Part shown: positions 1-64,000 of the stretch, piece after piece
How positions within the stretch are numbered: position 1 is the first letter of the stretch
Layout: every line of letters begins with the position of its first letter
Assembly (NCBI GenBank): GCA_043797125.1
Contig: JAZDPX010000032.1
Coordinates: 10,425 to 74,424 of the forward strand
Source of the DNA: Candidatus Omnitrophota bacterium
GTDB taxonomy: Bacteria > Omnitrophota > Gorgyraeia > JABMRG01 > JAFGKX01
Length of the DNA stretch: 64,000 nucleotides
Direction of reading: 5' to 3'
The notes under the pieces: generated by a model
Told to the model about the DNA's origin: nothing
What the model saw: the letters and a program-made list of their open reading frames with translations, nothing else
Database searches by the model: none
Position numbers and translations under genes: made by a program

Positions 1-99
1 TGCTTGTTTATAAAGAATCATAATATAAAAAGCAAGGTTAGAATTTTTAGTAGCAGCCTTAATTATTTTATCGAATTGTGCAAGTTTAAAAAAAGCCTA

Positions 100-708
100 A
101 TGCTTGGTGAAAACAAAGGCATTATCTATTGGAACCCCACGATCTACAGATTTTTTATGCAGCTACTTTACGGAAAGAATTTTTACGCCAGGTATAAGGC
201 TATTGCAGAATATATACCCGAGCACTCATCAGTAATTGATGTCTGCTGCGGAGACGGTTATCTTTATTATGATTTTTTAAAGCCCAAGAATATAGAGTAT
301 ACGGGCTTAGACATAAATGTGGCCTTTATTTTGGATGCACAGAGTAAAAAAGTTAATGTAAGGCTTTTCGACGTCAAGAGCGACCCCTTACCAAAAGCCG
401 AATATATCGTTATGCAGGCAAGCCTATGCCAATTTATACCGGACCAAAATATAATATTAGAAAAACTTCTTAACTCAGCCACAAAAGCAGTTATCATATC
501 AGAACCAATTCAGAATCTGTCTAATTCAAGAAACCCAATAATATCTTTTATGGTTAGAAAGTTAGCTAAGCTGACAACAGGGTCTACTGTAGAAAGATTT
601 AACGAGAAAAGCCTGGAAGAACTTTTTAATAAGCATAACAGCCTATTAAAGGCTAGGTTTAAGATTCCTGGCGGCCGTGAAATGATCGGTGTTTTTGAAC
701 GCAAATAA
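100..708 (+). CDS. Class I SAM-dependent methyltransferase (start uncertain; frame is open from position 4, so the gene may begin upstream of the window)
   Basis: Glycine-rich SAM-binding motif VIDVCCGDGYLYY about 60 aa into the ORF, followed by an acidic-loop-like LDIN. ATG at 100 follows an AT-rich upstream stretch. Confidence 0.55.
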   Translation: MLGENKGIIYWNPTIYRFFMQLLYGKNFYARYKAIAEYIPEHSSVIDVCCGDGYLYYDFLKPKNIEYTGLDINVAFILDAQSKKVNVRLFDVKSDPLPKAEYIVMQASLCQFIPDQNIILEKLLNSATKAVIISEPIQNLSNSRNPIISFMVRKLAKLTTGSTVERFNEKSLEELFNKHNSLLKARFKIPGGREMIGVFERK

Positions 709-723
709 AACAAAACAGTTTTT

Positions 724-2364
724 ATGTTTGTTAAATCAATTTTAATTTTAGCAGTATTTTTATATTTATTTTTTAGTTTGTTGGTCCAAGATATTGGCAG
801 TTTCGATGAATCATATTTGATTGTAGCGGCCAAGACTATAAATCAAGGCATAGCTTACTATCGGGATGTAATTTGTATTGTTCCGCCATTAAGCCTATAT
901 CTGTGCGCCTTTTTTATAAAGCCATTCAATAGCCCGATTTTTGCATCGCGCATTCTTGAGCTGTTTATCTTACTTGCCTCCCTGATTCTATTATACAAAA
1001 CAATCAAGCATCTTAAGGTGTCTGAAAGTTTTACCTATTTTATTTTGCTGTTATTCGCCTATAGATTGCAATCGCTTAGACATTGGTACAGTTATAATAC
1101 TCTTTGTGTGATGTTTTCATTAATATCGCTTTTATGTTTTCTAAAATTTTTAAATAAAAGATCGTATAAACATATTTTTTTAGCAGGCCTGTTTCTGGGG
1201 TTAATGGCATTGACAAAACAAACCATAGCCCTTGCTTGTACTGCAGCTATAGCATTATGCCTTGTTTTTGACAGAGCCGGCAAAAAGGAGATCAGCCTTC
1301 AAAGGGTTTTATCTGTTTTAGCTTTTGGAATATCTGCGCCAATTTTGGTTGTGGTTTTTTATTATTTTAAAAATGGATTATTGCAGCAATTTGCGTCAGG
1401 GTATTTTCTTGCGATATCTACTAAATATTTTGAAAACGGAATAAGTTATTTCAGCAAGCATGCGGGTTTTAGTGACGGCGGCTGGTTGCGGTTTTATATG
1501 CTTCCGTTAATTGTAATTTTAATTTATGTATTTTTTTCGCTATACCTGTATTTTTCCAAAAAAAAGACATACCCCGTATTAGGCTATGTAGTTATATTCA
1601 GCGCGGCCAATTTCTTTGCCTTTATTTATCCGATTGCGGATATTTTTCATTTTGCCCACGCGTTTTATTTTGTAATCCTAATTATTGCCTGCGCCTACAA
1701 TATTTTTACGGCAGAGCAGCCCAGCCTTAATATAGGAAAATTTAAGTTTACGGCAGAGGATCTGGCCCTTATTTTTGTAATTTTACTATCTGCGGCAACA
1801 TATGTCATTCCTGATTATTTATCATTTGTAGTTTTATTTGTTTTTTTTGCAGAAAAAATGGCAGGAGACAATATTTTTGTCCCGTTAAGCCGTTATATTA
1901 AATTAAAATACGCTTTTTTAGTTTTATGTTTATTTTTATTTTCATCGATGTTATCCAGCACTATTGGTAACGCATGCCTGATGCATAAAAGAGTATATTA
2001 TCAAAACATATTTATATCTAAACAGCAATTTAGGCTTATCAGCGAGATTAAAAAAGAATTAGGAGATTCAAAGCAATACGTATTGCAAGCCCCCAGTTTT
2101 CCGCTCCTGTATCTTATAGGGAATTATATAAACCCTACCAGGTTTTATATAATACATCCAAACGCTGTTATGCCGCAACATCAACAGGAAATCATAGATG
2201 ATTTAAAAACAAAAAATGTCAGAACCGTAGTTTTAGACATTCCTCTTTATGCAACAGATGCCACTGGCTTTAATAGCCTTTTTCCGGATATTGCGGACTT
2301 TATTAAAAGAGAATATAGCGAATGCAAGGTGATAGATAATAAAATACATATATATAAGAAATGA
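724..2364 (+). CDS. GT-C fold glycosyltransferase, ArnT/PMT_2-like polytopic membrane protein
   Basis: 546 aa with many hydrophobic TM segments. The first extracytoplasmic loop carries a DE-x-x-Y type motif (SFDESYL) typical of the ArnT/PMT family. Confidence 0.5.
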   Translation: MFVKSILILAVFLYLFFSLLVQDIGSFDESYLIVAAKTINQGIAYYRDVICIVPPLSLYLCAFFIKPFNSPIFASRILELFILLASLILLYKTIKHLKVSESFTYFILLLFAYRLQSLRHWYSYNTLCVMFSLISLLCFLKFLNKRSYKHIFLAGLFLGLMALTKQTIALACTAAIALCLVFDRAGKKEISLQRVLSVLAFGISAPILVVVFYYFKNGLLQQFASGYFLAISTKYFENGISYFSKHAGFSDGGWLRFYMLPLIVILIYVFFSLYLYFSKKKTYPVLGYVVIFSAANFFAFIYPIADIFHFAHAFYFVILIIACAYNIFTAEQPSLNIGKFKFTAEDLALIFVILLSAATYVIPDYLSFVVLFVFFAEKMAGDNIFVPLSRYIKLKYAFLVLCLFLFSSMLSSTIGNACLMHKRVYYQNIFISKQQFRLISEIKKELGDSKQYVLQAPSFPLLYLIGNYINPTRFYIIHPNAVMPQHQQEIIDDLKTKNVRTVVLDIPLYATDATGFNSLFPDIADFIKREYSECKVIDNKIHIYKK

Positions 2365-2532
2365 AGCATTTGAAACGCTCCTTGCAGGTTTAATTTCAAC
2401 AATATGATTTATTTATTCTAATTTTATCTTGATTTGCCTTTCATGGCGGAGTATTATATTAACACTAGATGTTTTAACCAGGATTTTTATGCCTGTTCAG
2501 GAGCATTAGAACCGAAGGAGGATAGAATAATA

Positions 2533-3441
2533 ATGAAAACAAAATTATTATTGCCGGTGTTGGCAGTTATTGTATGTTTTTTAATTGTAAATTGCGCGCC
2601 TATTCTGGCCGCGGAGCTTACTTCCAAGCAGCTAAAAGACATAGAGAACGCCATAAAAAAAATAAAGGATAAGGCAAGAGGCGTCCAAAAAGAAGGTTAT
2701 GATGAACTTTTATCAATAGGGCCTGACGCGACAAGCCAGCTTATAGATTTATTAAAGGATAAAACAGTTGAAAGAGAGGCCTTGAGACAGGCATGTAATT
2801 TATTAGGAGAATACAAAACTAAGGACAAGGAAGCGGTTACGGTTTTAATATACACTTTAAAGAATCCATCCTATACTGTCCGCGCAGCTGCCTGCGAAGC
2901 GCTTGGAAAAATAGCGGATCAGTCGGCCGCGGAAGAGTTGCTTGGAATGCTTGTTGACGAGGAAAGCTTAGTCAGGGAAAAGGCAGCGTACGCTCTAATA
3001 AGTTTTGATAATAAAACCATTCCAGGAAAAGTTTGCGAACTTTTAAAAGACAAAGATGAATCTGTTAGAGTCGCAGCCATTACGCTGCTTAACGAAAAAC
3101 TGGATCCGGCAACTATTAATTCTATAATAAACACCCTGCAAAAAGACAAGGCCCCCAAAGCCCGTCAGATAGCAGCCCGGGCGCTAGGCGGCTTAAAGAA
3201 AAAGGAAACCGTCGATGTTCTTATGGAATCTGTTGTTGAAGACAGCGATAACCTTGTAAGAGAAGAGTGCGCATCTGCATTAGGGCAAATAAACGATGCA
3301 AAAGCTGTGCCAGCCCTGATAGAAGCCATAAAAGATGGCTATAAGGACGTGCAGTTAAAAGCATTATATTCGCTCAAGAAAATAACAGGTCAGGACTTTG
3401 GGAGAGATTATGAGAAATGGTCGCATTGGTATAAAAAATAG
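2533..3441 (+). CDS. HEAT/PBS-lyase repeat protein with N-terminal signal peptide
   Basis: RBS GGAGGA at 2515-2520, then ATG at 2533. Signal-like MKTKLLLPVLAVIVCFLIVNCAPILAA. Repeated ~30-aa units with VR(x)AA(x)ALG patterns (TVRAAACEALGKI, SVRVAAITLL, KARQIAARALGGL). Confidence 0.6.
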   Translation: MKTKLLLPVLAVIVCFLIVNCAPILAAELTSKQLKDIENAIKKIKDKARGVQKEGYDELLSIGPDATSQLIDLLKDKTVEREALRQACNLLGEYKTKDKEAVTVLIYTLKNPSYTVRAAACEALGKIADQSAAEELLGMLVDEESLVREKAAYALISFDNKTIPGKVCELLKDKDESVRVAAITLLNEKLDPATINSIINTLQKDKAPKARQIAARALGGLKKKETVDVLMESVVEDSDNLVREECASALGQINDAKAVPALIEAIKDGYKDVQLKALYSLKKITGQDFGRDYEKWSHWYKK

Positions 3442-3841
3442 AAGGCGAACGGGCTTTACGCTGGTTGAAATTATGATAGTGGTGTCAATTATCGCGCTTT
3501 TAGCATCTCTTTCCATACCGATTATATTGCGGGCTAGGCACAATGCTGATGAGGGCGCTGCGCAAACGTCGCTTAAAACCATATGCGGCGCTTGCGTGAG
3601 TTATTTTGGAGCCAATGAAGCATATCCTGATTCGCTTGAGCAACTTGCCGGTGAAGTGCCGCCGTATATTGACCCTGTTTTGGCCAGCGGCTCGTCCAGC
3701 GGGTATGATTTTGCATATGAGCCTGGAGATGACGGCGTCTCATTTACATGTACTGCAACTCCTCAAGTGCCGGGTAGGACAGGAACGCGCATATTTGTCA
3801 TAGATCAGAGCGGGCTTATAACAGAAAGCGAAGAAGAATAG
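3410..3841 (+). CDS. Prepilin-type N-terminal cleavage/methylation domain protein (type II secretion pseudopilin / type IV pilin-like)
   Basis: Leader ending in G, followed by FTLVEIMIVVSIIALLASL, the hallmark of class III signal peptides. Overlaps the 3' end of the upstream gene. Confidence 0.6.
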   Translation: MRNGRIGIKNRRRTGFTLVEIMIVVSIIALLASLSIPIILRARHNADEGAAQTSLKTICGACVSYFGANEAYPDSLEQLAGEVPPYIDPVLASGSSSGYDFAYEPGDDGVSFTCTATPQVPGRTGTRIFVIDQSGLITESEEE

Positions 3842-4050
3842 AGCAAAAAAGCGAGGTAAACAATGCCGCTGTATAAACTGATAAGGCCTTTAGGCATCAG
3901 TACATATATTGTTTTGTTATTAACTGTAATTTCCGGAATGCTCATATTGAAATTCCATGTAAGATGGGTCAAGATGAAATGGCATATCTGGTTGGGTTTT
4001 TTAACCCTGCTGTTAGGCACACTGCACGCAGTTATAATCCTTTTTTATAG

Positions 4051-4788
4051 ATGAAAAATTCAATGTTGTTATACGGAAGAAATTCAGTCTTTGAGCGGTT
4101 AAAGGCAAATCCATCAAGCATAAAAGGTATATATCTGCAGGATAATTTCAATATGCAGGCTATTGAGCAATTAATAAAGGCAAATAGCATTAAGGCAGAA
4201 CGTTTAAGCGCCAATAAATTATCTAATCTTAAGCCAGCCAAAGACCTGCAGGGGATTGTAGCAAGGATAGACCCATTTAAGTGTATTCCTTTTAACGATT
4301 TATTAAATCAGGCGCAAGATAAGCAGTTGACGCTTATATTTCTGGATAGGATAAATGACCCTCATAATCTCGGCGTGATTATCAGGACAGTGGCCTGCTT
4401 TGGGATGATGGCCTTAATAATTCCTGAGTTTAACGCGTGCGGCGTCAATGAAACAGTTTTACATGTGGCTTCAGGCGGCGAAAATTACGTTTCTATATCC
4501 GCAATTTCCAATATCCCCACAGCCATAATCAAGGCAAAAAAACAGGGATACTGGATAACAGGCGCTGTTGTGGACGATGACGCTGAGGATTTGAATAAAA
4601 TTTCTTTTACTTTTCCCTTAGGGCTTGTGTTTGGGTCTGAAGGCGAGGGAATCCGTTACGGTGTGCAGAAACATCTGGACCTGAAAGCGCGCATTCCCAT
4701 GGAAGGTGCTAAACTCTCGTTCAATGTCAACATGGCTTGCGGCATTTTTTGTTATGAGATTTGCAAACAAAGAGGACTGTCCATATGA
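4051..4788 (+). CDS. rlmB: SpoU/TrmH-family RNA 2'-O-methyltransferase (RlmB-like)
   Basis: Motifs LDRINDPHNLGVIIRTVACFG and LVFGSEGEGI, characteristic of the SPOUT TrmH family. An N-terminal substrate-binding-like region is present. Confidence 0.7.
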   Translation: MKNSMLLYGRNSVFERLKANPSSIKGIYLQDNFNMQAIEQLIKANSIKAERLSANKLSNLKPAKDLQGIVARIDPFKCIPFNDLLNQAQDKQLTLIFLDRINDPHNLGVIIRTVACFGMMALIIPEFNACGVNETVLHVASGGENYVSISAISNIPTAIIKAKKQGYWITGAVVDDDAEDLNKISFTFPLGLVFGSEGEGIRYGVQKHLDLKARIPMEGAKLSFNVNMACGIFCYEICKQRGLSI

Positions 4789-5390
4789 CCAAAAAGGCAA
4801 GTAAAGAGAAAGCATCTATCAGAAATATGCTAAATTTTATTTCAGAAGCAGGCATGCTTAAGCGCGTCAGCCGTTCGGGTTGGTCAGTTTTGGGGATAAA
4901 GAACGCAGAAAGCGTTGCAGATCACAGTTTCAGATGCGCTGTGATAGCTTATGTATTGGCCCGCATGGAAAACGTAGAGCCGTACAAGGCATTATTAATG
5001 GCGCTATTTAATGACATACAGGAAGCCCGCATTACCGATTTGCATAAAATGGCCCAGCGCTATATAAAAGATGTGGAGGCAGTTGAAGATAGCGCATTTT
5101 ATAAACAGATAGGTTTTCTGCCAGAGAATTTGAAGAAGGAGCTCTCGGCAATGCGTAATGAATATACACGGCAAAATACAGCAGAAAGCGTTATTGCAAG
5201 AGATGCGGATATTCTGGAATGCCTTATTCAGGCTAAAGAGTATTATCAGCACGGCTTTTTAGAAGCAGCTAAATTTATGAAAGGCGCGCCGCAATTTCTT
5301 AAAACTAAAAGCGCCAAAAACCTCTGGCGGCTTGCAAGAAAAAACGACACCAGCCGCTGGTGGTTAAGTTTGAGCGAATTTAAAAGATAG
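4785..5390 (+). CDS. HD-domain phosphohydrolase (YfbR-like)
   Basis: HD motif VADHSFRCAVIAYVLA and a downstream D residue (NDIQEARITDL). Start ATG overlaps the rlmB stop (ATGA). Confidence 0.65.
   Translation: MTKKASKEKASIRNMLNFISEAGMLKRVSRSGWSVLGIKNAESVADHSFRCAVIAYVLARMENVEPYKALLMALFNDIQEARITDLHKMAQRYIKDVEAVEDSAFYKQIGFLPENLKKELSAMRNEYTRQNTAESVIARDADILECLIQAKEYYQHGFLEAAKFMKGAPQFLKTKSAKNLWRLARKNDTSRWWLSLSEFKR
5356..5389. repeat. 34-bp direct repeat, copy 1 (3' end of HD gene); copy 2 at 5445-5478
   Basis: gctggtggttaagtttgagcgaatttaaaagata versus gctggtggttaagtttaagcgaatttaaaagata, one mismatch. The two copies flank the palindrome at 5405-5430. Confidence 0.8.
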
Positions 5391-5404
5391 AGTTATCCAC
5401 AACC

Positions 5405-5430
5405 GTAGCGCAGGCTTAAGCCTGCGCTAC
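5405..5430. repeat. CTTAAG-centred perfect palindrome (type 1) GTAGCGCAGGCTTAAGCCTGCGCTAC
   Basis: Perfect 26-bp palindrome immediately 3' of a gene. Member of a family recurring at least 8 times in the window. Confidence 0.85.
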
Positions 5431-5489
5431 CGAAAATTGCAGGAGCTGGTGGTTAAGTTTAAGCGAATTTAAAAGATAAGGAGCCCGAT

Positions 5490-6989
5490 ATGCGCTTAGT
5501 AGTTTTTTTATTGCTAATTAGCAGTATCTGTTTTTGTCCACAACTTAGTTACGCGCAGCAAAAAGATAAATTAGAGCAGGCGATATCGCTTTATCAGCAC
5601 GAGAATTATGAAGAAGCGCTCCAGCTGCTTAAGCAATTGCGCCAGGAAAACCCGGATTCTTCAAATGTCGCCTATTACACGGGCCTTACGTATAAACGCC
5701 TGCAGGATTATCCTTCTGCAAGGCCTCATCTCGAGGCAGCCGTCACGCTTAAACCGCCAGTAAAGAACGCATATATAGAACTAATAGATCTGCTTTATCA
5801 ATCCGACCAAACCGAAGATGCAAAGAAATGGATAGAGCTAGCCAGAGAGAATGAAACTTCGCCGTCACAACTTGCATTTTTCAGCGGCCTTTTATCCTTG
5901 AAAGTAAAGGATTTTGAAAGCGCTATAAAATCATTCGACGAGGCGCAAGAGCTTGATCAGGCGCTTGCAGATACCATTAAATATTATAAGGCCCTTGTAT
6001 ACGCGCAGTCAAAGCAGCTTAATAAGGCAAGGGATATTTTCAGGGAAATTATCACCAAAGACCCAACCACAGATCTTGCGGCATTTGCGGACGAGTACAT
6101 GGATGTTCTCTCTATTCAGGAAAAGGCAACCAGGCCGTTTAAGGGCTACCTGGGGTATGCGCTTCAATATGATGATAATGTTATCCTGAAGCCCAATGAT
6201 AAATCGCTGTCAACAGACACAGCGGGCGAGGATGATTGGCGTTCAGTCTTCGCAGGGTACGCGGAATATAATTTAAAGCCGTCAGATTTTTTTGGTGTGA
6301 AAACAACATATTCTATTTCTGATTCGAAGCAGTTTGATTTAGGATTCTACGACATGGTAAGCCAGGAGGTGGGGCTGCAGCCAGCATTTTATTTAAAAAA
6401 TGCGGCGGTGAGTTTTCCTGTTCGTTGCGTATTTTCAAGGTTAAACGATAAAAGGTATGTCCAGACCCTTGATGTAAGCAACTTAAATAATATAAAGATT
6501 AATAAAAACCAGATGCTTCAGGTTATGTTTCAATATAACAGGGATGATTTCAGATGGATAGTTACGGTTGACAATGACAACAAGGACTCAAATGAATATA
6601 TCGGTTCGTTAGGCTGGTTTTTGTTTTTTACAAAAAACAACGAGGGCTTTATTAACCTGCGTTATGCCGTAAATTTCGATGACGCGAAAGGCAACAACTG
6701 GAAATATTTCGGCAACAAGCTGACCTTTACCAGCACCGTTCCTATCGGGAAAAAATTAAAATGGAGCTTAGTCGGCGATTATTACAGGCAGGATTATAGA
6801 AAAATAAACACTTCTTATGATAAAGAGCGCTATGATAATATCCTGACTGTGTCAAACCTCGTGTCTTATGAAATATTTAAAGATATAGATTTGCAAATCC
6901 AGCATACATTTATGGATGATTTGGCAAGCATAGGAGTTTATAAATATAACCGCAACATATATAGCTTAGGTCTAAAATACAGATTTTAG
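5490..6989 (+). CDS. TPR-repeat protein, putative outer-membrane beta-barrel (C-terminal Phe)
   Basis: RBS AAGGAG then ATG. Signal peptide MRLVVFLLLISSICFCPQLSYA. TPR-like N-terminal third. The C-terminal half has alternating hydrophobic beta-strand patterns and ends in ...LGLKYRF, a typical OMP C-terminus. Confidence 0.45.
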   Translation: MRLVVFLLLISSICFCPQLSYAQQKDKLEQAISLYQHENYEEALQLLKQLRQENPDSSNVAYYTGLTYKRLQDYPSARPHLEAAVTLKPPVKNAYIELIDLLYQSDQTEDAKKWIELARENETSPSQLAFFSGLLSLKVKDFESAIKSFDEAQELDQALADTIKYYKALVYAQSKQLNKARDIFREIITKDPTTDLAAFADEYMDVLSIQEKATRPFKGYLGYALQYDDNVILKPNDKSLSTDTAGEDDWRSVFAGYAEYNLKPSDFFGVKTTYSISDSKQFDLGFYDMVSQEVGLQPAFYLKNAAVSFPVRCVFSRLNDKRYVQTLDVSNLNNIKINKNQMLQVMFQYNRDDFRWIVTVDNDNKDSNEYIGSLGWFLFFTKNNEGFINLRYAVNFDDAKGNNWKYFGNKLTFTSTVPIGKKLKWSLVGDYYRQDYRKINTSYDKERYDNILTVSNLVSYEIFKDIDLQIQHTFMDDLASIGVYKYNRNIYSLGLKYRF

Positions 6990-7008
6990 ACAAAAAAAGG
7001 GGTGCTTT

Positions 7009-8793
7009 ATGAAAAAGGCAGTAGTGTTTAGCGCCGGGATTATTCTCTTGATAATGGCAAACGCGTTATTTGCGCAAGAAGCAGCCCAAGTGGGTGTTGT
7101 AAGTTATCAGGAGGGCACATGCGATATCACGCATATCGAGCAAAGCCCGTTCTCTGCCCGGGAACAAGAACCCGTATATGCAGGTGACCGCTTACGGACA
7201 AAAAGTTATTCCAAGCTCGAAATAACTTTTAACGATAAAAGCGTTGTAAAGGCAGCGCCGGGCACTTGCCTGACCATAGCTGAATATTCCATCAATAATG
7301 ATAAAACAAGGCAAGGCGCGCGCATACAGCTTACAAGAGGCAAGATAGAAACAATTGTTTCCAAAACAAAAACTTCGGATACTTTTGTTATAGATACTCC
7401 CAACGCGAAAGGAAGCGTTAAAGGCTCTGATGTTTTTGTGTCTTATCAGGCAGGAAAAACAAACGTCCTTGTGAACAGCGGCACTATCCTTGTTTCGAAT
7501 TTTAGCCTGCCTAAGGATGTAATTGAAGTAACCGGGGGCGATTCCACCACAGTTAGCTTTAACGAAGCTCCGACGCAGGTTCGTCCTTTTTTTAATACCG
7601 AACAGAAATTATTCAGAAGGGATGTGGAACGCTCGCTTATTAAAAAATTCACCACCGCGGAGGGCGCGGTAAATATAAACGGCAAATTAGTTGAAGTTAT
7701 CGGCGACGTGAGTATTTTGAAAAAGGGAACAACGGAATGGAAAAAAGCTGTCAAAGGGGATATTGTTTCCGAAGGAGATAATCTTAAAACTGACAAGGAC
7801 GCAACAGCGGTAGTTTGCTTAGATAACGGTAATATGATTTACTGCCAGTCGGGCACGGAGCTCGGGGTTGAAACCTTGAACTATGACCAAAATAATTTTG
7901 AATCATCGAACGGCAGCCTTAAGTTTGTCGTAGGAGGAGGAGTGGCGCAGCAATCAACGGGTCAAGTAGCAACGGTTCAGGTAAGGACTCCGACCGCAGT
8001 TTGCGGCGTGCGAGGCACTGTAATGTATGTTAATACTCAAGAGGGTTCAACGCGGTCGTTTTTTGAAGGCGGCGACGGATTTATGACAAGCACTATTTCA
8101 GGTGAAACAGCAGATATTGTTGCCGGCCAAAATGCTACAATTGACGTTTCAGGAGTAATTTCCGCGCCTGTATATACATCGAATGAACAAAGGGAGGGCC
8201 TGGATCAGACATGGGTTATGCCGGTTGTTGACAACTATGCCACAAAAACAGAATCAAGCCCGATTAATACAGGGCCAATAATACAGCCTATGCAATTTTC
8301 AGATGCTACGCAAAAAGATCCTATGAAGATGCTGATAAAACCCTTTAATGTTTTTACATACGGCGATGTTATTAACCAAAACCCGCCGCCGCCGCCACCA
8401 CCGCCGCCAATTTACAGTATTAACCTTGTTAAAAATCCTGCAGGCTCCAACCCTGCCTTTACTACTGCAAATATGTTCTTGGATCTTTTTTCAGATCATA
8501 CGTTTAAGGCAGACGTTAATGGAACGTGGACTCCGGGTATGCCTGCAAACTGGACTTTGGTTTTTGAAAATCTTCCCGCTCAAAGCAGCAATAACGATGA
8601 TGTGAGCGTATTTAACGGAAATCAATGGTCGGATAATAGTGATGGGCCATGGAACGCAGATGTATCTGGTGTTGTGTTAGGCACTTACCCCGATAAGTCT
8701 CTTTCCGGAACAGCGAGCGGCACATACACAGGAAGCGGCGGGCCGCCGGATACATTTCAGGGGATTGCAGAAGGCACATGGAATGATATATAA
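7009..8793 (+). CDS. FecR-domain protein with signal peptide and a 10-proline tract
   Basis: Signal peptide MKKAVVFSAGIILLIMANALFA. FecR-like region (VKAAPGTCLTIAEYS...RIQLTRGKIE...GSDVFVSY). PPPPPPPPPP encoded at 8385-8411. Confidence 0.55.
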   Translation: MKKAVVFSAGIILLIMANALFAQEAAQVGVVSYQEGTCDITHIEQSPFSAREQEPVYAGDRLRTKSYSKLEITFNDKSVVKAAPGTCLTIAEYSINNDKTRQGARIQLTRGKIETIVSKTKTSDTFVIDTPNAKGSVKGSDVFVSYQAGKTNVLVNSGTILVSNFSLPKDVIEVTGGDSTTVSFNEAPTQVRPFFNTEQKLFRRDVERSLIKKFTTAEGAVNINGKLVEVIGDVSILKKGTTEWKKAVKGDIVSEGDNLKTDKDATAVVCLDNGNMIYCQSGTELGVETLNYDQNNFESSNGSLKFVVGGGVAQQSTGQVATVQVRTPTAVCGVRGTVMYVNTQEGSTRSFFEGGDGFMTSTISGETADIVAGQNATIDVSGVISAPVYTSNEQREGLDQTWVMPVVDNYATKTESSPINTGPIIQPMQFSDATQKDPMKMLIKPFNVFTYGDVINQNPPPPPPPPPIYSINLVKNPAGSNPAFTTANMFLDLFSDHTFKADVNGTWTPGMPANWTLVFENLPAQSSNNDDVSVFNGNQWSDNSDGPWNADVSGVVLGTYPDKSLSGTASGTYTGSGGPPDTFQGIAEGTWNDI

Positions 8794-9208
8794 TAATGTG
8801 AAAAGGTATGACATTTGCGCCATATTTTTGGCAATCGTCTGTATTATAATTTCAGGCTGCGCTGCCGCGACATTGCCGTATATAAGATATGAAAACAGCG
8901 AAAGGCTTAAAAAACTTTCACTCGGCATGACGAAGCAACAAGTGCTGGATATTATGGGCACAAAACCGATTAAGGCGCATAATAGTTTTGGCGAAGAGAT
9001 GGGGATTATTGATAATCCCTACAAAACTCAAGGCTTTGAAGTTGAAGGCAAAAATTACGAGGTTATATATTACTATACTCAAATTGTGCATTCCGACGGA
9101 ATAATTAATGAAGACGAATTAACGCCGCTTGTTTTTTGTGAAGATAAATTAACCGGCGCTGGCTGGGATTTTTACAGGGATATAACAAAACAACAGGGAG
9201 GAAACTAA
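8783..9208 (+). CDS. BamE/SmpA-OmlA family lipoprotein
   Basis: Lipobox-like IISGC after a hydrophobic segment. SLGMTKQQVLDIMGTKP matches the BamE core motif GMTxQQV...GTP. Confidence 0.5.
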   Translation: MIYNNVKRYDICAIFLAIVCIIISGCAAATLPYIRYENSERLKKLSLGMTKQQVLDIMGTKPIKAHNSFGEEMGIIDNPYKTQGFEVEGKNYEVIYYYTQIVHSDGIINEDELTPLVFCEDKLTGAGWDFYRDITKQQGGN

Positions 9209-9210
9209 TC

Positions 9211-9579
9211 ATGGCAGGACGTAAGGTGTTGGTTGTGGATGATGATAAGTACGTGTGCGATGTTGTTAAATTGATGTTGGAAAAGAAAGGCTGCGAAGCT
9301 GTTATTATCTCTGACGGAGAGGCGACTGTCGAAAACGCGGAAGCTGAAAAACCGGATCTTATATTATTGGACATAACTTTGCACGATATAAGCGGTTTTA
9401 AGGTTCTGGAGCGCCTGAAAAACAATCCGACTACCGAGAAAATTCCGGTGGTTATGATGACCGGCAGGGAAGATTACGCCTCTATGGCAAGGGCCAGGGG
9501 CTTGATGGCGGATGATTATCTTACAAAGCCGTTTTTATCGGATGAGTTGTTTGAGAAAATAAGCAAGTATTTCAAATAA
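9211..9579 (+). CDS. Single-domain response regulator (CheY-like receiver)
   Basis: KVLVVDDD...DLILLDITLHDISG...K near the C-terminus. 122 aa with no output domain. Confidence 0.8.
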   Translation: MAGRKVLVVDDDKYVCDVVKLMLEKKGCEAVIISDGEATVENAEAEKPDLILLDITLHDISGFKVLERLKNNPTTEKIPVVMMTGREDYASMARARGLMADDYLTKPFLSDELFEKISKYFK

Positions 9580-9600
9580 TAGCAGAATTTATATGCAATA

Positions 9601-9629
9601 AAAGGCCGCGGATATATAGCGGCCTTTTT
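9601..9629 (+). terminator. Rho-independent terminator after the response-regulator gene
   Basis: aaaGGCCGCggatatataGCGGCCttttt: a GC stem followed by a T-run, just before the moxR RBS AAGGAGG. Confidence 0.6.
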
Positions 9630-9643
9630 AAAAGGAGGCTTAT

Positions 9644-10639
9644 ATGGCAAGCGAAGGGATTACAGCGATAAACGAGAAGATAAAGAAAGAAAGCGTGTTT
9701 GTGCAGAGTTTGGTGACAGAGATAGAAAAAGTCATAGTTGGGCAGAAGTATCTGATAGAAAGGCTCTTAGTTGGGCTTCTGGCAAACGGGCACATACTGG
9801 TCGAAGGCGTGCCCGGGCTTGCCAAGACAATGTCAATAAAGACATTGTCGCAGGCTATAAAGACAAAATTTCAGAGGCTGCAGTTTACGCCTGACATGCT
9901 GCCTGCCGATATAGTGGGCACGCTTATCTATAATCCGAAAGACGGCGCGTTCACGACAAAAAAGGGCCCGGTGTTTGCCAATATTATTCTTGCGGATGAA
10001 ATAAACAGGGCCCCGGCGAAAGTCCAGAGCGCGCTTTTAGAGGCAATGCAGGAGCGCCAGGTCACAATAGGCGAAAACACTTTTAAACTTGACGACCCTT
10101 TCCTGGTTATGGCAACGCAAAATCCAATAGAGCAGGAAGGCACCTATCCTTTGCCTGAAGCGCAGGTGGACAGGTTCATGCTTAAGGTAAACATAACTTA
10201 TCCAAGCAAGGAAGAAGAGCATAAGATATTAAAGAGGATGGGCTATACCGACAAAAAGATCGAGGTAAACGCTGTTGTAACTCCGCAGGATATTATAAGG
10301 GCAAGGTCTGTTGTGGATGAAGTATACATGGATGAAAAGATAGAAAAATATATTCTGGATATTGTTTTTGCCACAAGAGAGCCTAAAAAATACAAGCTGG
10401 ATGAATTAAGCAGCCTCATTCAGTATGGCGCCTCACCACGCGCGACCATATATCTGACATTGGCTTCCAAGGCGTACGCGTTTATTCAAGGCAGGGGCTA
10501 TGTAACGCCGCAGGATATAAAATCAATAGGCCCTGATGTCCTGCGCCACAGAGTGATAATAAGCTATGAGGCGGAGGCTGAAGAGAAAACCTCCGATGAT
10601 ATTATTAAGAAAATATTCGATGAAGTTGAAGTACCTTAA
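9644..10639 (+). CDS. moxR: MoxR-family AAA+ ATPase
   Basis: Walker A GVPGLAKT, Walker [10 protein letters not shown], sensor region MATQNP. Length 331 aa, typical for MoxR. Confidence 0.9.
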
Positions 10640-10644
10640 AGTTG

Positions 10645-10675
10645 GTCGATAGTCGATGGTCTATGGTCGATAGTC
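10645..10675. repeat. Tandem heptamer array (GTCGATR) of about 4.3 copies, intergenic between moxR and the DUF58 gene
   Basis: gtcgata gtcgatg gtctatg gtcgata gtc. The same heptamer (as ccatcga) recurs in-frame inside hisF at 45588-45615. Confidence 0.8.
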
Positions 10676-10679
10676 AAAA

Positions 10680-11558
10680 ATGATACCGAAAGAAATACTT
10701 AAGAAGATACGGCGCATACAGATTACCACATCAAGGATGGTTACTGATGTCTTTGCCGGCCAATACCAGAGCGTATTCAAAGGCAAGGGCATGGAGTTTG
10801 ATGAAGTAAGAGAATACCAGCCCGGTGATGATATCCGCACTATTGACTGGAATGTTACCGCGAGGATGGGCCATCCTTATATAAAAAAGTTCGTCGAGGA
10901 AAGAGAGCTTACTGTAATGCTGCTTTTGGATGCCTCTATGTCGTGCCGTTTCGGGTCGGTTAAGCAGCTTAAAAGCCAGCTTGCCGCGGAATTATCTTCC
11001 GTGCTTGCCTTTTCCGCGATACAGAACAATGATAAAGTAGGCCTTATAATATTTACCGACAAAATAGAAAAATTTGTCCCCCCAAGAAAAGGCCTGCGCC
11101 ACGTCTTAAGAGTTATCAGGGAAGCGTTATATTACGGGCCGCAAGGCAAAGGCACTGATATATCTCTTGCGTTGGAATATTTAAACCGCGTTACAAAACA
11201 CAAATCCATCGCGTTTATCATTTCCGATTTTTTTGACGATAAATTCAAGAAGCTTTTGGCGATATCCAACAAGCGCCATGATATTGTCGCCGTTACTATT
11301 ACAGACCCCAGAGAAATTAATTTGCCGAATGTAGGAATTATCAAACTCGATGACGCGGAAACCCAGCAAAGCTTTCTTGTTGATACGACCAGCGCAAGTA
11401 TTAGAAGCACATATAATGCGGACGCTGTTAAAAGGATAAAAGAGCGCCAGGAGCTTTTGCGCTGGGCCAGAGTAGATAATATAGATATATATACGGATTC
11501 ACCTTACACAAAAGAACTGGTAAAATTTTTCAGGATGAGGGAAAGGCGGATGGCGTAA
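10680..11558 (+). CDS. DUF58 protein (vWA-like MoxR partner)
   Basis: Conserved DUF58 core EYQPGDDIRTIDWNVTAR, plus MLLLDASMS (vWA-like). Canonically follows moxR. Confidence 0.8.
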   Translation: MIPKEILKKIRRIQITTSRMVTDVFAGQYQSVFKGKGMEFDEVREYQPGDDIRTIDWNVTARMGHPYIKKFVEERELTVMLLLDASMSCRFGSVKQLKSQLAAELSSVLAFSAIQNNDKVGLIIFTDKIEKFVPPRKGLRHVLRVIREALYYGPQGKGTDISLALEYLNRVTKHKSIAFIISDFFDDKFKKLLAISNKRHDIVAVTITDPREINLPNVGIIKLDDAETQQSFLVDTTSASIRSTYNADAVKRIKERQELLRWARVDNIDIYTDSPYTKELVKFFRMRERRMA

Positions 11559-11559
11559 A

Positions 11560-12117
11560 GTGTATGCGATTGCGTTTGCGGCTGATATAAAAGACATAAA
11601 ACCCCCGATACTTAGGCATCCCGCTTCTTTGCCTAAGAATTATTTTTTGCTTTTTGTTGTTGCCGCGCTGCTTTTGGCGGCAATACTCTTATTTATGAGA
11701 TATTTGCGAAAAAGAAAATTAAAGGCCCAAACGCAAAATTCTGTTCAGATAAAAAGGCCTGCGCACGAAATAGCTTACGAAGCATTGCAGGCCTTAAAAC
11801 TCAAGAACCTTCCGGGCCAAGGCAGGATAAAGGAGTATTATATCGAGCTTTCCTGGATTGCCAGGATTTATATAGAAAACCGTTTTAACATCAGGGCGCC
11901 GGAGATGACTACGGAGGAATTTCTGTTTTTCTTAAGAGAATCGGAAGTGTTATCTGGGGCGCATAAAAATTTGCTCAAGGAATTTTTGACGTTGTGCGAT
12001 ATTGTAAAATTCGCAAAATATGCCCCCTTGCAAAACCAGATAGATGACAGTTTCGATGCTGCCAAAAGATTAGTTGATGAAACAAAAGAGCAAAATATAG
12101 CTGTAGCGCAGGCTTAA
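11560..12117 (+). CDS. Membrane protein of the MoxR/Bat operon (DUF4381-like); GTG start
   Basis: Single TM segment (FLLFVVAALLLAAILLF) then a soluble domain. Position between the DUF58 gene and batA matches the conserved operon. The palindrome at 12103-12128 overlaps its stop codon, with TAA supplied by the central CTTAAG. Confidence 0.45.
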   Translation: MYAIAFAADIKDIKPPILRHPASLPKNYFLLFVVAALLLAAILLFMRYLRKRKLKAQTQNSVQIKRPAHEIAYEALQALKLKNLPGQGRIKEYYIELSWIARIYIENRFNIRAPEMTTEEFLFFLRESEVLSGAHKNLLKEFLTLCDIVKFAKYAPLQNQIDDSFDAAKRLVDETKEQNIAVAQA

Positions 12118-12128
12118 GCCTGCGCTAC
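12103..12128. repeat. CTTAAG-centred palindrome (type 1) overlapping a stop codon
   Basis: gtagcgcaggcttaagcctgcgctac. The stop TAA lies within the central cttaag. Confidence 0.85.
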
Positions 12129-12154
12129 GGAAGGAAATAAAAAGGTATCATAAT

Positions 12155-13150
12155 ATGATTTTTAAGGATGTTTGGGTTTTATTGTTTTTTCCTGTTGCCT
12201 GTGCGCTTTTGTATTTTTTTAAAAGAAGAAGCACAACCTCCGGCATCAGATTTTCTTCCGCAAGATTAGTCAAAGGATATAAACCCACCTTAAAACTTGT
12301 ATTAGCGGACAAATTATTTTACTTGAGGCTTGCCGCGATATTCTTATTTTTTATAGCCCTGGCAAGGCCGCGGATACCGCTGGAAGAAACAAAAGTAGAG
12401 ACAGAAGGCATAAATATCGTTCTGGCAATTGACTCATCAGGCAGCATGCTGGCCGAAGATTTTAAGATAGCCGGCGTACGCCAGAACAGGCTGCAGGTGG
12501 TAAAGGGCGTTGTCCGGGATTTTATTAAGGCAAGAATTTCAGATAAGATAGGCATAGTTGCTTTTGCGGCGCGCGCGTATACCGTATGCCCGCTGACTCT
12601 GGATTATGACTGGCTTATCAGCAATTTGGAAAGGATAGAAATCGGCGCCATTGAAGATGGCACAGCGATAGGCTCCGCTATAAGCTCTTCTTTAAACAGG
12701 CTTAGGGATACACAGGCAAAAAGCAAAATTATTATTCTTTTAACAGACGGGGTCAATAACGCGGGCAAGATTTCCCCTCAAGCCGCGGCGGACGCTGCCA
12801 AAGCGCTTGGAATAAAGATTTATACGATAGGCGCGGGAACCAAGGGCCTGGTGCCGTATCCCGCGAGAAACATGTGGGGCCAGACAGTTTATCAAAATGT
12901 TGAGATAGACATAGATGAAGATATATTAAGAGAAATCGCGCAAAAGACCAACGGCCAATATTTCAGGGCAACAAGCACGGAGGCGCTAAAAGACATCTAT
13001 AAAGAGATAGACTCACTTGAGACAACGCCTATCCAGGAAAGCGGTTTTCAGGAATACAAAGAACTGTTTAGCAAATTTTTGGTTTTTGGATTAGCGCTTT
13101 TGATTTTAGAAATAGTTTTATCTAATACGGTTTTAAGGAAAATACCATAA
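12155..13150 (+). CDS. batA: vWA-domain membrane protein, BatA-like
   Basis: N-terminal TM segment. vWA MIDAS DxSxS (LAIDSSGSM). C-terminal TM segment. Confidence 0.8.
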   Translation: MIFKDVWVLLFFPVACALLYFFKRRSTTSGIRFSSARLVKGYKPTLKLVLADKLFYLRLAAIFLFFIALARPRIPLEETKVETEGINIVLAIDSSGSMLAEDFKIAGVRQNRLQVVKGVVRDFIKARISDKIGIVAFAARAYTVCPLTLDYDWLISNLERIEIGAIEDGTAIGSAISSSLNRLRDTQAKSKIIILLTDGVNNAGKISPQAAADAAKALGIKIYTIGAGTKGLVPYPARNMWGQTVYQNVEIDIDEDILREIAQKTNGQYFRATSTEALKDIYKEIDSLETTPIQESGFQEYKELFSKFLVFGLALLILEIVLSNTVLRKIP

Positions 13151-14160
13151 TGAGATTCGGGCAGATTGCGTATGCTTTTGGTTTTTGGATAGTCTTAGCC
13201 TTGAGCCTTTTTTTTGTCTGGGCGTTTAAGGAAAAGGCCAAGGCAATGCGCAGGTTTGCCGATCAGGGCTTTTTAAAGGAGCTTGCGGCTACGCTAAACA
13301 GAAAAAGACAGATAATAAAAACAGTAATAATTTTATTAGCTATTTTCTTAAGCGTTCTGGCTTTAATGCGCCCGCAATGGGGATTTAAATGGCAGGAGGT
13401 CAAGCGAAGAGGCCTTGATATACTTATTGCCATAGACACATCTAAAAGCATGCTGGCTACAGACGTAAAACCAAACAGGCTTGAAAGGTCCAAGCTGGCG
13501 GTTAAAGACCTGGTAAAAAAATTAAAAGGCGACAGAATCGGGCTTGTGGCGTTTTCCGGCACGGCATTTTTGCAGTGCCCGCTAACAATAGATTACGGCG
13601 GGTTTTTGCTGGCTTTAAATGATTTAAATACAGGCATAATCCCCAGAGGCGGCACAGCTATATCAAGCGCCATAAAAACAGCCATCGACAGCTACAAGGG
13701 CGGACAGAAAAAATACAAGATACTCGTTATTATTACCGACGGAGAAGACCTTGAGGGCGACGCGGTTAAGGCGGCAGAGGACGCGAAAAAGGAAAATGTA
13801 AAGATTTTCTGCATAGGAATAGGAACCGAAGCAGGCGAGCTTATACAATTGACTGACGAAAACGGCAATAAGTCTTTTTTAAAGGATGAGAACGGCAATG
13901 TCGTAAAATCAAGATTAAACGAGGTTATCTTAAAGAAAATAGCCCTATCAACGGGCGGGGCGTATGTGCATTCAAGCGGCGCTGAATTCGGGCTTGATAT
14001 GATTTACGAGGAAAGGCTCTCCAAGATGGAGAAACAAGAGATAAAAGCAAAGATGAATAAGCTTTTTATCGAGCGCTTTCAGATACCATTGGTTTTTGCG
14101 CTGCTTCTTTTAATCATAGAGCCTTTTATAGGCGACAGAAAGAGGGGGCAGGCTATGTAG
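13150..14160 (+). CDS. batB: vWA-domain membrane protein, BatB-like
   Basis: TM segments, vWA MIDAS IAIDTSKSM. ATG overlaps the batA stop. Confidence 0.8.
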   Translation: MRFGQIAYAFGFWIVLALSLFFVWAFKEKAKAMRRFADQGFLKELAATLNRKRQIIKTVIILLAIFLSVLALMRPQWGFKWQEVKRRGLDILIAIDTSKSMLATDVKPNRLERSKLAVKDLVKKLKGDRIGLVAFSGTAFLQCPLTIDYGGFLLALNDLNTGIIPRGGTAISSAIKTAIDSYKGGQKKYKILVIITDGEDLEGDAVKAAEDAKKENVKIFCIGIGTEAGELIQLTDENGNKSFLKDENGNVVKSRLNEVILKKIALSTGGAYVHSSGAEFGLDMIYEERLSKMEKQEIKAKMNKLFIERFQIPLVFALLLLIIEPFIGDRKRGQAM

Positions 14161-14162
14161 TT

Positions 14163-14178
14163 GTAGCGCAGGCTTAAG
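14163..14178. repeat. Truncated left arm of the type-1 palindrome (GTAGCGCAGGCTTAAG), immediately upstream of a complete type-2 copy
   Basis: gtagcgcaggcttaag followed by taaatgta and then the full palindrome at 14187-14218. Confidence 0.7.
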
Positions 14179-14186
14179 TAAATGTA

Positions 14187-14218
14187 GCCGTAGCGGAGCC
14201 TTAAGGCTCCGCTACGGC
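14187..14218. repeat. CTTAAG-centred palindrome (type 2) GCCGTAGCGGAGCCTTAAGGCTCCGCTACGGC
   Basis: Perfect 32-bp palindrome. Arms differ from type 1 by paired, compensatory substitutions (CAGG/CCTG to GAGC/GCTC). Confidence 0.85.
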
Positions 14219-14235
14219 CAGGTTGGGATGTCAAT

Positions 14236-15093
14236 ATGAAGAATTTTATAATAGCTATATTTATTTTGTGTTTTCTGGCAAACCCCTGCATGGCTAAAAC
14301 GCAGCCCAAGAAGATAATAAAAAAGGGAAATGCGCTGTATAAGCAGGGAGAATTTCATGACGCGCTGAAACAATATGAAGAGGCGTTTTTGCACGCGCCT
14401 GATTCTGATATCGTGAATTTTGATTTAGGGGACGCCTTGTATAAAATAAAGGATTTTAAGCGCTCAATAAGCCATTTTGAAAAAGCCCTTATCACAGAAA
14501 ACGCTTCCCTTGAGCAAAAGGCCGGCTATAATATAGGGAACGCCAAATATAAATACGGAATAAGCCTGGAAGAGGCTGATTTATCAGCAGCAATAATCTT
14601 ATTAGAACAGGCCCTTCATCATTATGAGCGTAGTCTCGAACTTAAACCTAAGGATAAAGATACGGAATTTAATTATGAGTTTGTAAAAAAGGAACTTGAG
14701 AGGCTGAAGAAGAAGCAAAAGGACCAGCAGCAGCAACAGCAAGGCCAGCAAGGGCAACAGGGTCAGCAGGGCCAGAAACCTGAGGGTGGTCAACAACCAC
14801 AAGGGCAACAGCAGCAGCAAGACCAACAACAGCAAGGCCAGCAAGAACAAAAACAAGACCAGCCGCAAGGTGGCGAGCAATCCCAAGGAGGCCAGCAGCC
14901 GCAGGAACAAGAGCAGCCGCAGGAACAAGAGCAGCCGCAGGGCTCAAGTCAGCAGCAAGATGCAAAAGGCCAGGCATCAGAAAAGCAGGCAGTAATGCTT
15001 CTTGAGGCTTATCGTCATGATGAAGAGCCCACGACTTTGTATAAGCAGAAGATTAATACAAGCGGGATGCCGGAAGCGAAAAAAGACTGGTAA
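14236..15093 (+). CDS. batC: TPR protein BatC-like, with a long Gln-rich low-complexity region
   Basis: Signal peptide, TPR-like N-terminal half, then about 80 aa of Q/G/E/P repeats (QQQQQQGQQGQQGQQGQKPEGGQQPQGQQQQQDQQQQ) encoded by imperfect CAG/CAA repeats at about 14710-14960. Confidence 0.65.
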   Translation: MKNFIIAIFILCFLANPCMAKTQPKKIIKKGNALYKQGEFHDALKQYEEAFLHAPDSDIVNFDLGDALYKIKDFKRSISHFEKALITENASLEQKAGYNIGNAKYKYGISLEEADLSAAIILLEQALHHYERSLELKPKDKDTEFNYEFVKKELERLKKKQKDQQQQQQGQQGQQGQQGQKPEGGQQPQGQQQQQDQQQQGQQEQKQDQPQGGEQSQGGQQPQEQEQPQEQEQPQGSSQQQDAKGQASEKQAVMLLEAYRHDEEPTTLYKQKINTSGMPEAKKDW

Positions 15094-15105
15094 TTTTTAG
15101 ACTCG

Positions 15106-15137
15106 GATGTAGCGCAGGCTTAAGCCTGCGCTACATC
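15106..15137. repeat. CTTAAG-centred palindrome (type 1, extended to a 32-bp perfect palindrome)
   Basis: gatgtagcgcaggcttaagcctgcgctacatc. Confidence 0.85.
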
Positions 15138-15170
15138 GGGAGATATTGCGAGAGTTAAACTATTACAAAA

Positions 15171-17009
15171 ATGCAAAATGCAAAATTTAAAATTAACATA
15201 TTAAAAGCACTCTTGGCCATAGTAGTTATTTTTGCATGCGCTGCGGCGATTGCCGAGGATATTAATTTTGAGGCGACGGTGGATAGAAATAAGGTTTCCC
15301 TCGGTTCGCGGTTTATGCTAAGCCTTAATTTTTACGGGACGCAGAGCATCCAGGAGCCTGACTTACCGAGCATAGAAGGATTCGATTCGCAATACACAGG
15401 CCCTGCCACGACAATGTCCATTATAAACGGCAAGGTCTCAAGTTCAATAACACACAACTATATACTTACACCGCTTAAAGCCGGTAAATTCGAAATACCT
15501 TCCTTAACAGTCGAATACAACGGTAAAACTTACTCCTCAAGCGCGATACCAATAGAAGTTGCGCAAGGGCCTGTCAGCCCGCTGCCAGGCGCGCAAGGCT
15601 CAACGCAGCAGGAGGCTTCTTATGATTTAGGCGACAGGATTTTTCTTGTTATGGAAGCTGATAAAAATACAGCGTATATAAACGAGAATATTGCTGTAAC
15701 AATTAAACTTTACATGAATAAGCTGCCTATTCGGGATATACGGTATCCGGAATTTGAGCATGAAGGGTTTTTGGCGGATAAATTTGACAAATACAAGCAG
15801 TATAAGGAAGCTATTAACGGGGTTTTATATGATGTTATGGAATTTAAGACAAATGTTTCAGCTACACAGACGGGTGAACTCAAAATCGGGCCAGCAAGCT
15901 TAAAATGTAATCTCATCGTGCAAAGAAGGCCAGGCAGAAGAGGCTCTGTATTCGACGATGATTTTTTCGGCTCGGATATCTTTGACGATTTCTTCGGGCG
16001 TTACGAAACATATCCTCTGGACTTGAAGTCAATGGATATATCTATTTCCGCGTTGCCCTTGCCTGATGAAAATGTTCCCGCTGATTTTAACGGCGCAATT
16101 GGGGATTATAATTTTTCTTTGGAAGCTAATCCGAAACAGCTCAAGGTGGGTGACCCTATTACCTTAAAAATGGCCATAAGCGGTAAAGGCAATCTTAATA
16201 CAATTCAGGCCCCAGCGCTTAATTTCGGCGATGATTTTAAGGTTTATGATCCCGAGATAAAGCAAGGCGATAATGTTAAGGAATTCGAACAGGTTATAAT
16301 ACCCAAAAGCGACAAAATAAAACAGATACCTGAAATTTCATTCAGCTTTTTTAATACTCAGTCAGGTAAGTATGAAAAAATTACTAAAGGCCCCACGCCT
16401 ATTATTGTAGAGCCGCTTGCCAAAGGCGACGAGCTGCAGGTTTTAGCAGCTCCTGAGCAAATTGTAGCCCAAGCGCCTAAGCAAGAAATATTAGGCAGAG
16501 ATATCATATATATTAAAGACACGCCGGGCGAGTTAAAGAAAAAAGGAGCATTTTTATGCAGGAGCAAGGCGTTTTTAGCGCTGCAACTATTGCCGCTTTT
16601 AGCTGTCATATCCGTACTTATTTTACATAAGAGGTACAAGCGCCTTACAACCGATATCCGTTACGCAAGGCGCATGCGCGCGCCGAAAAAGGCAAGAAAG
16701 AATCTGCAGGCGGCAAGGCAGCTTCTTAATACGCAGGGTGCGGATAAATTCTTCGAAGCTGTTTTTAAGACTTTGCAGGAATATCTCGGGGATAAATTCC
16801 ATCTTCCGACCGCAGGTATAACCTCAAGTGTGGTAGATGAGTTAAAAAAATATAACATCGATCAGGACGTTCTCTCTAAACTAAAGGATTGTTTTAACAG
16901 CTGTGACGCGGCGCGTTATGCCGCCTCCAGCATTACAAAAGACCAGATGCAAAACGCCTTTAAGATGCTTGAAGAGATAATTGATGAACTTGAAAGGGTA
17001 AGGCTATGA
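15171..17009 (+). CDS. batD: BatD-like oxygen-tolerance protein
   Basis: Signal peptide, large beta-rich extracytoplasmic domain, C-terminal TM segment plus a basic tail. Position in the batA-E operon. Confidence 0.65.
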   Translation: MQNAKFKINILKALLAIVVIFACAAAIAEDINFEATVDRNKVSLGSRFMLSLNFYGTQSIQEPDLPSIEGFDSQYTGPATTMSIINGKVSSSITHNYILTPLKAGKFEIPSLTVEYNGKTYSSSAIPIEVAQGPVSPLPGAQGSTQQEASYDLGDRIFLVMEADKNTAYINENIAVTIKLYMNKLPIRDIRYPEFEHEGFLADKFDKYKQYKEAINGVLYDVMEFKTNVSATQTGELKIGPASLKCNLIVQRRPGRRGSVFDDDFFGSDIFDDFFGRYETYPLDLKSMDISISALPLPDENVPADFNGAIGDYNFSLEANPKQLKVGDPITLKMAISGKGNLNTIQAPALNFGDDFKVYDPEIKQGDNVKEFEQVIIPKSDKIKQIPEISFSFFNTQSGKYEKITKGPTPIIVEPLAKGDELQVLAAPEQIVAQAPKQEILGRDIIYIKDTPGELKKKGAFLCRSKAFLALQLLPLLAVISVLILHKRYKRLTTDIRYARRMRAPKKARKNLQAARQLLNTQGADKFFEAVFKTLQEYLGDKFHLPTAGITSSVVDELKKYNIDQDVLSKLKDCFNSCDAARYAASSITKDQMQNAFKMLEEIIDELERVRL

Positions 17010-17779
17010 AAGTGCGGCTTGCTATTATGGTATTAGTATTCCTTATAATTTCAGTTTTTGCGGCTGCGGCCCGCTGCGACGATGCAAGTGATGCCCGCTC
17101 ATATTTTGCCAAGGCAAACGCCGATTATGCCGCGGAAAAGTTTGATGAGGCAATCGCTGATTACGAAAACGCCTTAAAAACAGGCTTTGAGAGCAGCGAA
17201 CTTTACTATAATTTAGGCAACGCCTATTTTAAAAGCGGACAATTAGGCAAAGCTATTTTAAATTATTCGCGCGCCAAGCGCTTTATGCCGAATGACGCTG
17301 ATTTAAAATCAAACCTCGAATATGCGCAGTCTCTTATAAAAGGCGGGGCGGCCGCCGCGCAGGCGAACTGGTTTGCGCACTTATTTTTAAAATTAACAGA
17401 TTTATTTAGCCTGGATAAAATTACTTTAATAAGCTCAATCCTGTATTTTATATTAGCTGCCTTGATTATTTTGGCAATTGTACTGAGCGATTTAAGAAAA
17501 ATCATAATTTATGCCGTAATAGCGGTCTGCATATTATTAAGCATATCCGCATCATCTTTATATGCGCAATACTACAGGACAATCGTTGAGAAGGAAGCGG
17601 TTGTTGTAGCCCAGACCGTTGACGCCAGATTCGAGCCTTTTGATGACGCGACCGTGTTTTTCAGTTTAAGCGAAGGCGAAAGCGTTGTCGTAGTCGCGGA
17701 AAGAGAAGACTGGGTAAAGATTAAGCGCCTTGATGCAAAGCAAGGCTGGATTAAAGAAGCTGACATAGAGTTGTTATAG
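17006..17779 (+). CDS. batE: TPR + SH3b-like protein, BatE-like
   Basis: Signal peptide, TPR motifs (YYNLGNAYFKSGQLGKAI), TM segment, C-terminal SH3b-like region (WVKIKRLDAKQGWIKEADIEL). Confidence 0.6.
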   Translation: MKVRLAIMVLVFLIISVFAAAARCDDASDARSYFAKANADYAAEKFDEAIADYENALKTGFESSELYYNLGNAYFKSGQLGKAILNYSRAKRFMPNDADLKSNLEYAQSLIKGGAAAAQANWFAHLFLKLTDLFSLDKITLISSILYFILAALIILAIVLSDLRKIIIYAVIAVCILLSISASSLYAQYYRTIVEKEAVVVAQTVDARFEPFDDATVFFSLSEGESVVVVAEREDWVKIKRLDAKQGWIKEADIELL

Positions 17780-17873
17780 CTAACTAAGGCCTCAGGGTCC
17801 TGCCCGTCACAAGTTCGGTTTTTGCAATGTTCAGAGCTGTTTAGCAAAGGCCTGTGACAATCCTCGCAGGGAC

Positions 17874-17904
17874 GCAAAAAAATCCCCAGCGAGGATTTTT
17901 TTGC
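17874..17904. terminator. Bidirectional terminator-like hairpin
   Basis: gcaaaaaaatcc ccagcga ggatttttttgc: a perfect 12-bp stem with A/T runs on both sides. Confidence 0.5.
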
Positions 17905-17954
17905 TCTGACCTCGGCCTTCGCTCTCGCCTGTATGGAAACAAAGCAAAACTATA

Positions 17955-18060
17955 GTCGTTCGGCTGGGGCCCCTCCGAAATTCACCTAAAGATAGTAGGT
18001 CAGGCTTAAGCCTGACCTACTATCCAAGGGTTCAGTTTCGGTGTCCCCAGCCTGCACTCC
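17955..18060. repeat. About 105-bp composite imperfect palindrome with a perfect 34-bp CTTAAG-centred core (type 3: GATAGTAGGTCAGGCTTAAGCCTGACCTACTATC, 17991-18024)
   Basis: The flanks cggctggggcccctccgaaattcacc and ggttcagtttcggtgtccccagcctg are imperfect inverted repeats around the perfect core. Lies within the 530-bp non-coding region upstream of the giant gene. Confidence 0.7.
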
Positions 18061-18198
18061 TATGTTTTGCCTGCAACCAAAACAAGTGACCAAATCTTCC
18101 GCTATTGTTTTTTCGGCTATGCCCAAGGGGCTTATTGCCGTGAATCCTTAAGCAAAACCTAACATTTCATTATTTTGTAACAAAATTCCAAAAAATCC

Positions 18199-18227
18199 TT
18201 GACAGAAGTGCTATAAATTGCTAAAAT
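18199..18227 (+). promoter_or_regulatory. Sigma70-like promoter (TTGACA-17-TAAAAT) for the giant-protein locus; the -10 lies inside an inverted repeat GTGCTA...TAGCAC
   Basis: ccTTGACAgaagtgctataaattgcTAAAATattagcac, with an about 75-nt leader and RBS AGGAGGGG before ATG 18312. Confidence 0.55.
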
Positions 18228-18311
18228 ATTAGCACTTTTTAAATCATCAAACCATATCAATAAAAAGTTTAGAATAATCAGGGGAAACCTAATATAATAG
18301 GAGGGGAAAAA

Positions 18312-21300
18312 ATGTCAAAATTGACACAAAAATTTTTCACCATTATTATCTGCTTAGCCTTTATCGGGCAAAGCACGAATCTGGGTTACTTACCTTCACC
18401 AAACTCATCTAATACGCATACCTTGCGCGGAATGGCGTCGCAATTCGAAATATTACAGGAACTAGAAGAAGAAATGGCAAATGTAATGCCGAAATTTTAC
18501 ACAGCTGAAAATACCGGGCCCTATATGCCATATTATCAGTTGGACAGATCCTTTTTGCAGGGAAAGGTCGGATTTGCAAGGCTTGGATGCGATACGCCTA
18601 TGGATAAAAAGAAACAGAAGGAAATGAAGGATCTGGTTAAAGAGAAAAAAGATATGTCCCTTCTTCTTACCGATGTCAGCCGTATAGCAGACCCTGCCAG
18701 AATAGACTCCGCTATTGAAACTTTAATACACGTTATACGAAACGGCGGCAGGGTAGTGCTGCAGCCCGGCTGGATTGGCAGGCCCGAAGGTAAAATTAAG
18801 GCAGAATTAAGCGTAGTTCCGGTATTTTTGTATATAAGGGACAAGCTTGTAAAAGCAGGAGTAATAAAAGAAGATGAAATGATCCTCTGTCCCACGGATT
18901 TAGAAAAAAGAGAATGCAAAAGCAATTTCCAGAATGTAGGCGTAATTCGGGAGGCTATTAAAACCCATCTTAAAGATTTTAGGAAAGATGGCGAATCGGA
19001 TAAGGATTATAACAAAAGAAAGGGCAAGGTTAAGATATTGTGCCTTGAAAATCCAAGATTCGATAAAGAGTACGATAGCTTTAAATACAAAGATTTTAAG
19101 GATAGCAAAATAGAGGAACCTGCATTTATAAAGATGCTTAAAGAGGAGATTGCTTATGTTGTTTATGATGACTTCAATCATCAGCACAGGCCGCCGGCTG
19201 ATATATCCCTTCTGCCTGAATATGTACCCTCTTTTGTGGGAAAACGACTGGCTGAAGAAATCAGAATGGCTGATATATTATTGGAGATACTTAATAAGAG
19301 AGATAGAAAACCTTTTGCCTTATATCTTGGAGGAAAGAAAATAGAGACAAAGCCAGGCAAGATTTCCAAGGTAACGGTTGCGCTGGAATTAATCAGAAAC
19401 GATATGATGCGCAAGGATGACAGGCTTCTCATAGGCGGCGGTGTTGCGTATGCCTTTTTGGTTGCCCAGAAATATATAGATAGAATCATAACAGGCTTCG
19501 TAGATGACCCCGATAAAATAATCAGCCAGGAGGCTGTAAAGAAAATTACTCGCGGTGAAATAAGTGATGTTATCGGAGATTCATATATCTCGGATGACCC
19601 GTTTGATACAGAAGAGGGTTTAAAACAGGCGCATGAGAGAATTTATACTTTCGCGCAGCTTTTGGTTGAGGCAGCGAAAAGAGGCATTAAGGTCGGGCTG
19701 CCAATAGATCACAAAGTCAGAAACAACAAAACCGGGCAAATAAAAGAATGTACAGGTAATATTGAACGTGGCTGGTATGGTATTGACATTGGTTCCAAAA
19801 CTCGAGAAATGTATAACGGTGCCAGAAAAGGCATAAGCGCAGGTTTGATTGCAGGGCCTATGGGTATAGCTGATGACCCCGACCTTCCCGAAGGCACAGA
19901 AGGCACAGACATAGTCCTTAATGGCCTTGCGGAAGAGACGAGGGATAACGGCGCCTATACATTAAGCGGCGGAGGCGAGACAACGTTCAGGGCAATGGAG
20001 ATTAAAGTATTGCTTTCATGGCTTTCCTTAGGAGGCGGCGCTTTGCTGGAATATATTCAGAAAAATCGCGAGCTGCATGGCCTGCTTGCGCTAAAGAGAT
20101 CAGCGGAGAAATTTGCCGAGGGGAGGGTGTTAGCAGTTTCTGATGCGAAATCAGTGGAAGACACCATTCAGCAGATTAGGCCCTTATATGAGTCGCTGAA
20201 TAAGATAAGAATAGCCATGCCTTCCAATAAAATACAATATAAAATATGGGCGTTAATCAACTATTTCAGAAAAAAGATAGCTACGTTAACAGGCGCTCCG
20301 TGGAAGATACCTATTACTGCGGGGAACTGGAAAGAGAATATAGGAGAAGAAGAAGATGCAAAAAAATTGATTAAAGAAATGATATATGACCTTCGTTTCA
20401 TAGAAGGGGTTATACCTTTTATATGTCCAACAGCTGCGCATTTAAAAATTGCCGCAGAAGCCATAAAAGAAATGGAAGACAAGGGAATTATAGCAAAAGG
20501 AAAATTCACTCTCGGAGCCCAGGATGTGAGCGCCTATGGGGATAAAGAAATGAGCCCCTATTATAAGGATATAAGAGAGCAGTCAGGCAGAACGCATATA
20601 AAAACTATAATAAATGCAGGCAAAGGATATGTTAAATTTATTATTGTAGGCCATTCCGAGACATGCAGGACTCCTGTAGGGGTGGGCGACGAAGAGGGAG
20701 GCGCTGTGCCGGCCGGGCCAGCTTACGATCCTTTATGTGATTACGATGTGAATAACAAGGCGAAATTAACATTAAAATACGGCCTTACTCCAGATATATG
20801 CATAGGCGAAAGTTACGCGGAAAGAAACGCGGAAAAACTATATCCAACTGCTGACGCAAGAAAGGCCTTTCTTTTAAGACGCGGCATAACAGATGATACC
20901 GGAGAACCGGCATGGAAGCAGATTTTAAGACGCCAGATTCAGAGGAGGTTTTTAGGCCCGGATCCCGACGGTGCGATTACTACTAAGATTACCAAGGAAG
21001 ATATTTTACAAAAAGGCATCTATCTTTCCTACGAACCTATCCACTTTATAAGTTTTGGCAACGTAAACGCGGTCGTGGATATGAAGATTGTCGAAGAAGC
21101 CAACAGATTTATCACCTCGGAGATACTCAAGTTGTATGATAACGATAAAGACATAAAGGATAAGATACAGACCGAGGTAATAAAATACGGCGGCAGCGCC
21201 AATGAAACAAACGGCGAAGAGATAATCTCTACTATTTTCACCATAGGCACCATAGCGGGTGGAGCGAGCAGAACTTCAGCCAGATACCTGGGCCTTAACG

Positions 21301-24300
21301 TGGCATTCGGCGGCTGGATGATTCCCCAAAACGCAATTTTAGAAATCGAAGCGGAGCTTAAGCAATTGCGCAAGGCGCTTAAATCTACGCCGGCTGATTC
21401 AAAAGATGCGTCTTTGGCCTTAGAAGGGCAAATAAACCTGCTTAAGGAATTAAAACAGATAGTGCTTGAGATTATGAAAAAGCAAGGTATAGCTATACCG
21501 GCGCCAAGGATACCGACCGAGCAAGAGATGGCCATATATCTGCAGCTTAAAAAGGTAAAAGCTGTTACAGACGCTCAAGCGCAGTATGCCGGAGCTTATA
21601 TTCCAATAATTGATATGGTAAGACAATTTTATAAAAAGGCAGAAAAGACAGTAATAGATAAAAAGAAAGGGATAGAAGCGCTTGCTAAATATAAAAGTGT
21701 TTCATACAAAGACGTAGACAGCATAGAAGATGATAGCGTAGTTATATTCTGCAATCCGGAAAAAGATATGTTTACGGCGAGATTATGGTCATTCGCTTCG
21801 TACAAGAACGACTATTATAAAGATTATAAAGATTACACAATCTACATAATAGGCCATGCGGATGAGTTCGAGGCTGCGATAGCGGCGGAAGAGGCGAAAA
21901 AGCAGGCGAAAGAGGATGCGAAAAAGACTGAAACTGATACAACAAAAACGAACAACTATAATGCTACTGAAAGTGGCCATGTTGATAATATGCCTGATTT
22001 AACGGGCTTTGGCCGTAACGTGCAGATGCCATACACGCCTTCAGAGGCGGAGATGAACCTGTATATTGCGGCTGTAAAGGTACAAAACGTTACTAATGTA
22101 AAGGGCGTTCAAGTTAAAAGAGGCGATGCCTTTGCAGAAGTATATAGTGACGAGGCCACCAGGTTAGAGGGCGAGGCAAAAAGCTTTGTTAAGAAACAAG
22201 ACCTCAAGAAATACAAGCGTATTTCATATAAGAACAGAAAAGAGATACCTGACGGATCATTGGTTCTATTACCTGCTAAAGATGCAGGAAGGGACGGATA
22301 CAGGGTGACTATATGGTCTGCAAAGAAATACAATAAGGGGGTTTACTCTGGGGAGTTGTATAAATACTTCACCTCCTCCACCGCTTATATAATAGGCCAC
22401 AGAGATGACTTTGAAGTTCTCATAACGGAGTCGCCAAAAAAATATGCTGAGTTATTAACTATGCAGTCTGGATGGGGTGACAAGTGGACCGAGTATTACC
22501 ATATAGTAGCTATAGATAAAGCAATCGAGGACTATACAAAAGAGTTGAATACAAGGGAACGCGACTTGTTAACACCGGAAGGCATATACGAAGAGTATTG
22601 CAAGGTATTAGACGGGGCAGACAGCGCAGAGTTATACAAGATGGCATGGGAATTCGCGTTACGGAAAGATTTTAAGAGCTTATCAACAATATCTGATATA
22701 AAGCAAGTAGCGCCCGGGGACATAATTATTATTACCGATACCAATCCAAAACAGAAAAGTGTCATTAATGTAATTGTGTATGACCCGCAAGAGCATGACT
22801 TAATTGTATCTGCCGCGATTTCCGATTTTAAGAAAGCCGAGGTGCGCTACATAGGCAATAAAAATATGTTTGAAGATAAAATATCTGTAACAGCAAAAGA
22901 CGTATTAAAAGTATATCTGGAGTTTAATAAAAGCGTGACTAACAATGATAAGTTTTTTAAAACCCACGGCATCAGGAGTACAATTGTTGAAAAGTTTGTG
23001 CGTTCCGGCAATTTTAAAAAGCTGCCTGTTGTCAAAAATCAAGACTATCTGCACTCGGGGTCGCTGTTTATTGCCGCTAAAACACAATGGGATAAGCAAT
23101 TAAGCGGGGATGTTCGCCTTATATTTGTAAGCGCTGGCAAGAGACATGCAATAGAGTATGGAGACTGGTGGAGCGCTGACGGGTCAAAAATCAGCGAGTA
23201 TGAACTCCGCTGCATAGGGCCTATCGCGTTAATAAAGAATGAGTTGGGTGAAAAGGCTGTTTCTAAGTTGAAAGACGAGATCGGCTACATAAAAGTTGAG
23301 TTAAAGAGACGGGAAAAACTAAAGAAAGAGATGACGGGAAAAAAGACGACTGTTTCTTCCGAGAAATCCCTTACCTGGCAAATTCCAAAAATTACTCCGA
23401 AAGATATACAAACTGTGTATGATGAGTACGTCAAAAAATATGATAGATGGTACCCATGGTCTATAGACCCGAAACGCCCGGATAATATTCCCGGATATGG
23501 GCTATTTTTAGAAGAAAAGGATATTCGCCCCCTAATAAATCCAAAGGGCATATGGGCGCTACGCAAAGTTATAGATAAAATAGCGGAAGAGGCTAAGATA
23601 GAAGGGAAAAAAATTGACTTAACAACGCACCCTGACGACCGCTTGTATCACAACAAGCTAGTCGAAATATGCCGGTGGACGCGTGTCGATTTAGGTAATG
23701 CGCTGGATATGATGCTTAAGGAACCAAACCGTCTGGGCTATGTGCTTACAAGCAAAGAAGACGCAATATCAAATTGCTTATATATTTCCAGTCTTACTGC
23801 TTATGAGTCTCTCGACAGCGAACAACAGAAGCGTTACAGAGATGGACTAGGGGGATGGCGCAATAAAACATTGCATCAACTAGCTGATGAGCGTATTGCC
23901 ACAGGAGAGGAAATTGCCAGTATGGACCTAACGCAATTCAAGAAGTATAAGTTCCGTCAAATACTGGTACAAACAGAGGATAAAAAGACGAAAGAAAAGA
24001 CGCAAGGACCCAATTACGACGTTACCGAACTTGCAAAAGGAAAAGTTGATGAGTTTACACCAGGAGAAGGTGCCATTCCTGGTGTTATGGTTGGCGCAAA
24101 TAATGCCCTCCAGACGGCCTTAGATATTATTAATACACCATCTTCCACCACGGACGAGAAGCAAATTGAAGAGTATGCAAAATCATTAGATAAGGCTGAA
24201 GAATCGCTTGACAAGGCAATAAATGCAACAAATTTGAAGGATGATTTTAGCGGTTTTAAGGCAATTGCTGCAGAAGGCACAGGCCTGCCTACGGGCACCA

Positions 24301-24959
24301 TAGATGAAGCCAAGGAGCAGTGGCAATACAGCACGAACATTCTACACGCGGTAAAAGGAATAAGTGCTGCAACAAGAATAAGAGGCCTGGAAGACGCAAA
24401 TCAGGATATTATTAAGCCGTTTACCATGTTTATAGATAAAACAGCGCCTTACCAGAAGCAACTTGAATGGGCAAAAGAGCTGGGTGTGTTTGATGTTGCA
24501 AAAGAGAAGTTCGGATGCCAGACAATAGAATTCGATCCTGCAAAAGATAAGATAGACGAATTATTAAAGCAAGCAAACGTCAGCAAAGACATGGCAATGT
24601 TTATCTCGCAGCCTAAATATAAAGAAAAACTTGAAAGAGCTGAAATTAAATCCATAATTATAGACAAATTCGAGCAGGGTATGTTCATAGATTTTATGAC
24701 CCTGGCAGGTTTTTCAAAGGTAATGCTCTATCTGGCCAAATATGGTGAGAATCAGGAATATAAGGACATTAAATCCAATTTATGGAATCTTGCCCAGCTG
24801 TTGTATAGGTCCTTAACTGGCGAGAGTGCGGTGCTTGAAAAGGATAGTATAACCAGTTTTGCAATTAATTTACCCTTGCCTGAACCCAAGGCTTTACTAC
24901 CAGACGAGAAGTTGAGAGAGCTGATTAAGATATCCGCGGAAACAGCAGGCAAGGCGTAA
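18312..24959 (+). CDS. Giant (2215 aa) protein: N-terminal signal-peptide-like segment, complete phosphoglycerate kinase-like domain, complete triosephosphate isomerase-like domain, about 1200-aa K/E-rich C-terminal region of unknown function with internal repeats
   Basis: PGK motifs: ETLIHVIRNGGRVVLQPGWIGRPEG...SVVPVFLYIRDKL (cf. SHLGRP...LKDKL), KILCLENPRFDKE (LENxRF), AYVVYDDFNHQHRPPAD (DAFGTAHRA), FALYLGGKKIETK, LLIGGGVAYAFLVAQ (GGGMAxTFL), GIDIGSKT...GLIAGPMGIAD...GTEGTDIVLNG...TLSGGGETTFRAMEIK...LGGGALLEY. TIM motifs: ITAGNWKEN, FTLGAQDVSAYGDKEMSPYYKDIREQSG...FIIVGHSETCR, ICIGESYAERNAEK, SYEPIHFISFG, VIKYGGSANETNGEEI, IAGGASRTSA. The C-terminal half has a duplicated module (...TIYIIGHADEFE / ...AYIIGHRDDFE). 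Confidence 0.85.
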   Translation: MSKLTQKFFTIIICLAFIGQSTNLGYLPSPNSSNTHTLRGMASQFEILQELEEEMANVMPKFYTAENTGPYMPYYQLDRSFLQGKVGFARLGCDTPMDKKKQKEMKDLVKEKKDMSLLLTDVSRIADPARIDSAIETLIHVIRNGGRVVLQPGWIGRPEGKIKAELSVVPVFLYIRDKLVKAGVIKEDEMILCPTDLEKRECKSNFQNVGVIREAIKTHLKDFRKDGESDKDYNKRKGKVKILCLENPRFDKEYDSFKYKDFKDSKIEEPAFIKMLKEEIAYVVYDDFNHQHRPPADISLLPEYVPSFVGKRLAEEIRMADILLEILNKRDRKPFALYLGGKKIETKPGKISKVTVALELIRNDMMRKDDRLLIGGGVAYAFLVAQKYIDRIITGFVDDPDKIISQEAVKKITRGEISDVIGDSYISDDPFDTEEGLKQAHERIYTFAQLLVEAAKRGIKVGLPIDHKVRNNKTGQIKECTGNIERGWYGIDIGSKTREMYNGARKGISAGLIAGPMGIADDPDLPEGTEGTDIVLNGLAEETRDNGAYTLSGGGETTFRAMEIKVLLSWLSLGGGALLEYIQKNRELHGLLALKRSAEKFAEGRVLAVSDAKSVEDTIQQIRPLYESLNKIRIAMPSNKIQYKIWALINYFRKKIATLTGAPWKIPITAGNWKENIGEEEDAKKLIKEMIYDLRFIEGVIPFICPTAAHLKIAAEAIKEMEDKGIIAKGKFTLGAQDVSAYGDKEMSPYYKDIREQSGRTHIKTIINAGKGYVKFIIVGHSETCRTPVGVGDEEGGAVPAGPAYDPLCDYDVNNKAKLTLKYGLTPDICIGESYAERNAEKLYPTADARKAFLLRRGITDDTGEPAWKQILRRQIQRRFLGPDPDGAITTKITKEDILQKGIYLSYEPIHFISFGNVNAVVDMKIVEEANRFITSEILKLYDNDKDIKDKIQTEVIKYGGSANETNGEEIISTIFTIGTIAGGASRTSARYLGLNVAFGGWMIPQNAILEIEAELKQLRKALKSTPADSKDASLALEGQINLLKELKQIVLEIMKKQGIAIPAPRIPTEQEMAIYLQLKKVKAVTDAQAQYAGAYIPIIDMVRQFYKKAEKTVIDKKKGIEALAKYKSVSYKDVDSIEDDSVVIFCNPEKDMFTARLWSFASYKNDYYKDYKDYTIYIIGHADEFEAAIAAEEAKKQAKEDAKKTETDTTKTNNYNATESGHVDNMPDLTGFGRNVQMPYTPSEAEMNLYIAAVKVQNVTNVKGVQVKRGDAFAEVYSDEATRLEGEAKSFVKKQDLKKYKRISYKNRKEIPDGSLVLLPAKDAGRDGYRVTIWSAKKYNKGVYSGELYKYFTSSTAYIIGHRDDFEVLITESPKKYAELLTMQSGWGDKWTEYYHIVAIDKAIEDYTKELNTRERDLLTPEGIYEEYCKVLDGADSAELYKMAWEFALRKDFKSLSTISDIKQVAPGDIIIITDTNPKQKSVINVIVYDPQEHDLIVSAAISDFKKAEVRYIGNKNMFEDKISVTAKDVLKVYLEFNKSVTNNDKFFKTHGIRSTIVEKFVRSGNFKKLPVVKNQDYLHSGSLFIAAKTQWDKQLSGDVRLIFVSAGKRHAIEYGDWWSADGSKISEYELRCIGPIALIKNELGEKAVSKLKDEIGYIKVELKRREKLKKEMTGKKTTVSSEKSLTWQIPKITPKDIQTVYDEYVKKYDRWYPWSIDPKRPDNIPGYGLFLEEKDIRPLINPKGIWALRKVIDKIAEEAKIEGKKIDLTTHPDDRLYHNKLVEICRWTRVDLGNALDMMLKEPNRLGYVLTSKEDAISNCLYISSLTAYESLDSEQQKRYRDGLGGWRNKTLHQLADERIATGEEIASMDLTQFKKYKFRQILVQTEDKKTKEKTQGPNYDVTELAKGKVDEFTPGEGAIPGVMVGANNALQTALDIINTPSSTTDEKQIEEYAKSLDKAEESLDKAINATNLKDDFSGFKAIAAEGTGLPTGTIDEAKEQWQYSTNILHAVKGISAATRIRGLEDANQDIIKPFTMFIDKTAPYQKQLEWAKELGVFDVAKEKFGCQTIEFDPAKDKIDELLKQANVSKDMAMFISQPKYKEKLERAEIKSIIIDKFEQGMFIDFMTLAGFSKVMLYLAKYGENQEYKDIKSNLWNLAQLLYRSLTGESAVLEKDSITSFAINLPLPEPKALLPDEKLRELIKISAETAGKA

Positions 24960-24981
24960 GCCGGCGTAGGGCAAATGTAGG

Positions 24982-25060
24982 GGCGCCATTTATGGCGCCC
25001 TGATGTAGGGGGGGCTTGATTTATCAAGCCCACAAAAATAGGGTTCGATAAATCGAACCC
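24982..25060. promoter_or_regulatory. Three tandem perfect palindromes (18, 18 and 20 bp) with AT-rich 2-nt centres, between the giant gene and the next gene
   Basis: GGCGCCATttATGGCGCC (24982-24999), GGCTTGATttATCAAGCC (25013-25030), GGGTTCGATaaATCGAACCC (25041-25060). Each is preceded by (t)aggg. They share the central ATTTAT/ATAAAT core but have different arms. Confidence 0.55.
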
Positions 25061-25091
25061 CTACTGCTATTAAGCAAAATAAGGGGATTTC

Positions 25092-27815
25092 ATGCCGAGT
25101 TTACCTAAAAAAGCAGTAACTGTCCTTATTGCCGCTATTTTCATCGCGCAAAGCGCAAATCTGAATTACCTTTCCGCTCAAACCCAATTAAACACGAACG
25201 CATTGCGGGCCATGTCCATGGCTATTGAGCTTGATCCAAACAAGGCTATTATAGAAAAAGTAAAAGAATACTACGCTGAAAAAGGCATAAATGCCGATGA
25301 TTATTATGTTCCGCCCATAGTAGGCAAAGATATATTTGGAAAAGAGCTGACCATAAATAAAGGCGATATAGTTATCCATGCTAACCATCGCGCAGACAGA
25401 GTTTTTGAAAGCTTATTTTCCCTTACAGATCCTGATTTTAATAAAGACAGCCAAAGGTTTGATACCCCTGATTTGGGCTTGCATGTCGTCGCCTTTGCTA
25501 ACCACGATTCAAAATATTTCGCTAAGCATGGCATAGAAGCTGCTTTTACCATCAACGAAGAAGACTACAGGCCTTCATACGATTCCTTGGTGGATGTCTT
25601 GTATGAAAATAATATCAAGCAGGGGTATTTTACAGAAACAGATAAGGGTAAACATGTAAGTTATTTTTTAGCAGGCCAGCGTAATCTTCCTTATGAGGAT
25701 ATGGGGATACACGTGGAAATCGTTGCTTCTCAATCAGTATCTGATAAGGAAAAAGACCCTAATATGCAGTATAAGGAAATAACATCAAACGCCATTAACT
25801 TTTTACAGAATAACAGCTCTGATGAGCCTGCTTTTATTTTGGTAAATTATCCTGTCGATATCCAAGGCCACAATATTAAATGTAATAAGCAAAGAGCTAT
25901 TGATACAATATCAGCCTGCGATAGGGAAGCTGAAAAACTATATAATGCGGTAAAAGAAATGGGCGGTGTATGGATAGATACATCCGACCACGGCAACGTT
26001 GAAGAGTTAGCTGTTTTGGATAAAAATGGCATGCCTGTAACGGATAAATACGGCAATATCCCTTATGACCAGCATACTGCTAATTCTGTTCATTGCATAA
26101 TAGACGGTTTAGGAAATGTTAATCTTAAAGATGGCAAGGGCCTGGCCAATATCGCCCCCACCGTCCTTGAAATTTTAGGAATTGATAAGCCGAAGGATAT
26201 GGAAGAAAGCCTGCTTAAAGATTATAAATACAAAAAGATAAAAGGCCCTGTTGTGGTTGTTGTGCGCGACGGCTGGGGTAAAAGCAAGTTTACTAACCCT
26301 GAGGCATTGGAATGGAATGGATTAGAACTGGCTAAACCCGCCTTTTTTAACCGGCTTAAAGAAACCGCCCCCATTACTTGGATTAAGGCGCACGGAAGCG
26401 CTGTTGGCCTGCCTGATTATCAGGAGGGCGATTCTGATAACGGCCATCGCACCATAGGGGCAGGAAAGATACTGCCGACATTATATAAATTAATTATAGA
26501 CCAAATAGAATCAGGCGATTTTTATAAAAACGAAGTTCTGCGCAATATCTTTAAAAAAGCCATAGAAGAAAAGCACGATATATGCGTGATGGGCCTTGAT
26601 TCCGACGGAGGAATACACTGCGATCATAAGTATTTTCTTGCTTTAATAGAAATGGCAAGGTGTTTTGACATTAAAAAGCATGGCATAAAGCTGAAGCTTT
26701 TTCCGATTTTAGACGGAAGAGACAGGATGACCAGAATATATGAACAAAGCGGAGCTTACTATCTTGAGGATTTAGACAGAAAGATAAAAGAAGCGGGTCT
26801 TGCAGGCGCTGCATATATAGCTCAAACTGTCGGAAGATATATGGCAATGGACAGAGACGCTGTAAACGCTGATAAGGAAAGAGAACGCCTTGAGCAGAAA
26901 TTATCCGATGCCTTAAAACCGGATGATCCCGCGAATAAAGCTGACAATATTGTGAAATTAGTATCAGGTATTACAGCATCTGTGACTAAGGAAATTGCAA
27001 AAACAGAAAAAGAGCTGGCCAAGGCAAAAGACGCGCCAAAACAGGCATTTTTTAACAGCATAATTAATTGTTTGAATGCCATTGGGCAGCTTAATGAGAA
27101 ATTTAATCTTGAAAACGCGAAAGGCAAAAATAGGAATAATGAGAAAATAATTGAATTAGGAAAGAAAATAGCTGAAAACAAAAGACAGGAGTGGCTTATC
27201 CGCGCTAGCGCATTATGGCAGGAGCGTTACAAGGTAGCTTACGATGCCTGGGTTTATGGGAGCAAAGCTCCTCAAATGAAGTTCATGGAAGCCGCCGCGC
27301 ACAAAGATGAGCCTTTGAGCGAGACGGTTGATTATTCAGAACCGCAGCCTGCAGATAAAAAGGGTGTATGTGTACAATACAGCTATGTTCTGCATTTAAG
27401 AAATAAGTTAAAAAAACATTTTGATACAACAACAACTTCAACTCTAACAGCTGCGGAACTAACATTAGAGGAAATAATAGTGGAATGTGTTAAAAATGAA
27501 GTATTTTATGCTTCAAACCCATTATTTATTAAAGATTCTGAATCTATAAAAGCTGATGGGGTTTATTTTTCAAGCCGTGCATTTAGGAGTAGAAAGTCAA
27601 TCACGGAACAAAATAAGCTCTGCAAGGATATATATATTCTTACGGGTGCGGGAATGGCCGATGTTGAGTCAGTAGCAAGATGGCAGTACCTGTTTGTAGG
27701 TAACCTGGATGAGAAAATATTAAAAAATGGATTCTCTGATAATCCAGGCGCAGAGAAAGTCTATCCTAATGATTCGCAGAAGCTGCTGGACATCGCAATT
27801 CTTGCGGCTGCGTAA
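25092..27815 (+). CDS. 907-aa protein: signal-peptide-like N-terminus with motif shared with the giant protein, circularly permuted 2,3-bisphosphoglycerate-independent phosphoglycerate mutase (GpmI-like) domain, about 200-aa unknown C-terminus
   Basis: C-terminal-half GpmI motifs come first: DIVIHANHRADR (FMNFRADR), FILVNYPVDIQGHN (ICNYPNGDMVGHTG), WIDTSDHGNVEEL (ITADHGNAE), LANIAPTVLEILGI (DIAPTMLSLMG). N-terminal-half motifs come second: VVVVVRDGWG (VLVILDGYG), AHGSAVGLPDYQEGDSDNGHRTIGAGKI (GLPDRQMGNSEVGHxNLGAGR), VMGLDSDGGIHCDHKYF (GLLSAGGVHSH), ILDGRDR (FLDGRDT), GRYMAMDRD (GRYYAMDRD). Confidence 0.85.
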   Translation: MPSLPKKAVTVLIAAIFIAQSANLNYLSAQTQLNTNALRAMSMAIELDPNKAIIEKVKEYYAEKGINADDYYVPPIVGKDIFGKELTINKGDIVIHANHRADRVFESLFSLTDPDFNKDSQRFDTPDLGLHVVAFANHDSKYFAKHGIEAAFTINEEDYRPSYDSLVDVLYENNIKQGYFTETDKGKHVSYFLAGQRNLPYEDMGIHVEIVASQSVSDKEKDPNMQYKEITSNAINFLQNNSSDEPAFILVNYPVDIQGHNIKCNKQRAIDTISACDREAEKLYNAVKEMGGVWIDTSDHGNVEELAVLDKNGMPVTDKYGNIPYDQHTANSVHCIIDGLGNVNLKDGKGLANIAPTVLEILGIDKPKDMEESLLKDYKYKKIKGPVVVVVRDGWGKSKFTNPEALEWNGLELAKPAFFNRLKETAPITWIKAHGSAVGLPDYQEGDSDNGHRTIGAGKILPTLYKLIIDQIESGDFYKNEVLRNIFKKAIEEKHDICVMGLDSDGGIHCDHKYFLALIEMARCFDIKKHGIKLKLFPILDGRDRMTRIYEQSGAYYLEDLDRKIKEAGLAGAAYIAQTVGRYMAMDRDAVNADKERERLEQKLSDALKPDDPANKADNIVKLVSGITASVTKEIAKTEKELAKAKDAPKQAFFNSIINCLNAIGQLNEKFNLENAKGKNRNNEKIIELGKKIAENKRQEWLIRASALWQERYKVAYDAWVYGSKAPQMKFMEAAAHKDEPLSETVDYSEPQPADKKGVCVQYSYVLHLRNKLKKHFDTTTTSTLTAAELTLEEIIVECVKNEVFYASNPLFIKDSESIKADGVYFSSRAFRSRKSITEQNKLCKDIYILTGAGMADVESVARWQYLFVGNLDEKILKNGFSDNPGAEKVYPNDSQKLLDIAILAAA

Positions 27816-27826
27816 GAAGAGTGTAA

Positions 27827-27860
27827 AGCCGTAGCGGAGCCTTAAGGCTCCGCTACGGCT
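27827..27860. repeat. CTTAAG-centred palindrome (type 2, 34-bp perfect) plus an adjacent small hairpin cttgccggctggcaag; apparent insertion into a 3' motif that is uninterrupted at 62989-63015
   Basis: agccgtagcggagccttaaggctccgctacggct, flanked by gtgtaaag on the left and gcgttaagtgtaaagt on the right. Confidence 0.8.
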
Positions 27861-27973
27861 TGCCGGCTGGCAAGCGTTAAGTGTAAAGTAACAGCGTAGG
27901 ATATTTGATGTAAAGATAGCCGTAACTATTACAAATAACGTTGCGGCTATTTTAATATGAAGGATTTAATTTT

Positions 27974-29368
27974 GTGACTAAATTTTTTAGAAGGACAATC
28001 GCGGTTATTATTATCGCCGGCTTAGGCGCAGGCCAGGCGAGCGCCGACGCGCTCAGGCCTTCTGCCTTCGTGAATGGGCCTGAAAAAACAGCGCAAGAAC
28101 AGGCCTTCGAAAACCTTAAAAAGGCTTTTGATTTAAAAGGCGCGATAACCAAAGCTTTACTTGCCGAAGCGATAAATGAATTAGAGGATATATTTAATAG
28201 CCGCAGCCAAAGCGCGCGGGATACAATAGTAAACAATATTGCATATCCGTTTTTCGAAAGAGAAAAAGCCTCCCCCGGCAAAACCGCTTCGGAAACCCCG
28301 ATAAAGAAAGATCTGCTGGATAAAATTAAAGTTTTCGGGATAGATGTTATTCCTACGGGGGACGTTACTTTCATGTGGAAGGAGACAGCAAAAAATGGGC
28401 CTTTGGAATTAACAAACGTAATATATAATTCCGGCGGCGGCTCTGTGAACATAGCGAAGGTGTTCGCGAATTTTAATGAATATTTCGGCCTTATGTCTTT
28501 TGCGGGCAGAGGCAGATTCCATAAGAGATGGCGCCAAGATTTTGAAAGCGAGCACGTCATAAATTTCAGGTTTTTTACAGAGCAGCTTCACCGCAAGATA
28601 AATATTTATAATATTGTCAAGGGCGAAAAACTTCCTGTTCTATGCAGCAGGGGAAATACTATTCCAAGGGTTATAGTTAATGAGTTTTTAAAAATATTCG
28701 AAAAAAAGCTTAAAAAATGCAAAAATGTTAAATTTTTGACACTAAACGCCAGCTCAATGGTGGCGTTTGAAGACGCAGATGCGCTACGGGCATACAAAAA
28801 GATTATAGAAATCGCCCATAAGCATAAAAATAAAATCGAAGTTTTGATAGATTTTTCCTCGACCACAAAGCCGGATGTTATAAAAGCTGTTTTAGAATTA
28901 AATGAGCCAAGGAAGCGGCCTTGCGATATCATCACTCCGAGCCTTGAGCAGTTTATTAAGATATTGGAAAGCACAGGCTTGGCCAAAAAAAACGAGTTAT
29001 CCAGAGATACGCTGACCGACAAAAAAATAGCTACCTATGCCTGGCAGCTGATAAAGGACTATAACCTTTCAGCTGTCTTAATAAAGAGAGATAAGGACGG
29101 TTTGATATTGGTCAGGAACAATTATGAGTTTATGAGAGAAAAAGGGCTTGAGGTTGAAGTAGTATCTGAAATTGCTGCCGGAGACGCCGCTGCCGCCGGG
29201 CTTTTAATCGCTTTATCTGAAGGCAAAAGCTGGCAAGAAGCCATTAAGACGGCGGATTTATTTGGCGCCGCAACGGTTATTTTGCCCGCTACCGAGGTGG
29301 TTACCCCTGAAGCGCTTGATTTTGTCAAAAAAGAACAAATCCTGCAGAATATCTCCCAAGCGGCGTAA
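27974..29368 (+). CDS. PfkB-family (ribokinase/phosphofructokinase-B superfamily) carbohydrate kinase with N-terminal signal peptide; GTG start
   Basis: Signal MTKFFRRTIAVIIIAGLGAGQASADA. PfkB N-terminal glycine motif NSGGGSVNIAKVFANF. C-terminal ATP-site motif EIAAGDAAAAGLLIAL (cf. GAGDxFxGGFL). Confidence 0.75.
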   Translation: MTKFFRRTIAVIIIAGLGAGQASADALRPSAFVNGPEKTAQEQAFENLKKAFDLKGAITKALLAEAINELEDIFNSRSQSARDTIVNNIAYPFFEREKASPGKTASETPIKKDLLDKIKVFGIDVIPTGDVTFMWKETAKNGPLELTNVIYNSGGGSVNIAKVFANFNEYFGLMSFAGRGRFHKRWRQDFESEHVINFRFFTEQLHRKINIYNIVKGEKLPVLCSRGNTIPRVIVNEFLKIFEKKLKKCKNVKFLTLNASSMVAFEDADALRAYKKIIEIAHKHKNKIEVLIDFSSTTKPDVIKAVLELNEPRKRPCDIITPSLEQFIKILESTGLAKKNELSRDTLTDKKIATYAWQLIKDYNLSAVLIKRDKDGLILVRNNYEFMREKGLEVEVVSEIAAGDAAAAGLLIALSEGKSWQEAIKTADLFGAATVILPATEVVTPEALDFVKKEQILQNISQAA

Positions 29369-29395
29369 ATATCTGTGAATCTCGCCAATTTTTAT

Positions 29396-29423
29396 TTGAC
29401 ATTATATAGTATTAGACTATAAT
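29396..29423 (+). promoter_or_regulatory. Sigma70-like promoter TTGACA-16-TATAAT upstream of the flavoprotein gene (would give a leaderless or very short-leader mRNA)
   Basis: atTTGACAttatatagtattagacTATAATgtggcgatgaatatg. Confidence 0.4.
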
Positions 29424-29429
29424 GTGGCG

Positions 29430-29969
29430 ATGAATATGAAGGCCTTAGGCATAAACGCAAGCGCGAGGAAAAACGGAAACTGCGCTATCCTGCTCACCGA
29501 AGCGCTCAAAGGCGCAAAAGAGCAGGGCGCTGATACTGAAGTGGTGTTTTTGGATGAGCTTAAAATATCCGCATGGCGGGAAAAGCTGCCGAAAGACGAT
29601 ATGAACGCGCTTCTTGCAAAAATTAAAAGCGCGGATGCTATTATCCTGGCCTCGCCTATATATTTCGGCTCATTAAGCGCGCAGGCGAAGATTATGATAG
29701 ACCGCTGCCAGGGATTATGGGTGCAGAAGGAAATAAAGAAGCAGAAGATAAGACAGAATAAAGCACAAGCAGCATTTATATGCGCGCAAGCGGCTGATAA
29801 AAAAGAATTTTTCCAGAACGCGACGCAGATCGCAAAGAACTTTTTCGCTGTAATAGAGGCGGAATATAAGGAAGAGTTATTTTGCGTGGGGCTTGAGAAG
29901 GCGGGAGATGCCCACAAACACCCGGAATTTTTAAAAGCAGCGTATACCTTAGGAGGTAAAATCGTATGA
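29430..29969 (+). CDS. NADPH-dependent FMN reductase-like flavoprotein (start 29424/29430/29436 ambiguous)
   Basis: Flavodoxin-like fold motifs: KALGINASARKNGNCAILL...ASPIYFGSLSAQAKIMIDRC. Confidence 0.55.
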   Translation: MNMKALGINASARKNGNCAILLTEALKGAKEQGADTEVVFLDELKISAWREKLPKDDMNALLAKIKSADAIILASPIYFGSLSAQAKIMIDRCQGLWVQKEIKKQKIRQNKAQAAFICAQAADKKEFFQNATQIAKNFFAVIEAEYKEELFCVGLEKAGDAHKHPEFLKAAYTLGGKIV

Positions 29970-30199
29970 GCGAAGAAAAACCAAAAGAAGAAAAACCCAC
30001 AGCCCAAAGCTTAGAGCCCAAAGCTCAAAGCCCACAGCCCATCGTTGTTGGTGCCGGCCAAAAGAAGGTAAAAAAGATCAACAAGATGACTATGAAGGAA
30101 TTAGACAAGACCCTGGAAGATGTGCAGCAGAAGATGGGCAACCTGAAATCAAAATATGCCTTAGAGCTTCTTAAAAGAAAACGGGAACTTGCCGGATAG
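29966..30199 (+). CDS. Small K/E-rich hypothetical protein (77 aa) with predicted coiled-coil C-terminus
   Basis: RBS AGGAGG 11 nt upstream of the ATG, which overlaps the flavoprotein stop. Contains the DNA repeat aagcccaaagc...aagcccacagccca that is also found inside hisH. Confidence 0.45.
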   Translation: MSEEKPKEEKPTAQSLEPKAQSPQPIVVGAGQKKVKKINKMTMKELDKTLEDVQQKMGNLKSKYALELLKRKRELAG

Positions 30200-30204
30200 G
30201 TTTT

Positions 30205-30228
30205 GGATTCCCGCTTTCGCGGGAATGA
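30205..30228. repeat. Small hairpin ATTCCCGCtttcGCGGGAAT (family member; compare 49771-49791 attcccgcggaagcggggat)
   Basis: 8-bp GC-rich stem and a 4-nt loop directly after the small ORF stop. A near-identical stem in inverted loop orientation lies at 49771-49791. Confidence 0.6.
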
Positions 30229-30247
30229 CAAAGAGGAGGCAAATAAT

Positions 30248-30424
30248 ATGAAAGTTATAATTGACGAATCGTTATGTACAGGATGCGGACTTTGCGAAAA
30301 TGTATGCCCGGAAATATTTAAGGTAGATGACAATGTAGCAAAAGTCATATCAAAGGATTTCTCCTCATGCGATCCGCAGCAGGCAGCGGATGACTGTCCT
30401 GTCACCGCAATAATTATAGAGTAA
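30248..30424 (+). CDS. Single-cluster 4Fe-4S ferredoxin
   Basis: RBS GAGGAGG then ATG 30248. CTGCGLCENVCP ... C ... C pattern of monocluster ferredoxins. 58 aa. Confidence 0.7.
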   Translation: MKVIIDESLCTGCGLCENVCPEIFKVDDNVAKVISKDFSSCDPQQAADDCPVTAIIIE

Positions 30425-32140
30425 TTGAACAACACCCAGATAGCAGATATATTTGACAAAATAGCCGATATACTTGAACTTAAAGGTGAAAACCCGTTTA
30501 AGATCCGCGCATATCGCAGGGGGGCTGTCTCTATCAGGTCAATGCCTCAAGAAGTATCCGAATTTGCCAAAAGCAATCCCCTTACGTCTTTACCCGGCAT
30601 AGGCAAGGACCTGTCAGAAAAAATAACAGAGCTAATAAACACACATTCTCTCAAATATTATGAAGACCTGAAAAAAGCCACGCCCGCAGGCCTTCTTGAT
30701 ATAATGACGATTCCCGGAGTAGGTCCGAAGACCACCAAGCTTTTATACGACTCACTTAATATAGACAGCATTGAAAAGCTAAAAAAACACGCCCAACAGC
30801 ATAAGCTAAGTAAACTCCCTCATTTAAAAGAAAAAACCGAACAAAATATATTAGAAGGCATAAGCTTTCTTGAGAAAAGCTCAGGGCGAATGCTTCTTGC
30901 CAACGCAGTGTCTGCGGCGGAGTCTGCAATAGATTACCTGAAAAAAGCTGCGCCTGGCGCTGTTTTTTCCGCGGCAGGAAGCACGCGCAGAATGAAAGAT
31001 ACCATAAGGGATATTGATATTCTTGCGGCATCAAAAAAGCCAAAAACGGTAATGGATGCATTTGTGCATATGCCGCATGTCGATAAAATATCATCTAGCG
31101 GTGAAACAAAATCCTCAATACTGACAAAGGAAAATATCCAAATAGACATGCGCGTTGTTGACCCAAGCTCTTACGGCGCGGCGCTCGTGTATTTTACAGG
31201 TTCAAAAGAGCACAATGTGGGGCTAAGGCACCTTGCTATGAAAAGAGGCCTTAAGATAAATGAATATGGCGTATTTAAACACAATACCAATAAAAGGATT
31301 GCCGGGAAAACCGAGCAGGAAGTATATAAAAGCGTAGGCCTGGAATTTATTCCCCCGGAATTGCGCGAAAACAGGGGCGAAATAGAAGCTGCCGCAAAAG
31401 CCAAGCTGCCTAAACTCATAGAGGCTAAAGACATAAAAGGGGATTTGCACGCGCATTCAGATTATTCGGATGGAAAGCACAAACTTCAGGATATAGCGCA
31501 GTATTGCAAGGAAATCGGTTACGAATATATTGCCATAACCGACCATTCAAAATCCCTTAAGATAACAGGCGGTTTAAGCGAAGAAGCGCTTGCGAAAAAG
31601 AACAAGGAGATAGACGCCTTAAATAAAAAAATAAAAGGCATTAAAATATTAAAAGGCGCGGAAGTGGATATAGATTCGCAAGGCCAACTTGATTATTCAG
31701 ACGATATTTTAAAAGACATGGATGTTGTTATAGCTGCCATACACACAAGTTTTAAGCAGCCCAAGGATATAATGACAAAAAGGATACTTAAGGCAATGGA
31801 TAACAAATATGTCCACATAATAGCGCACCCCACAGGAAGGCTGCTTAATACAAGAGAGGCCTGTCAGGTAGACTTAAACGCGGTTATTAAACACGCCAAA
31901 GACACAAAAACAGCGATAGAAATAAACGGTAACCCCCAGCGTCTTGATTTGGATGATATTCACGCAAAGCAAGCCGCTGAAATAGGAGTGAAGATTGTTT
32001 TAACTACTGATATGCACCGGCTTGAACAATTCGAGTATATGCGCTTCTGTGTATCAGTAGCCCGTCGGGCATGGCTTACCAAAGCTTGCGTCCTTAACAC
32101 GCTTTCAGCAAGTGCTTTCTTGCAGGCCTTGAGGAAGTAA
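30425..32140 (+). CDS. polX: DNA polymerase X family protein with C-terminal PHP domain (TTG start abutting the ferredoxin stop)
   Basis: N-terminal HhH/pol-beta-like FKIRAYRRGA...LPGIGKDL...IPGVGPKT, nucleotidyltransferase region, PHP motifs DLHAHSDYSDG ... ITDH. Confidence 0.8.
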   Translation: MNNTQIADIFDKIADILELKGENPFKIRAYRRGAVSIRSMPQEVSEFAKSNPLTSLPGIGKDLSEKITELINTHSLKYYEDLKKATPAGLLDIMTIPGVGPKTTKLLYDSLNIDSIEKLKKHAQQHKLSKLPHLKEKTEQNILEGISFLEKSSGRMLLANAVSAAESAIDYLKKAAPGAVFSAAGSTRRMKDTIRDIDILAASKKPKTVMDAFVHMPHVDKISSSGETKSSILTKENIQIDMRVVDPSSYGAALVYFTGSKEHNVGLRHLAMKRGLKINEYGVFKHNTNKRIAGKTEQEVYKSVGLEFIPPELRENRGEIEAAAKAKLPKLIEAKDIKGDLHAHSDYSDGKHKLQDIAQYCKEIGYEYIAITDHSKSLKITGGLSEEALAKKNKEIDALNKKIKGIKILKGAEVDIDSQGQLDYSDDILKDMDVVIAAIHTSFKQPKDIMTKRILKAMDNKYVHIIAHPTGRLLNTREACQVDLNAVIKHAKDTKTAIEINGNPQRLDLDDIHAKQAAEIGVKIVLTTDMHRLEQFEYMRFCVSVARRAWLTKACVLNTLSASAFLQALRK

Positions 32141-32146
32141 TAATAG

Positions 32147-32176
32147 CCGTAGCGGAGCCTTAAGGCTCCGCTACGG
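32147..32176. repeat. CTTAAG-centred palindrome (type 2)
   Basis: ccgtagcggagccttaaggctccgctacgg, directly after the polX stop. Confidence 0.85.
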
Positions 32177-32188
32177 TTGTGGATTATA

Positions 32189-34960
32189 ATGAATAACAAA
32201 AACCATGATGTTATTGTAATCGGCGCGGGCCACGCAGGCTGCGAAGCTGCTTTGGCAAGTGCGCGCATGGGATGTCTCACCCTTATTATTACATTCAGCA
32301 AGGAGAAAATAGGATACATGTCCTGCAATCCGGCCATAGGCGGCTTGGGCAAGGGGCAGCTTGTCAAGGAAATCGATTCACTTGGCGGTGAAATGGCGCG
32401 CGCTACGGATTCCTGCGCAATACAATTCAGGATGTTGAATACCTCAAGAGGCGCTGCTGTGCGCTCATCGCGCGCGCAGGTTGACAGAAAAAGGTATTCT
32501 TTATATATGCAGAAGCAGCTGGCAAGCGAAAAAGGCCTCCAGATACTTGAGGATGAGGTTATAGGGTTAACGGTTAAAGGTGCGGTTGTTACAGGCGTAG
32601 AGCTTGCCGACGGAAATAAAATAAACGCCAAGGCAGTAATAGTAACTCCGGGCACATTTTTAAACGGTTTGATACACATTGGCATGAAAAGCTTTGAGGG
32701 CGGTAGGATAGAGGATAAAAAATCAAGCAAGCAGCTATCAGATTACTTAAAAGCCTTAGGGTTCAATATCCTGCGCTTTAAAACAGGCACATGCGCGCGT
32801 TTAGATGGCAAGACAATAGATTTTTCAAAGATGCAGCCTCAAATAGGTGACGAACCTCCTAAGCCTTTCTCCTTAAGCACGAAAAAACTTGATATTAACC
32901 AGGTTCCGTGTTATATTACTTATTCTAATAATAGGACACACGAGATTATTCTCAAAAATCTTGACCGCTCACCCCTATTTAGTGGAAAGATTACAGGCAC
33001 AGGCGTTCGCTACTGCCCTTCTTTTGAAGACAAGGTAGTTAAATTTCCTCATCACGATAGGCACCAGATATTTATTGAACCCGAAGGCAAGGATAGCGAT
33101 GAATTCTATCCTAACGGGCTTTCGACAAGTTTGCCGGAAGACGTTCAGATGGAGTTTATACATTCTATTCCCGGCTTGGAAAACGCCAAAGCCAACCGTT
33201 TAGGTTACGGGATAGAGCACGACGCAGTAGACCCGACGGCACTTTACCCTACTTTAGAAACAAAGCTCATTGAAAATTTGTATTTAGCCGGCCAGATTAA
33301 CGGCACAACAGGCTATGAAGAGGCAGCTGCTCAAGGCCTGATAGCAGGCATAAACGCCTCGTTAAAAGTAAAAAATAAACAGCCTTTGATTTTGGACCGT
33401 TCAAGCAGCTATATCGGAGTTTTAATAGACGATCTTACAACTAAAGGTACAAATGAGCCTTATCGCATGCTTACATCGAGAGTCGAATACAGGCTGCTTT
33501 TGCGCGAGGATAACGCTGATGCGCGTTTGCGTAAAATCGGTTTTGAGTTGGGCCTTGTAAGCGAGGCTGAATTGAAGGATACCGAGGAAAAGCAGAAAAA
33601 TATCGCGCAGGGAATAAAATATTTGGAAGAGCACAGCACATCCGTCGACGGCGAAAAGATCAATCTTTGCCAGTTTTTGAAGAGGCCGCAGGTAAGCATA
33701 GAAGGCATAAAGGAAAGTATACCCTTTGATTATTCCGCCGATGTACTTAAAGGCATTGAGATTGAAGTTAAATATTCAGGCTTCATCAAAAGGCAGTCCG
33801 CGCAGATAAGAAGCTTTAAAAATCTTGAGAAGATAAAAATACCCGCTAATTTAGATTACGTTAATATGAGCGCGCTTTCGCTTGAGACAAAAGAAAAGCT
33901 TTCCAAATTTAAGCCTGTGAATTTAGGCCAGGCGAGCAGGATATCGGGGATTACTCCGGCAGCGATAAGCGTGTTAATGATATACCTGAAGAAAGAGGGG
34001 ACGGTTCACTCCCAAGCGTGGAAAGTGTCCCCAAAGCACAGAAGTGGGGGTAAGGGGACACTTCCCAATCTTGGGAGTGAACCGTCCCCATATCGTAAAT
34101 TTTCACAATATTTAAAAGACAAATTCGGATGCAAAGTTTATAAAGTAAGCGTTGACGCGGGATTTGACTGTCCTAACCGCGACGGAAAGTTAAGCAAGGC
34201 AGGATGTATATTTTGCGATAATAAGGCGTTTAGTTTTAACAGCCGTTTTAGTCAAAAGCCGCTTAAAAAACAGATAGAAGACGGTATAGCGTTCGGTAAA
34301 AACAGGTACGCGGCAGAAAAATTCATAATATATTTTCAAGCTAATACAAACACATACGCGCCGGTTTGTGTTCTTAAGGAAAAATACGACACAGTTAAAG
34401 AATTCGGCGATATAGCAGGTATAAGCATAGGCACTAGGCCTGATTGCGTTAATGATGAGATTTTAGATTTAATAGCAAGCTATGCGTCAGATTACGATGT
34501 GTGGGTTGAGTATGGTTTGCAGAGCATACATAAAAAATCTTTGGAATTTTTAAACAGAAACCATTCTTACGAAGATTTTTTGGACGCTGTTCGAAAAGCA
34601 AAAAAAAGAAACATTAAGATATGCGCGCATGTGATTATAGGCCTTCCCAACGAAACGAAAGATGAAATTTTACAGACAGCAAAGGAGCTGGCGCGTCTTA
34701 AAATAGACGGCGTAAAAATTCATCCTCTTTATATTGTAAAGGGAACAAGCCTTGAAGCGCTTTTTAGAAGCAGTGTGTATAAACCGCTGGAATTAGATGA
34801 GTTTGTAAATCTGGCAGCGGCATTTTTGGAGAATCTTTCGCCGGACACCGTGGTCCAGCGAATAGGCGCTGATTGCCCTCCGGAAATGCTTGTTGAGCCG
34901 TCGTGGATACTTGAAAAGGAAAGAGTTCTTAACATGTTGGATGAAAAGCTAAGGAGTTAA
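32189..34960 (+). CDS. mnmG: tRNA uridine-5-carboxymethylaminomethyl modification enzyme MnmG (GidA), fused in one reading frame to a TIGR01212-type radical SAM domain
   Basis: MnmG: DVIVIGAGHAGCEAA, ...GITPAAISVLMIYLKK (canonical C-terminus). Frame then continues through a 93-bp palindrome into KFGCKVYKVSVDAGFDCPNRDGKLSKAGCIFC (TIGR01212 radical SAM signature). No in-frame ATG/GTG/TTG is available for an independent radical SAM start near the junction. Confidence 0.7.
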   Translation: MNNKNHDVIVIGAGHAGCEAALASARMGCLTLIITFSKEKIGYMSCNPAIGGLGKGQLVKEIDSLGGEMARATDSCAIQFRMLNTSRGAAVRSSRAQVDRKRYSLYMQKQLASEKGLQILEDEVIGLTVKGAVVTGVELADGNKINAKAVIVTPGTFLNGLIHIGMKSFEGGRIEDKKSSKQLSDYLKALGFNILRFKTGTCARLDGKTIDFSKMQPQIGDEPPKPFSLSTKKLDINQVPCYITYSNNRTHEIILKNLDRSPLFSGKITGTGVRYCPSFEDKVVKFPHHDRHQIFIEPEGKDSDEFYPNGLSTSLPEDVQMEFIHSIPGLENAKANRLGYGIEHDAVDPTALYPTLETKLIENLYLAGQINGTTGYEEAAAQGLIAGINASLKVKNKQPLILDRSSSYIGVLIDDLTTKGTNEPYRMLTSRVEYRLLLREDNADARLRKIGFELGLVSEAELKDTEEKQKNIAQGIKYLEEHSTSVDGEKINLCQFLKRPQVSIEGIKESIPFDYSADVLKGIEIEVKYSGFIKRQSAQIRSFKNLEKIKIPANLDYVNMSALSLETKEKLSKFKPVNLGQASRISGITPAAISVLMIYLKKEGTVHSQAWKVSPKHRSGGKGTLPNLGSEPSPYRKFSQYLKDKFGCKVYKVSVDAGFDCPNRDGKLSKAGCIFCDNKAFSFNSRFSQKPLKKQIEDGIAFGKNRYAAEKFIIYFQANTNTYAPVCVLKEKYDTVKEFGDIAGISIGTRPDCVNDEILDLIASYASDYDVWVEYGLQSIHKKSLEFLNRNHSYEDFLDAVRKAKKRNIKICAHVIIGLPNETKDEILQTAKELARLKIDGVKIHPLYIVKGTSLEALFRSSVYKPLELDEFVNLAAAFLENLSPDTVVQRIGADCPPEMLVEPSWILEKERVLNMLDEKLRS
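33997..34089. repeat. 93-bp nested palindrome (20-bp perfect outer arms and about 12-bp inner arms) lying in-frame at the MnmG/radical-SAM junction
   Basis: ggggacggttcactcccaag ... ggaaagtgtcccc ... ggggacacttcc ... cttgggagtgaaccgtcccc. 93 bp = 31 codons with no stop. Confidence 0.8.
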
Positions 34961-36304
<1,344 letters not shown>

Positions 36305-36321
36305 AAAAAAGGGAGCGCGTT

Positions 36322-39300
36322 ATGCCAAGAAGAGACGATATCCATAAAGTGTTGATTATCGGCTCAGGCCCTATAATTATCGGACAGGCTTGCGAGTTTG
36401 ATTATTCAGGCACGCAGGCCTGCAAGGCCCTGAGAGAAGAGGGATATGAAATAGTGCTGGTGAATTCCAACCCGGCTACAATCATGACAGACCCGGGCAT
36501 GGCTGATAAAACATATATCGAGCCGCTTACGCCGGAGAGCCTTGAAAAGATTATAGAGATAGAAAGGCCGGACGCGCTTTTGCCTAATTTAGGCGGTCAG
36601 ACCGGGCTTAATCTAGCTTCCATGCTTTTTAAGAGCGGCGTGTTAAAAAAATACAACGTTGAGATTATAGGCGTTAAGGCCGATGCTATTGAGCGCGGAG
36701 AAGACAGAATAGCATTTAAGGAGACAATGAATAAACTCGGCATCTCGATACCAAAATCAAAACATTGTTATTCCGTTGAAGATGCGGAAAAGATAGCGGA
36801 AGAGCTAGGGTTTCCTGTTGTATTGCGCCCCGCGTATACGCTTGGCGGCACAGGCGGCGGGATGGTCTATAACGTTGAAGAATTAAGAGTTGTTACAGCC
36901 AGGGGCCTTGCGGCAAGCATAATAGGCCAGGTCTTAGTCGAGGAATCGGTCTTAGGCTGGGAGGAATTGGAGCTTGAAGTTGTAAGAGACGCGAAAAATC
37001 AGAAGATAACAGTCTGCTTTATTGAAAACATCGACGCGATGGGCGTGCACACAGGCGACAGCTTCTGCGCAGCCCCGATGCTGACTGTGCCCCAACCTTT
37101 GCAAAAACGCATGCAGGAACTTTCGTATAAGATCGTAGACGCAATCGGCGTTATCGGCGGGACAAACATACAGTTTGCCCATAATTTGGAAGACGATAGA
37201 TTAGTTGTCATCGAGATTAACCCGAGGACATCGCGTTCTTCAGCGCTCGCGTCCAAGGCGACAGGTTTTCCCATTGCGCGCATATCAACAATGCTTGCGG
37301 CAGGCCTTACCATGGATGAAATTCCATACTGGAGAAAAGGCACCCTTGAGAAATATGAGCCATGGGGAGATTATGTTGTAATTAAATTCGCGCGCTGGGC
37401 ATTTGAAAAATTCCCGCAGGCAAAAGACATCTTAGGCACGCAGATGAGGGCCGTGGGCGAAGTTATGAGCATAGGCAAGACCTTTAAAGAGGCGTTCCAG
37501 AAAGCAATTCGCTCTCTTGAGATAAAAAGATACGGAGTCGGAGGGGCAAAGAATTTTAAACAGTTGCCGCTTGAGGAATTAATGAAAAGATTAGTCAACC
37601 CGTCAAGCGAACGTATCTTTTTAATGTACGAGGCCCTTAGAAAAGGGGCAAGTGTTGAAGAACTTTATAGGCTTACATACATAGGCCGCTACTTCATACA
37701 GGAAATGAAAGACCTTGTTGAATGTGAAGAGGAGCTTCTTAAGTACAAATGGAACAGCCTGCCGGATGCAAAACTCGCTAAAGCAAAAGAATGGGGTTTT
37801 TCGGATAAATATTTATCGCAGCTGTTTAATGTTAAGGAGTCTGAAGTAAGAAAGAAAAGAATTGCTATAGGAAAATACGGAAGATTCGAGGCAGTGCCTG
37901 TAAGCGGCGTTGAAAACGCGGCGTATTATTATTCCACGTATATCGCCGAGGATTCGGTGCCGGTGTCAAAGAATAAAAAGGTCATGATCTTAGGCGGCGG
38001 GCCGAACAGAATAGGGCAGGGTATTGAGTTTGACTATACCTGCGTTCACGCGGCCTTTGCCTTGCGGGATGAGGGTTACGAATCTATTATGGTGAATTGC
38101 AACCCCGAGACAGTGTCAACGGATTACGATACGTCAAACAAGCTGTATTTTGAGCCTCTTACGGTTGAAGATGTATTGACAATTTACGAAAAAGAAAAAC
38201 CCGAAGGCGTTATTGTGCAATTCGGCGGGCAGACACCGTTAAATATAGCGCAGGAACTTAAAGATAACGGCGTGAAGATTCTGGGCACCACTCCCGAGAG
38301 CATCAATTTTGCGGAGGATAGGGAACGTTTTCGCGAGAAGATGATAAAGCTTGATATCCTGCAGCCTGAAAGCGGAACGGCAAGGTCTTTGGAAGAGGCT
38401 GTAAAAATTGCCAAAAAAATAGGATATCCTCTTATGGTCAGGCCTTCCTATGTTTTGGGCGGCCGAGGCATGGAAGTGATATATGAAGAGTCTATGCTGG
38501 AAAAATACGCGAAAGAGGCCATTGAGGTGAGCCCGGAACACCCGATGCTTATTGATAAATTTCTTGAGCAGGCGATTGAGTTAGAAGTGGATGCGCTTTG
38601 CGACGGAAAAGATACTTTTGTCGCTTCTGTTATGGAGCATATAGAACTCGCAGGAGTTCATTCCGGGGATTCCGCATGCGCTATTCCTACAAGGACAATT
38701 TCCCAGAAACATCTTAAGACAGTTGAGGATTATACTGACCGCATTGCAAAAGAGCTGAAAGTGGTGGGGCTTATTAACATACAGTTCGCAATCTGCAATG
38801 ACAAGGTGTATATCCTTGAGGCAAACCCGAGGGCATCGCGCACCGTGCCTATTGTTTCCAAAGTAATGAATATTCCGATAGCGCGCATAGCAACTCAGGT
38901 TGTGATGGGTAAGAAGCTGAAATGTTTTCCTGAACTTGTGAAGAAGGCGCTTCCTTACGTAGGCGTAAAAGAGGCGGTGTTTCCTTTTAATATGTTTCCC
39001 GAAGTTGACCCGCTGCTTGGCCCTGAAATGAGGGCGACAGGCGAAGTTATGGGAATAGCCAATACTTTTGCGCTCGCGTTCTATAAGGCGCAGCAGGCCA
39101 CACCCGCAAAGCTTCCTATAACGGGAAATGTTCTTCTTACGGTATCAGATCAGGATAAAAAGGCCCTGCTTCCTATTGCAAAAAAGATTAAGGAGCTCGG
39201 GTTTAATATTTACGCGACTGAAAACACAAGCAGTTTTCTTACGCAGAATAATATCGCAAACACCCGTATAAAGAAACTGCACGAGGGGGGAAGGCCCAAC

Positions 39301-39570
39301 ATAGCGGACGCCATAAAAAACAAGGACATAAGCCTTATTATAAATACGCCTGTGGGCAAAAGCAGCAAGCACGATGACAGCTACATACGCATGATGGCAA
39401 TACAGTATAAACTGCCGTATATCACATCAATGGCAGCTGCGCAGGCGAGCATTGAAGGCATCGAAGCCGCAAAAAAAGATAAGGCATTGCCAAAGGCGCT
39501 ACAGGATTATTATAAGGAGCTCGATACAAAAAACGTTTCCAAAAAGAAACATCCGGTCAAGGTTAAATAA
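36322..39570 (+). CDS. carB: Carbamoyl-phosphate synthase large subunit
   Basis: Duplicated ATP-grasp halves ([25 protein letters not shown] / [25 protein letters not shown]), MGS-like C-terminal domain, 1082 aa. Confidence 0.95.
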
Positions 39571-39571
39571 A

Positions 39572-41113
39572 ATGCAAAAAGACTGGGTAGCTGTTTTAGA
39601 TTTTGGCTCTCAATACACGCACCTTATTGCAAGGCGCATAAGAGAGTGCGGGGTATATTCCCAGATAGTTTCGTGCGATATAAGCAGCAAAAAGCTTATT
39701 AACATAAAGCCTTGCGCTATTGTGCTCTCAGGCGGGCCGGCAAGCGTTACAGCGAAAAATGCCCCAAAGCCCGACGGAAGAATTTTTGATTTAGGGCTCC
39801 CTATGCTTGGCATATGTTACGGCGCGCAGCTTATGGCAGAAGCGCTAGGAGGCAAAGTAAAAAAGGCAAGAGCCAGGGAATATGGCAAGGCCATTGTGGC
39901 TGTTAAATCCAAAAAAGATTTATTTAACGGGCTTGCTTCAAAAGAAAAAGTTTGGATGAGCCACGGCGATATGATCTCGCAACTACCAAAAGGTTTTCGC
40001 ATAATAGGTTCAAGCGTAAATTGTCCTGTCGCGGCAATGGCTGATGAAGAAAAAAGATTTTACGGGCTGCAATTTCATCCTGAAGTCGCGCACACCGATA
40101 AAGGCAAAAAAATCCTGCGCAATTTCCTAACCAGCATCGCTCATTGTAAGCCTCAATGGCGCATGAGCTCTTTTGTAAAAGATACAATAAACAAGCTGCG
40201 CAAGGAAATAGGCAAGGAAAAAGTCCTATGCGCTTTAAGCGGAGGCGTTGATTCTTCTGTTTTGGCGATACTGCTCCATAAGGCAATCGGCAAACAGTTG
40301 ACAGCCATGTTCATAGACAACGGTTTATTGAGAAAAAACGAAGCGCAAAGCGTATTAAAGAGATTCAAGGGCCACTATAGGATTAATCTTAAATTTGTAG
40401 ATGCCGAAGATGCTTTCTTAAAGGCCCTTAAGGGTGTTACAGACCCTGAGAAAAAACGTAAAATCATCGGCAGGATTTTTATAGAAGTTTTTGAAACGGG
40501 AGCGAAAAAACTCGGGGAGATTAAATTTCTGGCTCAAGGGACGTTGTATCCCGATGTAATTGAATCAAAGTCCCCTCTCGGTGGGCCATCTGCAACTATA
40601 AAAACGCATCATAATGTCGGCGGGCTGCCTAAGAATTTAAGGTTTAAGCTTATAGAGCCGCTTAAAGAATTATTTAAAGACGAGGTAAGGCTTGTAGGCG
40701 AAGAATTGGGGTTGCCTGAAGAAATTATTTACAGGCAGCCTTTTCCGGGCCCGGGCCTGGCTGTAAGGATTTTGGGCGCGATAACAAACGAGAGGCTTAA
40801 TATTTTGCGCGAGGCAGACTCAATTTTAATAGACGAGATAAAAAGATTTGGTTTTTATCGCAAACTATGGCAGGCCTTCTGCGTGCTTTTGCCTGTAAAG
40901 ACCGTCGGAGTTATGGGCGATGAGCGAACTTATGAAAACGTTATAGCAATAAGGGCGGTTACAAGCGAAGACGCGATGACAGCGCATTGGGCGAAATTGC
41001 CGCATGAGCTACTTGAATGCGTTTCAAATAGAATAATAAACGAGGTAAAAGGCATAAACAGAGTGGTGTATGATATTTCATCAAAGCCGCCGAGTACTAT
41101 AGAATGGGAATGA
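39572..41113 (+). CDS. guaA: GMP synthase (glutamine-hydrolysing)
   Basis: GATase domain ([11 protein letters not shown]...HPEV), PP-loop SGGVDSSV, C-terminal dimerisation domain ending ...IEWE. ATG at 39572 one nt after the carB stop; the annotated 39452 extension overlaps carB and is rejected. Confidence 0.9.
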
Positions 41114-41312
41114 AATGAGGACGCGATTTAGCGAGCGATAGCGAAGCTAAATCGCATGTCCGAATTTCACCCTTGACATTTTGTGTCCGACTTACCTTCA
41201 GGCAAAATGTCAAGGGTTTAATTCGCACCTTCATAGGGGAAATTCATAGAAGAATTAATTTATGTCAACCAAAGGGTTGCCATAAATTAAGTGCTCATTA
41301 AAGGAGTGAGGG

Positions 41313-41564
41313 ATGTTAAAAGCTGAAGTTTATATTACGTTAAAAAAGACAATAGCGGATCCGCAGGGCCTGATTATAAAGCACGCCCTTGAATCTTTGG
41401 GATACGGTTCTGTAAAAGAAGCAAGGGTGGGAAAGATGGTCATTGTAACTTTGGACACCGATGACAAAAAACAGGCCCAAAAACAGCTTGACCAGATGTG
41501 CAAAAAGCTTTTGGCGAATCCGGTTATCGAGGATTATAGGTTTGTTATAACAGAGGCAAAATGA
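41313..41564 (+). CDS. purS: Phosphoribosylformylglycinamidine synthase subunit PurS
   Basis: 83 aa, typical size; RBS AAGGAG; immediately precedes purQ and purL. Confidence 0.8.
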
Positions 41565-42259
41565 AATTCGCCGTTGTAGTATTCCCCGGTTCAAATTGCG
41601 ACCAGGACTGCTTTTATGTGGTTAAGGAAGTTTTAAAGCAGCCGGTTGAATATATATGGCACAAAGACACGAGCGTAAATAGCTTTGATTGCATTATCCT
41701 GCCCGGCGGTTTTAGCTACGGCGATTATTTAAGGACAGGGGCGGTTGCCAGGTTTTCCCCGATAATGAAGGAGATAGTCAAGTTTGCTAAAGAAGGCAGG
41801 ACAGTTATCGGTATATGCAACGGCTTTCAGATTTTGCTTGAGGCGGGGCTTTTGCCCGGGGCAATGCTTCGAAATACAGGGCTTCATTTTATCTGCAGGC
41901 ATGTCTATATAAGAACAGAAAATACAAAGACAAGATTTACCTCGTCGTGCAAAACGGACCAGGTCTTAAAAATACCCATTGCGCATAACGAAGGCAATTA
42001 CTATATAGACAAAAAGGGATTAAAAAAGCTGCAGGATAACAACCAGATAGTATTCAGGTACTGCAGCAAGCAGGGTAAGGTAAATGATGAGCACAATCCA
42101 AACGGGGCGCTGGATAATATAGCGGGTATTATAAATAAAAAGGGCAATGTCTTGGGGCTGATGCCGCATCCTGAAAGAAGTTCAGAAGAGGCACTAGGCT
42201 CAAGAGACGGTTTTTTAATTTTTGATTCAATTGTAAAATGGTTAAAACAAAAGCAATAG
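41561..42259 (+). CDS. purQ: Phosphoribosylformylglycinamidine synthase glutaminase subunit PurQ
   Basis: Class I GATase: catalytic GICNGFQ and the MPHPER motif. Confidence 0.9.
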
Positions 42260-44457
42260 ACAAAGATACATACAGGGCGTTAGGCCTGACAGACACCGAG
42301 TATGAAAAGATTTTAAGCCTGTTAGGGCGTGTGCCGTCACCTACGGAACTGGCGATGTTTTCTGTCGAGTGGTCGGAACACTGCGGTTACCCGCGTTCGC
42401 GAAACCTTCTTAAATTATTGCCGAAAAAAGGAAAATACCAGGTCTTGATAGGAGAAGATTCGGGCGGCATTATAGTAGATGACCTGGCCATTGTCTTTAA
42501 AATGGAAAGCCACAATCACCCCTCGCAGGTAGAGCCGAAACAAGGCGCTGCCACAGGCGTAGGCGGAATAATAAGGGATATCTTTACAGCAGGCGCAAGG
42601 CCTATTGCTTCGTTGAATTCTTTAAGATTCGGGCCGTTAAGCGAACCATATAACAGGTATCTTTTAAAAGGCGTGGTTGACGGAATACAATTTTACGGCA
42701 ACTGCCTTGGCGTGCCTACCGTCGGCGGGGAGATATATTTTGACGAAAGCTATTCGGGAAATTGCCTTGTAAACGCAATGAGTATCGGCATAGCGAAAAA
42801 GGACTGCCTTGCAAGGGCAAAGGCCTTTGGTGTAGGCAACTCGATTATGTACGTGGGCTCAAGCACGGGAAAAGACGGTATCGGCGGATGCAGCGTTTTG
42901 GCGTCGAGTGAATTTAAAGAAGGCGAAGAAAAAAGGCCAACAGTCCAGATAGGCGACCCTTTTACGGAAAAATGTTTGATAGAAGCGACATTAGAGGCAT
43001 TAGCCACGGGCCACGTAATCGGAATCAAGGATATGGGCGCAGCAGGGCTCACCTGTTCAACAAGCGAAATGGCTCAAGCCGGAGGCTGCGGCATAGACAT
43101 GGACCTGGATAAAGTTCCGCGCAGGGAAGAAAACATGGAACCATGGGAAGTGATGATGTCCGAATCACAGGAGAGGATGCTGGTTTGCGTTAAAAAGGGA
43201 AAAGAAAAAGAAATAGAGAAGATTTTTCAAAAATGGGATTTACACGGTGTTGTTATTGGAAAGGTTACTACAGACGGCATTGTGACAATTAAAGATAAAG
43301 GCAATATTGTGGCCCAAGTAAAGGCAAATGATTTAACCAATGCCCCTGTCTATGATATGCCTTATGTAAAGCCAAGCTCCCTGGATGAAATTATAAAGTT
43401 GGATATGAAAACAATTCCCCAACCTGAAGATTATAATGAGGTATTAATTAAATTATTGGAGTCACCATCAATAGCCAGCAAAGAATGGGTTTATCAGCAA
43501 TATGACCACATGGTGCAGACAAACACAATATGCCTGCCTAATATGGGCGCTAGTGTAGTCAGGTTAAAAGGCACTAAAAAGGCAATTGCAGCTACCACTG
43601 ACTGCAACAGCAGATATTGTTTTTTAAATCCCCATAGAGGCGCGCAGATTGCGATAGTGGAAGCGGCGAGAAATTTAGTAGCAGTCGGCGCAGAGCCTGC
43701 GGCAGTTACAGATTGCCTTAATTTTGGAAATCCTGAGAAACCTGACAGATTCTGGTATTTTAAGAATTGCGTAGAGGGTATTATAGATGCCTGTAAGGCA
43801 TTTAATATTCCAGTTGTAAGCGGCAACGTCTCGTTTTACAATGAAAACCCAAGAGGCGCTATTTACCCGACGCCTTCAATAGGAATGATCGGAATCATAG
43901 ATGATGTTAGCAGGGTCTGCACTCAGAATTTCAAAGACAAGGCCGATATAATAATGCTTTTGGGCGATTGCAAGGAAGAATTAGGCGCAAGCGAATATTT
44001 AAAGCAGGTTCACGGCCTTGTCAGAGGCGATGCGCCAAGCCTGGATTTGGCTTCGGAAAAAAATATCCAAAATGCAGCGCTTAAAATGATAAGAAACGGC
44101 CTTGTAAAATCCGCTCACGACTGCTCTGAAGGCGGATTAGCCGTTGCCATTTCAGAATGCTGCATAAGCGACAAAGAAAACATGATAGGCGCGGTGATTA
44201 ATAATCTTCCCTTTGATATCAGGAAGGACGCGCTTTTATTCGGAGAAACGCAGTCGCGCATTATCTTAAGCTGCAGTATGGATTGCGTTGATAAGATAAA
44301 AAAGACTGCCAAAGATAATGATGCCTCGCTGCATATAATAGGCACAGTCGGCGGCGATGTTTTAAAAATTTCAGCTAAACAAAAAGAGCTGATAAATATG
44401 CCTGTTGAAAAATTACATGACAGCTGGAGTAATTCTTTGAGGAAAATGATTGGTTGA
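42238..44457 (+). CDS. purL: Phosphoribosylformylglycinamidine synthase subunit PurL
   Basis: 739 aa. AIR-synthase-related duplicated domains; HNHPS motif ([11 protein letters not shown]). Confidence 0.9.
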
Positions 44458-44541
44458 GCGCAGATGATCACAGATTGAAAGACACAGATGATCACAGATA
44501 TCTGCGATCATCTTGTATCCTTTAATCTGTGATAATCTGCG
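44458..44541. repeat. 84-bp imperfect composite palindrome between purL and hisH (arms about 85% complementary), built from gatgatcacagat / atctgtgatcatc units
   Basis: gcgcagatgatcacagattgaaagacacagatgatcacagat | atctgcgatcatcttgtatcctttaatctgtgataatctgcg. Confidence 0.75.
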
Positions 44542-44562
44542 TTAAAAAAATTATTTTAAAAA

Positions 44563-45186
44563 ATGATAGCGGTAATTGATTACGGCTTAGGAAATATAAG
44601 AAGCGTCTCAAAGGCCCTGGAGAGAGTCGGAGCTAAAGTAAAAGTAACTGACTCACCCGGCGAAATAGCCAAGGCCGAGGCGCTGGTGTTTCCCGGCGTA
44701 GGGGCTTTTCGCACCGGAATGAAGAACCTTAAAGAAAAAGGAATACTCGCCGCAATACTTGATGCCGTAAAAAAAGATAAGCCGTTTTTAGGGATATGCC
44801 TGGGGTTTCAGCTTCTTTTCAGCGAAAGCGAAGAACATGGGCCGACGAAAGGCCTGGATATTATTAAAGGAAAAGTAATAAGGTTTACGGGCAAAGTTAA
44901 AGTGCCGCATATGGGATGGAATACTGTAAAGCTTCAAAGCCCACAGCCCACAGCCCACAGCCCACAGCTATTTGATAATATCCCAAATGACTCCTATTTC
45001 TACTTTGTGCATTCGTATTACGCTGTGCCAGAGGATAAAAGCGTTGTAATCGCAACCACAAAATACGGGATAGAGTTTGCTTCAGTCGTAAATAAGGGCA
45101 ATGTCTGGGGGGTGCAGTTTCATCCCGAGAAAAGCTCTGATTTTGGGTTAAAGATATTGGAGAATTTTGTTAAAAATGTTAGCTAA
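44563..45186 (+). CDS. hisH: Imidazole glycerol phosphate synthase glutaminase subunit HisH (with an in-frame heptamer-repeat insertion)
   Basis: GICLGFQLL catalytic Cys, [20 protein letters not shown]. Confidence 0.9.
44940..44967. repeat. Tandem heptamer CCCACAG x4 inside the hisH coding sequence (encodes [10 protein letters not shown])
   Basis: cccacag cccacag cccacag cccacag. The 16-mer caaagcccacagccca is shared with the small ORF at about 30018. Confidence 0.85.
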
Positions 45187-45967
45187 AAGAATCATCCCAT
45201 GCCTTGATGTAAAAGACGGCCGCGTGGTAAAGGGGATAAACTTCATTAATTTAAAAGACGCAGGAGACCCTGTTGAATGCGCCGCAGCCTATAGCAAGGA
45301 AGGCGCTGACGAACTTGTATTTCTGGATATAACAGCAAGCCACGAGGCAAGAAAGACAATGCTTGAGGTTGTGCGAAAGACAGCGGAACAGGTGTTTATT
45401 CCTTTTACGGTCGGCGGCGGCATATCAAGTATCGAGGATATAAGACTGCTTCTAAAGACCGGCGCAGATAAGATTTCAATAAATACAGCAGCTGTCGAGA
45501 ACCCGGATTTGATTAAGCAGGGCGCCGAAGCGTTTGGGAGTCAATGTATAGTTGTTGCTATAGACGCGAAAGAACAAAAGCCAGGACCATCGACCATCGA
45601 CCATCGACCATCAACTAAAACATGGGAAGTATATACTCATGGGGGAAGAAAGCCTACTGGAATCGACGCTATAGAGTGGGCCAAGAAGGCCGAGAGCTTA
45701 GGCGCTGGCGAGATTTTACTTACAAGTATGGATAGAGACGGCACAAAAGACGGTTATGATTTAAAATTGACGCGCGCTATTTGCGAAGCTGTTAATATTC
45801 CTGTAATCGCATCAGGCGGGGCAGGGACTTTGCAGCATTTATGCGATGCGTTGTCAAAAGGTAAAGCAGACGCAGCTCTTGCAGCTTCGATTTTTCACTA
45901 CGGAGAATATTCTATTAAGGAAGCGAAGGGGTATCTTAGGAAACAGGGGATAGAAATCAGGGTTTAA
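45167..45967 (+). CDS. hisF: Imidazole glycerol phosphate synthase cyclase subunit HisF (with an in-frame heptamer-repeat insertion)
   Basis: [16 protein letters not shown], (beta/alpha)8 phosphate-binding motifs GGGI and SGGAG. Confidence 0.9.
45588..45615. repeat. Tandem heptamer CCATCGA x3-4 inside the hisF coding sequence (encodes [10 protein letters not shown])
   Basis: ccatcga ccatcga ccatcga ccatcaa. Its reverse complement GTCGATG is the same unit as the array at 10645-10675. Confidence 0.85.
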
Positions 45968-46066
45968 AATTAAAAATTCAAAATGCAAAATGCAAAATTG
46001 CAATTTAAAATTCAAAAACTGGAGTTTTTTAATTTTTAATTGAAATTTTACATTTTTACTTTTTAA
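45968..46066. repeat. About 100-bp extremely AT-rich low-complexity spacer with inverted aaattcaaaat/attttgaattt ends; contains a 20-mer (aaaatgcaaaatgcaaaatt) identical to the batD start region
   Basis: aattaaaaattcaaaatgcaaaatgcaaaattgcaatttaaaattcaaaaactggagttttttaatttttaattgaaattttacatttttactttttaattttgaatttcaaaattt. Confidence 0.7.
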
Positions 46067-46101
46067 TTTTGAATTTCAAAATTTACGGAGTAAACTGGAC
46101 A

Positions 46102-47472
46102 ATGTGCGGTATATTCGGAATACACGGCCATAAAGAAGCTGCGAGGCTTACTTACCTGGGGCTTTACGCGCTGCAGCACAGAGGCGAGGAAAGCGCAGGC
46201 ATAGTTACATACGTAAATAAAAACATCAAATACCATAAAGGCATGGGCCTTGTAAGCGACGTATTTGATGAACGCGCTATTAAGTCCTTGCGCGGTGATT
46301 TTGCCGTAGGCCATGTGCGTTATTCCACCACAGGTTCAAGCATAGCAAAAAACATACAGCCGTTTTTTATACACCATAAAAAAGGTTATATCGCGATTGC
46401 CCACAACGGTAATCTTACAAATGCTCATAAACTGCGCCAGGATATGGAAGGCCAGGGCTCTATTTTTCAGACTACAATAGACTCGGAGATAATAGCGCAT
46501 CTTTTTGCCAAGTCAGCAGAAAGTACCATGCAGGATATCGTAACCGATGCGCTGCTTAAACTTGAAGGCGCATATTCACTGGTTCTTATGTTTAACGACG
46601 TCTTGATAGGCGCAAGGGACCCGCGCGGTTTCAGGCCTCTATGTTTGGGAAAGATAGACGGGGCATATGTCCTTGCAAGCGAGACCTGCGCCTTAGACCT
46701 TGTGCATGCCGACTATATACGGGATATTGAGCCCGGCGAGATAGTCTTTATAAGCAAAGATACAATAAAATCAATTAAGCCTTTCGGGAAATGCAGGAAT
46801 TCATGCTGCATATTTGAGTTTATCTATTTTGCGAGGCCTGACAGCAACATATTCGGCGCTAATGTATACAAGGCAAGAAAGCGCTTGGGCGAGCAGCTTG
46901 CTAAAGAGCATCCTGCGCAATGCGACTTAGTCATGTCTATACCTGATTCGGGAAATTACGCCGCCGTAGGTTTTGCCCAGAAATCAAAGATGCCGCTTGA
47001 AGTCGGGATGATAAGAAACCATTATATAGGAAGGACATTTATACAACCCTCGCAATTTTTACGGGATTTCAGGGTAAAGATAAAGCTCAATCCCATCAAG
47101 GATGTTATAAAAGGAAAACGTATTGCGGTTGTGGAAGATTCCATTGTGCGCGGCACGACAAGCAAGGCCAGGATAAAGACGTTAAAAGACGCAAAAACCA
47201 AAAAGATTCATATGCGTATCAGCTGTCCTCCAATTAAATTTCCGTGCTTTTACGGTATAGACTTTCCGACTAAAAGAGAGCTGATAGCGTCAAAATACAG
47301 CGTAAACCAGATAGGAAATTTTATAGGAGTGGATACCCTGAAGTATCTAAGCTTAAAAGGCATGTTAAAAGCGATGCCGCTTGAAGAAAATAAATTCTGC
47401 ACGGCATGTTTTAGCGGGGATTATCCTACGCAAGTGTCGAAAAACATCACAAAAAATATTTTAGAAAAATAA
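46102..47472 (+). CDS. purF: Amidophosphoribosyltransferase
   Basis: N-terminal MCGIFG (Ntn-hydrolase catalytic Cys), PRTase motif VVEDSIVRGTT. Confidence 0.9.
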   Translation: MCGIFGIHGHKEAARLTYLGLYALQHRGEESAGIVTYVNKNIKYHKGMGLVSDVFDERAIKSLRGDFAVGHVRYSTTGSSIAKNIQPFFIHHKKGYIAIAHNGNLTNAHKLRQDMEGQGSIFQTTIDSEIIAHLFAKSAESTMQDIVTDALLKLEGAYSLVLMFNDVLIGARDPRGFRPLCLGKIDGAYVLASETCALDLVHADYIRDIEPGEIVFISKDTIKSIKPFGKCRNSCCIFEFIYFARPDSNIFGANVYKARKRLGEQLAKEHPAQCDLVMSIPDSGNYAAVGFAQKSKMPLEVGMIRNHYIGRTFIQPSQFLRDFRVKIKLNPIKDVIKGKRIAVVEDSIVRGTTSKARIKTLKDAKTKKIHMRISCPPIKFPCFYGIDFPTKRELIASKYSVNQIGNFIGVDTLKYLSLKGMLKAMPLEENKFCTACFSGDYPTQVSKNITKNILEK

Positions 47473-47487
47473 AAGAAGGGCTTTACC

Positions 47488-49008
47488 ATGTTGAACAAAA
47501 CAGGGTTTGATAATTACAAATATTTAAAAGAACAGACAGAGGCTATCCTAAAGAGGGTAGAAAAATTTAATGACAAACTGTATCTTGAATTCGGAGGCAA
47601 GCTTATTTTTGATTATCACGCCGCAAGGGTCCTGCCCGGTTTTGACCCAAACGTGAAAATAAGGCTGTTGCAGCAGCTTAAGGATAAGGCGGATATAATA
47701 CTTTGTATTTTCGCGGGAGATATAGAAAGAAGAAAGGTAAGGGCTGATTTCGGCATTACCTATGATGTTGACGCGCTTAAACTGATAGATGATTTAAGAA
47801 AATGGCATATTGAGATATGCGCCGTGGTGATAACGCGTTTTAATAACCAGCCGGCGGCAAAAATATTCAAGAATAAATTAGAAAGAAGAGGCATAAAAGT
47901 ATATACCCACGCTGCTACAAAAGGGTACCCGAAAGATGTCGATTTAATAGTGAGCAATAAAGGCTACGGAGCGAATCAGTATATAGAGACTAAAAAGCCG
48001 CTGGTTATTGTCACCGGCCCGGGGCCGGGAAGCGGCAAATTAGCCACTTGCCTTTCGCAGCTTTACCATGATTATAAGAAGGGTAAAATGAGCGGATACG
48101 CGAAATTTGAAACATTTCCGATATGGAATCTGCCCCTGGAACATCCTGTAAATGTTGCTTATGAAGCAGCTACAGCTGATATCGGAGACTTTAACCAGAT
48201 AGACACATTTCATTTAAAGGCCTACAAGAAAAAGACAGTCAATTATAACCGCGACGTAGAAATATTTCCCGTAATAAGGAAGATACTTTTGAAGATAATG
48301 AAGACCAAAAAGCCGATATATAATTCTCCTACGGATATGGGCGTAAACCGCGCAGGATTCGGAATTACTGATGATAAAATAGTCAGGGAGGCTGCAAAAC
48401 AGGAGGTTATAAGGCGTTATTTCAGGTATAACTGCGAATACCTGATGGGATTTGTGGAAAAGGACGCTGTCGAAAGGCTGGAGTCACTGATGAAAAGGCT
48501 TAAGCTCAAACCGCAGGACAGAAACGTCGTTGAACCCGCGCGAGTTGCTGCTGAAGACGCGAAAAACAAAAATAAAGGAAACGAGGGAATTTTTTGCGGC
48601 TCTGCAATCGAGCTTAAAGACGGCACGATCGTTACAGGAAAAAATTCTGAGCTTCTTCACGCCGCATCAAGCCTTATCTTAAACGCGGTAAAAAAATTGG
48701 CGGAGCTGCCGGATAAAATACACCTTCTATCACCCAGCACAATAGATGCAATAGGTGTTTTAAAAAAGAGCATCTCAAACGCAAAGAGCGTAAACCTCGA
48801 TTTGGAAGAAGCGTTGATAGCCCTTAGCATAAGCGCGTCAACAAATACGGCTGCGCAGCTTGCCATGGAAAAATTAAACCAACTGCAGGACTGCGAAGTG
48901 CATATGACCCACATGCCTACGCCAGGGGATGAAACAGGATTAAGAAGGCTCGGGGTTAATCTTACGACAGATGCTAATTTCTCCAGCAAAAGCCTTTTTG
49001 TGGTATAA
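47488..49008 (+). CDS. DUF1846/UPF0371 family protein
   Basis: N-terminal FDNYKYLKEQTEAILKRV...KLYLEFGGKLIFDYHAARVLPGFDPN and later VIVTGPGPGSGKLATCLSQLYHD, as I recall for UPF0371 proteins. Confidence 0.55.
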   Translation: MLNKTGFDNYKYLKEQTEAILKRVEKFNDKLYLEFGGKLIFDYHAARVLPGFDPNVKIRLLQQLKDKADIILCIFAGDIERRKVRADFGITYDVDALKLIDDLRKWHIEICAVVITRFNNQPAAKIFKNKLERRGIKVYTHAATKGYPKDVDLIVSNKGYGANQYIETKKPLVIVTGPGPGSGKLATCLSQLYHDYKKGKMSGYAKFETFPIWNLPLEHPVNVAYEAATADIGDFNQIDTFHLKAYKKKTVNYNRDVEIFPVIRKILLKIMKTKKPIYNSPTDMGVNRAGFGITDDKIVREAAKQEVIRRYFRYNCEYLMGFVEKDAVERLESLMKRLKLKPQDRNVVEPARVAAEDAKNKNKGNEGIFCGSAIELKDGTIVTGKNSELLHAASSLILNAVKKLAELPDKIHLLSPSTIDAIGVLKKSISNAKSVNLDLEEALIALSISASTNTAAQLAMEKLNQLQDCEVHMTHMPTPGDETGLRRLGVNLTTDANFSSKSLFVV

Positions 49009-49019
49009 TAAATACCGAT

Positions 49020-49742
49020 ATGGCAAAGACTAAAAAGACACATACAAAAGAATCAGATACCGGCAAGCAAGTGATAGGCGCCTTAGCCAAAATAAGCGAG
49101 GTTATTACCTCCGATCTGTATCTTGAAGATATTCTAAAATTAATAGTTAATGTCACTGCCGAGGCAATGGGCTCCAAGATATGTTCTCTTATGCTGCTGG
49201 ACAAGGGAGGTAATGAGCTTTCAGTCAAGGCCACGCAGTCTGTGAGCGAAAGATATAATAAAAAACCTAATATAAAATTGGGTCAAGGCATAGCCAGCAT
49301 AGTGGCTAAAACAGGCGAGCCCATTACATCCGCGGACGTAAGAAAAGACGAGCGTTATTTAAGCCGCGATGTAGCGATAAAAGAGAAACTTTGTTCTTTA
49401 TTATGCGTGCCTTTGATTTTTAAAAAGAGGGTCATAGGCGTGCTTAACTGCTATACAGCAAAGCCGCATCGTTTTACGCAGAATGAGATAAGCGTGATAA
49501 AATCCGTTGCGAATCAGGCTGCCATTGTTATCGAGAATTTCAGGCTGGTTATTGAGTCCAAGGTAATAAAAGAAGAGCTTGAGGCCAGGAAGATAATAGA
49601 AAAGGCCAAAGGCATCTTAATGAAGCGCGAGAATTTATCCGAGCAGGACGCCTACCAGAAAATCCGAAAATACAGCATGGATAACCGCAAGTCCATGCGT
49701 GAAGTTTCCGAAGCGATTGTGCTAAGTGAAGAGATAAAATGA
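49020..49742 (+). CDS. GAF + ANTAR domain RNA-binding antiterminator-type regulator
   Basis: GAF-like region (KICSLMLLDKGGNELSVKA...VIGVLNCY). C-terminal ANTAR motif (ARKIIEKAKGILMKRENLSEQDAYQKIRKYSMDNRKSMREVSEAIV). Confidence 0.75.
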   Translation: MAKTKKTHTKESDTGKQVIGALAKISEVITSDLYLEDILKLIVNVTAEAMGSKICSLMLLDKGGNELSVKATQSVSERYNKKPNIKLGQGIASIVAKTGEPITSADVRKDERYLSRDVAIKEKLCSLLCVPLIFKKRVIGVLNCYTAKPHRFTQNEISVIKSVANQAAIVIENFRLVIESKVIKEELEARKIIEKAKGILMKRENLSEQDAYQKIRKYSMDNRKSMREVSEAIVLSEEIK

Positions 49743-49771
49743 CTTAGCAGGCCTTAAGGCCTGCTAAGTCA
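49740..49771. repeat. CTTAAG-centred palindrome (type 4, 32-bp perfect) TGACTTAGCAGGCCTTAAGGCCTGCTAAGTCA, beginning in the ANTAR gene stop codon
   Basis: Perfect palindrome. Arms differ again from types 1-3 by compensatory changes while retaining CTTAAG. Confidence 0.85.
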
Positions 49772-49793
49772 TTCCCGCGGAAGCGGGGATCTA

Positions 49794-49835
49794 TCTTTTG
49801 CGTGCTTGCTTTCGCTTGTCGCTCGCAAAAATTGG
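49794..49835. repeat. Left copy of an about 41-bp imperfect direct repeat bounding the 4.1-kb island (right copy 53914-53954)
   Basis: tcttttgcgtgcttgctttcgcttgtcgctcgcaaaaattgg versus tcttttgtgtggttgccttcgcttgccgctcgcaaaaaggat (about 85% identity). Confidence 0.7.
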
Positions 49836-49838
49836 ATG

Positions 49839-51626
49839 CTATGCGGCGGAGTCGATGGCTGCATAGGAAGAAATCTTTTCAGTGGGTATGGTATCTATTA
49901 ATTTTTCTAGCGCAACGATTGCTTGTTGTATTTCAGGCACGATTTCTCTTAATGCCTGCATTTTATGTTTTGCATCATCACTTTTACAAAAAGTCTGATA
50001 CAGGATGTAGCGAAAAGCACTATTGGGAGGGATATGATCATTTTCTGTATTTACAAAACCAAAAATTTTTTCATATTTAGAAAAGTCTTTTTCTTCAACA
50101 AAATCAACAAAAGGCCGAAGAGCTAAGCTAAATTCCTCAATAATTTGCTTAGCTAAAATACTATTTTTTCTTAGTATTGAGGGGCTATTCTGACCATTGC
50201 AAATATCTTGCTTTATTCTAGATAATCTCTCTTTGGAGAAAAGCCCTCTGTATACAATAACATGCTCTGCGCTTGTGTGAAATTTATCATTATTCCTATC
50301 CTGCGGGCTTCCTTTTACCCAAAAATCAAGTGGAGGTATTAGATTCATCAAGCTTTCATAGAGCTCTTCAGCATACATAAGCTGTGCCTGTACGTTTTCA
50401 AGTGACGAAGCTTTTTTTAGCTTTGGTTTTTTAGGAAAGTTAAAACCGCAAGGCAGCTTTATTATAACTGTCGTACCTTTGCCAAGTTTTGATTTTACAT
50501 CAACCGTGCCGCCAATATCTTTAATAATATAATAGGCTGCTGTAGCGCCAATTCCTGTATGGGTTTCCATATAGCAGCTGTTGCGTTCTTTACTTTCATT
50601 TATATTAAATAAAGCCGGCCTTTCCATGATACAGTCATGTTTTAAAAAATCCTCTGAAACGCCGCCTCCTTTGTCTGTAATTTGTATTTTCACAAAGTTG
50701 CCATTTTTCGTTATTCGCATTGTGACCGTACTATGTTCATAATTTGTTGTTGAAAAATCTATGGCATTTTCAACGATTAATTCTATGGCGCCCTGTAGCA
50801 TTACATCGTTGCAATAAATGTCTACAGGATTCTTTAAATTATTTTTTATTTTTAATTCCACATCCCCACTTACCACCTTGTCGTAGCGTTTTTTGACCCT
50901 TTCATTTACATTCTTTATAATTTCGCTAATAGAATGATGTTTATAGCTGTGTTTATATCCCTGCGGGAAATCTATAATAGGTAATGATGCCTCTAAAATA
51001 ATATTCAAATTTGTTAAAATAAATGTAAACACATCAATCCTGTCAGGTTCTTCTTTGTCTTCGAAAAAAAACTGACTTTTTAGAAAATCATCTGCGAGAA
51101 CTTCTCTAAGGATTTTCTCCATGTTTCTTTTAACTAGTATGATATTTCTTCGTTCGTTAAATAGTATGTCATTATATTTAGTCAAGTCCGATGAAGCAGT
51201 TGCATAATTTAAGGAATCCTCTCCCGCTTTTTCTAGCATGCTCCTTAAATTTTCATTGTGTTTAAAATATAGTTCAGTCGTTTCTTTAACCATATCATAC
51301 ATATTATAAAAATGTCTGCTTTTACCTGACCCCTCCTCCCAATAATCATACCATCTATTGCACGAACCCATTAAGGAACCCATGCGCGCAGATGTATTAT
51401 GGTAAGCTTCAGGTATTCCGAAAATGTTAGCCGTAGGTAAACTCAAAAGTCGTATTGCTACAATAAAACGTTCTATATCTTCTCGTTTTTCCTTTGGTAA
51501 AGTATAGAATTTTTCTTTTGGTGAGAGTTTTTTCAAAGAGAGGTTATTTGCTATCGGTCGTAGTGAATAAGCAGACTGCGGCATTGTTAATATAATAAGC
51601 AGTATAATTGTTATGATTTTCCTCAC
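49839..51626 (-). CDS. Signal-peptide protein with GHKL/HATPase_c-type ATP-binding domain (histidine-kinase-like, atypical; no clear HisKA H-box or TM sensor architecture)
   Basis: N-terminal MRKIITIILLIILTMPQSAYS. G-boxes ...ITDKGGGVSEDFL... and THTGIGATAAYYIIKDIGGTVDVKSKLGKGTTVIIKLP. Confidence 0.6.
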   Translation of the reverse strand: MRKIITIILLIILTMPQSAYSLRPIANNLSLKKLSPKEKFYTLPKEKREDIERFIVAIRLLSLPTANIFGIPEAYHNTSARMGSLMGSCNRWYDYWEEGSGKSRHFYNMYDMVKETTELYFKHNENLRSMLEKAGEDSLNYATASSDLTKYNDILFNERRNIILVKRNMEKILREVLADDFLKSQFFFEDKEEPDRIDVFTFILTNLNIILEASLPIIDFPQGYKHSYKHHSISEIIKNVNERVKKRYDKVVSGDVELKIKNNLKNPVDIYCNDVMLQGAIELIVENAIDFSTTNYEHSTVTMRITKNGNFVKIQITDKGGGVSEDFLKHDCIMERPALFNINESKERNSCYMETHTGIGATAAYYIIKDIGGTVDVKSKLGKGTTVIIKLPCGFNFPKKPKLKKASSLENVQAQLMYAEELYESLMNLIPPLDFWVKGSPQDRNNDKFHTSAEHVIVYRGLFSKERLSRIKQDICNGQNSPSILRKNSILAKQIIEEFSLALRPFVDFVEEKDFSKYEKIFGFVNTENDHIPPNSAFRYILYQTFCKSDDAKHKMQALREIVPEIQQAIVALEKLIDTIPTEKISSYAAIDSAA

Positions 51627-51777
51627 GGCATAGCCCTTTAACTTCGTAACACCTTTAATTAAATGTCTTAATTAAGCCGAAAATACTAAATCCCATAGGT
51701 AGAAACTTCAAAGAAGTTCTACCTATGGGACCCTTTTCAAAATTACATCCATATTATAGCATATGAGAGTAGCATAT

Positions 51778-52266
51778 TCAAGGAAATAAAAATAATAGTC
51801 TGTGCCAAGACATGCCCCGCTTCTTAAATCTATGGGCGATGAACTTGTCGACGTTAGATTCCATGGCTCCTGAGCCCTTTATACGGCGCCTTATTGTTTT
51901 ATCTTCTATTCGCTTTATGGGGTTTATGCCTTGGCGGTTCTGATCTATATATACGTAAAGATCATTTATGGAATCCTTCATTCTTATGTCCTTTGTCCTG
52001 GTAAGTATTCTCTTTATAGTGGAAAGCGCTTTGTCTATCTGGTCTTTCTTTATGAGGTCATTTATCTTAAGCTGCATATCTGGCCTTTTAGAGAGGGCGC
52101 GCTTTATGTTTCTTTTTAAGTGGAACTTGCTTAGGATATATATGGCGCCTGGGAAGCAATCTTTAATCCCGGCTGTTATATACGCGCCTCCATCTCCGCC
52201 GAATATAACCGCTTTTGAGCTTGAGAGCCGGAGTTTCTTTTCGGCGATGAGGCTTAAGTTTTCCAT
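51778..52266 (-). pseudogene. ISL3-family-like transposase, C-terminal fragment only (N-terminal about 60% absent)
   Basis: AIYILSKFHLKRNIKRAL resembles the ISL3 DRFH(V/I)xK region. The C-terminal basic tail is present, but no continuation of the reading frame upstream. Confidence 0.5.
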
Positions 52267-52464
52267 GAAGAGACGCCCTTTTTCAATGCCGGAATATGTA
52301 AACTTATTCTTAAGCTTTAATGAGGCGTCAAAGCCGGCATTGTAGCGCTTGACTTTGCTGCCCCAATCTTATTAAAGAAGTAGTGATATTTTTTTAATAA
52401 CAAAGCGTAAACAAGTCTACTGTTAAAGCACGCTTTAACAGTATTTGTTTTTATTAAAGAAAAC

Positions 52465-52493
52465 TTGACATTTCTTTAATAGTAATGTATAAT
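52465..52493 (+). promoter_or_regulatory. Sigma70-like promoter TTGACA-17-TATAAT for fic
   Basis: aaacTTGACAtttctttaatagtaatgTATAATttctatgctATGaac; implies the fic start is ATG 52503. Confidence 0.5.
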
Positions 52494-52502
52494 TTCTATG
52501 CT

Positions 52503-53654
52503 ATGAACAAAAATAGAGGGGGCATATATATAACCCAATCACAAGGTTATAAGGCTTTTATCCCAACAAAACTTCCGCCAAAACCGCCGCTTAATATCGA
52601 TAATACAATTATAGAGTTGTTATCAAAGGCAGATATAGCTATCGGCCGCCTTTCGGGTATATCTGAAACACTGCCTAATCCTGACTTATTTGTCGCCATG
52701 TACGTAAGGAAGGAAGCTGTTTTGAGTTCTCAGATAGAAGGAACAGAAGCGTCCTTAGAAGATTTATTAGAGTATGAATCCGGAAATGGGGTAAAAAAAT
52801 TGCCAAATGATATAACAGAAGTTGTCAATTATATTAAGGCAATGAACTATGGATTAAAACGCATAAATGAGCTGCCTCTCTCTCTTAGATTAATCAAGGA
52901 AATCCATTTTGAATTAATGGAAGGTGTTAGGGGCGGTGATAAGACTCCGGGCGAGTTTAGAAAAACACAAAATTGGATAGGCCCAAAAGGATGCGTTTTA
53001 AACAATGCGAGGTTTGTGCCTCCTCCGCCGCATGAAATGATTCAGGCCTTGAGCGATTTAGAAAAATATATGCATTCCGAGTTAAATTATCCGCTGCTGA
53101 TAGAATGCGGGCTTATCCACACTCAATTTGAAACTATACACCCGTTTTTAGATGGTAACGGCCGCATAGGAAGATTGCTTATCGCATTTTTTTTATGCCA
53201 TAAAGGAATATTGAAAAAACCATTGCTCTATTTGAGTCATTATTTCAAACAAAACCGCCTTGAATATTACGATAGGCTTATGAATGTAAGGGAAAAAGGA
53301 GATTTTGAATCCTGGATAGAATTTTTTCTGGAAGGCGTTAAAGAAACAGCCCAAGAGGCCTGTGAAGCATCTTATAAAATATTGAAGTTAAAAGATGCTG
53401 ACAGAAGAAAAATCAGTGAAATTTATAAAGAATCCTCAAAAACAGCGTTACTGCATGAAAAGTTATTTGACAGGCCTGTTATTTCAATAAAAGATATAGC
53501 TGCTATTATAAATACCACTTTCCCAACAGCAAATTCCATTTGCAGCAAACTTATTAAATTGGGTATATTAAAAGAGGTAACAGGCAAAGAAAGAAATAAA
53601 TTGTTTACTTATAAAAGCTATTTGGATATTCTTAAACAAGAAGCTAATGTTTAA
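52503..53654 (+). CDS. fic: Fic-family protein (FIC domain with C-terminal winged-helix-like region)
   Basis: Canonical FIC motif HPFLDGNGRIGRLL (HPFxDGNGRxxR). Confidence 0.85.
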   Translation: MNKNRGGIYITQSQGYKAFIPTKLPPKPPLNIDNTIIELLSKADIAIGRLSGISETLPNPDLFVAMYVRKEAVLSSQIEGTEASLEDLLEYESGNGVKKLPNDITEVVNYIKAMNYGLKRINELPLSLRLIKEIHFELMEGVRGGDKTPGEFRKTQNWIGPKGCVLNNARFVPPPPHEMIQALSDLEKYMHSELNYPLLIECGLIHTQFETIHPFLDGNGRIGRLLIAFFLCHKGILKKPLLYLSHYFKQNRLEYYDRLMNVREKGDFESWIEFFLEGVKETAQEACEASYKILKLKDADRRKISEIYKESSKTALLHEKLFDRPVISIKDIAAIINTTFPTANSICSKLIKLGILKEVTGKERNKLFTYKSYLDILKQEANV

Positions 53655-53688
53655 ATGTTACGATTACAGCTACTAAGAAGCAGGCCTC

Positions 53689-53717
53689 TTGACAAACCCA
53701 AAATCGTGTGGTATAGT
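53689..53717 (+). promoter_or_regulatory. Sigma70-like promoter TTGACA-17-TATAGT downstream of fic
   Basis: ctcTTGACAaacccaaaatcgtgtggTATAGTtatg. Confidence 0.45.
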
Positions 53718-53723
53718 TATGTT

Positions 53724-53788
53724 GTAACAAGGCGCGATGTTGGCGCTTAAATTTTAACAAAGGCGTTCGAAAGAACGCCTTATTTTTT
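53724..53788 (+). ncRNA. Candidate about 65-nt small RNA (promoter to intrinsic terminator)
   Basis: Promoter at 53689-53717, followed within about 45 nt by GGCGTTCgaaaGAACGCCttatttttt (53762-53788). A second terminator lies at 53797-53838 (GGTGTTC...GAACACCtttttt). Confidence 0.3.
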
Positions 53789-53796
53789 AGGACAAA

Positions 53797-53838
53797 GGTG
53801 TTCTTATGCCTGAAGAAAGGCATGGGAACACCTTTTTT
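53797..53838 (+). terminator. Second intrinsic terminator (tandem with 53762-53788)
   Basis: aGGTGTTCttatgcctgaagaaaggcatggGAACACCtttttt. Confidence 0.55.
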
Positions 53839-53913
53839 ATTGATAGGGGCCTCGTGGTCCTGTTCTATCTTTGGTTCGGTTTTTGCAATGCTTGGTGCTG
53901 AAATCTTAAGCAA

Positions 53914-53954
53914 TCTTTTGTGTGGTTGCCTTCGCTTGCCGCTCGCAAAAAGGA
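53914..53954. repeat. Right copy of the island-bounding direct repeat, followed by a repeat-dense gcaaaaa/tttttgc region to about 54135
   Basis: See 49794-49835. Downstream recurring motifs: cgctcgcaaaaa, tttttgctcgc, ggcaaaaattgc, tttcgcaatttttgac, ccttgcaaaaacc. Confidence 0.7.
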
Positions 53955-54142
53955 TTTTTCGCCTTCGGCGAAAGGCACTTTTTGCTCGCTGTGGCAAAAA
54001 TTGCTCACTTCTCGCCGGGTTTTCGCAATTTTTGACAGTCGCTCCGGCAACACACACAAAAGCTTTTGCAAATGTATCTCACCTTGCAAAAACCTCACCG
54101 ACACTAAAAGTCAGGCCGAGGGGTTATTTTAGGCAAAGTTAG

Positions 54143-54229
54143 CGGCGGGTGTCTGGCCGAGCCGAAGCCCTCACCGCCCGCAACGAAAGTGAGGACGGTG
54201 AGGTGGCTCGGCCAGACAGGCCCCGCCAC
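54143..54229 (+). promoter_or_regulatory. GC-rich about 87-nt extended hairpin upstream of the sigma-factor gene (candidate structured RNA or REP-like element)
   Basis: gcggcgggtgtctggccgagcc...cctcaccg...cggtgagg...ggctcggccagacaggccccgcc. Outer stem about 20 bp, inner stem 8 bp. Strongly GC-rich relative to its surroundings. Confidence 0.5.
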
Positions 54230-54264
54230 TCTATAAGCTTAAAGGTAAATCCGCAGAGGTAAAG

Positions 54265-54783
54265 ATGGATTTTAAGATTTTACTGGAGAAAATAACGCCT
54301 GCGCTAAAGGCCATTGCCAGAAAGAGGCTGCTTTACAGTTTCTACAGCGAAGAGGACCTTTATCAGGAGATGTGCCTTTTTCTGTGGAGCAGGTATAAAG
54401 ATGGTATGCCTATCGGTTTTAATGAGTCGTATATAATTAAGGCATGCGAATTTCATATGTTGAATTTCTTAAGAAAAGGCAGGCCAAAGGTAATGTTGAT
54501 GAGCTTGGATGAGCCTATTACGTCAGAAGGGCTCAGGCTTGAGGATATTTTAGAAGACAAAAAAGATACCTTTTCTGAAAGCGCAGATAGAAACATAAGC
54601 ATAGATGATATTAAAAACATAGGCCTTACGCCTAAAGAAAATAATGTATTCTCGCTTTTGCTTAAAGGTTACACAGTAAGGGAAGCGGCGCAAGAACTGG
54701 GCATCTCCCATGTCATGGTGCTTAAATATAAGAAGAATATAATAAGGAAGTGGGTTACCAAGAGTAAGAAAAATTTACTTTAG
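54265..54783 (+). CDS. Sigma-70 family (ECF-like) RNA polymerase sigma factor
   Basis: Region-2-like LYQEMCLFLWSRY. Region 4 HTH LTPKENNVFSLLLKGYTVREAAQELGISHVMVLKYKKNIIRKW. Confidence 0.6.
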   Translation: MDFKILLEKITPALKAIARKRLLYSFYSEEDLYQEMCLFLWSRYKDGMPIGFNESYIIKACEFHMLNFLRKGRPKVMLMSLDEPITSEGLRLEDILEDKKDTFSESADRNISIDDIKNIGLTPKENNVFSLLLKGYTVREAAQELGISHVMVLKYKKNIIRKWVTKSKKNLL

Positions 54784-54786
54784 TAT

Positions 54787-56049
54787 ATGTCAATGTCCAC
54801 TTTTAACATAGGAGATAATATGATAAACGCTGGCGATACTGCATGGGTGCTTGTTTCAACGGCGTTTGTTTTGCTGATGACGCCGGGCCTCGCATTTTTT
54901 TACGGGGGCATGGTTAGGAAGAAGAATATATTAAGCGTATTGATGCAATGCTACATAATTATCTGTGCCTTAAGCATTCAATGGGTCCTGTTTGGGTATA
55001 GCCTTTCTTTTGCTCCAGGAGGAATTTTCTGGGGAGGATTAAAATGGTTTGGTTTAAACGGCGTAGGCATGGAACCTTACGCAAATTACGCCCCTACAAT
55101 TCCGCATCAGGCGTTTATGATTTTTCAGGGAATGTTCGCTGTAATTACCCCGGCTTTAATAATAGGAGCTTTTGCCGAAAGAATGAAGTTCTCCGCTTTT
55201 CTGGTGTTTAGCCTGCTTTGGGCAACGTTTGTGTATGATCCGTTAATTCATTGGGTGTGGGGCGACGGAGGATGGCTTAAACAGCTCGGGGTTCTTGATT
55301 TTGCCGGAGGCATAGTAGTGCATACGAGCGCCGGCATAGCGGCCTTAGTAGCTGCTATAATAATAGGCAAAAGAAAAAATCTCGATACCAATACGCCGAC
55401 TCCTCATAACCTTCCATTTGTAGTATTAGGCACAGGCCTTTTATGGTTTGGCTGGTTTGGATTCAACGCCGGCAGCGCTTTGGCAGCAAATGGTTTGGCA
55501 GTAAATGCTTTTGTTGCGACAAATACAGCTGCAGCAAGCGCTGGTTTAATTTGGGCATTGCTTGAATGGATACGAAACGGCAAGCCTACAGTGTTTGGTG
55601 TTATAACCGGTTCAGTTGCCGGCCTTGCTACGGTTACGCCAGCCTCGGGATTTATCAATGCGTCATCGGCCTTAGTCATAGGCGTATTAGCCAGCATACT
55701 TTGTTATATAGGAGTGGCGGTTATTAAACCTAAATATGGTTATGATGATTCATTGGATGTGTTTGGCGTTCATGGCTTAGGAGGTATATTGGGCACATTA
55801 GCGGTAGGTTTATTTGCTTCCAAGGCTATTAATGCTGCCGGTAATAACGGCCTGTTTTACGGCAACCCAAAACAATTGGTAATTCAGTTAGTCGGTGTTT
55901 TGGTTGCCGGTGTTTATGTATTTATAGTTACATTTATTATATATAAATTTGTAGATATATTCTTCAGAATGCGCGTAAGCGAAAAAGAAGAGCTTATGGG
56001 CCTTGACTTAACCCAGCATCGCGAAAGGGCGTATACGGTATTAGAATAA
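54787..56049 (+). CDS. amt: Ammonium transporter (Amt family)
   Basis: 11 TM helices, Amt signature DFAGGIVVHTSAGIAALV. Followed by glnK. Confidence 0.9.
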   Translation: MSMSTFNIGDNMINAGDTAWVLVSTAFVLLMTPGLAFFYGGMVRKKNILSVLMQCYIIICALSIQWVLFGYSLSFAPGGIFWGGLKWFGLNGVGMEPYANYAPTIPHQAFMIFQGMFAVITPALIIGAFAERMKFSAFLVFSLLWATFVYDPLIHWVWGDGGWLKQLGVLDFAGGIVVHTSAGIAALVAAIIIGKRKNLDTNTPTPHNLPFVVLGTGLLWFGWFGFNAGSALAANGLAVNAFVATNTAAASAGLIWALLEWIRNGKPTVFGVITGSVAGLATVTPASGFINASSALVIGVLASILCYIGVAVIKPKYGYDDSLDVFGVHGLGGILGTLAVGLFASKAINAAGNNGLFYGNPKQLVIQLVGVLVAGVYVFIVTFIIYKFVDIFFRMRVSEKEELMGLDLTQHRERAYTVLE

Positions 56050-56061
56050 GGAGAGGTTATT

Positions 56062-56403
56062 ATGAAACTTATAATCGCAATAATTCAGCCATATAAATTA
56101 GAAGAGGTTAAAGAACAGCTATATAAAGAGGAAGTCAATCTTATAACCGTAAGCGAAGTTTTAGGCCATGGCCGCCAAAAAGGCGTAACAGAGGTTTACC
56201 GAGGGCACAAAGAAACAGGCAACCTCTTAAGAAAGGTGAGGATTGAGATAGCTGTAAATGAAAATTATGTGGAGCGCACCATAAACGCGATTATAAAAGG
56301 CGCAAAAACAGGCGAAACAGGAGACGGTAAGATCTTTGTCTTGGATTTGCCGGAGTGCATACGTATCCGCACCGGGGAGCGCGGTGGGGTAGCGATAGGT
56401 TAA
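56062..56403 (+). CDS. glnK: P-II nitrogen regulatory protein (GlnK-type, amt-linked)
   Basis: 112 aa. [18 protein letters not shown]-loop region, C-terminal GDGKIFV. Confidence 0.9.
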
Positions 56404-56420
56404 GCGTTAATGACAGGCGA

Positions 56421-56545
56421 GAGTTAGAATATCAGATTATAAGAGTATCAGAACGAGATTATCAGAGAATCAGAGTATCAGATAAATCTGGTGATCTTAT
56501 GTTCTGATATTCTCGCTCTGATAATCTGGTCTTCTGATAATCTTT
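56421..56545. repeat. About 125-bp imperfect palindrome between glnK and glnA: left half has multiple TATCAGA units, right half multiple TCTGATA units
   Basis: gaatatcagattataagagtatcagaacgagattatcagagaatcagagtatcagataaatctggtgatcttatgttctgatattctcgctctgataatctggtcttctgataatc. Confidence 0.75.
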
Positions 56546-56758
56546 CTCCAGCCTTGACAACTAAAAGAAAATTTTGCAGCACGGTTACCAAAACCAGCAA
56601 AAATTTACTTGTATATATGGATAGCAGCAGTATGCACGGCATTGCGCAAGGATTGTGCAAAAACTCACTTAAAACAAGGGCGTTTTAAAGCAATATAATC
56701 TTTAAAACGCCTTAATTTTTAACAAGCCTACCATGCGGTAAGGCACAAGGAGGAAAAA

Positions 56759-58129
56759 ATGGCAAAGGTAAAAATAAGCGCAAAAACAAGCAGCGGTCCA
56801 GGTAAAAACACCAAAGAGGACATTTTGCGGCTTGCAAAAGAGAAGGATGTAAAATTCATCAGGTTATGGTTTACTGATGTAATAGGCCAGGTTAAGAGTT
56901 TCGCTATTACGGATAAAGAATTAGCAGGGGCATTGGAAAATGGCATGGGCTTTGACGGCTCTTCAATTACAGGATACCAGGATATAGAAGAGTCGGATAT
57001 GATTGCAATGCCTGATCCAACCACATTTACGATACTTCCGTGGAGGCCCGGTGAAAAGGCAGTTGCCAGAATGATATGTAATATATTAAATCCGGATAGA
57101 ACGCCCTATGAAGGCGACCCGAGGTACGTATTAAAAAAGGCTCTTGAGCGCGCCAAAAAAATGGGGTTTGACCATTTTTATTTAGGGCCTGAGCTTGAAT
57201 ATTTTTATTTTAAAAATGATCAGGGAACTGAAATTTTGGACAAAGGCGGTTATTTCGACCTCACCACCCTTGATGTCGCAAGCGATTTAAGAAGAGAGAC
57301 TGTGCTGGCTTTGGAAAAAATGGGCATACAAGTTGAGTATTCTCATCATGAGGTCGCTCCGTCCCAGCATGAAGTAGATATGCGATACAAAGACGCTTTA
57401 CAAATGGCGGATTCTGTAATTACTTACAGGGTTGCTGTGAAGGAAATAGCAAGCAAATTTGGGGTATATGCTACGTTTATGCCTAAGCCGTTATTTGGTC
57501 AAAACGGATCAGGCATGCATACTCACCAGTCGCTGTTTAAGGGTGATAAAAATATGTTTTTTGACCCAAAGACAAAGGATTTTCTTTCGGAAACAGCTTA
57601 TAGTTATATTGCCGGGCTTTTAAAACACGCGAAGGAAATATGCTCCATATTTGCGCAGACAACAAACTCTTATAAAAGATTGGTTCCGGGTTACGAAGCT
57701 CCGGTTTATATAGCGTGGAGCCGCAGAAACAGAAGCGCCCTTGTAAGGGTGCCGCTATATTATCCGGGCAAAGAGCTTGCAACGCGCTGCGAATTCAGGG
57801 CATGCGATCCGGCTTGCAATCCATATCTGACATTTGCAGCTATGCTGCACGCAGGCTTGGAAGGTATAGAAAAAGGTTATAGAGCTCCTGCGCCTATGGA
57901 TCAAAACCTTTACCATCTTACAGATACGGAGAGAAGGAAAAAAGGCATAGAAATTCTACCGGACAGCCTTGGGCAGGCAATAGCAATAACAGAGGAGAGC
58001 GCACTTGTTAAAAAGATACTTGGCGATCACATCTTTCCGAGATTCATCGAGCTTAAGAAAAAAGAATGGGATGATTACAGGATACAGGTTACTCAATATG
58101 AACTTGATAAGTATCTTTCTGTAATGTAA
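56759..58129 (+). CDS. glnA: Glutamine synthetase type I
   Basis: GS-I motifs FDGSSI, MPKPLFGQNGSGMHTHQSLF (ATP-binding), NSYKRLVPGYEAP; RBS AGGAGG. Confidence 0.9.
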   Translation: MAKVKISAKTSSGPGKNTKEDILRLAKEKDVKFIRLWFTDVIGQVKSFAITDKELAGALENGMGFDGSSITGYQDIEESDMIAMPDPTTFTILPWRPGEKAVARMICNILNPDRTPYEGDPRYVLKKALERAKKMGFDHFYLGPELEYFYFKNDQGTEILDKGGYFDLTTLDVASDLRRETVLALEKMGIQVEYSHHEVAPSQHEVDMRYKDALQMADSVITYRVAVKEIASKFGVYATFMPKPLFGQNGSGMHTHQSLFKGDKNMFFDPKTKDFLSETAYSYIAGLLKHAKEICSIFAQTTNSYKRLVPGYEAPVYIAWSRRNRSALVRVPLYYPGKELATRCEFRACDPACNPYLTFAAMLHAGLEGIEKGYRAPAPMDQNLYHLTDTERRKKGIEILPDSLGQAIAITEESALVKKILGDHIFPRFIELKKKEWDDYRIQVTQYELDKYLSVM

Positions 58130-58157
58130 CTCCGGGAAAAATACCCCTTACTGCCCT

Positions 58158-58460
58158 TTGGGCAGAAGGGGGTATTTTGTGAATGCGGATGCACAAAAAA
58201 TAGGCAATTGTTTTAAGAGGCATTGCGATATGAACAGCGGCAACGATATAGATAAAATAGATGAGTTCTTTTTTACGGCAGAAAAAGGCGCAATCTATAA
58301 CTGCGTCATAGCCCATTTTGAGAAGATACTTATAGAAAAGGCGCTGGAAGAAACTTACGGCAGGCAGGTTCTTGCGGCAAAACTGTTGGGATTAAACCGC
58401 AATACCCTGCGCAAGAAGATTAAGGACCTGCATATTGATACGCAGGTATTCAGGCAATGA
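58158..58460 (+). CDS. Small stand-alone Fis-type (HTH_8) DNA-binding protein; stop overlaps the gltB start
   Basis: C-terminal QVLAAKLLGLNRNTLRKKIKDLHI matches the NtrC/Fis C-terminal HTH. No receiver or AAA+ domain. The true start may be the internal Met (MNSGNDID). Confidence 0.5.
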   Translation: MGRRGYFVNADAQKIGNCFKRHCDMNSGNDIDKIDEFFFTAEKGAIYNCVIAHFEKILIEKALEETYGRQVLAAKLLGLNRNTLRKKIKDLHIDTQVFRQ

Positions 58461-61400
58461 AATATATTGGTTTGCCTAAAGCACAGGGTTTATACGACCC
58501 GCAGTTTGAGCACGATAGCTGCGGAGTCGGATTCGTGTGCAATATTACCGGCGAAAAATCCAATGATATTGTGAAAAAAGGCATCGAGGTTTTAGAACGC
58601 CTTAGCCATCGAGGCGCAGTGGGCTCTGATCCTAAGACAGGAGACGGAGCAGGCCTTCTTATTCAAATGCCGCATACGTTTTTATCAAGGCAATGCGAAG
58701 AAAGGGGTTTTTCTTTGCCCGGAGCCGGTGAATACGGCGCAGGCCTTGTTTTTCTTCCTCCGGATGAGAATGAACGCAATTTCTGCATGGATATTTTTAA
58801 AAAAATTATTAGCGAAGAGGGCCAGACCCTGCTTGGTTTTAGAGATGTTCCAATAGATGATTCTGTAATCGGCAAAAAAGCTAGGGACACCAGGCCTTTT
58901 ATAAGGCAAATTTTTATCGGCAAGGGGAAAAACATTGAAAGCCAGCTTCATCTTGAGAGAAGGCTCTACGTAATACGAAAATGCGTAGAACGCGCCGTAA
59001 AAAAGTCAACCTTGCAGCAAAAATCTTTTTTCTATATTACAAATCTTTCTTCAAGAACCTTAAGCTATAAAGGCCTTTTAATGCCCGAGCAGCTTGATAA
59101 GTTTTTTATGGATCTTCAGGACAGCTCAATGCAAAGCGCTATATGCATGATACATTCACGCTATAGCACAAACACATTTCCCACATGGGATTTGGCGCAG
59201 CCGTTTAGATTTCTTGCGCACAATGGCGAAATAAACACCTTAAGAGGAAACATAAACTGGATACGCGCAAGAGAAAGGCTTTTAGCAAGCGAGCTTTTCG
59301 GCGCGGACATCGAAAAGATAAAACCTGTAATTGTTGAAGGCGGCAGCGATTCAGCTGCTATTGATAATGTTTTTGAACTTCTAGTGCTTTCAGGACGGAC
59401 GCTTGAGCATTCCATGATGACGCTTATACCGCCTGCATGGGAAAAGGACTCATTTCTAAACAGGCAGTTACGTGAATTTTATAAATATCATGCCTGCATT
59501 ATGGAGCCATGGGACGGGCCTGCGGCAATTGCTTTTACAGACGGAGAAGGCATAGGGGCAGTGCTGGATAGGAACGGCCTGCGTCCTGCGCGCTATATTA
59601 TAACAAAAAACGATTTTGTAGTGATGGCCTCCGAAGTAGGTGTATTGGATATAGCGGCGCAAGATATCAAACATTCAGGAAGGTTGCAGCCGGGAAAGAT
59701 GTTTTTTATTGATACAAAGCAAAAGAGCATAATCGGTGATGATACAATAAAAAAAGAGGCTGCAAAGCTGCATCCTTATGAAATATGGAACAAAGAAAAT
59801 ATGGTAGATTTGGATACGCTTACATGGTCGGGTTTACCTATAAAAAAATCAGCCGATCTTATCTCTGACTTGAAGGCATTCGGGTATACGCGCGAAGACC
59901 TTAAGATGATTATTGCCCCGATGGCAGAAGAAGGTAAAGAGCCCATTGGTTCTATGGGCAATGACACGCCGCATGCCTTTCTTTCGGCACAGCCTCAACT
60001 GCTTTATAGCTATTTTAAACAGCTTTTTGCGCAGGTTACAAATCCGCCCATAGACCATATAAGAGAGGCGCTTGTCATGAGTATGGAAAGTTTTGTGGGC
60101 CCGGAGAAAAACATGCTTGATGAAACGCCGAGGCACAGCCATAAACTATATGTAAGACAGCCGATACTTACAAGCGAGGAGCTTGATAAAATACGCAATA
60201 TTAATGTCAACGGTTTTAAAACCAAGACCATATACACATTTTTTAGTTCAGAAAGCGAGAAAGATTTCGAATGCGCTTTGGAGAGGGTGTGTTTTGAGGC
60301 TGAATACGCGATAGAGACAGGCCACGCGTTTGTTATTTTAAGTGACCGCGGCTGCGATAAAGATAATATCGCGCTGCCGTCGCTTTTAGCTGTAAGCGCC
60401 GTGCACCAGCACCTGGTGAGAAAAAATATACGCTCCGAAGTCGGCTTAATAATAGAGAGCGCGGAACCAAGAGAAGTGCATCATTTTGCATTGCTTTTTG
60501 GATACGGCGCAGACTGCATAAACCCTTACCTTGCATATGAGGCTGTCGAACACCTTTCTAAAGAGGGAAAGGTTGCGGTTGATTGCCAGCAGGCTTTAAA
60601 AAATTACAGAAAGGCTGTTATAGACGGGATATTAAAGATACTTTCTAAAATTGGGATTTCAACTCTGCGAAGTTACCGCGGAGCCCAGATATTCGAGGCC
60701 TTAGGCATAAACCCGGATGTCATCGACAAATATTTTTCAGGCACTGTATGCAGGATAGGCGGCGCAGGCCTAAAGGAGATTGCGCAGGAATATATAAGAA
60801 GGCATAAAGAGGTTTACATGGAAAGAAAAATCCCCCAGCCGCCTCTTGCAACGGGCGGGGTATATCAATGGAAAAAAGACGGGGAATTTCATCTATGGAA
60901 CCCTGAGTCCATAGCAGCCTTGCAGGATGCCGCAAGAAGAGCGGATTATAAAAGATATAAAGAGTTTGCAGGGTTTGTCAATAACCAGAAAGGCAATCCC
61001 ACAACCTTAAGGGGGCTGCTCGAGTTTAAAAAAGCAAACCCTATTTCAATTGATAATGTGGAGCCCGCTGAAAAAATAATCAGGCGCTTTGTAACAGGCG
61101 CGATGAGTTTTGGTTCTATAAGCAAGGCGGCACACGAAACCTTGGCCATCGCAATGAACAGGCTTGGCGCGAAATCCAATACAGGAGAAGGCGGAGAAGA
61201 CCCCAGCAGGTTTACACTATTGCCTAACGGCGATTCCGCCAAAAGCGCGATAAAGCAGGTAGCCTCGGGCCGCTTTGGCGTTACAACCAACTATCTTGTC
61301 AATGCCGACGAGATACAGATAAAAATAGCGCAAGGCGCTAAACCCGGCGAAGGCGGGCAGCTCCCAGGGCATAAGGTAAGCCAGATAATCGCAAGGACCC

Positions 61401-62986
61401 GTTATACCACCCCGGGAGTTACTTTAATTTCTCCGCCGCCGCATCACGATATTTATTCCATCGAAGACTTAGCGCAGCTGATATTTGATTTAAAGAATGT
61501 AAATCCGAATGCGCGTATAAGCGTAAAACTTGTGTCTGAAATAGGCGTTGGCACTGTCGCGGCAGGTGTTGCCAAGGGCCACGCTGATATGATTTTAATT
61601 TCAGGAGGAGACGGAGGCACGGGCGCATCGCCGAGAAGCTCAATAAGGTATGCAGGCCTGCCATGGGAGCTTGGGCTGTCGGAAACGCATCAAACCCTTG
61701 TTTTAAATGACTTGCGTTCACGGGTCCGTTTGCAAACAGACGGGCAAATGAGGACAGGAAGGGACGTCGCGATAGCGGCGTTTTTAGGCGCCGAGGAATA
61801 CGGTTTCTGCACATCAGCGTTAATTGTGATGGGTTGTGTTATGTTAAGGCATTGCCATTTAAACAACTGTTCTCTTGGCGTTGCGACGCAGGACGCGATG
61901 CTTCAGAAAAGATTCACCGGCAAGCCGGAACACGTGATAAATTATTTTCATTTTATCGCGCAGGAGCTTCGCGAAATTATGGCATCCCTTGGTATGCGGA
62001 CAATAGATGAGATGGTAGGCAGGACAGACCTTTTGGATGTAAATACAGATATAATTCCCGACAAGGCAAAAGGCGCTGATTACGCAAAAATTCTCTATAA
62101 ACCGCAGGCAAGCGAGGATGTCGGAATATATTGTAAAATAAAACAGGATCACGGTATAGATAATGTGCTGGATAAAAAGCTTATAACGCTGTGCCAGGAC
62201 TCTTTAAAAGACAAAAGGCCTGTTAAGGTAGAACTTGAAATTAAAAATACAAACAGGGCAGCCGGGGCAATGTTAAGCGGCAGGTTATGTTCTTTATACG
62301 GCGAGGAGGGCCTTGGCGAGGATACTATCAGTTGTAAATTCAAAGGTATCGCAGGCCAGAGTTTCGGCGCATTTTTAGCGGCGGGAATAACCTTTGAGCT
62401 TGAAGGCATGGCAAATGATTATGTCGGAAAGGGCATCTCAGGCGGGAAAATTATTATATACCCGGACAAAAGAGGAGATTATAAAGCAAGTGAAAACATC
62501 ATAGTAGGAAACACAACATTCTACGGCGCTATCTCAGGCGAGGCGTATATTAACGGGATAGCAGGGGAAAGATTTTGTATTAGAAATTCAGGGCTTTTTG
62601 CTGTTGTTGAGGCCGTAGGAGACCATGGCTGCGAATATATGACAGGAGGCAGGGTGCTTGTCTTGGGCGAAACAGGCAAGAATTTTGCAGCAGGCATGTC
62701 CGGCGGCATTGCGTATGTTTATGATGAAAATAATAATTTTACGGATAAATGCAATATGAAGATGGTCGCCTTGGAAAAAACAACAAAAGATGATGAGGAG
62801 ACTATCTATAGATTATTATACAACCACCATAAATATACCGGCAGCAGCAAGGCTAAAATAATTCTGGATGATCTAAGACAAAAGATGAGCCGATTCGTGA
62901 AAGTAATGCCGATAGAATATAAATATCTATTAGAGGGTATAAAGATTGAAAAACAATTAGATTTGCTGGAGCCGTCTGACGGATAA
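58457..62986 (+). CDS. gltB: Glutamate synthase large subunit
   Basis: N-terminal Ntn amidotransferase CGVGFV, FMN/3Fe-4S central domain, GXGXXG C-terminal beta-helix domain. 1509 aa. Confidence 0.95.
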   Translation: MKYIGLPKAQGLYDPQFEHDSCGVGFVCNITGEKSNDIVKKGIEVLERLSHRGAVGSDPKTGDGAGLLIQMPHTFLSRQCEERGFSLPGAGEYGAGLVFLPPDENERNFCMDIFKKIISEEGQTLLGFRDVPIDDSVIGKKARDTRPFIRQIFIGKGKNIESQLHLERRLYVIRKCVERAVKKSTLQQKSFFYITNLSSRTLSYKGLLMPEQLDKFFMDLQDSSMQSAICMIHSRYSTNTFPTWDLAQPFRFLAHNGEINTLRGNINWIRARERLLASELFGADIEKIKPVIVEGGSDSAAIDNVFELLVLSGRTLEHSMMTLIPPAWEKDSFLNRQLREFYKYHACIMEPWDGPAAIAFTDGEGIGAVLDRNGLRPARYIITKNDFVVMASEVGVLDIAAQDIKHSGRLQPGKMFFIDTKQKSIIGDDTIKKEAAKLHPYEIWNKENMVDLDTLTWSGLPIKKSADLISDLKAFGYTREDLKMIIAPMAEEGKEPIGSMGNDTPHAFLSAQPQLLYSYFKQLFAQVTNPPIDHIREALVMSMESFVGPEKNMLDETPRHSHKLYVRQPILTSEELDKIRNINVNGFKTKTIYTFFSSESEKDFECALERVCFEAEYAIETGHAFVILSDRGCDKDNIALPSLLAVSAVHQHLVRKNIRSEVGLIIESAEPREVHHFALLFGYGADCINPYLAYEAVEHLSKEGKVAVDCQQALKNYRKAVIDGILKILSKIGISTLRSYRGAQIFEALGINPDVIDKYFSGTVCRIGGAGLKEIAQEYIRRHKEVYMERKIPQPPLATGGVYQWKKDGEFHLWNPESIAALQDAARRADYKRYKEFAGFVNNQKGNPTTLRGLLEFKKANPISIDNVEPAEKIIRRFVTGAMSFGSISKAAHETLAIAMNRLGAKSNTGEGGEDPSRFTLLPNGDSAKSAIKQVASGRFGVTTNYLVNADEIQIKIAQGAKPGEGGQLPGHKVSQIIARTRYTTPGVTLISPPPHHDIYSIEDLAQLIFDLKNVNPNARISVKLVSEIGVGTVAAGVAKGHADMILISGGDGGTGASPRSSIRYAGLPWELGLSETHQTLVLNDLRSRVRLQTDGQMRTGRDVAIAAFLGAEEYGFCTSALIVMGCVMLRHCHLNNCSLGVATQDAMLQKRFTGKPEHVINYFHFIAQELREIMASLGMRTIDEMVGRTDLLDVNTDIIPDKAKGADYAKILYKPQASEDVGIYCKIKQDHGIDNVLDKKLITLCQDSLKDKRPVKVELEIKNTNRAAGAMLSGRLCSLYGEEGLGEDTISCKFKGIAGQSFGAFLAAGITFELEGMANDYVGKGISGGKIIIYPDKRGDYKASENIIVGNTTFYGAISGEAYINGIAGERFCIRNSGLFAVVEAVGDHGCEYMTGGRVLVLGETGKNFAAGMSGGIAYVYDENNNFTDKCNMKMVALEKTTKDDEETIYRLLYNHHKYTGSSKAKIILDDLRQKMSRFVKVMPIEYKYLLEGIKIEKQLDLLEPSDG

Positions 62987-62988
62987 AA

Positions 62989-63020
62989 GAAGTGTAAAGC
63001 GTTAAGTGTAAAGTGTAAAG
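62989..63020. repeat. 3' motif gaagtgtaaagcgttaagtgtaaagtgtaaag; uninterrupted counterpart of the flanks of the palindrome insertion at 27816-27893
   Basis: Same order of gtgtaaag + cgttaagtgtaaagt as at 27820-27893, but without the intervening 50-bp palindrome/hairpin. Confidence 0.75.
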
Positions 63021-63037
63021 TTAAAGGATAAAGGAAA

Positions 63038-64000
63038 ATGGGAGATCCGAGAGGATTTTTAAAAACAAAAAGGCAGGAGGCAGGATATAGGCCTGTTTGC
63101 GAACGCATTAAGGATTATAACCCTGCGGCTGTGCTTCATTCGGAAGAAGACGCTAAGCAGCAGGCTTCAAGATGCATGGATTGCGCAACGCCATTTTGTC
63201 ATTGGGGTTGCCCCATAGGCAACTATATACCGGAATGGAACGATTTCGCTTTTAAAGGGAATTGGAAAGAAGCTTTTGAGCTTTTGGAAATTACAAATAA
63301 TTTTCCGGAAATCACGGGAAGGGTTTGTCCCGCGCCATGCGAATATTCATGCGTGTTAGGCATAAACGACGACGCAGTTACAATACGCGAGAACGAACTC
63401 GCTATTATTGAAAATGCGTTTAAAAAAGGGCTGGTTATGCCAAAGCTGCCAAAGATACGCACCGGCAAAAAAATAGCTGTTATAGGTTCCGGCCCAGCGG
63501 GATTAGCAGCTGCTATGCAGCTTAACAGGGTCGGGCATACGGTTTTTGTTTTTGAAAAAGATGAAAAAATAGGAGGCATCTTACGCTACGGCATACCTGA
63601 TTTTAAGCTGGAAAAATCTATTCTTGACAGGCGCATTAAAATTTTGGAAAAAGAAGGTATAAAATTTAAAACTTCCGTTAATGTGGGCATAGATTATCCG
63701 GCTGAAAAATTATTAAAAGACTTCGACGCTATTTGTTTAGCAGGCGGCTGCCGCACTCCGAGGGACCTGTCGATAGAAGGCAGGCAATTAAAAGGCATAT
63801 ATTTTGCAATGGATTATTTGATTCAGTCAAATAAAAAGGTTGCAGGAGAAAAAATTCTCAAAACAGAGCTTATTGACGCAAAAGGCAAAAGAATAGTTGT
63901 TATAGGAGGAGGAGATACAGGTTCAGATTGCGTCGGCACAGCAAACAGGCAGGGTGCGGCATGCGTTACACAGATAGAACTTTTAGCCAAACCTGCGGAA
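63038..64000 (+). CDS. gltD: Glutamate synthase small subunit (partial, runs off window end)
   Basis: RBS AAGGAAA, then ATG 63038. N-terminal Cys cluster (CMDCATPFC...CP), FAD/NAD Rossmann motif KIAVIGSGPAGLAAAMQL. Open to 64000. Confidence 0.85.
   Translation, partial: MGDPRGFLKTKRQEAGYRPVCERIKDYNPAAVLHSEEDAKQQASRCMDCATPFCHWGCPIGNYIPEWNDFAFKGNWKEAFELLEITNNFPEITGRVCPAPCEYSCVLGINDDAVTIRENELAIIENAFKKGLVMPKLPKIRTGKKIAVIGSGPAGLAAAMQLNRVGHTVFVFEKDEKIGGILRYGIPDFKLEKSILDRRIKILEKEGIKFKTSVNVGIDYPAEKLLKDFDAICLAGGCRTPRDLSIEGRQLKGIYFAMDYLIQSNKKVAGEKILKTELIDAKGKRIVVIGGGDTGSDCVGTANRQGAACVTQIELLAKPAE

Follow-up and report, generated by a model that had tools for sequence, protein, structure and literature searches.

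A leucine-arginine tag behind the signal peptide suggests a shared extracytoplasmic destination for glycolytic enzymes of an Omnitrophota bacterium

In the YSIRK-G/S and KxYKxGKxW signals, in the lipoprotein export signal of Bacteroidetes and in the N22 segment of CsgA, extra conserved residues or a peptide at the mature N-terminus route one class of cargo to a given place or second-step translocon, the cargo of the YSIRK-type, lipoprotein and N22 signals being adhesins, lipoproteins or amyloid subunits. Glycolytic enzymes are targeted to the glycosomes of kinetoplastids by PTS1 and PTS2, the latter of which has the consensus R-[LVIQ]-x5-[HQ]-[LA]; to our knowledge, Omnitrophota possess neither peroxins nor any compartment. 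A fusion of PGK and TIM is present in Thermotoga maritima, where it is cytoplasmic and has neither a signal peptide nor an extension of 1200 aa. In the giant Omnitrophota proteins designated "Archaeovorins", glycolytic domains are predicted to lie outside the cytoplasmic membrane, which both studies of these proteins treated as a puzzle and suspected to reflect an error of topology (10.1101/2023.11.21.568195; 10.64898/2026.06.07.730766). The N-terminal motif described below is mentioned neither in the 2023 preprint by West-Roberts et al. nor in the 2026 complete-genome preprint and is apparently undescribed, though the glycolytic domains in predicted-extracellular parts of giant proteins had already been noted.

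The window, i.e. the whole stretch of 64,000 nucleotides analysed here, stems from a metagenome-assembled genome of Candidatus Omnitrophota. It contains the open reading frames P1, P2 and P3, for which the original prediction had proposed a common N-terminal sorting or docking motif, as well as P4, which lies outside the range then considered (Table 1). P1 is 100% identical to an NCBI entry named [quoted passage not shown]. Its start codon is preceded at a distance of 7 nt by a GGAGG Shine-Dalgarno sequence, and the promoter match is situated in the 530-nt gap between a Bat operon and P1. The cluster is flanked by this MoxR/Bat operon upstream and by genes for an FMN reductase and PolX downstream. 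No secretion or sorting genes, receptor or translocon adjoin the cluster in the window, so that the dedicated system sought in the neighbourhood is not found there; an Rfam scan of the window returned no RNA family.

Table 1. Tagged genes of the window, their parts and the promoter match upstream of P1
Feature	Position	Strand	Description
P1	18312..24959	+	2215 aa; signal peptide and tag, then PGK-TIM fusion, then extension
P1 signal peptide	18312..18374	+	MSKLTQK-FFTIIICLAFIG-QS; n-region +2, h-region 12 aa, G-Q-S SPase-I-like site
P1 post-signal tag	18375..18452	+	TNLGYLPSPNSSNTHTLRGMASQFEI; L38-R39 core 18423-18428
P1 PGK domain	aa 116-583		Pfam PGK 1.6e-40, 140 bits
P1 TIM domain	aa 667-843		Pfam TIM 7.3e-12, 46 bits
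P1 C-terminal extension			about 1200 aa; no detectable homologues
Sigma-70-like promoter match	18199..18227	+	TTGACA-17-TAAAAT with TG, about 85 nt upstream of P1; consensus match only
P2	25092..27815	+	907 aa; signal peptide and tag, circularly permuted iPGM, C-terminal extension of about 300 aa
P2 signal peptide and tag	25092..25232	+	MPSLPKK-AVTVLIAAIFIA-QS, tag ANLNYLSAQTQLNTNALRAMSMAIE; L38-R39 core 25203-25208
P3	27974..29368	+	464 aa; signal peptide and tag, uncharacterised region of about 110 aa, PfkB-family sugar kinase at aa 141-435
P3 signal peptide and tag	27974..28072	+	MTKFFRR-TIAVIIIAGLGAG-QASA, tag DALRPSAFV; L27-R28 core 28052-28057
P4	49839..51626	-	595 aa; signal peptide and tag, helical region, histidine-kinase-type ATPase domain
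P4 signal peptide and tag		-	MRKIITIILLIILTMPQSAYS, then LRPIAN; L22-R23 core 51558-51563

P1, P2 and P3 each open with a short signal peptide of the Sec type, and a fourth one heads P4, whose protein start reads MRKIITIILLIILTMPQSAYSLRPIAN. The basic n-region followed by a hydrophobic stretch, as originally described for the first three proteins, is clearly present: the net charge of the n-region amounts to +2 in P1, P2 and P4 and to +3 in P3 (mean of +2.8 over 29 tagged proteins), and the h-region comprises 12 to 13 residues in P1 to P4. Small residues occupy positions -3 and -1 by eye (G-Q-S in P1, A-Q-S in P2, A-S-A in P3 and A-Y-S in P4), the cleavage sites being rule-of-thumb calls from these residues. 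In relatives the h-region or uncharged stretch is longer (13 to 26 aa) and the cleavage-like site, again judged by eye, reads S/G-Y-A followed by G, with a Pro at -6.

Other signal classes do not account for these N-termini. The S/T-R-R-x-F-L-K motif of Tat signals is absent from P1 (TQKFF), P2 (LPKKAV) and P4 (MRKII), relatives have K-K at this place, and P3, which does contain R-R (FFRRTIAV), is rejected as Tat cargo since no polar residue precedes the pair; the Tat models of NCBIfam gave no match. A lipoprotein signal is dismissed because P1 to P4 feature neither a lipobox ([LVI][ASTVI][GAS]-C) nor a Cys at the h/c boundary, the sole Cys in the h-region of P1 being preceded by I-I-I. Likewise, the G|F-T-L-I-E methylation motif of type IV pilin-like (class III) signals is missing from P1 to P4; a pilin-type N_methyl domain (Pfam) occurs in another open reading frame of the window (3398-3841). 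As to PTS2 in its form R-[LVIQ]-x-x-[LVIHQ]-[LSGAK]-x-[HQ]-[LAF], the core described below is L-R rather than R-L, no H/Q-L follows five residues on, and a hydrophobic signal precedes it. When six N-terminal segments were scanned against NCBIfam at E<=10, chance-level matches to unrelated equivalogs were obtained and none to a signal or sorting model.

We consider it unlikely that the hydrophobic segment stays uncleaved and anchors the protein in the membrane, the L-R region being its positively charged juxtamembrane flank. Such an arrangement would suit enzymes of a cytoplasmic, ATP- or NAD-dependent type, and it agrees with the uncharged stretch of 17 to 26 aa in the related group, behind which L-R-K/R adds positive charge, as well as with the 2026 preprint, which reads TM-only giants as facing the cytoplasm (10.64898/2026.06.07.730766). 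However, the n-region carries more positive charge than the 15 residues past the h-region (mean of +2.8 vs +0.8), which favours an N-in/C-out orientation, and the h-regions of the window proteins are too short for a membrane span, those of P1 and P2 falling below the 19-residue transmembrane threshold. In addition, conservation extends to the AxA-like sites, with Pro at -6, and the spacing between hydrophobic segment and L-R varies, the latter lying 1 to 18 residues from the predicted cleavage site. No further transmembrane segment is found in the window proteins. According to the reading which we prefer, a cleavable Sec-type signal peptide would come first and the tag would subsequently be located at or near the mature N-terminus.

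Over residues 1 to 47, P1 and P2 are identical at 19 of 47 positions (40%; BLASTP E of about 5e-6), which is the sole similarity between both proteins. Their local alignment scores 91, whereas seven further signal peptides from the window reach 13 to 32; restricted to the region past the h-region, the score is 59, the best of the shuffled sequences reaching 36. Both the extension of the P1/P2 similarity beyond the signal-peptidase region and a conservation exceeding the needs of generic Sec export, as put forward originally, are thereby substantiated. At the nucleotide level the shared codons are only 55% identical, and different codons specify 8 of the 19 identical residues. This conservation is therefore old and acts at the protein level; recent duplication or gene conversion as the origin of the similarity is rejected. 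The related motif claimed for all three proteins, in turn, holds for P1 and P2, while the pairwise scores of P3 with either of them (22 to 28) equal those of the controls and are not significant. P3 and P4 resemble each other significantly at their N-termini (score of 40, p=0.0055), and what links P3 to P1 and P2 is a short core alone.

This core, derived from 28 tagged proteins, is D-x-L-R-x-x-[AS]-A and follows the AxA-like site. L-R is present in 28/28, D at -2 in 19/28, A or S at +4 in 27/28 and A at +5 in 19/28; the core is frequently continued by x-K-[D/E]-G...I-x-x-E-L, and a Pro succeeds L-R in many proteins of the set, P3 and P4 among them. SADALRPSAF of P3 fits the core and matches D-x-L-R-P-x-A. 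The consensus originally written, h-[GA]-Q-[SA]..., turned out not to be the conserved core, nor is the register which places GAGQASADAL over IGQSTNLGYL the conserved one. P0098, a protein from another genome with 53% identity to P1, keeps the tag as FISTSTNLSYIPSSLNTYKDSLRSMSAS, and the only segments which BLAST detects in both proteins are the first 45 aa and the PGK domain.

In the window and related loci taken together, the tag is found on 14 of 14 signal-bearing open reading frames for sugar-phosphate- or ATP-dependent enzymes and on none of 23 other signal or membrane open reading frames (background rate of the tag expression, 4.5%), a contrast which overstates the statistical weight as the homologues are non-independent. 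Hence, the motif is neither the signal-peptide style of the lineage, being absent from these 23, nor limited to the three proteins first noticed, as it recurs in P4, in related loci and in 22 proteins matched at E<=1e-3 by a profile of the N-terminal module among 1.84 billion (1.84e9) proteins. In 19 of these 22 the match lies at the very start of the protein, whereas it is internal in P0110, P0114 and P0120, and no protein of more than 2400 aa is among them. Pfam assigns permuted iPGM, archaeal-type ApgM, PFK plus GAPDH, PPDK, TIM-PGK, DHH and PGM to the new matches; neighbouring genes in related loci add FBPase_3, enolase and PPDK. Altogether, the module heads PFK-GAPDH, FBP aldolase/phosphatase, DeoC aldolase, TIM-PGK, iPGM/ApgM, enolase, PPDK and PGM (related loci and profile search), and the tagged set is the whole EMP pathway.

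The module is fixed at the extreme N-terminus irrespective of the domain that follows: it stands directly ahead of iPGM, while in relatives a PGM/PMM, methyltransferase or DeoC aldolase domain is interposed before the shared enzyme. Many relatives also have a common C-terminal domain of about 230 aa, which points to joint assembly. The C-terminus of P2 resembles this domain by eye alone, as neither hmmsearch nor hhalign yields a significant match to the relatives' C-terminal domain or tail in P2 or the other window proteins. A word-indexed protein search with the N-terminal profile gave 433 candidates and 3 matches, all of them short fragments. Profile searches of metagenome contigs with the C-terminal domain and the PGK core returned nothing and one already-known contig, respectively; that of genome contigs with the iPGM alignment returned four Omnitrophota loci only. 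Inside the giant open reading frame L008 (6704 aa) the tag has no match, about 0.45 being expected by chance, and a role for it inside giant proteins, as linker or as cleavage site, is rejected on this count. As judged from these comparisons, the tag exists, is conserved under selection, modular and specific for a cargo class, and is confined to a narrow group of Omnitrophota.

It seems quite improbable to us that shared ancestry alone explains this distribution, i.e. that one 5' signal-peptide module was copied among re-fused paralogues, the fission products of giant genes, and serves nothing but ordinary Sec export. Domains are freely shuffled in this group, and the module is limited to a very small clade, given its 22 matches among 1.84e9 representatives. 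Against this, the best-conserved part, the invariant L-R, lies past the cleavage site where it is useless for Sec, the tag persists in the P1/P0098 pair where all but the catalytic domain has diverged beyond detection by BLAST, synonymous changes accompany the low nucleotide identity of P1 and P2, and the ordinary exported proteins of the same loci have unrelated signal peptides.

The enzyme domains are, as far as their motifs indicate, intact. In P1, the TIM motifs N-W-K, G-H-S-E, Y-E-P and Y-G-G-S and the PGK motifs G-R-P-E-G, E-N-P-R-F, G-G-K-K, G-G-G-V, G-P-M-G and G-G-G-E are kept, as are G-G and A-G-D of PfkB in P3 (all read from the sequence). P2 consists of Pfam Metalloenzyme and iPGM_N domains whose permutation is evident from two BLAST segments in swapped order vs canonical iPGMs; its catalytic and metal residues (D-G-W-G, the Ser of G-D-S-D-N-G-H, D-G-R-D, D-H-G-N and Q-H-T) are invariant in alignment A1. 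Thus, PGK, TIM, iPGM and PfkB retain catalytic and substrate-binding motifs, their activity being predicted. The P3 kinase is recognised by Pfam PfkB (1.4e-20) and weakly matches the ribokinase-like YdjH in the PDB; the P4 ATPase is recognised by HATPase_c (4e-12), its PDB matches being sensor-kinase catalytic domains. For the P1 extension, neither a PDB sequence search nor self-BLAST for internal repeats gave a match. An AlphaFold model of full-length P2 from 6 sequences has a mean pLDDT of 50, with the tag region below 50.

We interpret the tag, with a probability of roughly 0.55, as a tag for sorting or assembly that is specific to a cargo class and sits on putatively exported glycolytic enzymes, this reading comprising inferred cleavage, export, recognition and co-localisation. 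Dispensable for Sec export itself, the tag would label one class of cargo, the EMP enzymes plus a few other enzymes handling ATP or sugar phosphates, many of which are enlarged by fusions or extensions. After translocation and cleavage by signal peptidase, a putative partner acting as receptor, scaffold or second-step translocon would bind the tag, whereby the enzymes would reach, and stay together at, one extracytoplasmic place, most likely the envelope or cell-surface site to which predictions assign the enzyme modules of the Archaeovorins. Of the original suggestion, the excess over Sec requirements stands; the consensus as written does not.

Alternatively, the tag might be a maturation or pro-peptide site where a protease dedicated to this task would act in the periplasm, trimming or recognising the new N-terminus so as to activate or release the enzymes, which we regard as very unlikely. 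Tagged enzymes in related loci do have as neighbour a conserved protein of about 520 aa, which bears a signal peptide and weakly matches the Tiki/ChaN superfamily (PF04187, E=0.0037, sub-threshold) over a C-terminal GGFH motif, and proteolytic processing of giant Omnitrophota proteins was proposed by West-Roberts et al. Yet the Pro behind L-R blocks most Arg-specific proteases, no homologue of the candidate protease is encoded in the window, its family call is below the Pfam threshold and its PDB profile search came back empty. The sorting or assembly tag, for its part, has to face a biochemical objection: PGK, PfkB, PFK, PPDK, GAPDH and the histidine-kinase ATPase need ATP/ADP or NAD, and export of active enzymes is awkward because an ordinary periplasm supplies neither. 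The variable spacing between predicted cleavage site and L-R, the lack of partner genes beside the cluster and the short core that alone links P3 to P1 and P2 likewise count against it.

Rather doubtful, at present, is the further-reaching proposal that this Omnitrophota group exports a complete, catalytically competent EMP pathway (PFK, aldolase, TIM, GAPDH, PGK, PGM, enolase, PPDK) by means of the N-terminal tag and an often shared C-terminal domain. On this proposal, the enzymes would come together beyond the cytoplasm, whether at the envelope or the predator-prey interface of these ultra-small, host-dependent cells or in a membrane-bounded compartment as yet unseen. If true, ATP-yielding glycolysis outside the bacterial cytoplasm would constitute a prokaryotic counterpart of the glycosome idea. 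The shared signal plus leucine-arginine tag suggests that an entire energy pathway is sent to one particular site outside the cytoplasm, although all sequences are metagenomic and localisation is read from them. Because the same signal and tag head the stand-alone enzymes of every step but no ordinary secreted protein of the loci compared, the tag represents an independent line of evidence that the outside placement of glycolytic domains is real and deliberate. Should the enzymes work there, the energy metabolism of these nanobacteria, predatory or parasitic, would have to be modelled differently. The 25-residue peptide may be used as a reporter fusion, as receptor bait and as a search key for an exported "metabolic secretome" in complete genomes.

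Compared with the known systems, the tag is similar in position and size to the YSIRK, KxYKxGKxW, lipoprotein and N22 signals, but it has no sequence resemblance to them and its cargo consists of central-metabolism enzymes. With the glycosomal signals it shares, by analogy only, the principle of a short terminal peptide common to the enzymes of one glycolytic pathway, which implies joint localisation; unlike PTS2, whose consensus is unmet, it follows a Sec signal peptide. P1 reproduces the order of the Thermotoga maritima fusion, PGK then TIM in one polypeptide, although both of its domains are strongly diverged, as their Pfam scores reveal. The Archaeovorins differ in comprising tens of thousands of residues and multiple TM segments, whereas the window proteins (464 to 2215 aa) are stand-alone, lack internal ones and each have their own signal peptide and L-R tag, the latter being absent from L008. 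They belong to the same phylum, share a repertoire of TIM, GPI, FBPase, PGM/PMM, aldolase, PPDK and PGK and are predicted to be extracytoplasmic, just as PGK, TIM, iPGM and PfkB of the window all stand behind signal peptides. Moreover, PilZ genes follow the enzyme modules in related loci and one P2 relative resides inside an open reading frame of >6704 aa. The window proteins look like free-standing versions of the enzyme modules of giant proteins.

P1, P2 and P3, the three window proteins initially singled out, have in common that a basic n-region (+2 to +3) precedes a hydrophobic stretch of 12 to 13 residues, which is followed by small residues at positions -3/-1 (G-Q-S, A-Q-S and A-S-A, respectively). 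A further membrane-spanning segment is absent from all three, and a Shine-Dalgarno-like sequence is located upstream of each start codon. In the proteins carrying the conserved segment behind the signal peptide (hereafter “tag”) the charge of the n-region exceeds that of the downstream flank and the h-regions are short, while relatives from other genomes display conserved AxA-like sites with proline at -6. This anatomy most likely represents a cleavable Sec signal peptide with a predicted cleavage site; that the segment remains uncleaved and serves as a cytoplasm-facing anchor is unlikely. A twin arginine in the n-region is present in P3 only (M-T-K-F-F-R-R-T-I-A-V), the h-region of which is rich in glycine; among the tagged window proteins, P3 is possibly exported via Tat.

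P1 and P2 share 40% identity over residues 1-47 and no other similarity. Their local alignment score amounts to 91, compared to 13-32 for seven other signal peptides of the window. The part following the hydrophobic stretch alone scores 59 versus a maximum of 36 in 2000 shuffles, in line with the original prediction that conservation goes beyond the needs of a generic Sec signal. Since the 47 codons are only 55% identical at the DNA level and 8 of the 19 identical residues are encoded by different codons, the similarity is old, resides at the protein level and does not stem from a recent copy. With respect to the motif ascribed to all three proteins this means that the signal anatomy is indeed common to them and that P1 and P2 are alike, whereas the pairwise similarity of P3 to either is at control level. 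Also, the alignment register proposed at that time is not the conserved one. If 28 N-termini of tagged proteins are aligned on a Leu-Arg pair, this pair is invariant (28/28), Asp is found two residues before it in 19, position +4 from Leu is Ala or Ser in 27 and position +5 is Ala in 19 of the sequences; Lys together with Asp or Glu is frequent after this core. In relatives of P2 from other genomes, which are 53-56% identical in the enzyme core, the signal peptide ends with S/G-Y-A-G, followed a few residues on by S-D-N-L-R-[RK]-P-[SA]-A-E. Relatives of P1 keep F-I-S-T-S-T-N-L-S-Y-I-P-S...D-S-L-R-S-M-S-A-S or a variant with M-R-P. P3 (S-A-D-A-L-R-P-S-A-F) fits the L-R core well, as does P4, a protein outside the range originally considered, whose start, MRKIITIILLIILTMPQSAYSLRPIAN, is significantly similar to the N-terminus of P3. 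In view of the common core and the family-wide evidence, the window holds two flavours of one tag, the first in P1/P2 and the second in P3/P4.

All ORFs of the window and of the related loci fetched from other genomes that encode a hydrophobic segment at the N-terminus were inspected for L-R-x(2,3)-[AS] in the roughly 40 residues following this segment. It occurs in 14/14 signal-bearing enzyme ORFs and in 0/23 of the remaining ORFs with a signal or hydrophobic segment, a contrast whose nominal p-value is too strong as homologues are not independent, and which spans unrelated enzyme families; the background in internal 42-residue windows is 4.5%. The tagged enzymes are PGK-TIM, iPGM (four), PfkB, ATPase, FBP aldolase/phosphatase, PPDK, enolase (two), DeoC-PGK-TIM, PFK-GAPDH and PGM-iPGM. 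Untagged ORFs include BatD, TPR and FecR proteins, solute-binding proteins, glycoside hydrolases and permeases, along with two large proteins that bear a signal and are conserved. Judged by the ORFs of these loci, the tag is not the general signal-peptide style of the lineage, an objection which the original prediction had raised against itself.

A 54-position profile of the module, i.e. signal peptide plus tag, yielded 22 matches at E<=0.001 among 1.84 billion representative proteins, 19 of them at the very start of the protein; including P4, the tag thus extends well beyond the three proteins on which it was noticed. According to Pfam, new matches comprise permuted iPGM, archaeal-type phosphoglycerate mutase, TIM-PGK, DHH phosphoesterase, a PGM-like protein, a PFK and GAPDH fusion (1842 aa) and PPDK (1483 aa), to which neighbours in the related loci add tagged FBPase_3 (1019 aa), enolase (877 and 1253 aa) and PPDK. 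Profile matches and gene neighbours taken together, the tagged proteins represent each step on the way from fructose-6-phosphate to pyruvate. Wherever a source is named, it belongs to the Omnitrophota. None of the curated signal-family models matches the module, and the tag was not found inside the one giant ORF examined. In P2 the mutase follows the module directly; in relatives the two are separated by an inserted PGM/PMM or methyltransferase domain. According to BLAST, P1 and its relative P0098 from another genome have only the PGK domain and their first 45 residues in common. Mere common ancestry of a shuffled 5' module is an account which we regard as quite improbable. A sorting tag is the simplest explanation, since the conserved segment lies beyond the predicted cleavage site, is free of any Sec constraint and is limited to one cargo class; we assign it a probability of roughly 55%. 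The tagged enzymes would be exported via Sec and the signal peptide cleaved off, whereupon a partner would recognise the tag and gather the enzymes at a common extracytoplasmic location.

The window stems from a Candidatus Omnitrophota MAG; P1 and P2 each have a 100% identical NCBI counterpart of that origin, the one for P2 being located on a 78-kb contig. As catalytic motifs, read from the sequences and for P2 also seen as invariant alignment columns, are kept in P1, P2 and P3, these three, which are not secreted proteins of the usual kind, look like working enzymes, two of them ATP-using. Neither Pfam nor PDB sequences match the C-terminal extension of P1 (1215 aa), in which BLAST detects no internal repeat; similarity to the extensions present in the nearest relatives of P1 is likewise undetectable. 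P2 is a circularly permuted iPGM, with residues 55-375 corresponding to canonical ~218-543 and residues 386-590 to canonical ~5-202. Neither the catalytic Ser nor the metal ligands vary among its six relatives; the permutation is therefore conserved within the group. AlphaFold yielded no model of P2 of usable quality. P4 bears its ATPase domain behind the signal peptide without a second transmembrane segment and is among the very few minus-strand genes of the window. Because of the low GC content of this stretch (0.35 vs ~0.43) and the adjacent UPF0236 transposase fragment and Fic protein, P4 may reside on an inserted element. Over window positions 1-64000 nearly all genes lie on the plus strand and, apart from 50-52 kb, the GC skew stays positive, in keeping with one replichore.

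A C-terminal domain of ~230 aa, which finishes ...L-P-D-I-E-P...K-F-I-D-S-F-I, is shared by at least 12 tagged proteins of the larger related Omnitrophota group, mutases, an enolase, PFK-GAPDH and a PGM-like protein being among them. The domain is confidently predicted by AlphaFold to be Rossmann-like alpha/beta (pLDDT 82), has no significant match among solved structures and was not detected in the tagged proteins of the window. Post hoc, we observed that all four of the latter terminate with -K-A or -A-A (…SAETAGKA, …DIAILAAA, …QNISQAA and …AAIDSAA); none of about 45 other real window ORFs ends with -A-A, and the C-terminus of P0098 reads …YTLIAA. A C-terminal-tail profile built from other tagged proteins did not pick out the window proteins. 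The ending may constitute a second, C-terminal signal.

Coordinates of tagged proteins and associated features
Feature	Source	Position	Strand	Description
P1	window	18312-24959	+	2215 aa, phosphoglycerate kinase - triosephosphate isomerase fusion + ~1200-aa extension
P2	window	25092-27815	+	907 aa, cofactor-independent phosphoglycerate mutase
P3	window	27974-29368	+	464 aa, PfkB-family sugar kinase
P4	window	49839-51626	-	595 aa, histidine-kinase-type ATPase domain
P1 extension	window	21312-24956	+	C-terminal
P3 twin-arginine n-region	window	27974-27997	+	
C-termini of P1, P2, P3	window	24930-24959, 27786-27815, 29339-29368	+	-K-A or -A-A
C-terminus of P4	window	49839-49871	-	-A-A
Transposase fragment, Fic protein	window	51778-52266, 52485-53654	-, +	adjoin P4
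HEAT-repeat protein	window	2434-3441	+	signal-bearing
Prepilin-type protein	window	3398-3841	+	N-methylation motif
~230-aa domain carriers	L001	10001-13372		
	L004	955-4716, 10001-12766		
	L005	9848-12550		
	L015	10001-15529		
	L016	10001-14704		
~520-aa protein	L001	13552-15159		signal-bearing, beside tagged enzymes
	L015	8389-9933		
~1700-aa protein	L004	4746-10001		signal-bearing
	L005	4779-9848		
	L016	5019-9944		
Very large ORFs	L016	1-4985		several glycolytic enzymes fused
	L008	64-20178		
	L001	1-9211		
RtcB RNA ligase gene	L011, L012	17690-20680		intein-interrupted, beside archease gene

Upstream of P1, a MoxR-DUF58-BatA-BatB-TPR-BatD-TPR/SH3 operon is followed by a 530-nt gap with a promoter-like site; FMN reductase and a PolX-type polymerase are encoded downstream of P3. 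Nothing resembling a dedicated secretion or sorting system is seen around P1-P3 in the window, nor does Rfam indicate any RNA element there. In the related loci, giant ORFs, PilZ genes and signal-bearing proteins of ~1700 and ~520 aa are recurring companions of the tagged enzymes, none of which has a homologue in the window. The ~520-aa protein, 48% identical between two genomes, contains invariant I-I-H-L-Q-D-A-H-C-N-Y-E-A-Q and G-G-F-H-T-P-G and shows a Pfam match to the Tiki/ChaN superfamily that is weak and sub-threshold; the protein is regarded as a candidate accessory enzyme and could be a protease. We deem it quite improbable that the tag itself is a protease maturation site. Located directly upstream of a tagged mutase in three genomes, the ~1700-aa protein has a Ser-rich N-terminal part, no Pfam match and no L-R tag, and is a candidate scaffold. 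One 3050-aa giant-ORF product unites cupin-type GPI, TIM, PGK and enolase, and a relative of the P2 mutase is embedded in an ORF exceeding 6704 aa. In four loci (L001, L004, L015 and L016), the enzyme genes are followed by PilZ genes. Within the window, a HEAT-repeat protein overlaps a prepilin-type protein; it could be a binding partner, since no other extracellular domain is reported to be as common in Omnitrophota giant proteins as HEAT repeats. Just downstream of P0098, an RtcB gene is interrupted by an intein.

Two preprints note a predicted extracellular position of the TIM, GPI, FBPase, PGM, aldolase and PPDK domains of giant Omnitrophota proteins (10.1101/2023.11.21.568195; 10.64898/2026.06.07.730766), one of them suspecting a topology error. 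Free-standing enzymes, each with its own signal and tag, argue for this placement being real. A description of the tag was found neither in these preprints nor in Seymour et al. 2023 nor by full-text literature searches. As the literature describes Omnitrophota such as Ca. Velamenicoccus archaeovorus as ultra-small and predatory or parasitic, the site, at which ATP, ADP and NAD would be needed, is conceivably a predator-prey interface or a putative compartment continuous with the prey cytoplasm. That the tagged domains diverge strongly from Pfam models, along with the canonical PGK and enolase reported in all 176 complete Omnitrophota genomes, suggests that untagged canonical paralogues coexist with the tagged copies. 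That the tag marks something categorically new, namely an exported or compartmentalised glycolytic pathway, is a tentative and rather doubtful proposition. Regarding cargo, the enzyme modules of the Omnitrophota giant proteins come closest, without sequence match to the tag, and glycosomal PTS signals, likewise without such a match, would be comparable by analogy only. As to its kind, the module is probably a specialised Sec signal with a sorting tag; nearest to it, albeit different in sequence, are the known cargo-specific signal peptides and post-cleavage sorting peptides, i.e. YSIRK, KxYKxGKxW, the Bacteroidetes lipoprotein export signal and CsgA N22.

Follow-up and report, generated by a model that had tools for sequence, protein, structure and literature searches.

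The window, that is, the whole stretch of 64,000 nucleotides of Omnitrophota DNA analysed here, carries two very long, co-oriented open reading frames (ORFs) separated by a short intercistronic spacer. The upstream gene (positions 18312 to 24959, + strand) encodes a protein of 2215 amino acids whose N-terminal third contains PGK and TIM Pfam domains, and the downstream gene (25092 to 27815, + strand) encodes an iPGM-like protein of 907 amino acids with iPGM_N and Metalloenzyme domains; the gene names PGK-TIM and iPGM, given in a first-pass annotation of this DNA, are therefore right at the level of domains. A ribosome-binding site, AAGGGGA, lies 5 nt before the start codon of the iPGM ORF. The spacer between the two ORFs comprises 132 nt (24960 to 25091) and consists, in this order, of GCCGGC, GTAGGGCAAAT, GTAGGGGCGCCATTTATGGCGCCC, TGAT, GTAGGGGGGGCTTGATTTATCAAGCCC, ACAAAAATA, GGGTTCGATAAATCGAACCCCTAC and TGCTATTAAGCAAAATAAGGGGATTTC; written with a longer first block, the same interval is GCCGGCGTAGGGCAAAT, GTAGGGGCGCCATTTATGGCGCCC, TGAT, GTAGGGGGGGCTTGATTTATCAAGCCC, ACAAAAATA, GGGTTCGATAAATCGAACCCCTAC and a continuation starting with TGC.

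An exhaustive palindrome scan recovered three perfect palindromes within this spacer, each with arms of 9 bp and a 2-nt centre, at positions 24981 to 25000, 25012 to 25031 and 25041 to 25060. The 64-kb window contains 13 such 9+2+9 palindromes, whereas first-order Markov simulations (n = 200) gave 0.36 on average and never more than 2, and it is evident that three of them within 80 bp lie far above the chance level. The palindromes noticed in the first-pass annotation are thus real, with the correction that the arms, described there as 8 to 9 bp long, extend one base further in each arm of the first two palindromes, to 9 bp. The prefix (T)AGGG, said to precede each palindrome, is present as well and turns out to belong to a longer GTAG tag, which is found on the + strand at 24977 to 24980 and at 25005 to 25008 and, as CTAC on the + strand and hence GTAG on the - strand, at 25061 to 25064. 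In each unit, an unpaired GTAG foot precedes a stem of three basal G-C pairs and four variable pairs, with A-TTTA-T at the top. Because of the tag the units are asymmetric, and along the spacer their orientation is direct, direct and inverted.

Hairpin formation by these units had been doubted on the grounds that loops of 2 nt are too short. DNA and RNA folding contradict this, as both predict 8-bp stems with 4-nt loops; the central A-T pair opens and the 2-nt centre of the palindrome is therefore no obstacle to a hairpin. Element 1 (24977 to 25000, + strand) starts 17 nt past the stop codon of the PGK-TIM ORF and combines the tag at 24977 to 24980 with the 8-bp stem GGGCGCCA/TGGCGCCC and a TTTA loop (GTAGGGGCGCCATTTATGGCGCCC); its RNA hairpin has a predicted free energy of -17.8 kcal/mol. 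Element 2 (25005 to 25031, + strand), with a predicted RNA hairpin of -13.4 kcal/mol, has an extra GGG at 25009 to 25011 between the tag at 25005 to 25008 and the 8-bp stem GGGCTTGA/TCAAGCCC, which again carries a TTTA loop. Its GTAG consequently sits 3 nt off the stem, whereas in elements 1 and 3 the tag is placed directly at the foot of the stem, and as a published predictor of REPs accepts tags 0 to 2 nt from the hairpin (PMC6006769), element 2 falls slightly outside that range. Element 3 (25041 to 25064, - strand) is inverted; followed along the - strand from 25064 to 25041, its sequence is GTAGGGGTTCGATTTATCGAACCC. A gap of 4 nt separates elements 1 and 2, which are arranged head to tail, and elements 2 and 3 form a head-to-head dimer with the GTAG tags outside and a 9-bp spacer, ACAAAAATA. 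The cluster is a head-tail pair combined with a head-head dimer, i.e. a REP trimer in published terms. In RNA folding, a single long hairpin resembling a REPIN can alternatively form between elements 2 and 3. Just upstream of element 1, at 24966 to 24976 on the + strand, GTAGGGCAAAT comprises only a tag and the start of a stem and is possibly, judging from its sequence, what remains of a fourth REP. A similar half copy lies at 14163 to 14183, where GTAGCGCAGGCTTAAG precedes TAAAT-GTAG.

The flanking genes are co-oriented, and the trimer occupies the 3' untranslated or intercistronic region of the PGK-TIM ORF. None of the three hairpins is followed by a U-tract on the + strand, the respective tails being TGATGTAG, ACAAAAAT and CTACTGCT, and a terminator scan listed no + strand terminator in the spacer; only element 3 has a T-rich tail, on the - strand, where no gene runs. 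Ordinary terminators made of a hairpin and a T-run do occur elsewhere in the window, at 9603 to 9632, 17874 to 17904 and 53760 to 53787. An intrinsic (Rho-independent) terminator was considered and rejected on anatomical grounds, the hairpins lacking a U-tract on the + strand. To that extent, the proposal made in the first-pass annotation that the palindromes are DNA cruciform or processing sites rather than a terminator agrees with our data. No promoter-like site was found within the spacer. Given the co-oriented genes, the lack of an intrinsic terminator or evident promoter between them and the ribosome-binding site in front of the iPGM ORF, the trimer is probably transcribed within a PGK-TIM/iPGM message. 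In such a transcript the three units would fold into RNA hairpins of -12 to -18 kcal/mol each, and the region folds better than 200 of 200 shuffled versions (z = -4.05).

This folding and the site between co-oriented genes might suggest that the palindromes are immobile RNA elements of the host that merely resemble REPs (terminators without a U-tract, RNase sites or 3' stabilisers) and that set the ratio of PGK-TIM to iPGM. Such a role has a precedent in an E. coli REP cluster in a similar position, which acts as a stabiliser of the upstream transcript and as a partial Rho-dependent terminator or attenuator (bioRxiv 10.64898/2026.03.23.713779). We regard host RNA elements as an unlikely origin of the trimer. 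They would account for an effect and not for where the units come from, and the missing + strand U-tract stands against them in a genome that uses hairpins with T-runs as terminators elsewhere. In a relative whose iPGM is about 56% identical (locus L001), the genes of the glycolytic cluster are tightly packed and no such palindromes are present, which argues against a conserved regulatory device specific for this locus, whether it acts as RNA or as duplex DNA.

To place the units in a wider context, the pattern GTAGGGG-N4-ATTTAT-N4-CCC (GTAGGGGNNNNATTTATNNNNCCC) was used as a search query. In the viral contigs of IMG/VR it gave 60 matches, in 32 of which the two N4 blocks were perfectly complementary. 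In species-representative genomes of GTDB at least 149 matches in at least 120 loci were obtained; among the 149 genome matches listed, the N4 blocks were perfectly complementary in 115 and had a single mismatch in 26, whereas perfect complementarity is expected by chance in 1 of 256. The hosts among the matches listed include Omnitrophota (at least 6 MAGs), Chloroflexota/Ktedonobacteria, Prevotella, Clostridia, Aminicenantes, Atribacterota, WOR-3, Elusimicrobia, CPR bacteria (Roizmanbacteria, Moranbacteria), Planctomycetes, Armatimonadota and several proteobacterial classes. Comparison of the collected loci with the window by blastn revealed no overlap, the source genome of the window not being among these loci. 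Several of the scanned genomes contain multiple dispersed copies, for instance one Prevotella MAG with copies on at least 5 contigs and the genomes represented by loci L098, L035 and L120. A tag-free control pattern, GGGGNNNGATTTATCNNNCCCC, retrieved from the viral contigs mostly unrelated hairpins, several of them terminator-like with T-runs; this control says little about the tag, as members of the family rarely have the fourth C. At gathering thresholds, no Rfam family matched anywhere in the window, and neither the exact sequences nor the peptides translated from them turned up in a literature search.

All three units of the spacer have counterparts in this family. More than 25 different N4 stems were found, the commonest among the matches listed being CTTG, CGCG, CGCA, CGTG, TTTG and TTCG. 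The stem of element 2, CTTG, is the joint commonest, with at least 21 copies in the genome scan, and is also present in the Omnitrophota loci L097 and L119. TTCG, the stem of element 3, is likewise among the commonest, and the complete 24-mer of this element recurs identically in four loci (L006, L013, L016 and L101). The stem of element 1, CGCC, is found again in combination with an ATTCAT loop in the Omnitrophota locus L059. Close inverted pairs are numerous in the genome scan, and head-head dimers with 2-nt spacers are present in two Omnitrophota loci (L059 and L097); in other Omnitrophota genomes the halves of head-head dimers carry different stems, as they do in the window. The loci collected in the genome scan also contain 38 hairpins with an ATTCAT loop, for which the pattern did not select, and 27 of the 38 carry GTAG followed by GGG on the strand of the ATTCAT loop. 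They thus provide a confirmation of the tag, of the GGG at the base of the stem and of the orientation that is unbiased by the pattern. The base that follows CCC is a C in only 18 of 251 instances, and the last G of the tag therefore stays unpaired.

For an analysis of covariation, 67 distinct members of the family were aligned on the proposed 8-bp helix. In this alignment, 95% of the helix cells are paired and all four variable pairs show compensatory changes. Double changes were counted in 111 cells, as compared to 33.5 ± 4.9 after shuffling and to 4 to 20 when the partner column was slid. Arms that vary and yet are compensated indicate that the hairpin is maintained and not a sequence that is recognised in double-stranded DNA. 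Wobble G-T pairs, which also occur in the family, are distributed over the GTAG strand and the other strand without bias (32 versus 21); these counts do not decide between RNA and either DNA strand as the selected form. The presence of wobble pairs would suit host RNA elements and their lack of strand bias counts against them. Elements of the family are biased towards extragenic positions, as only 30% of them are spanned by an open frame of at least 150 codons, as compared to 85% of random windows from the same loci.

These results bear directly on the first-pass proposal that the palindromes are three distinct operators for dimeric proteins. Under this reading, each palindrome would be bound as duplex DNA by a different homodimeric regulator of iPGM or of genes downstream of it, and the perfect two-fold symmetry, the 9-bp arms, the common AT-rich core and the position just upstream of a gene are features that such sites would have. 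Nevertheless, an operator is expected to have a conserved half-site, and instead the arms covary freely through more than 25 different N4 stems whereas the asymmetric GTAG tag, the G-C base and the loop are the conserved parts. Identical units are encountered at unrelated loci in many phyla, the spacer is devoid of a promoter-like site, and the equivalent locus of the relative mentioned above lacks the palindromes. Moreover, the units lie 17 to 81 nt after the upstream stop codon and so are placed like the eight double-foot REPs of the window described below. The operator proposal is therefore abandoned here as very improbable.

The ATTTAT subtype is confined to the spacer locus within the 64-kb window, and a related second family is represented there by eight copies. 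Its palindromes are perfect and longer, have CTTAAG in the middle and are bordered by GTAG on one side and by CTAC on the opposite side; the palindrome scan located them at 5405, 12103, 14187, 15106, 17991, 27826, 32147 and 49738. With respect to the stop codon of the upstream gene, two of the eight copies overlap it, five start 8 to 29 nt after it and one starts 211 nt after it; the copy at 27826 to 27861 follows the stop codon of the iPGM ORF by 15 nt. By their sequence, these GTAG...CTTAAG...CTAC palindromes correspond to the 'double foot' REP type of TnpAREP subclass 2.4. The prominence of the tag in this DNA is also evident from a ranking of all 256 tetranucleotides in front of perfect hairpins of at least 7 bp in the window, in which GTAG comes first (18 cases).

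A connection of the family with RAYT transposases was revealed by loci from other genomes. In a locus from Chloroflexia (L098), inverted hairpin pairs at 5209 to 5267 and at 5803 to 5881 bracket a gene for a Y1 transposase of 163 amino acids, which is frameshifted in the assembly and has the motifs PNHVH (HuH) and WQRNYHEH. The protein scores 25.3 bits with Pfam Y1_Tnp PF01797 (cut-off 23). Among the NCBIfam models it matches REP_Tyr_transpos best, with 60.7 bits, which is below the equivalog cut-off of 80 bits. Homologues of this transposase were detected by tblastn next to hairpins in four further loci (L089, L095, L101 and L165). In one of them, from Omnitrophota (L101), the RAYT gene is immediately adjoined at its 5' end, corresponding to the N-terminus of the protein, by a hairpin with the sequence of element 3. 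In another locus (L011), no RAYT was found between the inverted hairpin pairs, which enclose an unrelated ORF of 606 amino acids. Within the 64-kb window itself, neither tblastn nor an HMM search of the six-frame translation detected a RAYT gene.

A protein search with the RAYT of L101 yielded at least 7959 homologues, many of which have been named 'REP element-mobilizing transposase RayT' by JGI. Among the best 120 of these at least 7959 homologues, 68 contain in-frame peptides derived from the hairpins, of the forms VG..F[IM].P and/or G.[IM][NDK]..P[TY]. The peptides, such as VGAQFIAP, VGAPFMAP, GAMNRAPT and GAINRAPT, typically start about 9 residues after the PNH.H motif and form part of a variable insert that separates the HuH motif from the next helix; VGAPFMAP is the in-frame translation of element 1. 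An in-frame insertion of REPs in tnpAREP has been reported for subclass 2.4, whose proteins have the motifs NH[IFV]H, WQ and YIxNNP and are scattered over many phyla (subclass 2.4 equals group 4 of Bertels; Quentin et al. 2018, PMC6006769). The same three motifs are found in our alignment of RAYTs. Of the 80 best metagenomic RAYT loci obtained with this alignment, 70 have a perfect GTAG-tagged hairpin in the gene itself or no more than 300 bp away, and the density of such hairpins in these 80 loci is 2.13 per kb near the gene versus 0.17 per kb further off. The strict ATT[TC]AT signature is limited to 3 of these 80 loci, most of the remainder having other GTAGGGG subtypes, and as a result the pairing of this particular REP subtype with a clade of RAYTs is a tentative one. 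The presence of other GTAGGGG subtypes near RAYT genes fits with co-evolving pairs of REPs and RAYTs.

Short imperfect palindromes are used by other mobile or repetitive elements as well, and the units in the spacer might be thought to be ends or remnants of one of these, namely subterminal hairpins of IS200/IS605, attC sites of integrons, a MITE or a degenerate CRISPR array; the TnpA of IS200/IS605 even represents a sister family of RAYT. Several observations make such an origin hardly probable. In L098 and L101 the hairpins flank the transposase genes in the manner of a REPtron, and the cluster in the window has no transposase, integrase or cas gene next to it. Units of 24 to 27 bp with a GTAG tag differ from the R and L boxes of attC, the irregular spacing and mixed orientation are unlike those of a CRISPR array, and the lack of any Rfam match in the window also speaks against this group of elements. 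For host RNA elements, too, the dispersal of the same tagged units over many phyla and their ties to RAYT genes are difficult to accommodate.

We conclude, with a rough probability of 0.84, that the trimer consists of canonical GTAG-tagged REPs of the type associated with RAYT/TnpAREP subclass 2.4 (Bertels group 4), that is, of hairpins presumably spread by a RAYT and probably transcribed. The features by which the GTAG-tagged superfamily and subclass 2.4 are described in the accounts summarised below are all seen here, including the accompanying double-foot family, and the trimer is thus of a described kind. The assignment to subclass 2.4 is a putative one, made by motifs and REP features and not by phylogeny. 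REPs are considered non-autonomous elements, and in other REP/RAYT pairs the folded single-stranded DNA hairpin together with its GTAG is bound and cleaved by RAYT/TnpAREP (PMC3479197, PMC8266576). By analogy, the hairpins of the spacer would form on single-stranded DNA, for example on the lagging-strand template, and a Y1 HuH transposase (RAYT) encoded elsewhere in the genome would recognise the GTAG tag and the shape of the hairpin. Cleavage and rejoining of units by this enzyme would lead to their spread and to their upkeep in intergenic DNA just downstream of genes. We infer that elements 1 to 3 would be bound and cleaved by such a RAYT and that they owe their mobilisation in the source genome to it. 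The first-pass alternative of cruciform or processing sites is closer to the truth than that of operators, on the basis of published RAYT substrates: as a reading of DNA processing it survives in part, as REPs are single-stranded DNA substrates of RAYT and, in E. coli, act in 3'-UTRs as stabilisers and attenuators.

With regard to the flanking genes, the RNA hairpins would shield the PGK-TIM message from 3' exonucleases and might partly attenuate read-through into the iPGM gene. By analogy with the E. coli cluster mentioned above, stabilisation of the upstream message combined with partial attenuation of read-through would be the most likely local side-effect of the trimer. Differential control of the two flanking genes is plausible on the same grounds; the first-pass annotation had suggested such control, for downstream genes, from the position of the palindromes.

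A more far-reaching and rather doubtful extension of this conclusion would be that GTAGGGG-N4-ATT[T/C]AT-N4-CCC represents one single REP/RAYT lineage that spreads horizontally through more than 15 phyla, among them the ultra-small, host-dependent Omnitrophota and CPR bacteria, and that a small set of stem 'alleles' such as CTTG, CGCG, TTCG, CGCC and others is shared and reused within it. In this speculative scheme, the unequal stems of the two halves of a dimer would be functional, for instance by counteracting cruciform extrusion or by marking left and right ends for the transposase, and the trimer in the window would have been co-opted, uncoupling the expression of the two giant glycolytic enzymes.

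For the annotation of this DNA, the identification as REPs removes a false lead, in that the palindromes would be selfish or domesticated repeat DNA and not a switch of glycolysis made of three operators. The same subtype of REP, down to identical 24-mers, is common to very distant phyla, which is useful for annotation. REP units give rise to spurious short ORFs and to in-frame peptide inserts, of which VGAQFIAP and GAMNRAPT are examples, and they interrupt the assembly of metagenomes, with a length of only 1 to 3 kb for many of the RAYT contigs in this analysis. Should the upstream message indeed be stabilised by the trimer, this would be a case of REP-mediated tuning inside an operon of a bacterium that does not belong to the Proteobacteria. 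Our literature search found no paper that links REPs with Omnitrophota, and the only new element of the present case is the host: canonical and double-foot GTAG REPs are documented here in Omnitrophota.

The systems most similar to the one in the window are the GTAG-tagged REPs, including the SMAG elements of Stenotrophomonas maltophilia. In the account given by Di Nocera, De Gregorio and Rocco (2013, PMC3733652), this superfamily is characterised by an unpaired GTAG end, a stem of about 5 to 13 bp and a short loop of 2 to 4 nt, and its sub-families differ from each other by complementary changes in the stem. Head-head, tail-tail and head-tail dimers are described there, as are trimers, which consist of a singleton beside a dimer. 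According to the same account, the elements are located downstream of ORFs, between co-oriented or convergent genes, with some of them being intragenic, and are associated with RAYTs. The units of the window have the tag, the GC-rich stem, the loop, the organisation in dimers and trimers and the placement in common with these elements, and the family to which they belong shares the complementary stem changes, the occasional copies inside genes and the ties to RAYTs. The 24 families treated in that survey derive mainly from Proteobacteria, Cyanobacteria, the PVC group and one Chloroflexi genome, with Omnitrophota not covered, and the likeness stated here is one of described features.

Within the REPs, those of TnpAREP subclass 2.4 or RAYT group 4 (PMC6006769; Bertels et al. 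2017, PMC5581495) correspond best to the present units. Subclass 2.4 is described as possessing canonical REPs with three consecutive G-C pairs at the base of the stem and a 'double foot' type, GT[AG]G ... C[TC]AC (PMC6006769); the window shares with it the GGG/CCC base, the coexistence with a double-foot type and the scatter over phyla. The published sample of subclass 2.4 is dominated by Cyanobacteria and Bacteroidetes, whereas the window stems from Omnitrophota. The better known REPs and BIMEs of E. coli and the REPINs of Pseudomonas, which belong to RAYT groups 2 and 3, resemble the units of the window in having GTAG and a hairpin, in forming inverted doublets and in occurring in 3' UTRs. 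For these systems, functions as mRNA stabilisers and transcription attenuators are documented, and TnpAREP binds the folded single-stranded DNA hairpin with its GTAG. However, the REPs of E. coli measure about 35 nt, have imperfect stems with bulges and, in BIMEs, bind IHF, gyrase and Pol I, whereas the units described here are short perfect hairpins and, unlike in the BIMEs of E. coli and in REPINs, the two halves of the dimer carry different stems. In this respect, the perfect hairpins of the window are nearer to the 'perfect palindrome' group of S. maltophilia and Marinomonas (PMC8266576).

Both in the window and at the glycolytic locus of a relative (L001), the glycolytic enzymes are of giant size. 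Flanking the trimer of repetitive extragenic palindromes (REPs), PGK-TIM (ORF 18312-24959) has 2215 aa, with its enzyme domains confined to the first ~850 residues, and iPGM (ORF 25092-27815) has 907 aa; at L001 (1-12766), PGK-TIM reaches at least 1536 aa, enolase 1253 aa, and an ORF without annotation 1751 aa. The N-terminus of the window iPGM, MPSLPKKAVTVLIAAIFIAQSANL, resembles a signal peptide or a membrane-anchoring segment, an odd start for a glycolytic enzyme.

In other Omnitrophota genomes, head-head REP dimers were found at L059 (3011-3060 and 6654-6703) and L097 (4042-4091), with a fixed 2-nt GC spacer. As the stems differ between the halves in every case and the loops often differ too (ATTCAT vs ATTTAT), there is a hint that dimer partners are heterologous as a rule.

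Members of the trimer-type REP family often turn up on contigs classified as viral, where 49 loci hold 60 matches. On one IMG/VR contig (L011), GTAGGGGACGGATTTATCCGTCCC hairpins form two inverted pairs, at 108-260 and 2297-2449, and the ORF between them encodes not a transposase but a proline/glutamate-rich, lipoprotein-like protein of 606 aa. Many public-metagenome contigs bearing the RAYT transposase are just 1-3 kb long, as seen in the table of homologue matches and at the metagenome RAYT loci, which suggests that REP/RAYT regions systematically break short-read assemblies.

In-frame translations of GTAG hairpins are present in 68 of the best 120 (P0094-P0213) of at least 7959 RAYT homologues, as peptides such as VGAQFIAP, VGAPFMAP ... 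GAMNRAPT, GAINRAPT, which usually begin ~9 residues past the HuH motif; the loci concerned are L089 (4828-4934), L098 from Chloroflexia and L101 from Omnitrophota. Such translation is already known and was described as unique to subclass 2.4 (PMC6006769); here it was seen also in a CPR (Roizmanbacteria) genome.

Within the window, a GTAG-tagged 7-bp hairpin, GTAGGGATTATCAATAATCCC, lies on the minus strand at 9002-9022 inside a predicted coding ORF (8765-9208); it may be a REP located within a gene, or the resemblance may be due to chance. Besides the REP families, several intergenic spacers (10640-10679, 44458-44562, 45968-46068, ~56480-56620, 27816-27973 and 62987-63035) carry other short iterated motifs, namely GTCGATAGTCGATGGTCTATGGTCGATAGTC, repeated GATGATCACAGAT / ATCTGTGAT, runs of AAAATGCAAAAT, repeated TATCAGA / TCTGATA and repeated GTGTAAAG.

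A second palindrome family of the window comprises eight perfect, longer copies centred on CTTAAG and ending in GTAG and CTAC (5405-5430, 12103-12128, 14187-14218, 15106-15137, 17991-18024, 27826-27861, 32147-32176 and 49738-49773); at 14163-14178 only half of such a palindrome, GTAGCGCAGGCTTAAG, is present. Two of the eight overlap the upstream stop codon, five start 8-29 nt past it and one 211 nt past it. The copies fall into three sequence variants, between which the stems covary, and the family matches the 'double foot' type of REP known from TnpAREP subclass 2.4.

Follow-up and report, generated by a model that had tools for sequence, protein, structure and literature searches.

A natural circular permutation of iPGM/GpmI in Candidatus Omnitrophota, recurrent and apparently undescribed

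Canonical iPGM carries its transferase domain as an insert within an alkaline-phosphatase-like domain. The 907-residue protein described here, encoded in the window (the whole 64,000-nucleotide stretch of Omnitrophota DNA that was analysed), shares both domains and the 16 catalytic, metal and substrate residues with canonical GpmI (G. stearothermophilus 1EJJ/1O98, S. aureus 4MY4, Leishmania 3IGY), is 25-37% identical to it over each half and finds its top structural matches among solved iPGMs; both are encoded in linkage with glycolysis genes. The order of the parts differs, however: canonical residues ~208-511 come first, followed by 12 linker residues and then canonical residues 4-207, and it is the phosphatase domain that is contiguous and the transferase domain that is split. 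Further additions relative to canonical GpmI are a leader at the N-terminus, a ~110-residue helical insertion and a 180-residue tail. Among phosphomutases, a natural circular permutation has been described for PGM3/AGM1, an alpha-D-phosphohexomutase superfamily member (PMC5570346). As predicted for the permuted iPGM, the phospho-serine segment there is relocated in sequence and not in three dimensions, but the fold is unrelated and the change concerns ~60 residues in one domain rather than the rotation of a whole two-domain chain. From the same phylum as the window protein, the 'Archaeovorins' (West-Roberts et al. 2023, 10.1101/2023.11.21.568195; 2026 preprint, 10.64898/2026.06.07.730766) bear signal peptides or transmembrane segments on long chains with sugar-phosphate enzyme modules (TIM, PGI, FBPase, PGM/PMM, PPDK, methyltransferase, HAD). 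That type is defined by chains of several thousand residues with many enzyme modules, whereas the window protein has only 907 residues and one such module. Neither of these two reports mentions iPGM or a permutation, and full-text literature searches on permuted phosphoglycerate mutase and on phosphoglycerate in Omnitrophota returned no description of a permuted iPGM. We regard it as a real, recurrent and apparently undescribed variant.

The 907-residue product is identical to the NCBI record 'MAG: hypothetical protein V2A72_05580 [Candidatus Omnitrophota bacterium]'. A ribosome-binding site close to the ATG supports translation from 25092 and hence a product that includes the leader. The gene is laid out as follows.

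25081..25086, plus strand: AAGGGG as ribosome-binding site, read from the sequence; 5 nt separate it from the ATG at 25092
25092..27815, plus strand: whole open reading frame (from the ORF list; 907 aa plus stop) with leader, permuted iPGM module, helical insertion and tail
25092..25163, plus strand: Sec-signal-like leader (aa 1-24) seen in the sequence, with a KK n-region, the 12-residue hydrophobic core AVTVLIAAIFIA, then AQS/AN
25191..25223, plus strand: conserved post-leader motif NTNALRAMSMA ('xLR..[AS]')
25233..26213, plus strand: old C-terminal iPGM part (aa 48-374), canonical ~208-511, by phmmer against PDB and canonical proteins
26214..26249, plus strand: new junction (aa 375-386), LKDYKYKKIKGP, from the old C-terminus to the old N-terminus
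26250..26876, plus strand: old N-terminal iPGM part (aa 387-595), canonical 4-195, by phmmer
26877..27209, plus strand: helical insertion that varies by lineage (aa 596-706), placed after MDRD and before the next transferase helix
27210..27272, plus strand: helix LWQERYKVAYDAWVYG (aa 707-727), canonical 'RWDRVEKAYRAMVYGEG', which closes the permuted module
27273..27812, plus strand: C-terminal tail (aa 728-907), no confident fold, pLDDT < 50

Both iPGM Pfam domains exceed their gathering scores (109 and 106.7 bits against 24.3 and 27), and each is split over two stretches of the protein, with Metalloenzyme (PF01676) aligning at aa 163-366 to profile positions 68-252 and iPGM_N (PF06415) at aa 470-590 to positions 3-112. 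NCBIfam TIGR01307 likewise matches in two stretches; its equivalog score of 278 bits lies under the cutoff of 330.65, which is why the protein is annotated as hypothetical. The initial annotation had quoted nine motif strings in a non-canonical order, and every one of them is present in the translation in that order (aa 98-103, 255-260, 298-302 and 355-363, then 392-396, 446-452, 506-512, 541-544 and 581-589). In phmmer searches against PDB chains, query residues 385-591 aligned to iPGM 4-194 (i-E 2.6e-28) and residues 65-379 to iPGM 227-507 (i-E 5.8e-17), and this reversed two-block alignment was obtained with 11 solved iPGM sequences; the swapped two-stretch pattern was also found against all 87 of the 87 canonical homologues compared locally. 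We then aligned the protein to five canonical iPGMs, each concatenated with itself. Against the doubled sequences, among them those of Phycisphaera, [Clostridium] cellulosi and Geobacter sulfurreducens, it formed one colinear domain; in one example, query 55-590 matched target 218-703 with 201 bits, whereas the single copy gave 93 + 96 bits. Canonical N-to-C colinearity fails against every canonical sequence and model and is recovered only against doubled ones. Colinearity with a doubled homologue, the occurrence of both orders in nature and the lack of any leftover duplicated segment together mark a natural permutant. Alignments, doubling and the AlphaFold model thus bear out the earlier proposal of a circular permutation that retains the metal and phospho-Ser motifs. 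Its assignment of motifs to domains has to be corrected, as GGVHSH, DGRD, GRYYAMDRD and NFRxDR, placed there in the phosphatase segments, belong to the transferase domain (Pfam iPGM_N); the cut therefore falls inside the transferase domain and not between the domains.

The old C-terminal part (aa 48-374) comprises the second half of the transferase domain and then the C-terminal phosphatase segment, and the old N-terminal part (aa 387-595) the N-terminal phosphatase segment followed by the transferase domain's first half. AlphaFold models aa 48-727 with confidence (pLDDT mostly >85, and >80 in nearly every block of aa 51-720, junction included), reaching 93-96 across aa 371-390 at the junction. 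The helix at aa 707-727, whose W709, E711, R712 and A716 do not vary in alignment A1, is the new C-terminus of the fold, and stand-alone permuted proteins stop exactly there. The tail beyond it (aa 728-907) has no Pfam match and no detectable relative, relatives spanning only ~61% of the query, and an HMM of the ~250-residue C-terminal domain common to P0002-P0005 and an enolase matched no protein in the window. From this layout we propose that an ancestral iPGM chain was opened at a surface loop of the transferase domain, at canonical ~207-213, and that the former chain ends, which both lie in the phosphatase domain, became linked by ~12 residues. The phosphatase domain (about aa 160-465) is now contiguous and is inserted in a transferase domain split into aa 48-155 and 470-727. 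With the breakpoint in a loop inside the transferase domain, inserted and host domains exchange roles, and the hinge remains because the two inter-domain crossings are kept.

Since the source is a metagenome-assembled genome, and assembly has produced a fold-back artefact in the left arm of a related contig (L002), we considered whether a frameshift or misassembly had joined the 3' part of gpmI to the 5' part of a tandem copy. The open reading frame is uninterrupted and single, each half is present once, and gpmI remnants are absent elsewhere in the window in any frame. The junction sequence is kept within the clade (SLL.DY.YQ.I.GP), no tandem N-C-N-C protein is among those retrieved, and NCBI, ENA, JGI and Logan assemblies yield 33 proteins of this architecture, one of which (P0111) was recovered from two independent assemblies. 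An artefactual origin is accordingly extremely improbable. The scenario that had been named as fatal to the permutation, two adjacent genes fused or a canonical order on careful alignment, fails on the one copy per half and the reversed blocks; a two-gene fusion or frameshift is effectively refuted by the single reading frame, the 33 recurrences and the PGK-TIM and PfkB flanks, which are not gpmI fragments.

All 16 metal, nucleophile and substrate residues of iPGM are present. The old C-terminal part carries R100, R103, K185, D256, H260, D299, H300 and H328, equivalent to R261, R264, K336, D403, H407, D444, H445 and H462 of the G. stearothermophilus enzyme, and the old N-terminal part carries D393, the nucleophile S448, H452, H509, R543, D544, R582 and R588, equivalent to D12, S62, H66, H123, R153, D154, R185 and R191 (numbering from an alignment to 7tl8, 511 aa, together with that of 1EJJ). 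In 1EJJ we take D12, S62, D403, H407, D444, H445 and H462 to be the Ser nucleophile and Mn2+ ligands, and H66, H123, R153, D154, R185, R191, R261, R264 and K336 to be the substrate-binding residues. The 16 residues are invariant in a six-sequence alignment of the closest relatives and are kept in 16 of 16 clade members wherever the region was extracted. Host proteins of such modules carry large non-enzymatic extensions, and degenerate copies exist (P0109 and P0110, both weak partial matches), which would suit a catalytically dead scaffold or binding domain in long multi-domain proteins; full retention of the catalytic and ligand residues across a clade of 30-56% identity is unexpected for a pseudoenzyme and makes this reading very improbable. 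Because the Mn2+-binding residues, S448 and the Arg, Lys and His residues that bind 3PG/2PG are kept, interconversion of 3-phosphoglycerate and 2-phosphoglycerate is expected, and it would proceed through a phospho-serine intermediate as in canonical iPGM.

Beside the catalytic residues, the clade shows its own changes (GNSEVGH to GDSDNGH, DMVGH to DIQGH, EKY to DKG), which could shift specificity. The module might apply its phospho-Ser/Mn2+ chemistry to another phosphoester, as an extracytoplasmic phosphatase or a mutase of another phosphorylated sugar acid, within the surface or long-protein repertoire of Omnitrophota. In favour of this, the substitutions border the nucleophile and one of the metal ligands, the equivalog cutoff is missed, a Sec-like leader is present, relatives show fusions to methyltransferase, HAD and PGM_PMM modules, and the sugar-phosphate enzyme domains of Omnitrophota giant proteins are predicted to be extracellular (West-Roberts et al. 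2023, 10.1101/2023.11.21.568195). However, the equivalents of the eight glycerate/phosphate-binding residues (H123, R153, D154, R185, R191, R261, R264 and K336) are all invariant, and gene linkage to PGK, TIM, enolase, PPDK and gap is consistent, so that we consider a different substrate unlikely. Mutase activity itself we think likely; the fuller statement, that 25092..27815 encodes a genuine, naturally circularly permuted iPGM/GpmI that works as a 3PG/2PG mutase, is in our judgement quite probable. The TIGR01307 shortfall, the substitutions near catalytic residues and the 180 C-terminal residues count against this reading, as does the leader, which is odd for an enzyme of cytoplasmic intermediates and is shared by ATP-dependent neighbours.

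The genes on either side of the 907-residue protein are the following.

18312..24959, plus strand: upstream neighbour, a 2,215-aa PGK-TIM fusion with a homologous leader (Pfam PGK 116-583, TIM 667-843)
27974..29368, plus strand: downstream neighbour, a 464-aa PfkB-family sugar kinase (Pfam PfkB 141-435)

The PGK-TIM protein is named 'phosphoglycerate kinase' at NCBI, and its N-terminus is 40% identical to aa 1-47 of the window iPGM. The PfkB neighbour, whose NCBIfam hexose kinase and 1-PFK matches stay under cutoff, begins with a signal-like leader (…GQASA/DALR). Behind a hydrophobic stretch, both of these window proteins carry the xLR motif, and other Omnitrophota MAGs show it in the same place on their enolase, FBPase_3, PPDK and iPGM proteins. 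P0002 adjoins TIM-PGK and enolase, P0004 adjoins FBPase_3 and PPDK, and P0006 adjoins gap-pgk-tpi. The 907-residue iPGM is a member of a set of elongated Omnitrophota glycolytic enzymes that share a Sec-type leader followed by the xLR motif. Whether the leader exports the protein or associates it with the membrane seems to us evenly balanced. More speculatively, and on balance improbably, Omnitrophota might export a whole lower-glycolysis and gluconeogenesis set (PGK-TIM, permuted iPGM, enolase, PPDK, FBP aldolase/phosphatase and PfkB) from the cytoplasm, or place it on the membrane, by means of a dedicated conserved leader and xLR motif, as an extracytoplasmic or surface-tethered sugar-phosphate module acting perhaps on prey or host metabolites. 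The permutation could then have been fixed because both chain ends sit on the transferase domain, so that long multi-enzyme proteins could take up the mutase as a cassette with its metal-binding core undisturbed. Either way, iPGM is one more glycolytic enzyme found lengthened, fused and leader-bearing in Omnitrophota, which sharpens the question of the site of action of these enzymes. Threshold-based pathway reconstructions could also miss the mutase step in this phylum, as the Omnitrophota form scores below the GpmI cutoff and is called "hypothetical".

A search for homologs with the same permuted order, suggested along with the original proposal, showed that the 907-residue protein is not unique: 33 proteins, against thousands of canonical ones, share the order and the breakpoint (canonical ~207-213), and the two parts are 8-20 residues apart in 28 of the 32 permuted proteins tabulated. 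Permuted modules occur inside Omnitrophota proteins of 1,744-7,967 aa, and the window protein falls in a clade whose modules sit in long proteins, most of them from Omnitrophota. In a neighbour-joining tree of un-permuted sequences (100 bootstraps), this 16-member clade received 100% support, and the stand-alone permuted forms less than 60%. A genome-collection scan with two clade-specific peptides, too narrow for an estimate of distribution, found four Omnitrophota MAGs plus two canonical genes only. No tandem N-C-N-C intermediate was present among the 362 proteins retrieved.

The stand-alone permuted GpmI (P0081, P0102 = MCK5535057.1, the P0108/P0244-P0248 group, P0111 and P0113) have the breakpoint and short junction of the window protein, starting at canonical ~207-223 and finishing at ~206-209, and keep the catalytic residues, DGRD reading GRRGE in P0081. 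At 506-602 aa they are without leader, helical insertion or tail, and they are 50-57% identical to canonical enzymes. They pass TIGR01307 (477-653 bits) and are therefore annotated as ordinary GpmI, so that the rearrangement goes unnoticed. In terms of protein evolution, the chain of a two-domain hinge enzyme can be rotated, its "host" and "inserted" domains trading roles and its catalytic residues staying in place. In the genomes of P0244 and P0246, pgi lies directly upstream of the permuted gene and overlaps it, within housekeeping neighbourhoods. The iPGM cut site recurs in lineages without obvious grouping.

The 907-aa product of the mutase gene (25092..27815, + strand) was compared with all PDB chains using phmmer, and every match was a cofactor-independent phosphoglycerate mutase (iPGM; 11 distinct sequences) that aligned in two blocks with their order reversed. 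For the solved homologue 7tl8_A, residues 4-194 aligned with query residues 385-591 (i-E 2.6e-28) and residues 227-507 with query residues 65-379 (i-E 5.8e-17). In a first database search the swapped order was seen as at least two blocks in 87 of 92 other homologues; six proteins (P0002-P0006 and P0081) aligned with the window protein in one long block and are permuted too. We also aligned the window protein with canonical iPGMs concatenated with themselves, against which it ran as one colinear domain (doubled homologue P0007, positions 218-703 against query 55-590, 201 bits), with the same outcome for the Phycisphaera mikurensis, [Clostridium] cellulosi and Geobacter sulfurreducens enzymes. 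The protein likewise matched its Pfam and NCBIfam models in two stretches each. The reversed blocks, the doubling test and the two-stretch model matches establish that the circular permutation claimed in the initial annotation is real and far beyond chance. The motif strings quoted there were all found, the "C-terminal" set within residues 98-363, the "N-terminal" set within 392-589. The gene is one uninterrupted frame with a ribosome-binding site, AAGGGG, read from the sequence 5 nt before the ATG, and the same protein, 100% identical, is in NCBI as hypothetical protein V2A72_05580; the chance that the reversed order is an artefact is negligible.

In canonical iPGM the phosphatase domain hosts an inserted transferase domain. 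In the window mutase, by contrast, an uninterrupted phosphatase domain is itself inserted into a split transferase domain; two inter-domain crossings remain. The domain labels of the initial annotation implied a cut between domains, which does not hold: it is a loop within the transferase (iPGM_N) domain that has been cut. The phmmer PDB alignment, the alignment of relatives, an AlphaFold2 model and the sequence gave the following boundaries:

Residues 1-24: leader
Residues 34-44: conserved motif NTNALRAMSMA
Residues 48-374: second half of the transferase domain, then C-terminal phosphatase segment (canonical ~208-511)
Residues 375-386: new junction
Residues 387-595: N-terminal phosphatase segment, then first half of the transferase domain (canonical 4-195)
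Residues 596-706: helical insertion
Residues 707-727: helix LWQERYKVAYDAWVYG, counterpart of canonical "RWDRVEKAYRAMVYGEG"
Residues 728-907: tail

The AlphaFold2 model, for which 22 permuted proteins were aligned as input, had pLDDT >80 in nearly every 10-residue block of residues 51-720, 93-96 at the junction and <50 in the tail.

The initial annotation had suggested looking for homologues in the same permuted order, and these were found. A profile built on the window protein together with five relatives gave 7,808 matches among 1.84 billion cluster representatives, about 19 of the best 150 forming a single stretch across the junction. Re-analysis against a canonical sequence yielded 33 proteins with the old C-terminal part ahead of the old N-terminal part, all sharing one breakpoint region (canonical ~207-227), with a junction of 8-20 residues in most, and falling into two kinds. 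The first are modules inside long proteins of 900-7,967 aa (P0095, 7,967 aa; P0126, 5,027 aa; P0103, 4,163 aa), including fusions with phosphoglucomutase (P0003), methyltransferase (P0004) and HAD (P0005). In a neighbour-joining tree of un-permuted sequences, 16 such modules, the window protein included, form a clade with 100% bootstrap, and the members bearing a taxonomic label are Omnitrophota. The second kind are stand-alone enzymes of 506-602 aa (P0081, P0102, P0108/P0244-P0248, P0111 and P0113), which are 50-57% identical to canonical GpmI and score above the cutoff of the GpmI equivalog model TIGR01307; one, MCK5535057.1, bears an ordinary GpmI name in GenBank. P0111 is present on two independent assemblies, and the P0244 and P0246 genes, set in housekeeping neighbourhoods, overlap the pgi stop. 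In P0081 (contig L016, 118-1734) the transferase DGRD is replaced by GRRGE and GGVHSH by HYSSHG, and this permuted enzyme may handle its substrate differently.

We also observed a ~250-aa C-terminal domain of unknown function common to different enzymes of one Omnitrophota group ('...NSRFFKAVGGE..LLPGYL...VHSSFFKK.GAI.AL...GIYGEGADK...KQVGFS.KTISTVAVAKAM...', terminating in KFIDSFI). It is carried at the C-termini of P0002-P0005, P0094, P0098, P0101, P0109, P0110 and P0137 and by an enolase (contig L001, 955-4713; aa 1043-1260), which its HMM matches with E = 1.8e-14; the HMM search gave no match in any window protein.

For the active site we take canonical S62 to be the nucleophile and adopt the catalytic positions in G. 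stearothermophilus numbering. They were mapped by alignment to 7tl8 and from what has been published on the G. stearothermophilus enzyme (1EJJ/1O98):

D393: canonical D12
S448: canonical S62 (nucleophile)
H452: canonical H66
H509: canonical H123
R543, D544: canonical R153, D154
R582: canonical R185
R588: canonical R191
R100, R103: canonical R261, R264
K185: canonical K336
D256, H260: canonical D403, H407
D299, H300: canonical D444, H445
H328: canonical H462

All 16 equivalents are present and invariant in the six closest relatives, in agreement with the earlier statement that all metal and phospho-Ser motifs are kept, and every extracted segment of the 16-member clade conserves them as well. 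With this set intact, a pseudoenzyme is very improbable. Neighbouring positions carry clade-specific substitutions (GNSEVGH to GDSDNGH, DMVGH to DIQGH, EKY to DKG) that could tune specificity, with no ligand lost; that the enzyme acts on a substrate other than 3PG/2PG is rather unlikely. Since the catalytic residues are completely conserved and the gene is linked to glycolytic genes, mutase activity is predicted, and the evidence best fits a working circularly permuted iPGM that performs the 3PG/2PG step for an Omnitrophota bacterium.

Full-text literature searches on circular permutation and phosphoglycerate mutase returned nothing relevant on a permuted phosphoglycerate mutase, in line with the initial annotation, which knew of no described permuted GpmI-type mutase. 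The closest parallel is PGM3, a member of an unrelated superfamily in which the permutation is intradomain (PMC5570346). What is already known covers the enzyme family, its chemistry and the organismal context; the chain topology has no precedent in the literature searched and would interest protein-evolution and annotation specialists, though it overturns nothing.

The mutase gene lies between two genes whose products have N-termini like its own:

18312-24959: PGK-TIM fusion, 2,215 aa, upstream
27974-29368: PfkB kinase, 464 aa, downstream

At the N-terminus all three carry a Lys/Arg-rich n-region, then a 12-13-residue hydrophobic core, a small-x-small site and an "xLR" motif (window 18312-18450, 25092-25223 and 27974-28070), the PGK-TIM leader being 40% identical to mutase residues 1-47. 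To our knowledge, the xLR motif matches no known signal. The same leader occurs in other Omnitrophota MAGs on enolases (888 and 1,253 aa), FBP aldolase/phosphatase (1,019 aa), PPDK (2,154 aa) and mutase orthologues (contigs L001 955-1100; L003 10001-10130, 15193-15360 and 18422-18570; L008 2064-2200), with the consensus K/R n-region, 12-20-residue hydrophobic stretch, small-x-small site and '[DNST]xLR..[AS]'. The permuted mutase would belong to a lineage-specific set of glycolytic and gluconeogenic enzymes that are elongated and bear leaders (PGK-TIM, permuted iPGM, PfkB, enolase, FBPase_3 and PPDK). The conserved leader looks like a dedicated sorting signal, and its appearance suggests export or membrane tethering of the mutase, which would be puzzling for its ATP-dependent neighbours. 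Signal peptides or TM helices have been noted in Omnitrophota long proteins, as have possibly extracellular TIM, PGI, FBPase, PGM/PMM, aldolase and PPDK modules; both papers are silent on iPGM and on any permutation (10.1101/2023.11.21.568195; 10.64898/2026.06.07.730766).

The gene of P0006, a leaderless clade member, adjoins an ordinary gap-pgk-tpi-secG cluster. On its ENA contig (L002), positions 1-6900 mirror the right arm at 12692-20292 (gap-pgk-tpi-secG-response regulator...) in inverted orientation and with many frameshifts; this left arm is a fold-back assembly artefact, and caution is due with the first 315 aa of P0006. In two different Omnitrophota MAGs a small PilZ-domain gene is the immediate neighbour of the permuted-iPGM gene, which hints at c-di-GMP-linked regulation; none was seen next to the window mutase gene:

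L001 12935-13630: PilZ-domain gene, downstream
L003 9407-9751, and L004 (second assembly of the L003 locus) 7327-7671: PilZ-domain gene, upstream

Just upstream of the glycolytic cluster (window 9644-17779) is a complete Bat/MoxR-type operon, comprising a MoxR AAA_3 ATPase, DUF58, BatA-like and BatB-like VWA proteins, a TPR protein, BatD and a TPR-SH3 protein. The PGK domain of the PGK-TIM fusion is stretched (468 aa against a 360-position profile), and some 1,350 residues past its TIM domain are without a Pfam match; by eye, a ~70-aa repeat unit occurs there four times (e.g., '...YKSVSYKD...YIIGHADEFE' and '...YKRISYKN...YIIGHRDDFE'). The 132-nt spacer between the PGK-TIM and mutase genes contains three consecutive short GC-stem hairpins (window 24980-25061: GGGGCGCCatttatGGCGCCC, GGGCTTGAtttaTCAAGCCC and GGGTTCGATaaATCGAACCC), which may be terminator, attenuator or REP-like elements.

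Follow-up and report, generated by a model that had tools for sequence, protein, structure and literature searches.

The question raised by this stretch of DNA (the window, 64 kb in all) concerns a perfect palindrome, centred on CTTAAG, that lies just beyond the stop codon of an iPGM-like gene: the sequences on its two sides are found again, without it, after the stop codon of gltB. Are these two places a filled and an empty site of one mobile element, and if so, in which direction did the change go? A preliminary description took the pair as within-genome evidence that such palindromes are insertable units, and took the shared flanks as a recurring 3'-UTR motif. The reading that we favour, with a probability of about 0.6, is that the palindromes are REP elements and that the two loci are paralogous segments that differ by a real indel, the direction of the event being left open.

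Shared flanks at the iPGM-like and gltB loci

The iPGM-like gene, whose product is 907 amino acids long, ends with the TAA at 27813–27815. As read from the sequence, there follow GAAGAGTGTAAAG (27816–27828), the palindrome, a hairpin CTTGCCGGCTGGCAAG (27859–27874) on its 3' side, and CGTTAAGTGTAAAGT (27875–27889). The stop codon of gltB (TAA, 62984–62986) is followed by AAGAAGTGTAAAG (62987–62999) and then directly by CGTTAAGTGTAAAGT (63000–63014) and GTAAAG; stop codon and junction are 13 nt apart at both loci. Pairwise alignment of the two loci missed this register, which was given by exact-match analysis. The left common flank, AGTGTAAAGC, is an exact 10-mer (27820–27829, plus strand, and 62991–63000) that consists of a heptamer unit AGTGTAA plus AGC, and the right common flank, AAGCGTTAAGTGTAAAGT, is an exact 18-mer (27872–27889, plus strand, and 62997–63014). 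The claim that the flanks are the same and in the same order is thus borne out, and at 10 + 18 exact nucleotides the likeness is not limited to the 8-mer that might have pointed to a coincidence. The string GTGTAAAG occurs five times in the 64-kb window, all five at these two loci, as against a mean of 1.3 in shuffled sequences, none of 100 of which attains five. Exact repeats of at least 15 nt number about 4.7 pairs in first-order Markov shuffles, from which the expectation for an 18-mer pair is extrapolated as roughly 0.07. Because such a pair is already rare and a second, abutting 10-mer is required in addition, chance is very unlikely, and the likeness of the flanks is real and non-random.

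Relative to the gltB-gltD spacer, the iPGM-like locus has an additional 46 nt (27830–27875, plus strand), which can also be phased as 27826–27871 or 27827–27872; AAGC is present at both edges (27826–27829 and 27872–27875), and this 4-nt microhomology allows five possible registers. The block contains the 30-nt perfect palindrome (REP type B, below) and an unrelated 16-nt hairpin. This small second hairpin, GCTTGCCGGCTGGCAAGC (27858–27875, plus strand; 7-bp stem, GGCT loop), folds at −8.7 kcal/mol, occurs once in the 64-kb window and is absent from 86 fetched loci of other genomes. The insert had been described as an about 50-bp palindrome plus a small hairpin; both are indeed there, but the block measures 46 nt and its edges are ambiguous over 4 nt. 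Nor does the palindrome alone make up the difference: the indel exceeds the REP unit by 14–16 nt, which form the separate hairpin, are missing from the other two copies of REP B and occur nowhere else in the window or the 86 fetched loci. In one register the block begins exactly with the unit common to the REP B copies (AG-CCGTAG...), at the heptamer boundary AGTGTAA^AGCGTTA; its right edge does not coincide with a REP boundary. A possible 10-nt duplication around the heptamer and REP block (CTGCGTAAGA at 27808–27817 versus CAGCGTAGGA at 27892–27901) matches at eight of ten positions and was rejected as too weak.

CTTAAG palindromes of the window

Eight perfect CTTAAG-centred palindromes of four sequence types, plus one half copy, are present in the 64 kb: three copies and the half copy of type A, three of type B, and one each of types C and D. 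All eight are intergenic or overlap stop codons, and apart from C, every copy overlaps a stop codon or is 0–15 nt away from one. Their arms are perfect over 13–18 bp, and the tag is GTAG in types A, B and C and TTAG in type D. No strand is assigned to any of them. Type A (GTAGCGCAGGCTTAAGCCTGCGCTAC) is found at 5405–5430, with GTTATCCACA on its left, at 12103–12128, where the TAA at its centre serves as stop codon to the open reading frame (ORF) 11560–12117, and at 15106–15137, where it has a GAT/ATC palindromic extension. Type B (CCGTAGCGGAGCCTTAAGGCTCCGCTACGG) is a 30-nt perfect palindrome with three exact copies in the window, at 14188–14217 (preceded by the half copy of type A, 14163–14178), at 27829–27858 after the iPGM-like gene, and at 32147–32176, 6 nt past a stop codon and followed by TTGTGGATTAT. 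Type C (GATAGTAGGTCAGGCTTAAGCCTGACCTACTATC) lies at 17991–18024, and the REP-like type D (AATGACTTAGCAGGCCTTAAGGCCTGCTAAGTCATT) at 49738–49773, where it overlaps with the TGA that ends ORF 49020–49742.

Individual REP copies bear palindromic extensions of their own. The type B palindrome at 27829 extends in this way, through AAG/CTT, to 36 nt with 18-bp arms (27826–27861), and this 36-mer folds as single-stranded DNA at −21.2 kcal/mol (z = −8.5). The unit common to the three B copies is 32 nt long, AG plus the 30-mer (27827–27858 in this copy), and their right flanks are unrelated.

Other identities were considered for the palindromes. An intrinsic (Rho-independent) terminator was rejected, as the iPGM palindrome is followed by CTTGCC with no T-run and a scan of 27600–28200 gave no terminator-like site. 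Pairs of the DNA-uptake-sequence type were rejected because the half-sites GTAGCGCAGG and GTAGCGGAGC occur in the 64-kb window only within the palindromes and in one truncated copy. A REPIN was rejected as well, since the copies are single gap-free palindromes and, at the one place where two are adjacent (14163 and 14188), a half copy and a full copy stand head to tail. With regard to the footprint of a MITE or transposon, the 4-nt repeat AAGC bounds the iPGM indel, and the other copies have no common short duplication. An Rfam search of the palindromes returned nothing above noise.

Two details of the type A copies may be recorded here. ORF 11560–12117 receives its ...VAQA* tail from REP A, and the same REP-encoded VAQA* ends the RAYT ORFs (below) of loci L007, L019 and L080. 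At 14155–14217 the half REP A (GTAGCGCAGGCTTAAG), 9 nt and the full REP B follow one another, and ATGTAG precedes each of the two repeats, which makes an imperfect tandem repeat of 24 nt; ORF 13150–14160 has its stop codon within the first ATGTAG.

Related palindromes and RAYT genes in other genomes

When one genome of each species was scanned with the core GTAGNNSAGSCTTAAGSCTSNNCTAC (GTAG-N6-CTTAAG-N6-CTAC), at least 82 loci in at least six phyla were found, where by our estimate about one chance match is expected; the source genome is not among the matches listed. Those listed include Omnitrophota, Anaerolineae/Chloroflexota, Planctomycetia, Acidobacteriota, Spirochaetes and Xenorhabdus, and among them the variable N positions of the core are mostly complementary between the arms. 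The centre CTTAAG is invariant, apart from TTTAAA in L087 and L088.

All ORFs of the fetched loci were clustered to find palindrome-associated proteins. One family, of 160–215 amino acids, abuts the palindrome or sits between two palindromes in seven of the 82 matches listed (L007, L010, L019, L046, L070, L072 and L080). These palindrome-adjoining ORFs have an HUH motif and match Pfam Y1_Tnp, and the three that were tested score 116.6, 80.8 and 130.9 bits with NCBIfam NF047646 (REP-associated tyrosine transposase, RAYT), whose cut-off is 80. In L080, which is from Omnitrophota, the exact type A REP of the window stands on both sides of the RAYT gene. The 64-kb window itself has no RAYT gene by tblastn. 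Since RAYT genes elsewhere are flanked by the same palindromes, and since the copies are dispersed, we assign the palindromes to the REP elements of the GTAG super-family (PMC3733652); that they are GTAG-tagged REP elements is very probable. REPs themselves are well known, but the strand-symmetric family found here in little-studied phyla is previously undescribed.

In three Omnitrophota genomes the RAYT homologues occupy the same position upstream of spoVG, and this conserved position fits the behaviour of a single-copy, vertically inherited RAYT (PMC8266576). The units there have the order REP-RAYT-REP (L080 2390–3100, L087 4690–5640 and L088 5420–6560), and a conserved segment of about 45–55 nt (...GTGAACGAAAA-N-GTCGTCTTGTAGGGTGAGGGG) flanks them on both sides; this duplicated segment looks like the spoVG promoter or leader.

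Presence and absence of a larger unit can be seen between two 85% identical Anaerolineales-like genomes, where a 671-nt segment with REP and RAYT is present in L019 (3962–4635) and absent from L055 (6961–6986). L055 keeps one hybrid-looking REP, which would be consistent with recombination between two REPs that deleted the transposase gene. A smaller difference was seen between L012 and L068 (Acidobacteriota, 91% identical), a 62-nt indel with a conventional one-sided GTAG REP, CTGGACAGGCGAAAGCCTGTCCTAC.

Many copies have an outer arm. CCACA or TGTGG lies within 11 nt of 19 of the 93 copies among the loci listed (background 0.5%), and of the 27 perfect TTATCCACA strings among the sequences analysed, 15 lie directly against a REP. 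A DnaA-box-like (A)GTTATCCACA is found at a distance of 2–5 nt from the REP, to one side of it or to both, at 5391–5404 and 32177–32189 of the window and at many other loci (for example L010, L036 and L075), and together with the REP such strings give palindromes of up to 52 nt. The outer (A)GTTATCCACA arm, with its apparent likeness to a DnaA box, may belong to the periphery of the element, or may serve in cleavage or as a guide.

Comparison with known repeat families

The palindromes share much with the GTAG-tagged REPs and REPtrons (Di Nocera et al. 2013, PMC3733652), among them the REP/BIME elements of E. coli with their TnpA-REP (PMC3479197, PMC8266576). They are short and GC-rich, are dispersed in many copies mostly just downstream of ORFs, have a conserved GTAG, sometimes supply the stop codon of the gene before them and flank a RAYT gene; this gene is single-copy and keeps a conserved locus, the stems of the sub-families differ from one another by complementary changes, and the REPs are joined with other short motifs into mosaics. 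On the other hand, the tag of the 24 described GTAG families stands at one end and is unpaired, whereas here GTAG stands at both ends, can pair with CTAC and encloses a perfect 13–18-bp stem around CTTAAG, and many copies have in addition the outer CCACA / TTATCCACA arm. The described families are mainly from Proteobacteria; the hosts here are Omnitrophota, Planctomycetia and Chloroflexota. Two small intergenic repeats of other sequence are also dispersed in the window, GGCCTC..GGTCCTG..GTTCGGTTTTTGCAATG at 17788–17830 and 53848–53890, and ATCTTTTGCGTGCTTGCTTTCGCTTGTCGCTCGCAAAAA at 49793–49831 and 53913–53951 (90% identical); they are variously combined at three sites, in a BIME-like mosaic of small modules.

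The REPINs of Pseudomonas (Bertels and Rainey 2011, PMC3116915) are similar in that they are non-autonomous, form long hairpins and presumably owe their copying to a RAYT that is single-copy and vertically inherited, but they consist of two inverted REPs and a spacer, whereas the elements here are single gap-free palindromes and mostly singletons. With the IS200/IS605 elements (e.g. IS608) they have in common an HUH/Y1 transposase that recognises hairpins in single-stranded DNA and whose cleavage site is set by four guide nucleotides at the hairpin's base. The IS200/IS605 elements, however, carry their transposase between two different hairpins and insert 3' of a fixed tetra- or pentanucleotide without target duplication, and the repeats here are 26–36 nt long and have no gene.

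REPs are abundant, and the mechanism by which they are disseminated has been stated to be unresolved (PMC8266576). The window adds to them the undescribed strand-symmetric family with a RAYT at a conserved locus, together with a few sites that allow the target sequence to be reconstructed. For annotation, the family accounts for the perfect palindromes that follow many genes and for the VAQA* tail of ORFs whose last codons lie inside them.

The heptamer repeat and the gltB-gltD spacer

The putative empty site is the whole of the spacer between gltB and gltD (62987–63037, plus strand), 51 nt of degenerate heptamer tandem repeat with the units AGTGTAA AGCGTTA AGTGTAA AGTGTAA AGTTAA AGGATAA AGGAAAA, followed directly by ATG. 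It holds the ribosome-binding region of gltD and is without secondary structure (−0.3 kcal/mol). The iPGM flank corresponds to the first three and a half of these units, and the 46-nt block lies inside the second. The heptamer motif, which has AGTGTAAAG as its left and CGTTAAGTGTAAAGT as its right part, can hardly be called a recurring 3'-UTR motif: it has two copies in the 64-kb window, those of the two loci discussed, with no further copy there either with or without an insert, and the REP-bearing loci of other genomes, 608 kb in all, did not contain it. Moreover, the gltB copy is not a 3'-UTR, but an intra-operon spacer just upstream of the gltD start. A scan of the JGI metagenomes for the motif with a gap of 0–30 nt gave a sole match, L086, an 83-copy AGTGTAA satellite without credible ORFs. 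This satellite contains the identical 27-nt string, the variant unit AGCGTTA included; as a related copy of the motif it was rejected, the match being judged a chance one in a repeat-rich contig without credible genes. Perfect heptamer tandem repeats of other sequence are present in the window within predicted ORFs, (AGCCCAC)n at 44938–44961 and (GACCATC)n at 45585–45605, and a AAAGCCCACAGCCC repeat related to these lies at 29992–30039.

At the orthologous junction of two Omnitrophota relatives (L009 and L092) gltB and gltD overlap (ATGGGTGA), and two other relatives have unrelated spacers of 18 nt and 91 nt. Because the relatives either overlap or carry unrelated spacers, the spacer of the source genome is a lineage-specific, derived addition and not a conserved 3'-UTR signal. 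The "empty" copy is therefore no old resident motif. The end of gltB (GACGGATAA) and the start of gltD (ATGGGAGAT) have the look of the ancestral overlap in two copies that have diverged.

Long duplications around the palindromes

The type A REP at 5405 lies between direct repeats of 39 nt (5351–5389 and 5440–5478) that are 92% identical. The first is the 3' end, with the stop codon, of ORF 4761–5390, and the second, a non-coding stretch, leads into the ribosome-binding site of the following gene. Similar cases are L048 (29 nt) and L053 (24 nt, with the start of a gene duplicated). Among the loci listed, such long duplications (24–39 nt) were found at three of 89 REP sites, compared with none of 599 cross-pair and two of 546 same-locus controls. 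The duplicated piece is each time the end or the start of a gene, and both neighbouring ORFs stay intact. When the insert and one copy of the repeat are removed from 5351–5478, a tight gene-to-gene junction (...AAAAGATAAGGAGCCCGATATG) results. The REP at 5405 thus looks, to judge by these repeats, like an insertion with a long target duplication, and the region gives a clearer reconstruction of an empty site than does the iPGM/gltB pair.

It is conceivable that the REPs of the strand-symmetric clade are in general installed by a copy-in process that duplicates 24–39 nt of the target, so regenerating the end or start of the gene, and that brings with it a variable donor flank; in that case the iPGM/gltB pair and the split overlap of gltB and gltD would each capture a moment of this process. 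We regard this as a speculative and rather unlikely generalisation. If it were true, these loci would be natural before-and-after sites for the mechanism of REP dissemination.

Gain or loss of the 46-nt block

If the block was gained, the iPGM 3' flank and the gltB-gltD spacer would be paralogous copies of one heptamer segment (AGTGTAA AGCGTTA AGTGTAA AGT), and the one indel by which they differ, REP B plus the small hairpin, would have arisen at the iPGM site. Either strand of the palindrome, when single-stranded, would present GTAG at its 5' end and then a stem with a TTAA loop. By analogy with the RAYTs that have been studied, a partner RAYT (an HUH/Y1 enzyme of the IS200/IS605 superfamily), guided by GTAG, would nick and rejoin single-stranded DNA at CT or CA beside the hairpin. 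In this way the REP may have moved, along with 14 nt of its donor flank, to the boundary AGTGTAA^AGCGTTA. The dinucleotide AG stands immediately 5' of all three B copies, that is, CT stands 3' of the REP on the other strand, and with three copies only this would fit the reported RAYT cleavage site (PMC8266576). Gain is favoured by the left edge of the indel, which can be phased to the REP B unit, and by the heptamer array, which is continuous at gltB and interrupted at the iPGM site. What speaks against a clean REP insertion is the size of the difference, 30–32 nt predicted and 46 nt observed. Gain at the iPGM site is slightly favoured over loss at the gltB copy, which is nearly as likely, and we prefer it tentatively, at somewhat below even odds.

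The polarity may also be the reverse: heptamers, REP B and hairpin would have been copied into the gltB/gltD junction, and the 46 nt then lost from there by slipped-strand deletion or by precise excision of the RAYT type. Direct repeats that flank a hairpin are a classic substrate for slipped-strand deletion, and the AAGC repeats at the edges of the indel have two hairpins between them. The position of the right edge, off the REP boundary, agrees with loss as well. So does the secondary arrival of the heptamer segment at gltB-gltD (the spacer is lineage-specific, since the genes overlap in L009 and L092), in view of the fact that the only other known copy of the segment carries the REP; and the end of gltB and the start of gltD resemble diverged copies of the overlap, like the duplications at 5405, L048 and L053. 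However, the array at gltB is seamless and has no trace of a REP, there is no third copy from which polarity could be taken, and no REP is known to be excised in vivo by an IS200/IS605-type reaction. We consider loss somewhat unlikely.

As far as its edges go, the AAGC-bounded indel would be equally compatible with insertion and with slipped deletion or excision, so that "direct evidence" of insertion was too strong a term. The pair gives no polarity; that CTTAAG palindromes can be inserted holds to the extent that they are dispersed REPs and flank RAYT genes elsewhere. For REPs in general insertion is supported indirectly, by identical copies at unrelated sites, the linkage to RAYT, the presence and absence of the 671-nt segment and the long duplications. 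To read the pair as filled and empty is plausible, and it is a useful lead but no proof: it is a single pair, its indel is more than a palindrome, and the nearest homologues of the flanking genes have 56% (iPGM-like protein) and 76% (GltD) amino-acid identity. Neither the REP nor the motif is present in the 3' flanks of the nearest iPGM-like homologue (56% identical; L083 and L084), which are not syntenic either and are uninformative. More complex histories of the pair take up the probability that gain, loss and coincidence (below) leave over.

It is improbable that the palindromes are instead non-mobile signals (3'-end protectors, attenuators or protein-binding sites) that are kept identical by gene conversion, the two loci differing according to the need of each gene. 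The REPs of E. coli stabilise upstream mRNA and attenuate transcription (reviewed in PMC3733652). The position of all copies but C at or within 0–15 nt of stop codons, and the great stability of the hairpins, would suit such a role, but the tight linkage to RAYT across phyla and the copies inside duplicated target sequence would not; the half-sites are never alone except in the one truncated copy, the T-run is lacking, and structural function and mobility are in any case compatible with each other. Very improbable indeed is a coincidence in which (AGTGTAA)n microsatellites expanded independently at both sites, with no homology and with the palindrome merely adjoining one of them: the repeat is a degenerate heptamer, the L086 satellite has the same 27-nt string and other heptamer repeats lie at 44938 and 45585, but at the two sites the units come in one and the same order, the variant unit second, and at the same 13 nt from a TAA, GTGTAAAG is found nowhere else in the 64 kb, and the expectation of about 0.07 was reached before the left 10-mer was counted.

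Transcripts and neighbouring genes

Whichever way the block came to differ, the REP would form in the transcript a very stable hairpin of 15–18 bp, 13 nt past the stop codon of the iPGM-like gene; the 171-nt region around it has a predicted RNA fold of −67.6 kcal/mol (z = −6.1). By analogy with the E. coli elements, this hairpin could shield the mRNA before it against 3' exonucleases, or it could dampen read-through. Another, separate hairpin, ATAGCCGTAAC ... GTTGCGGCTAT (27916–27953, plus strand), has a 14-bp stem in the RNA fold and is followed by TTTT; the consensus terminator scan skipped it, its loop being larger than 8 nt. On the strength of the predicted fold, it may be a better candidate than the REP for the terminator of the iPGM-like gene.

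Several ORFs of the window are fusions of unusual size. The iPGM-like ORF (25092–27815, 907 amino acids) has a metalloenzyme domain ahead of iPGM_N, and its relatives include other fusions (with methyltransferase, PGM/PMM and HAD domains). The ORF at 18312–24959 encodes 2215 amino acids with PGK and TIM domains, and that at 32177–34960 (927 amino acids) has MnmG fused to a radical-SAM domain.
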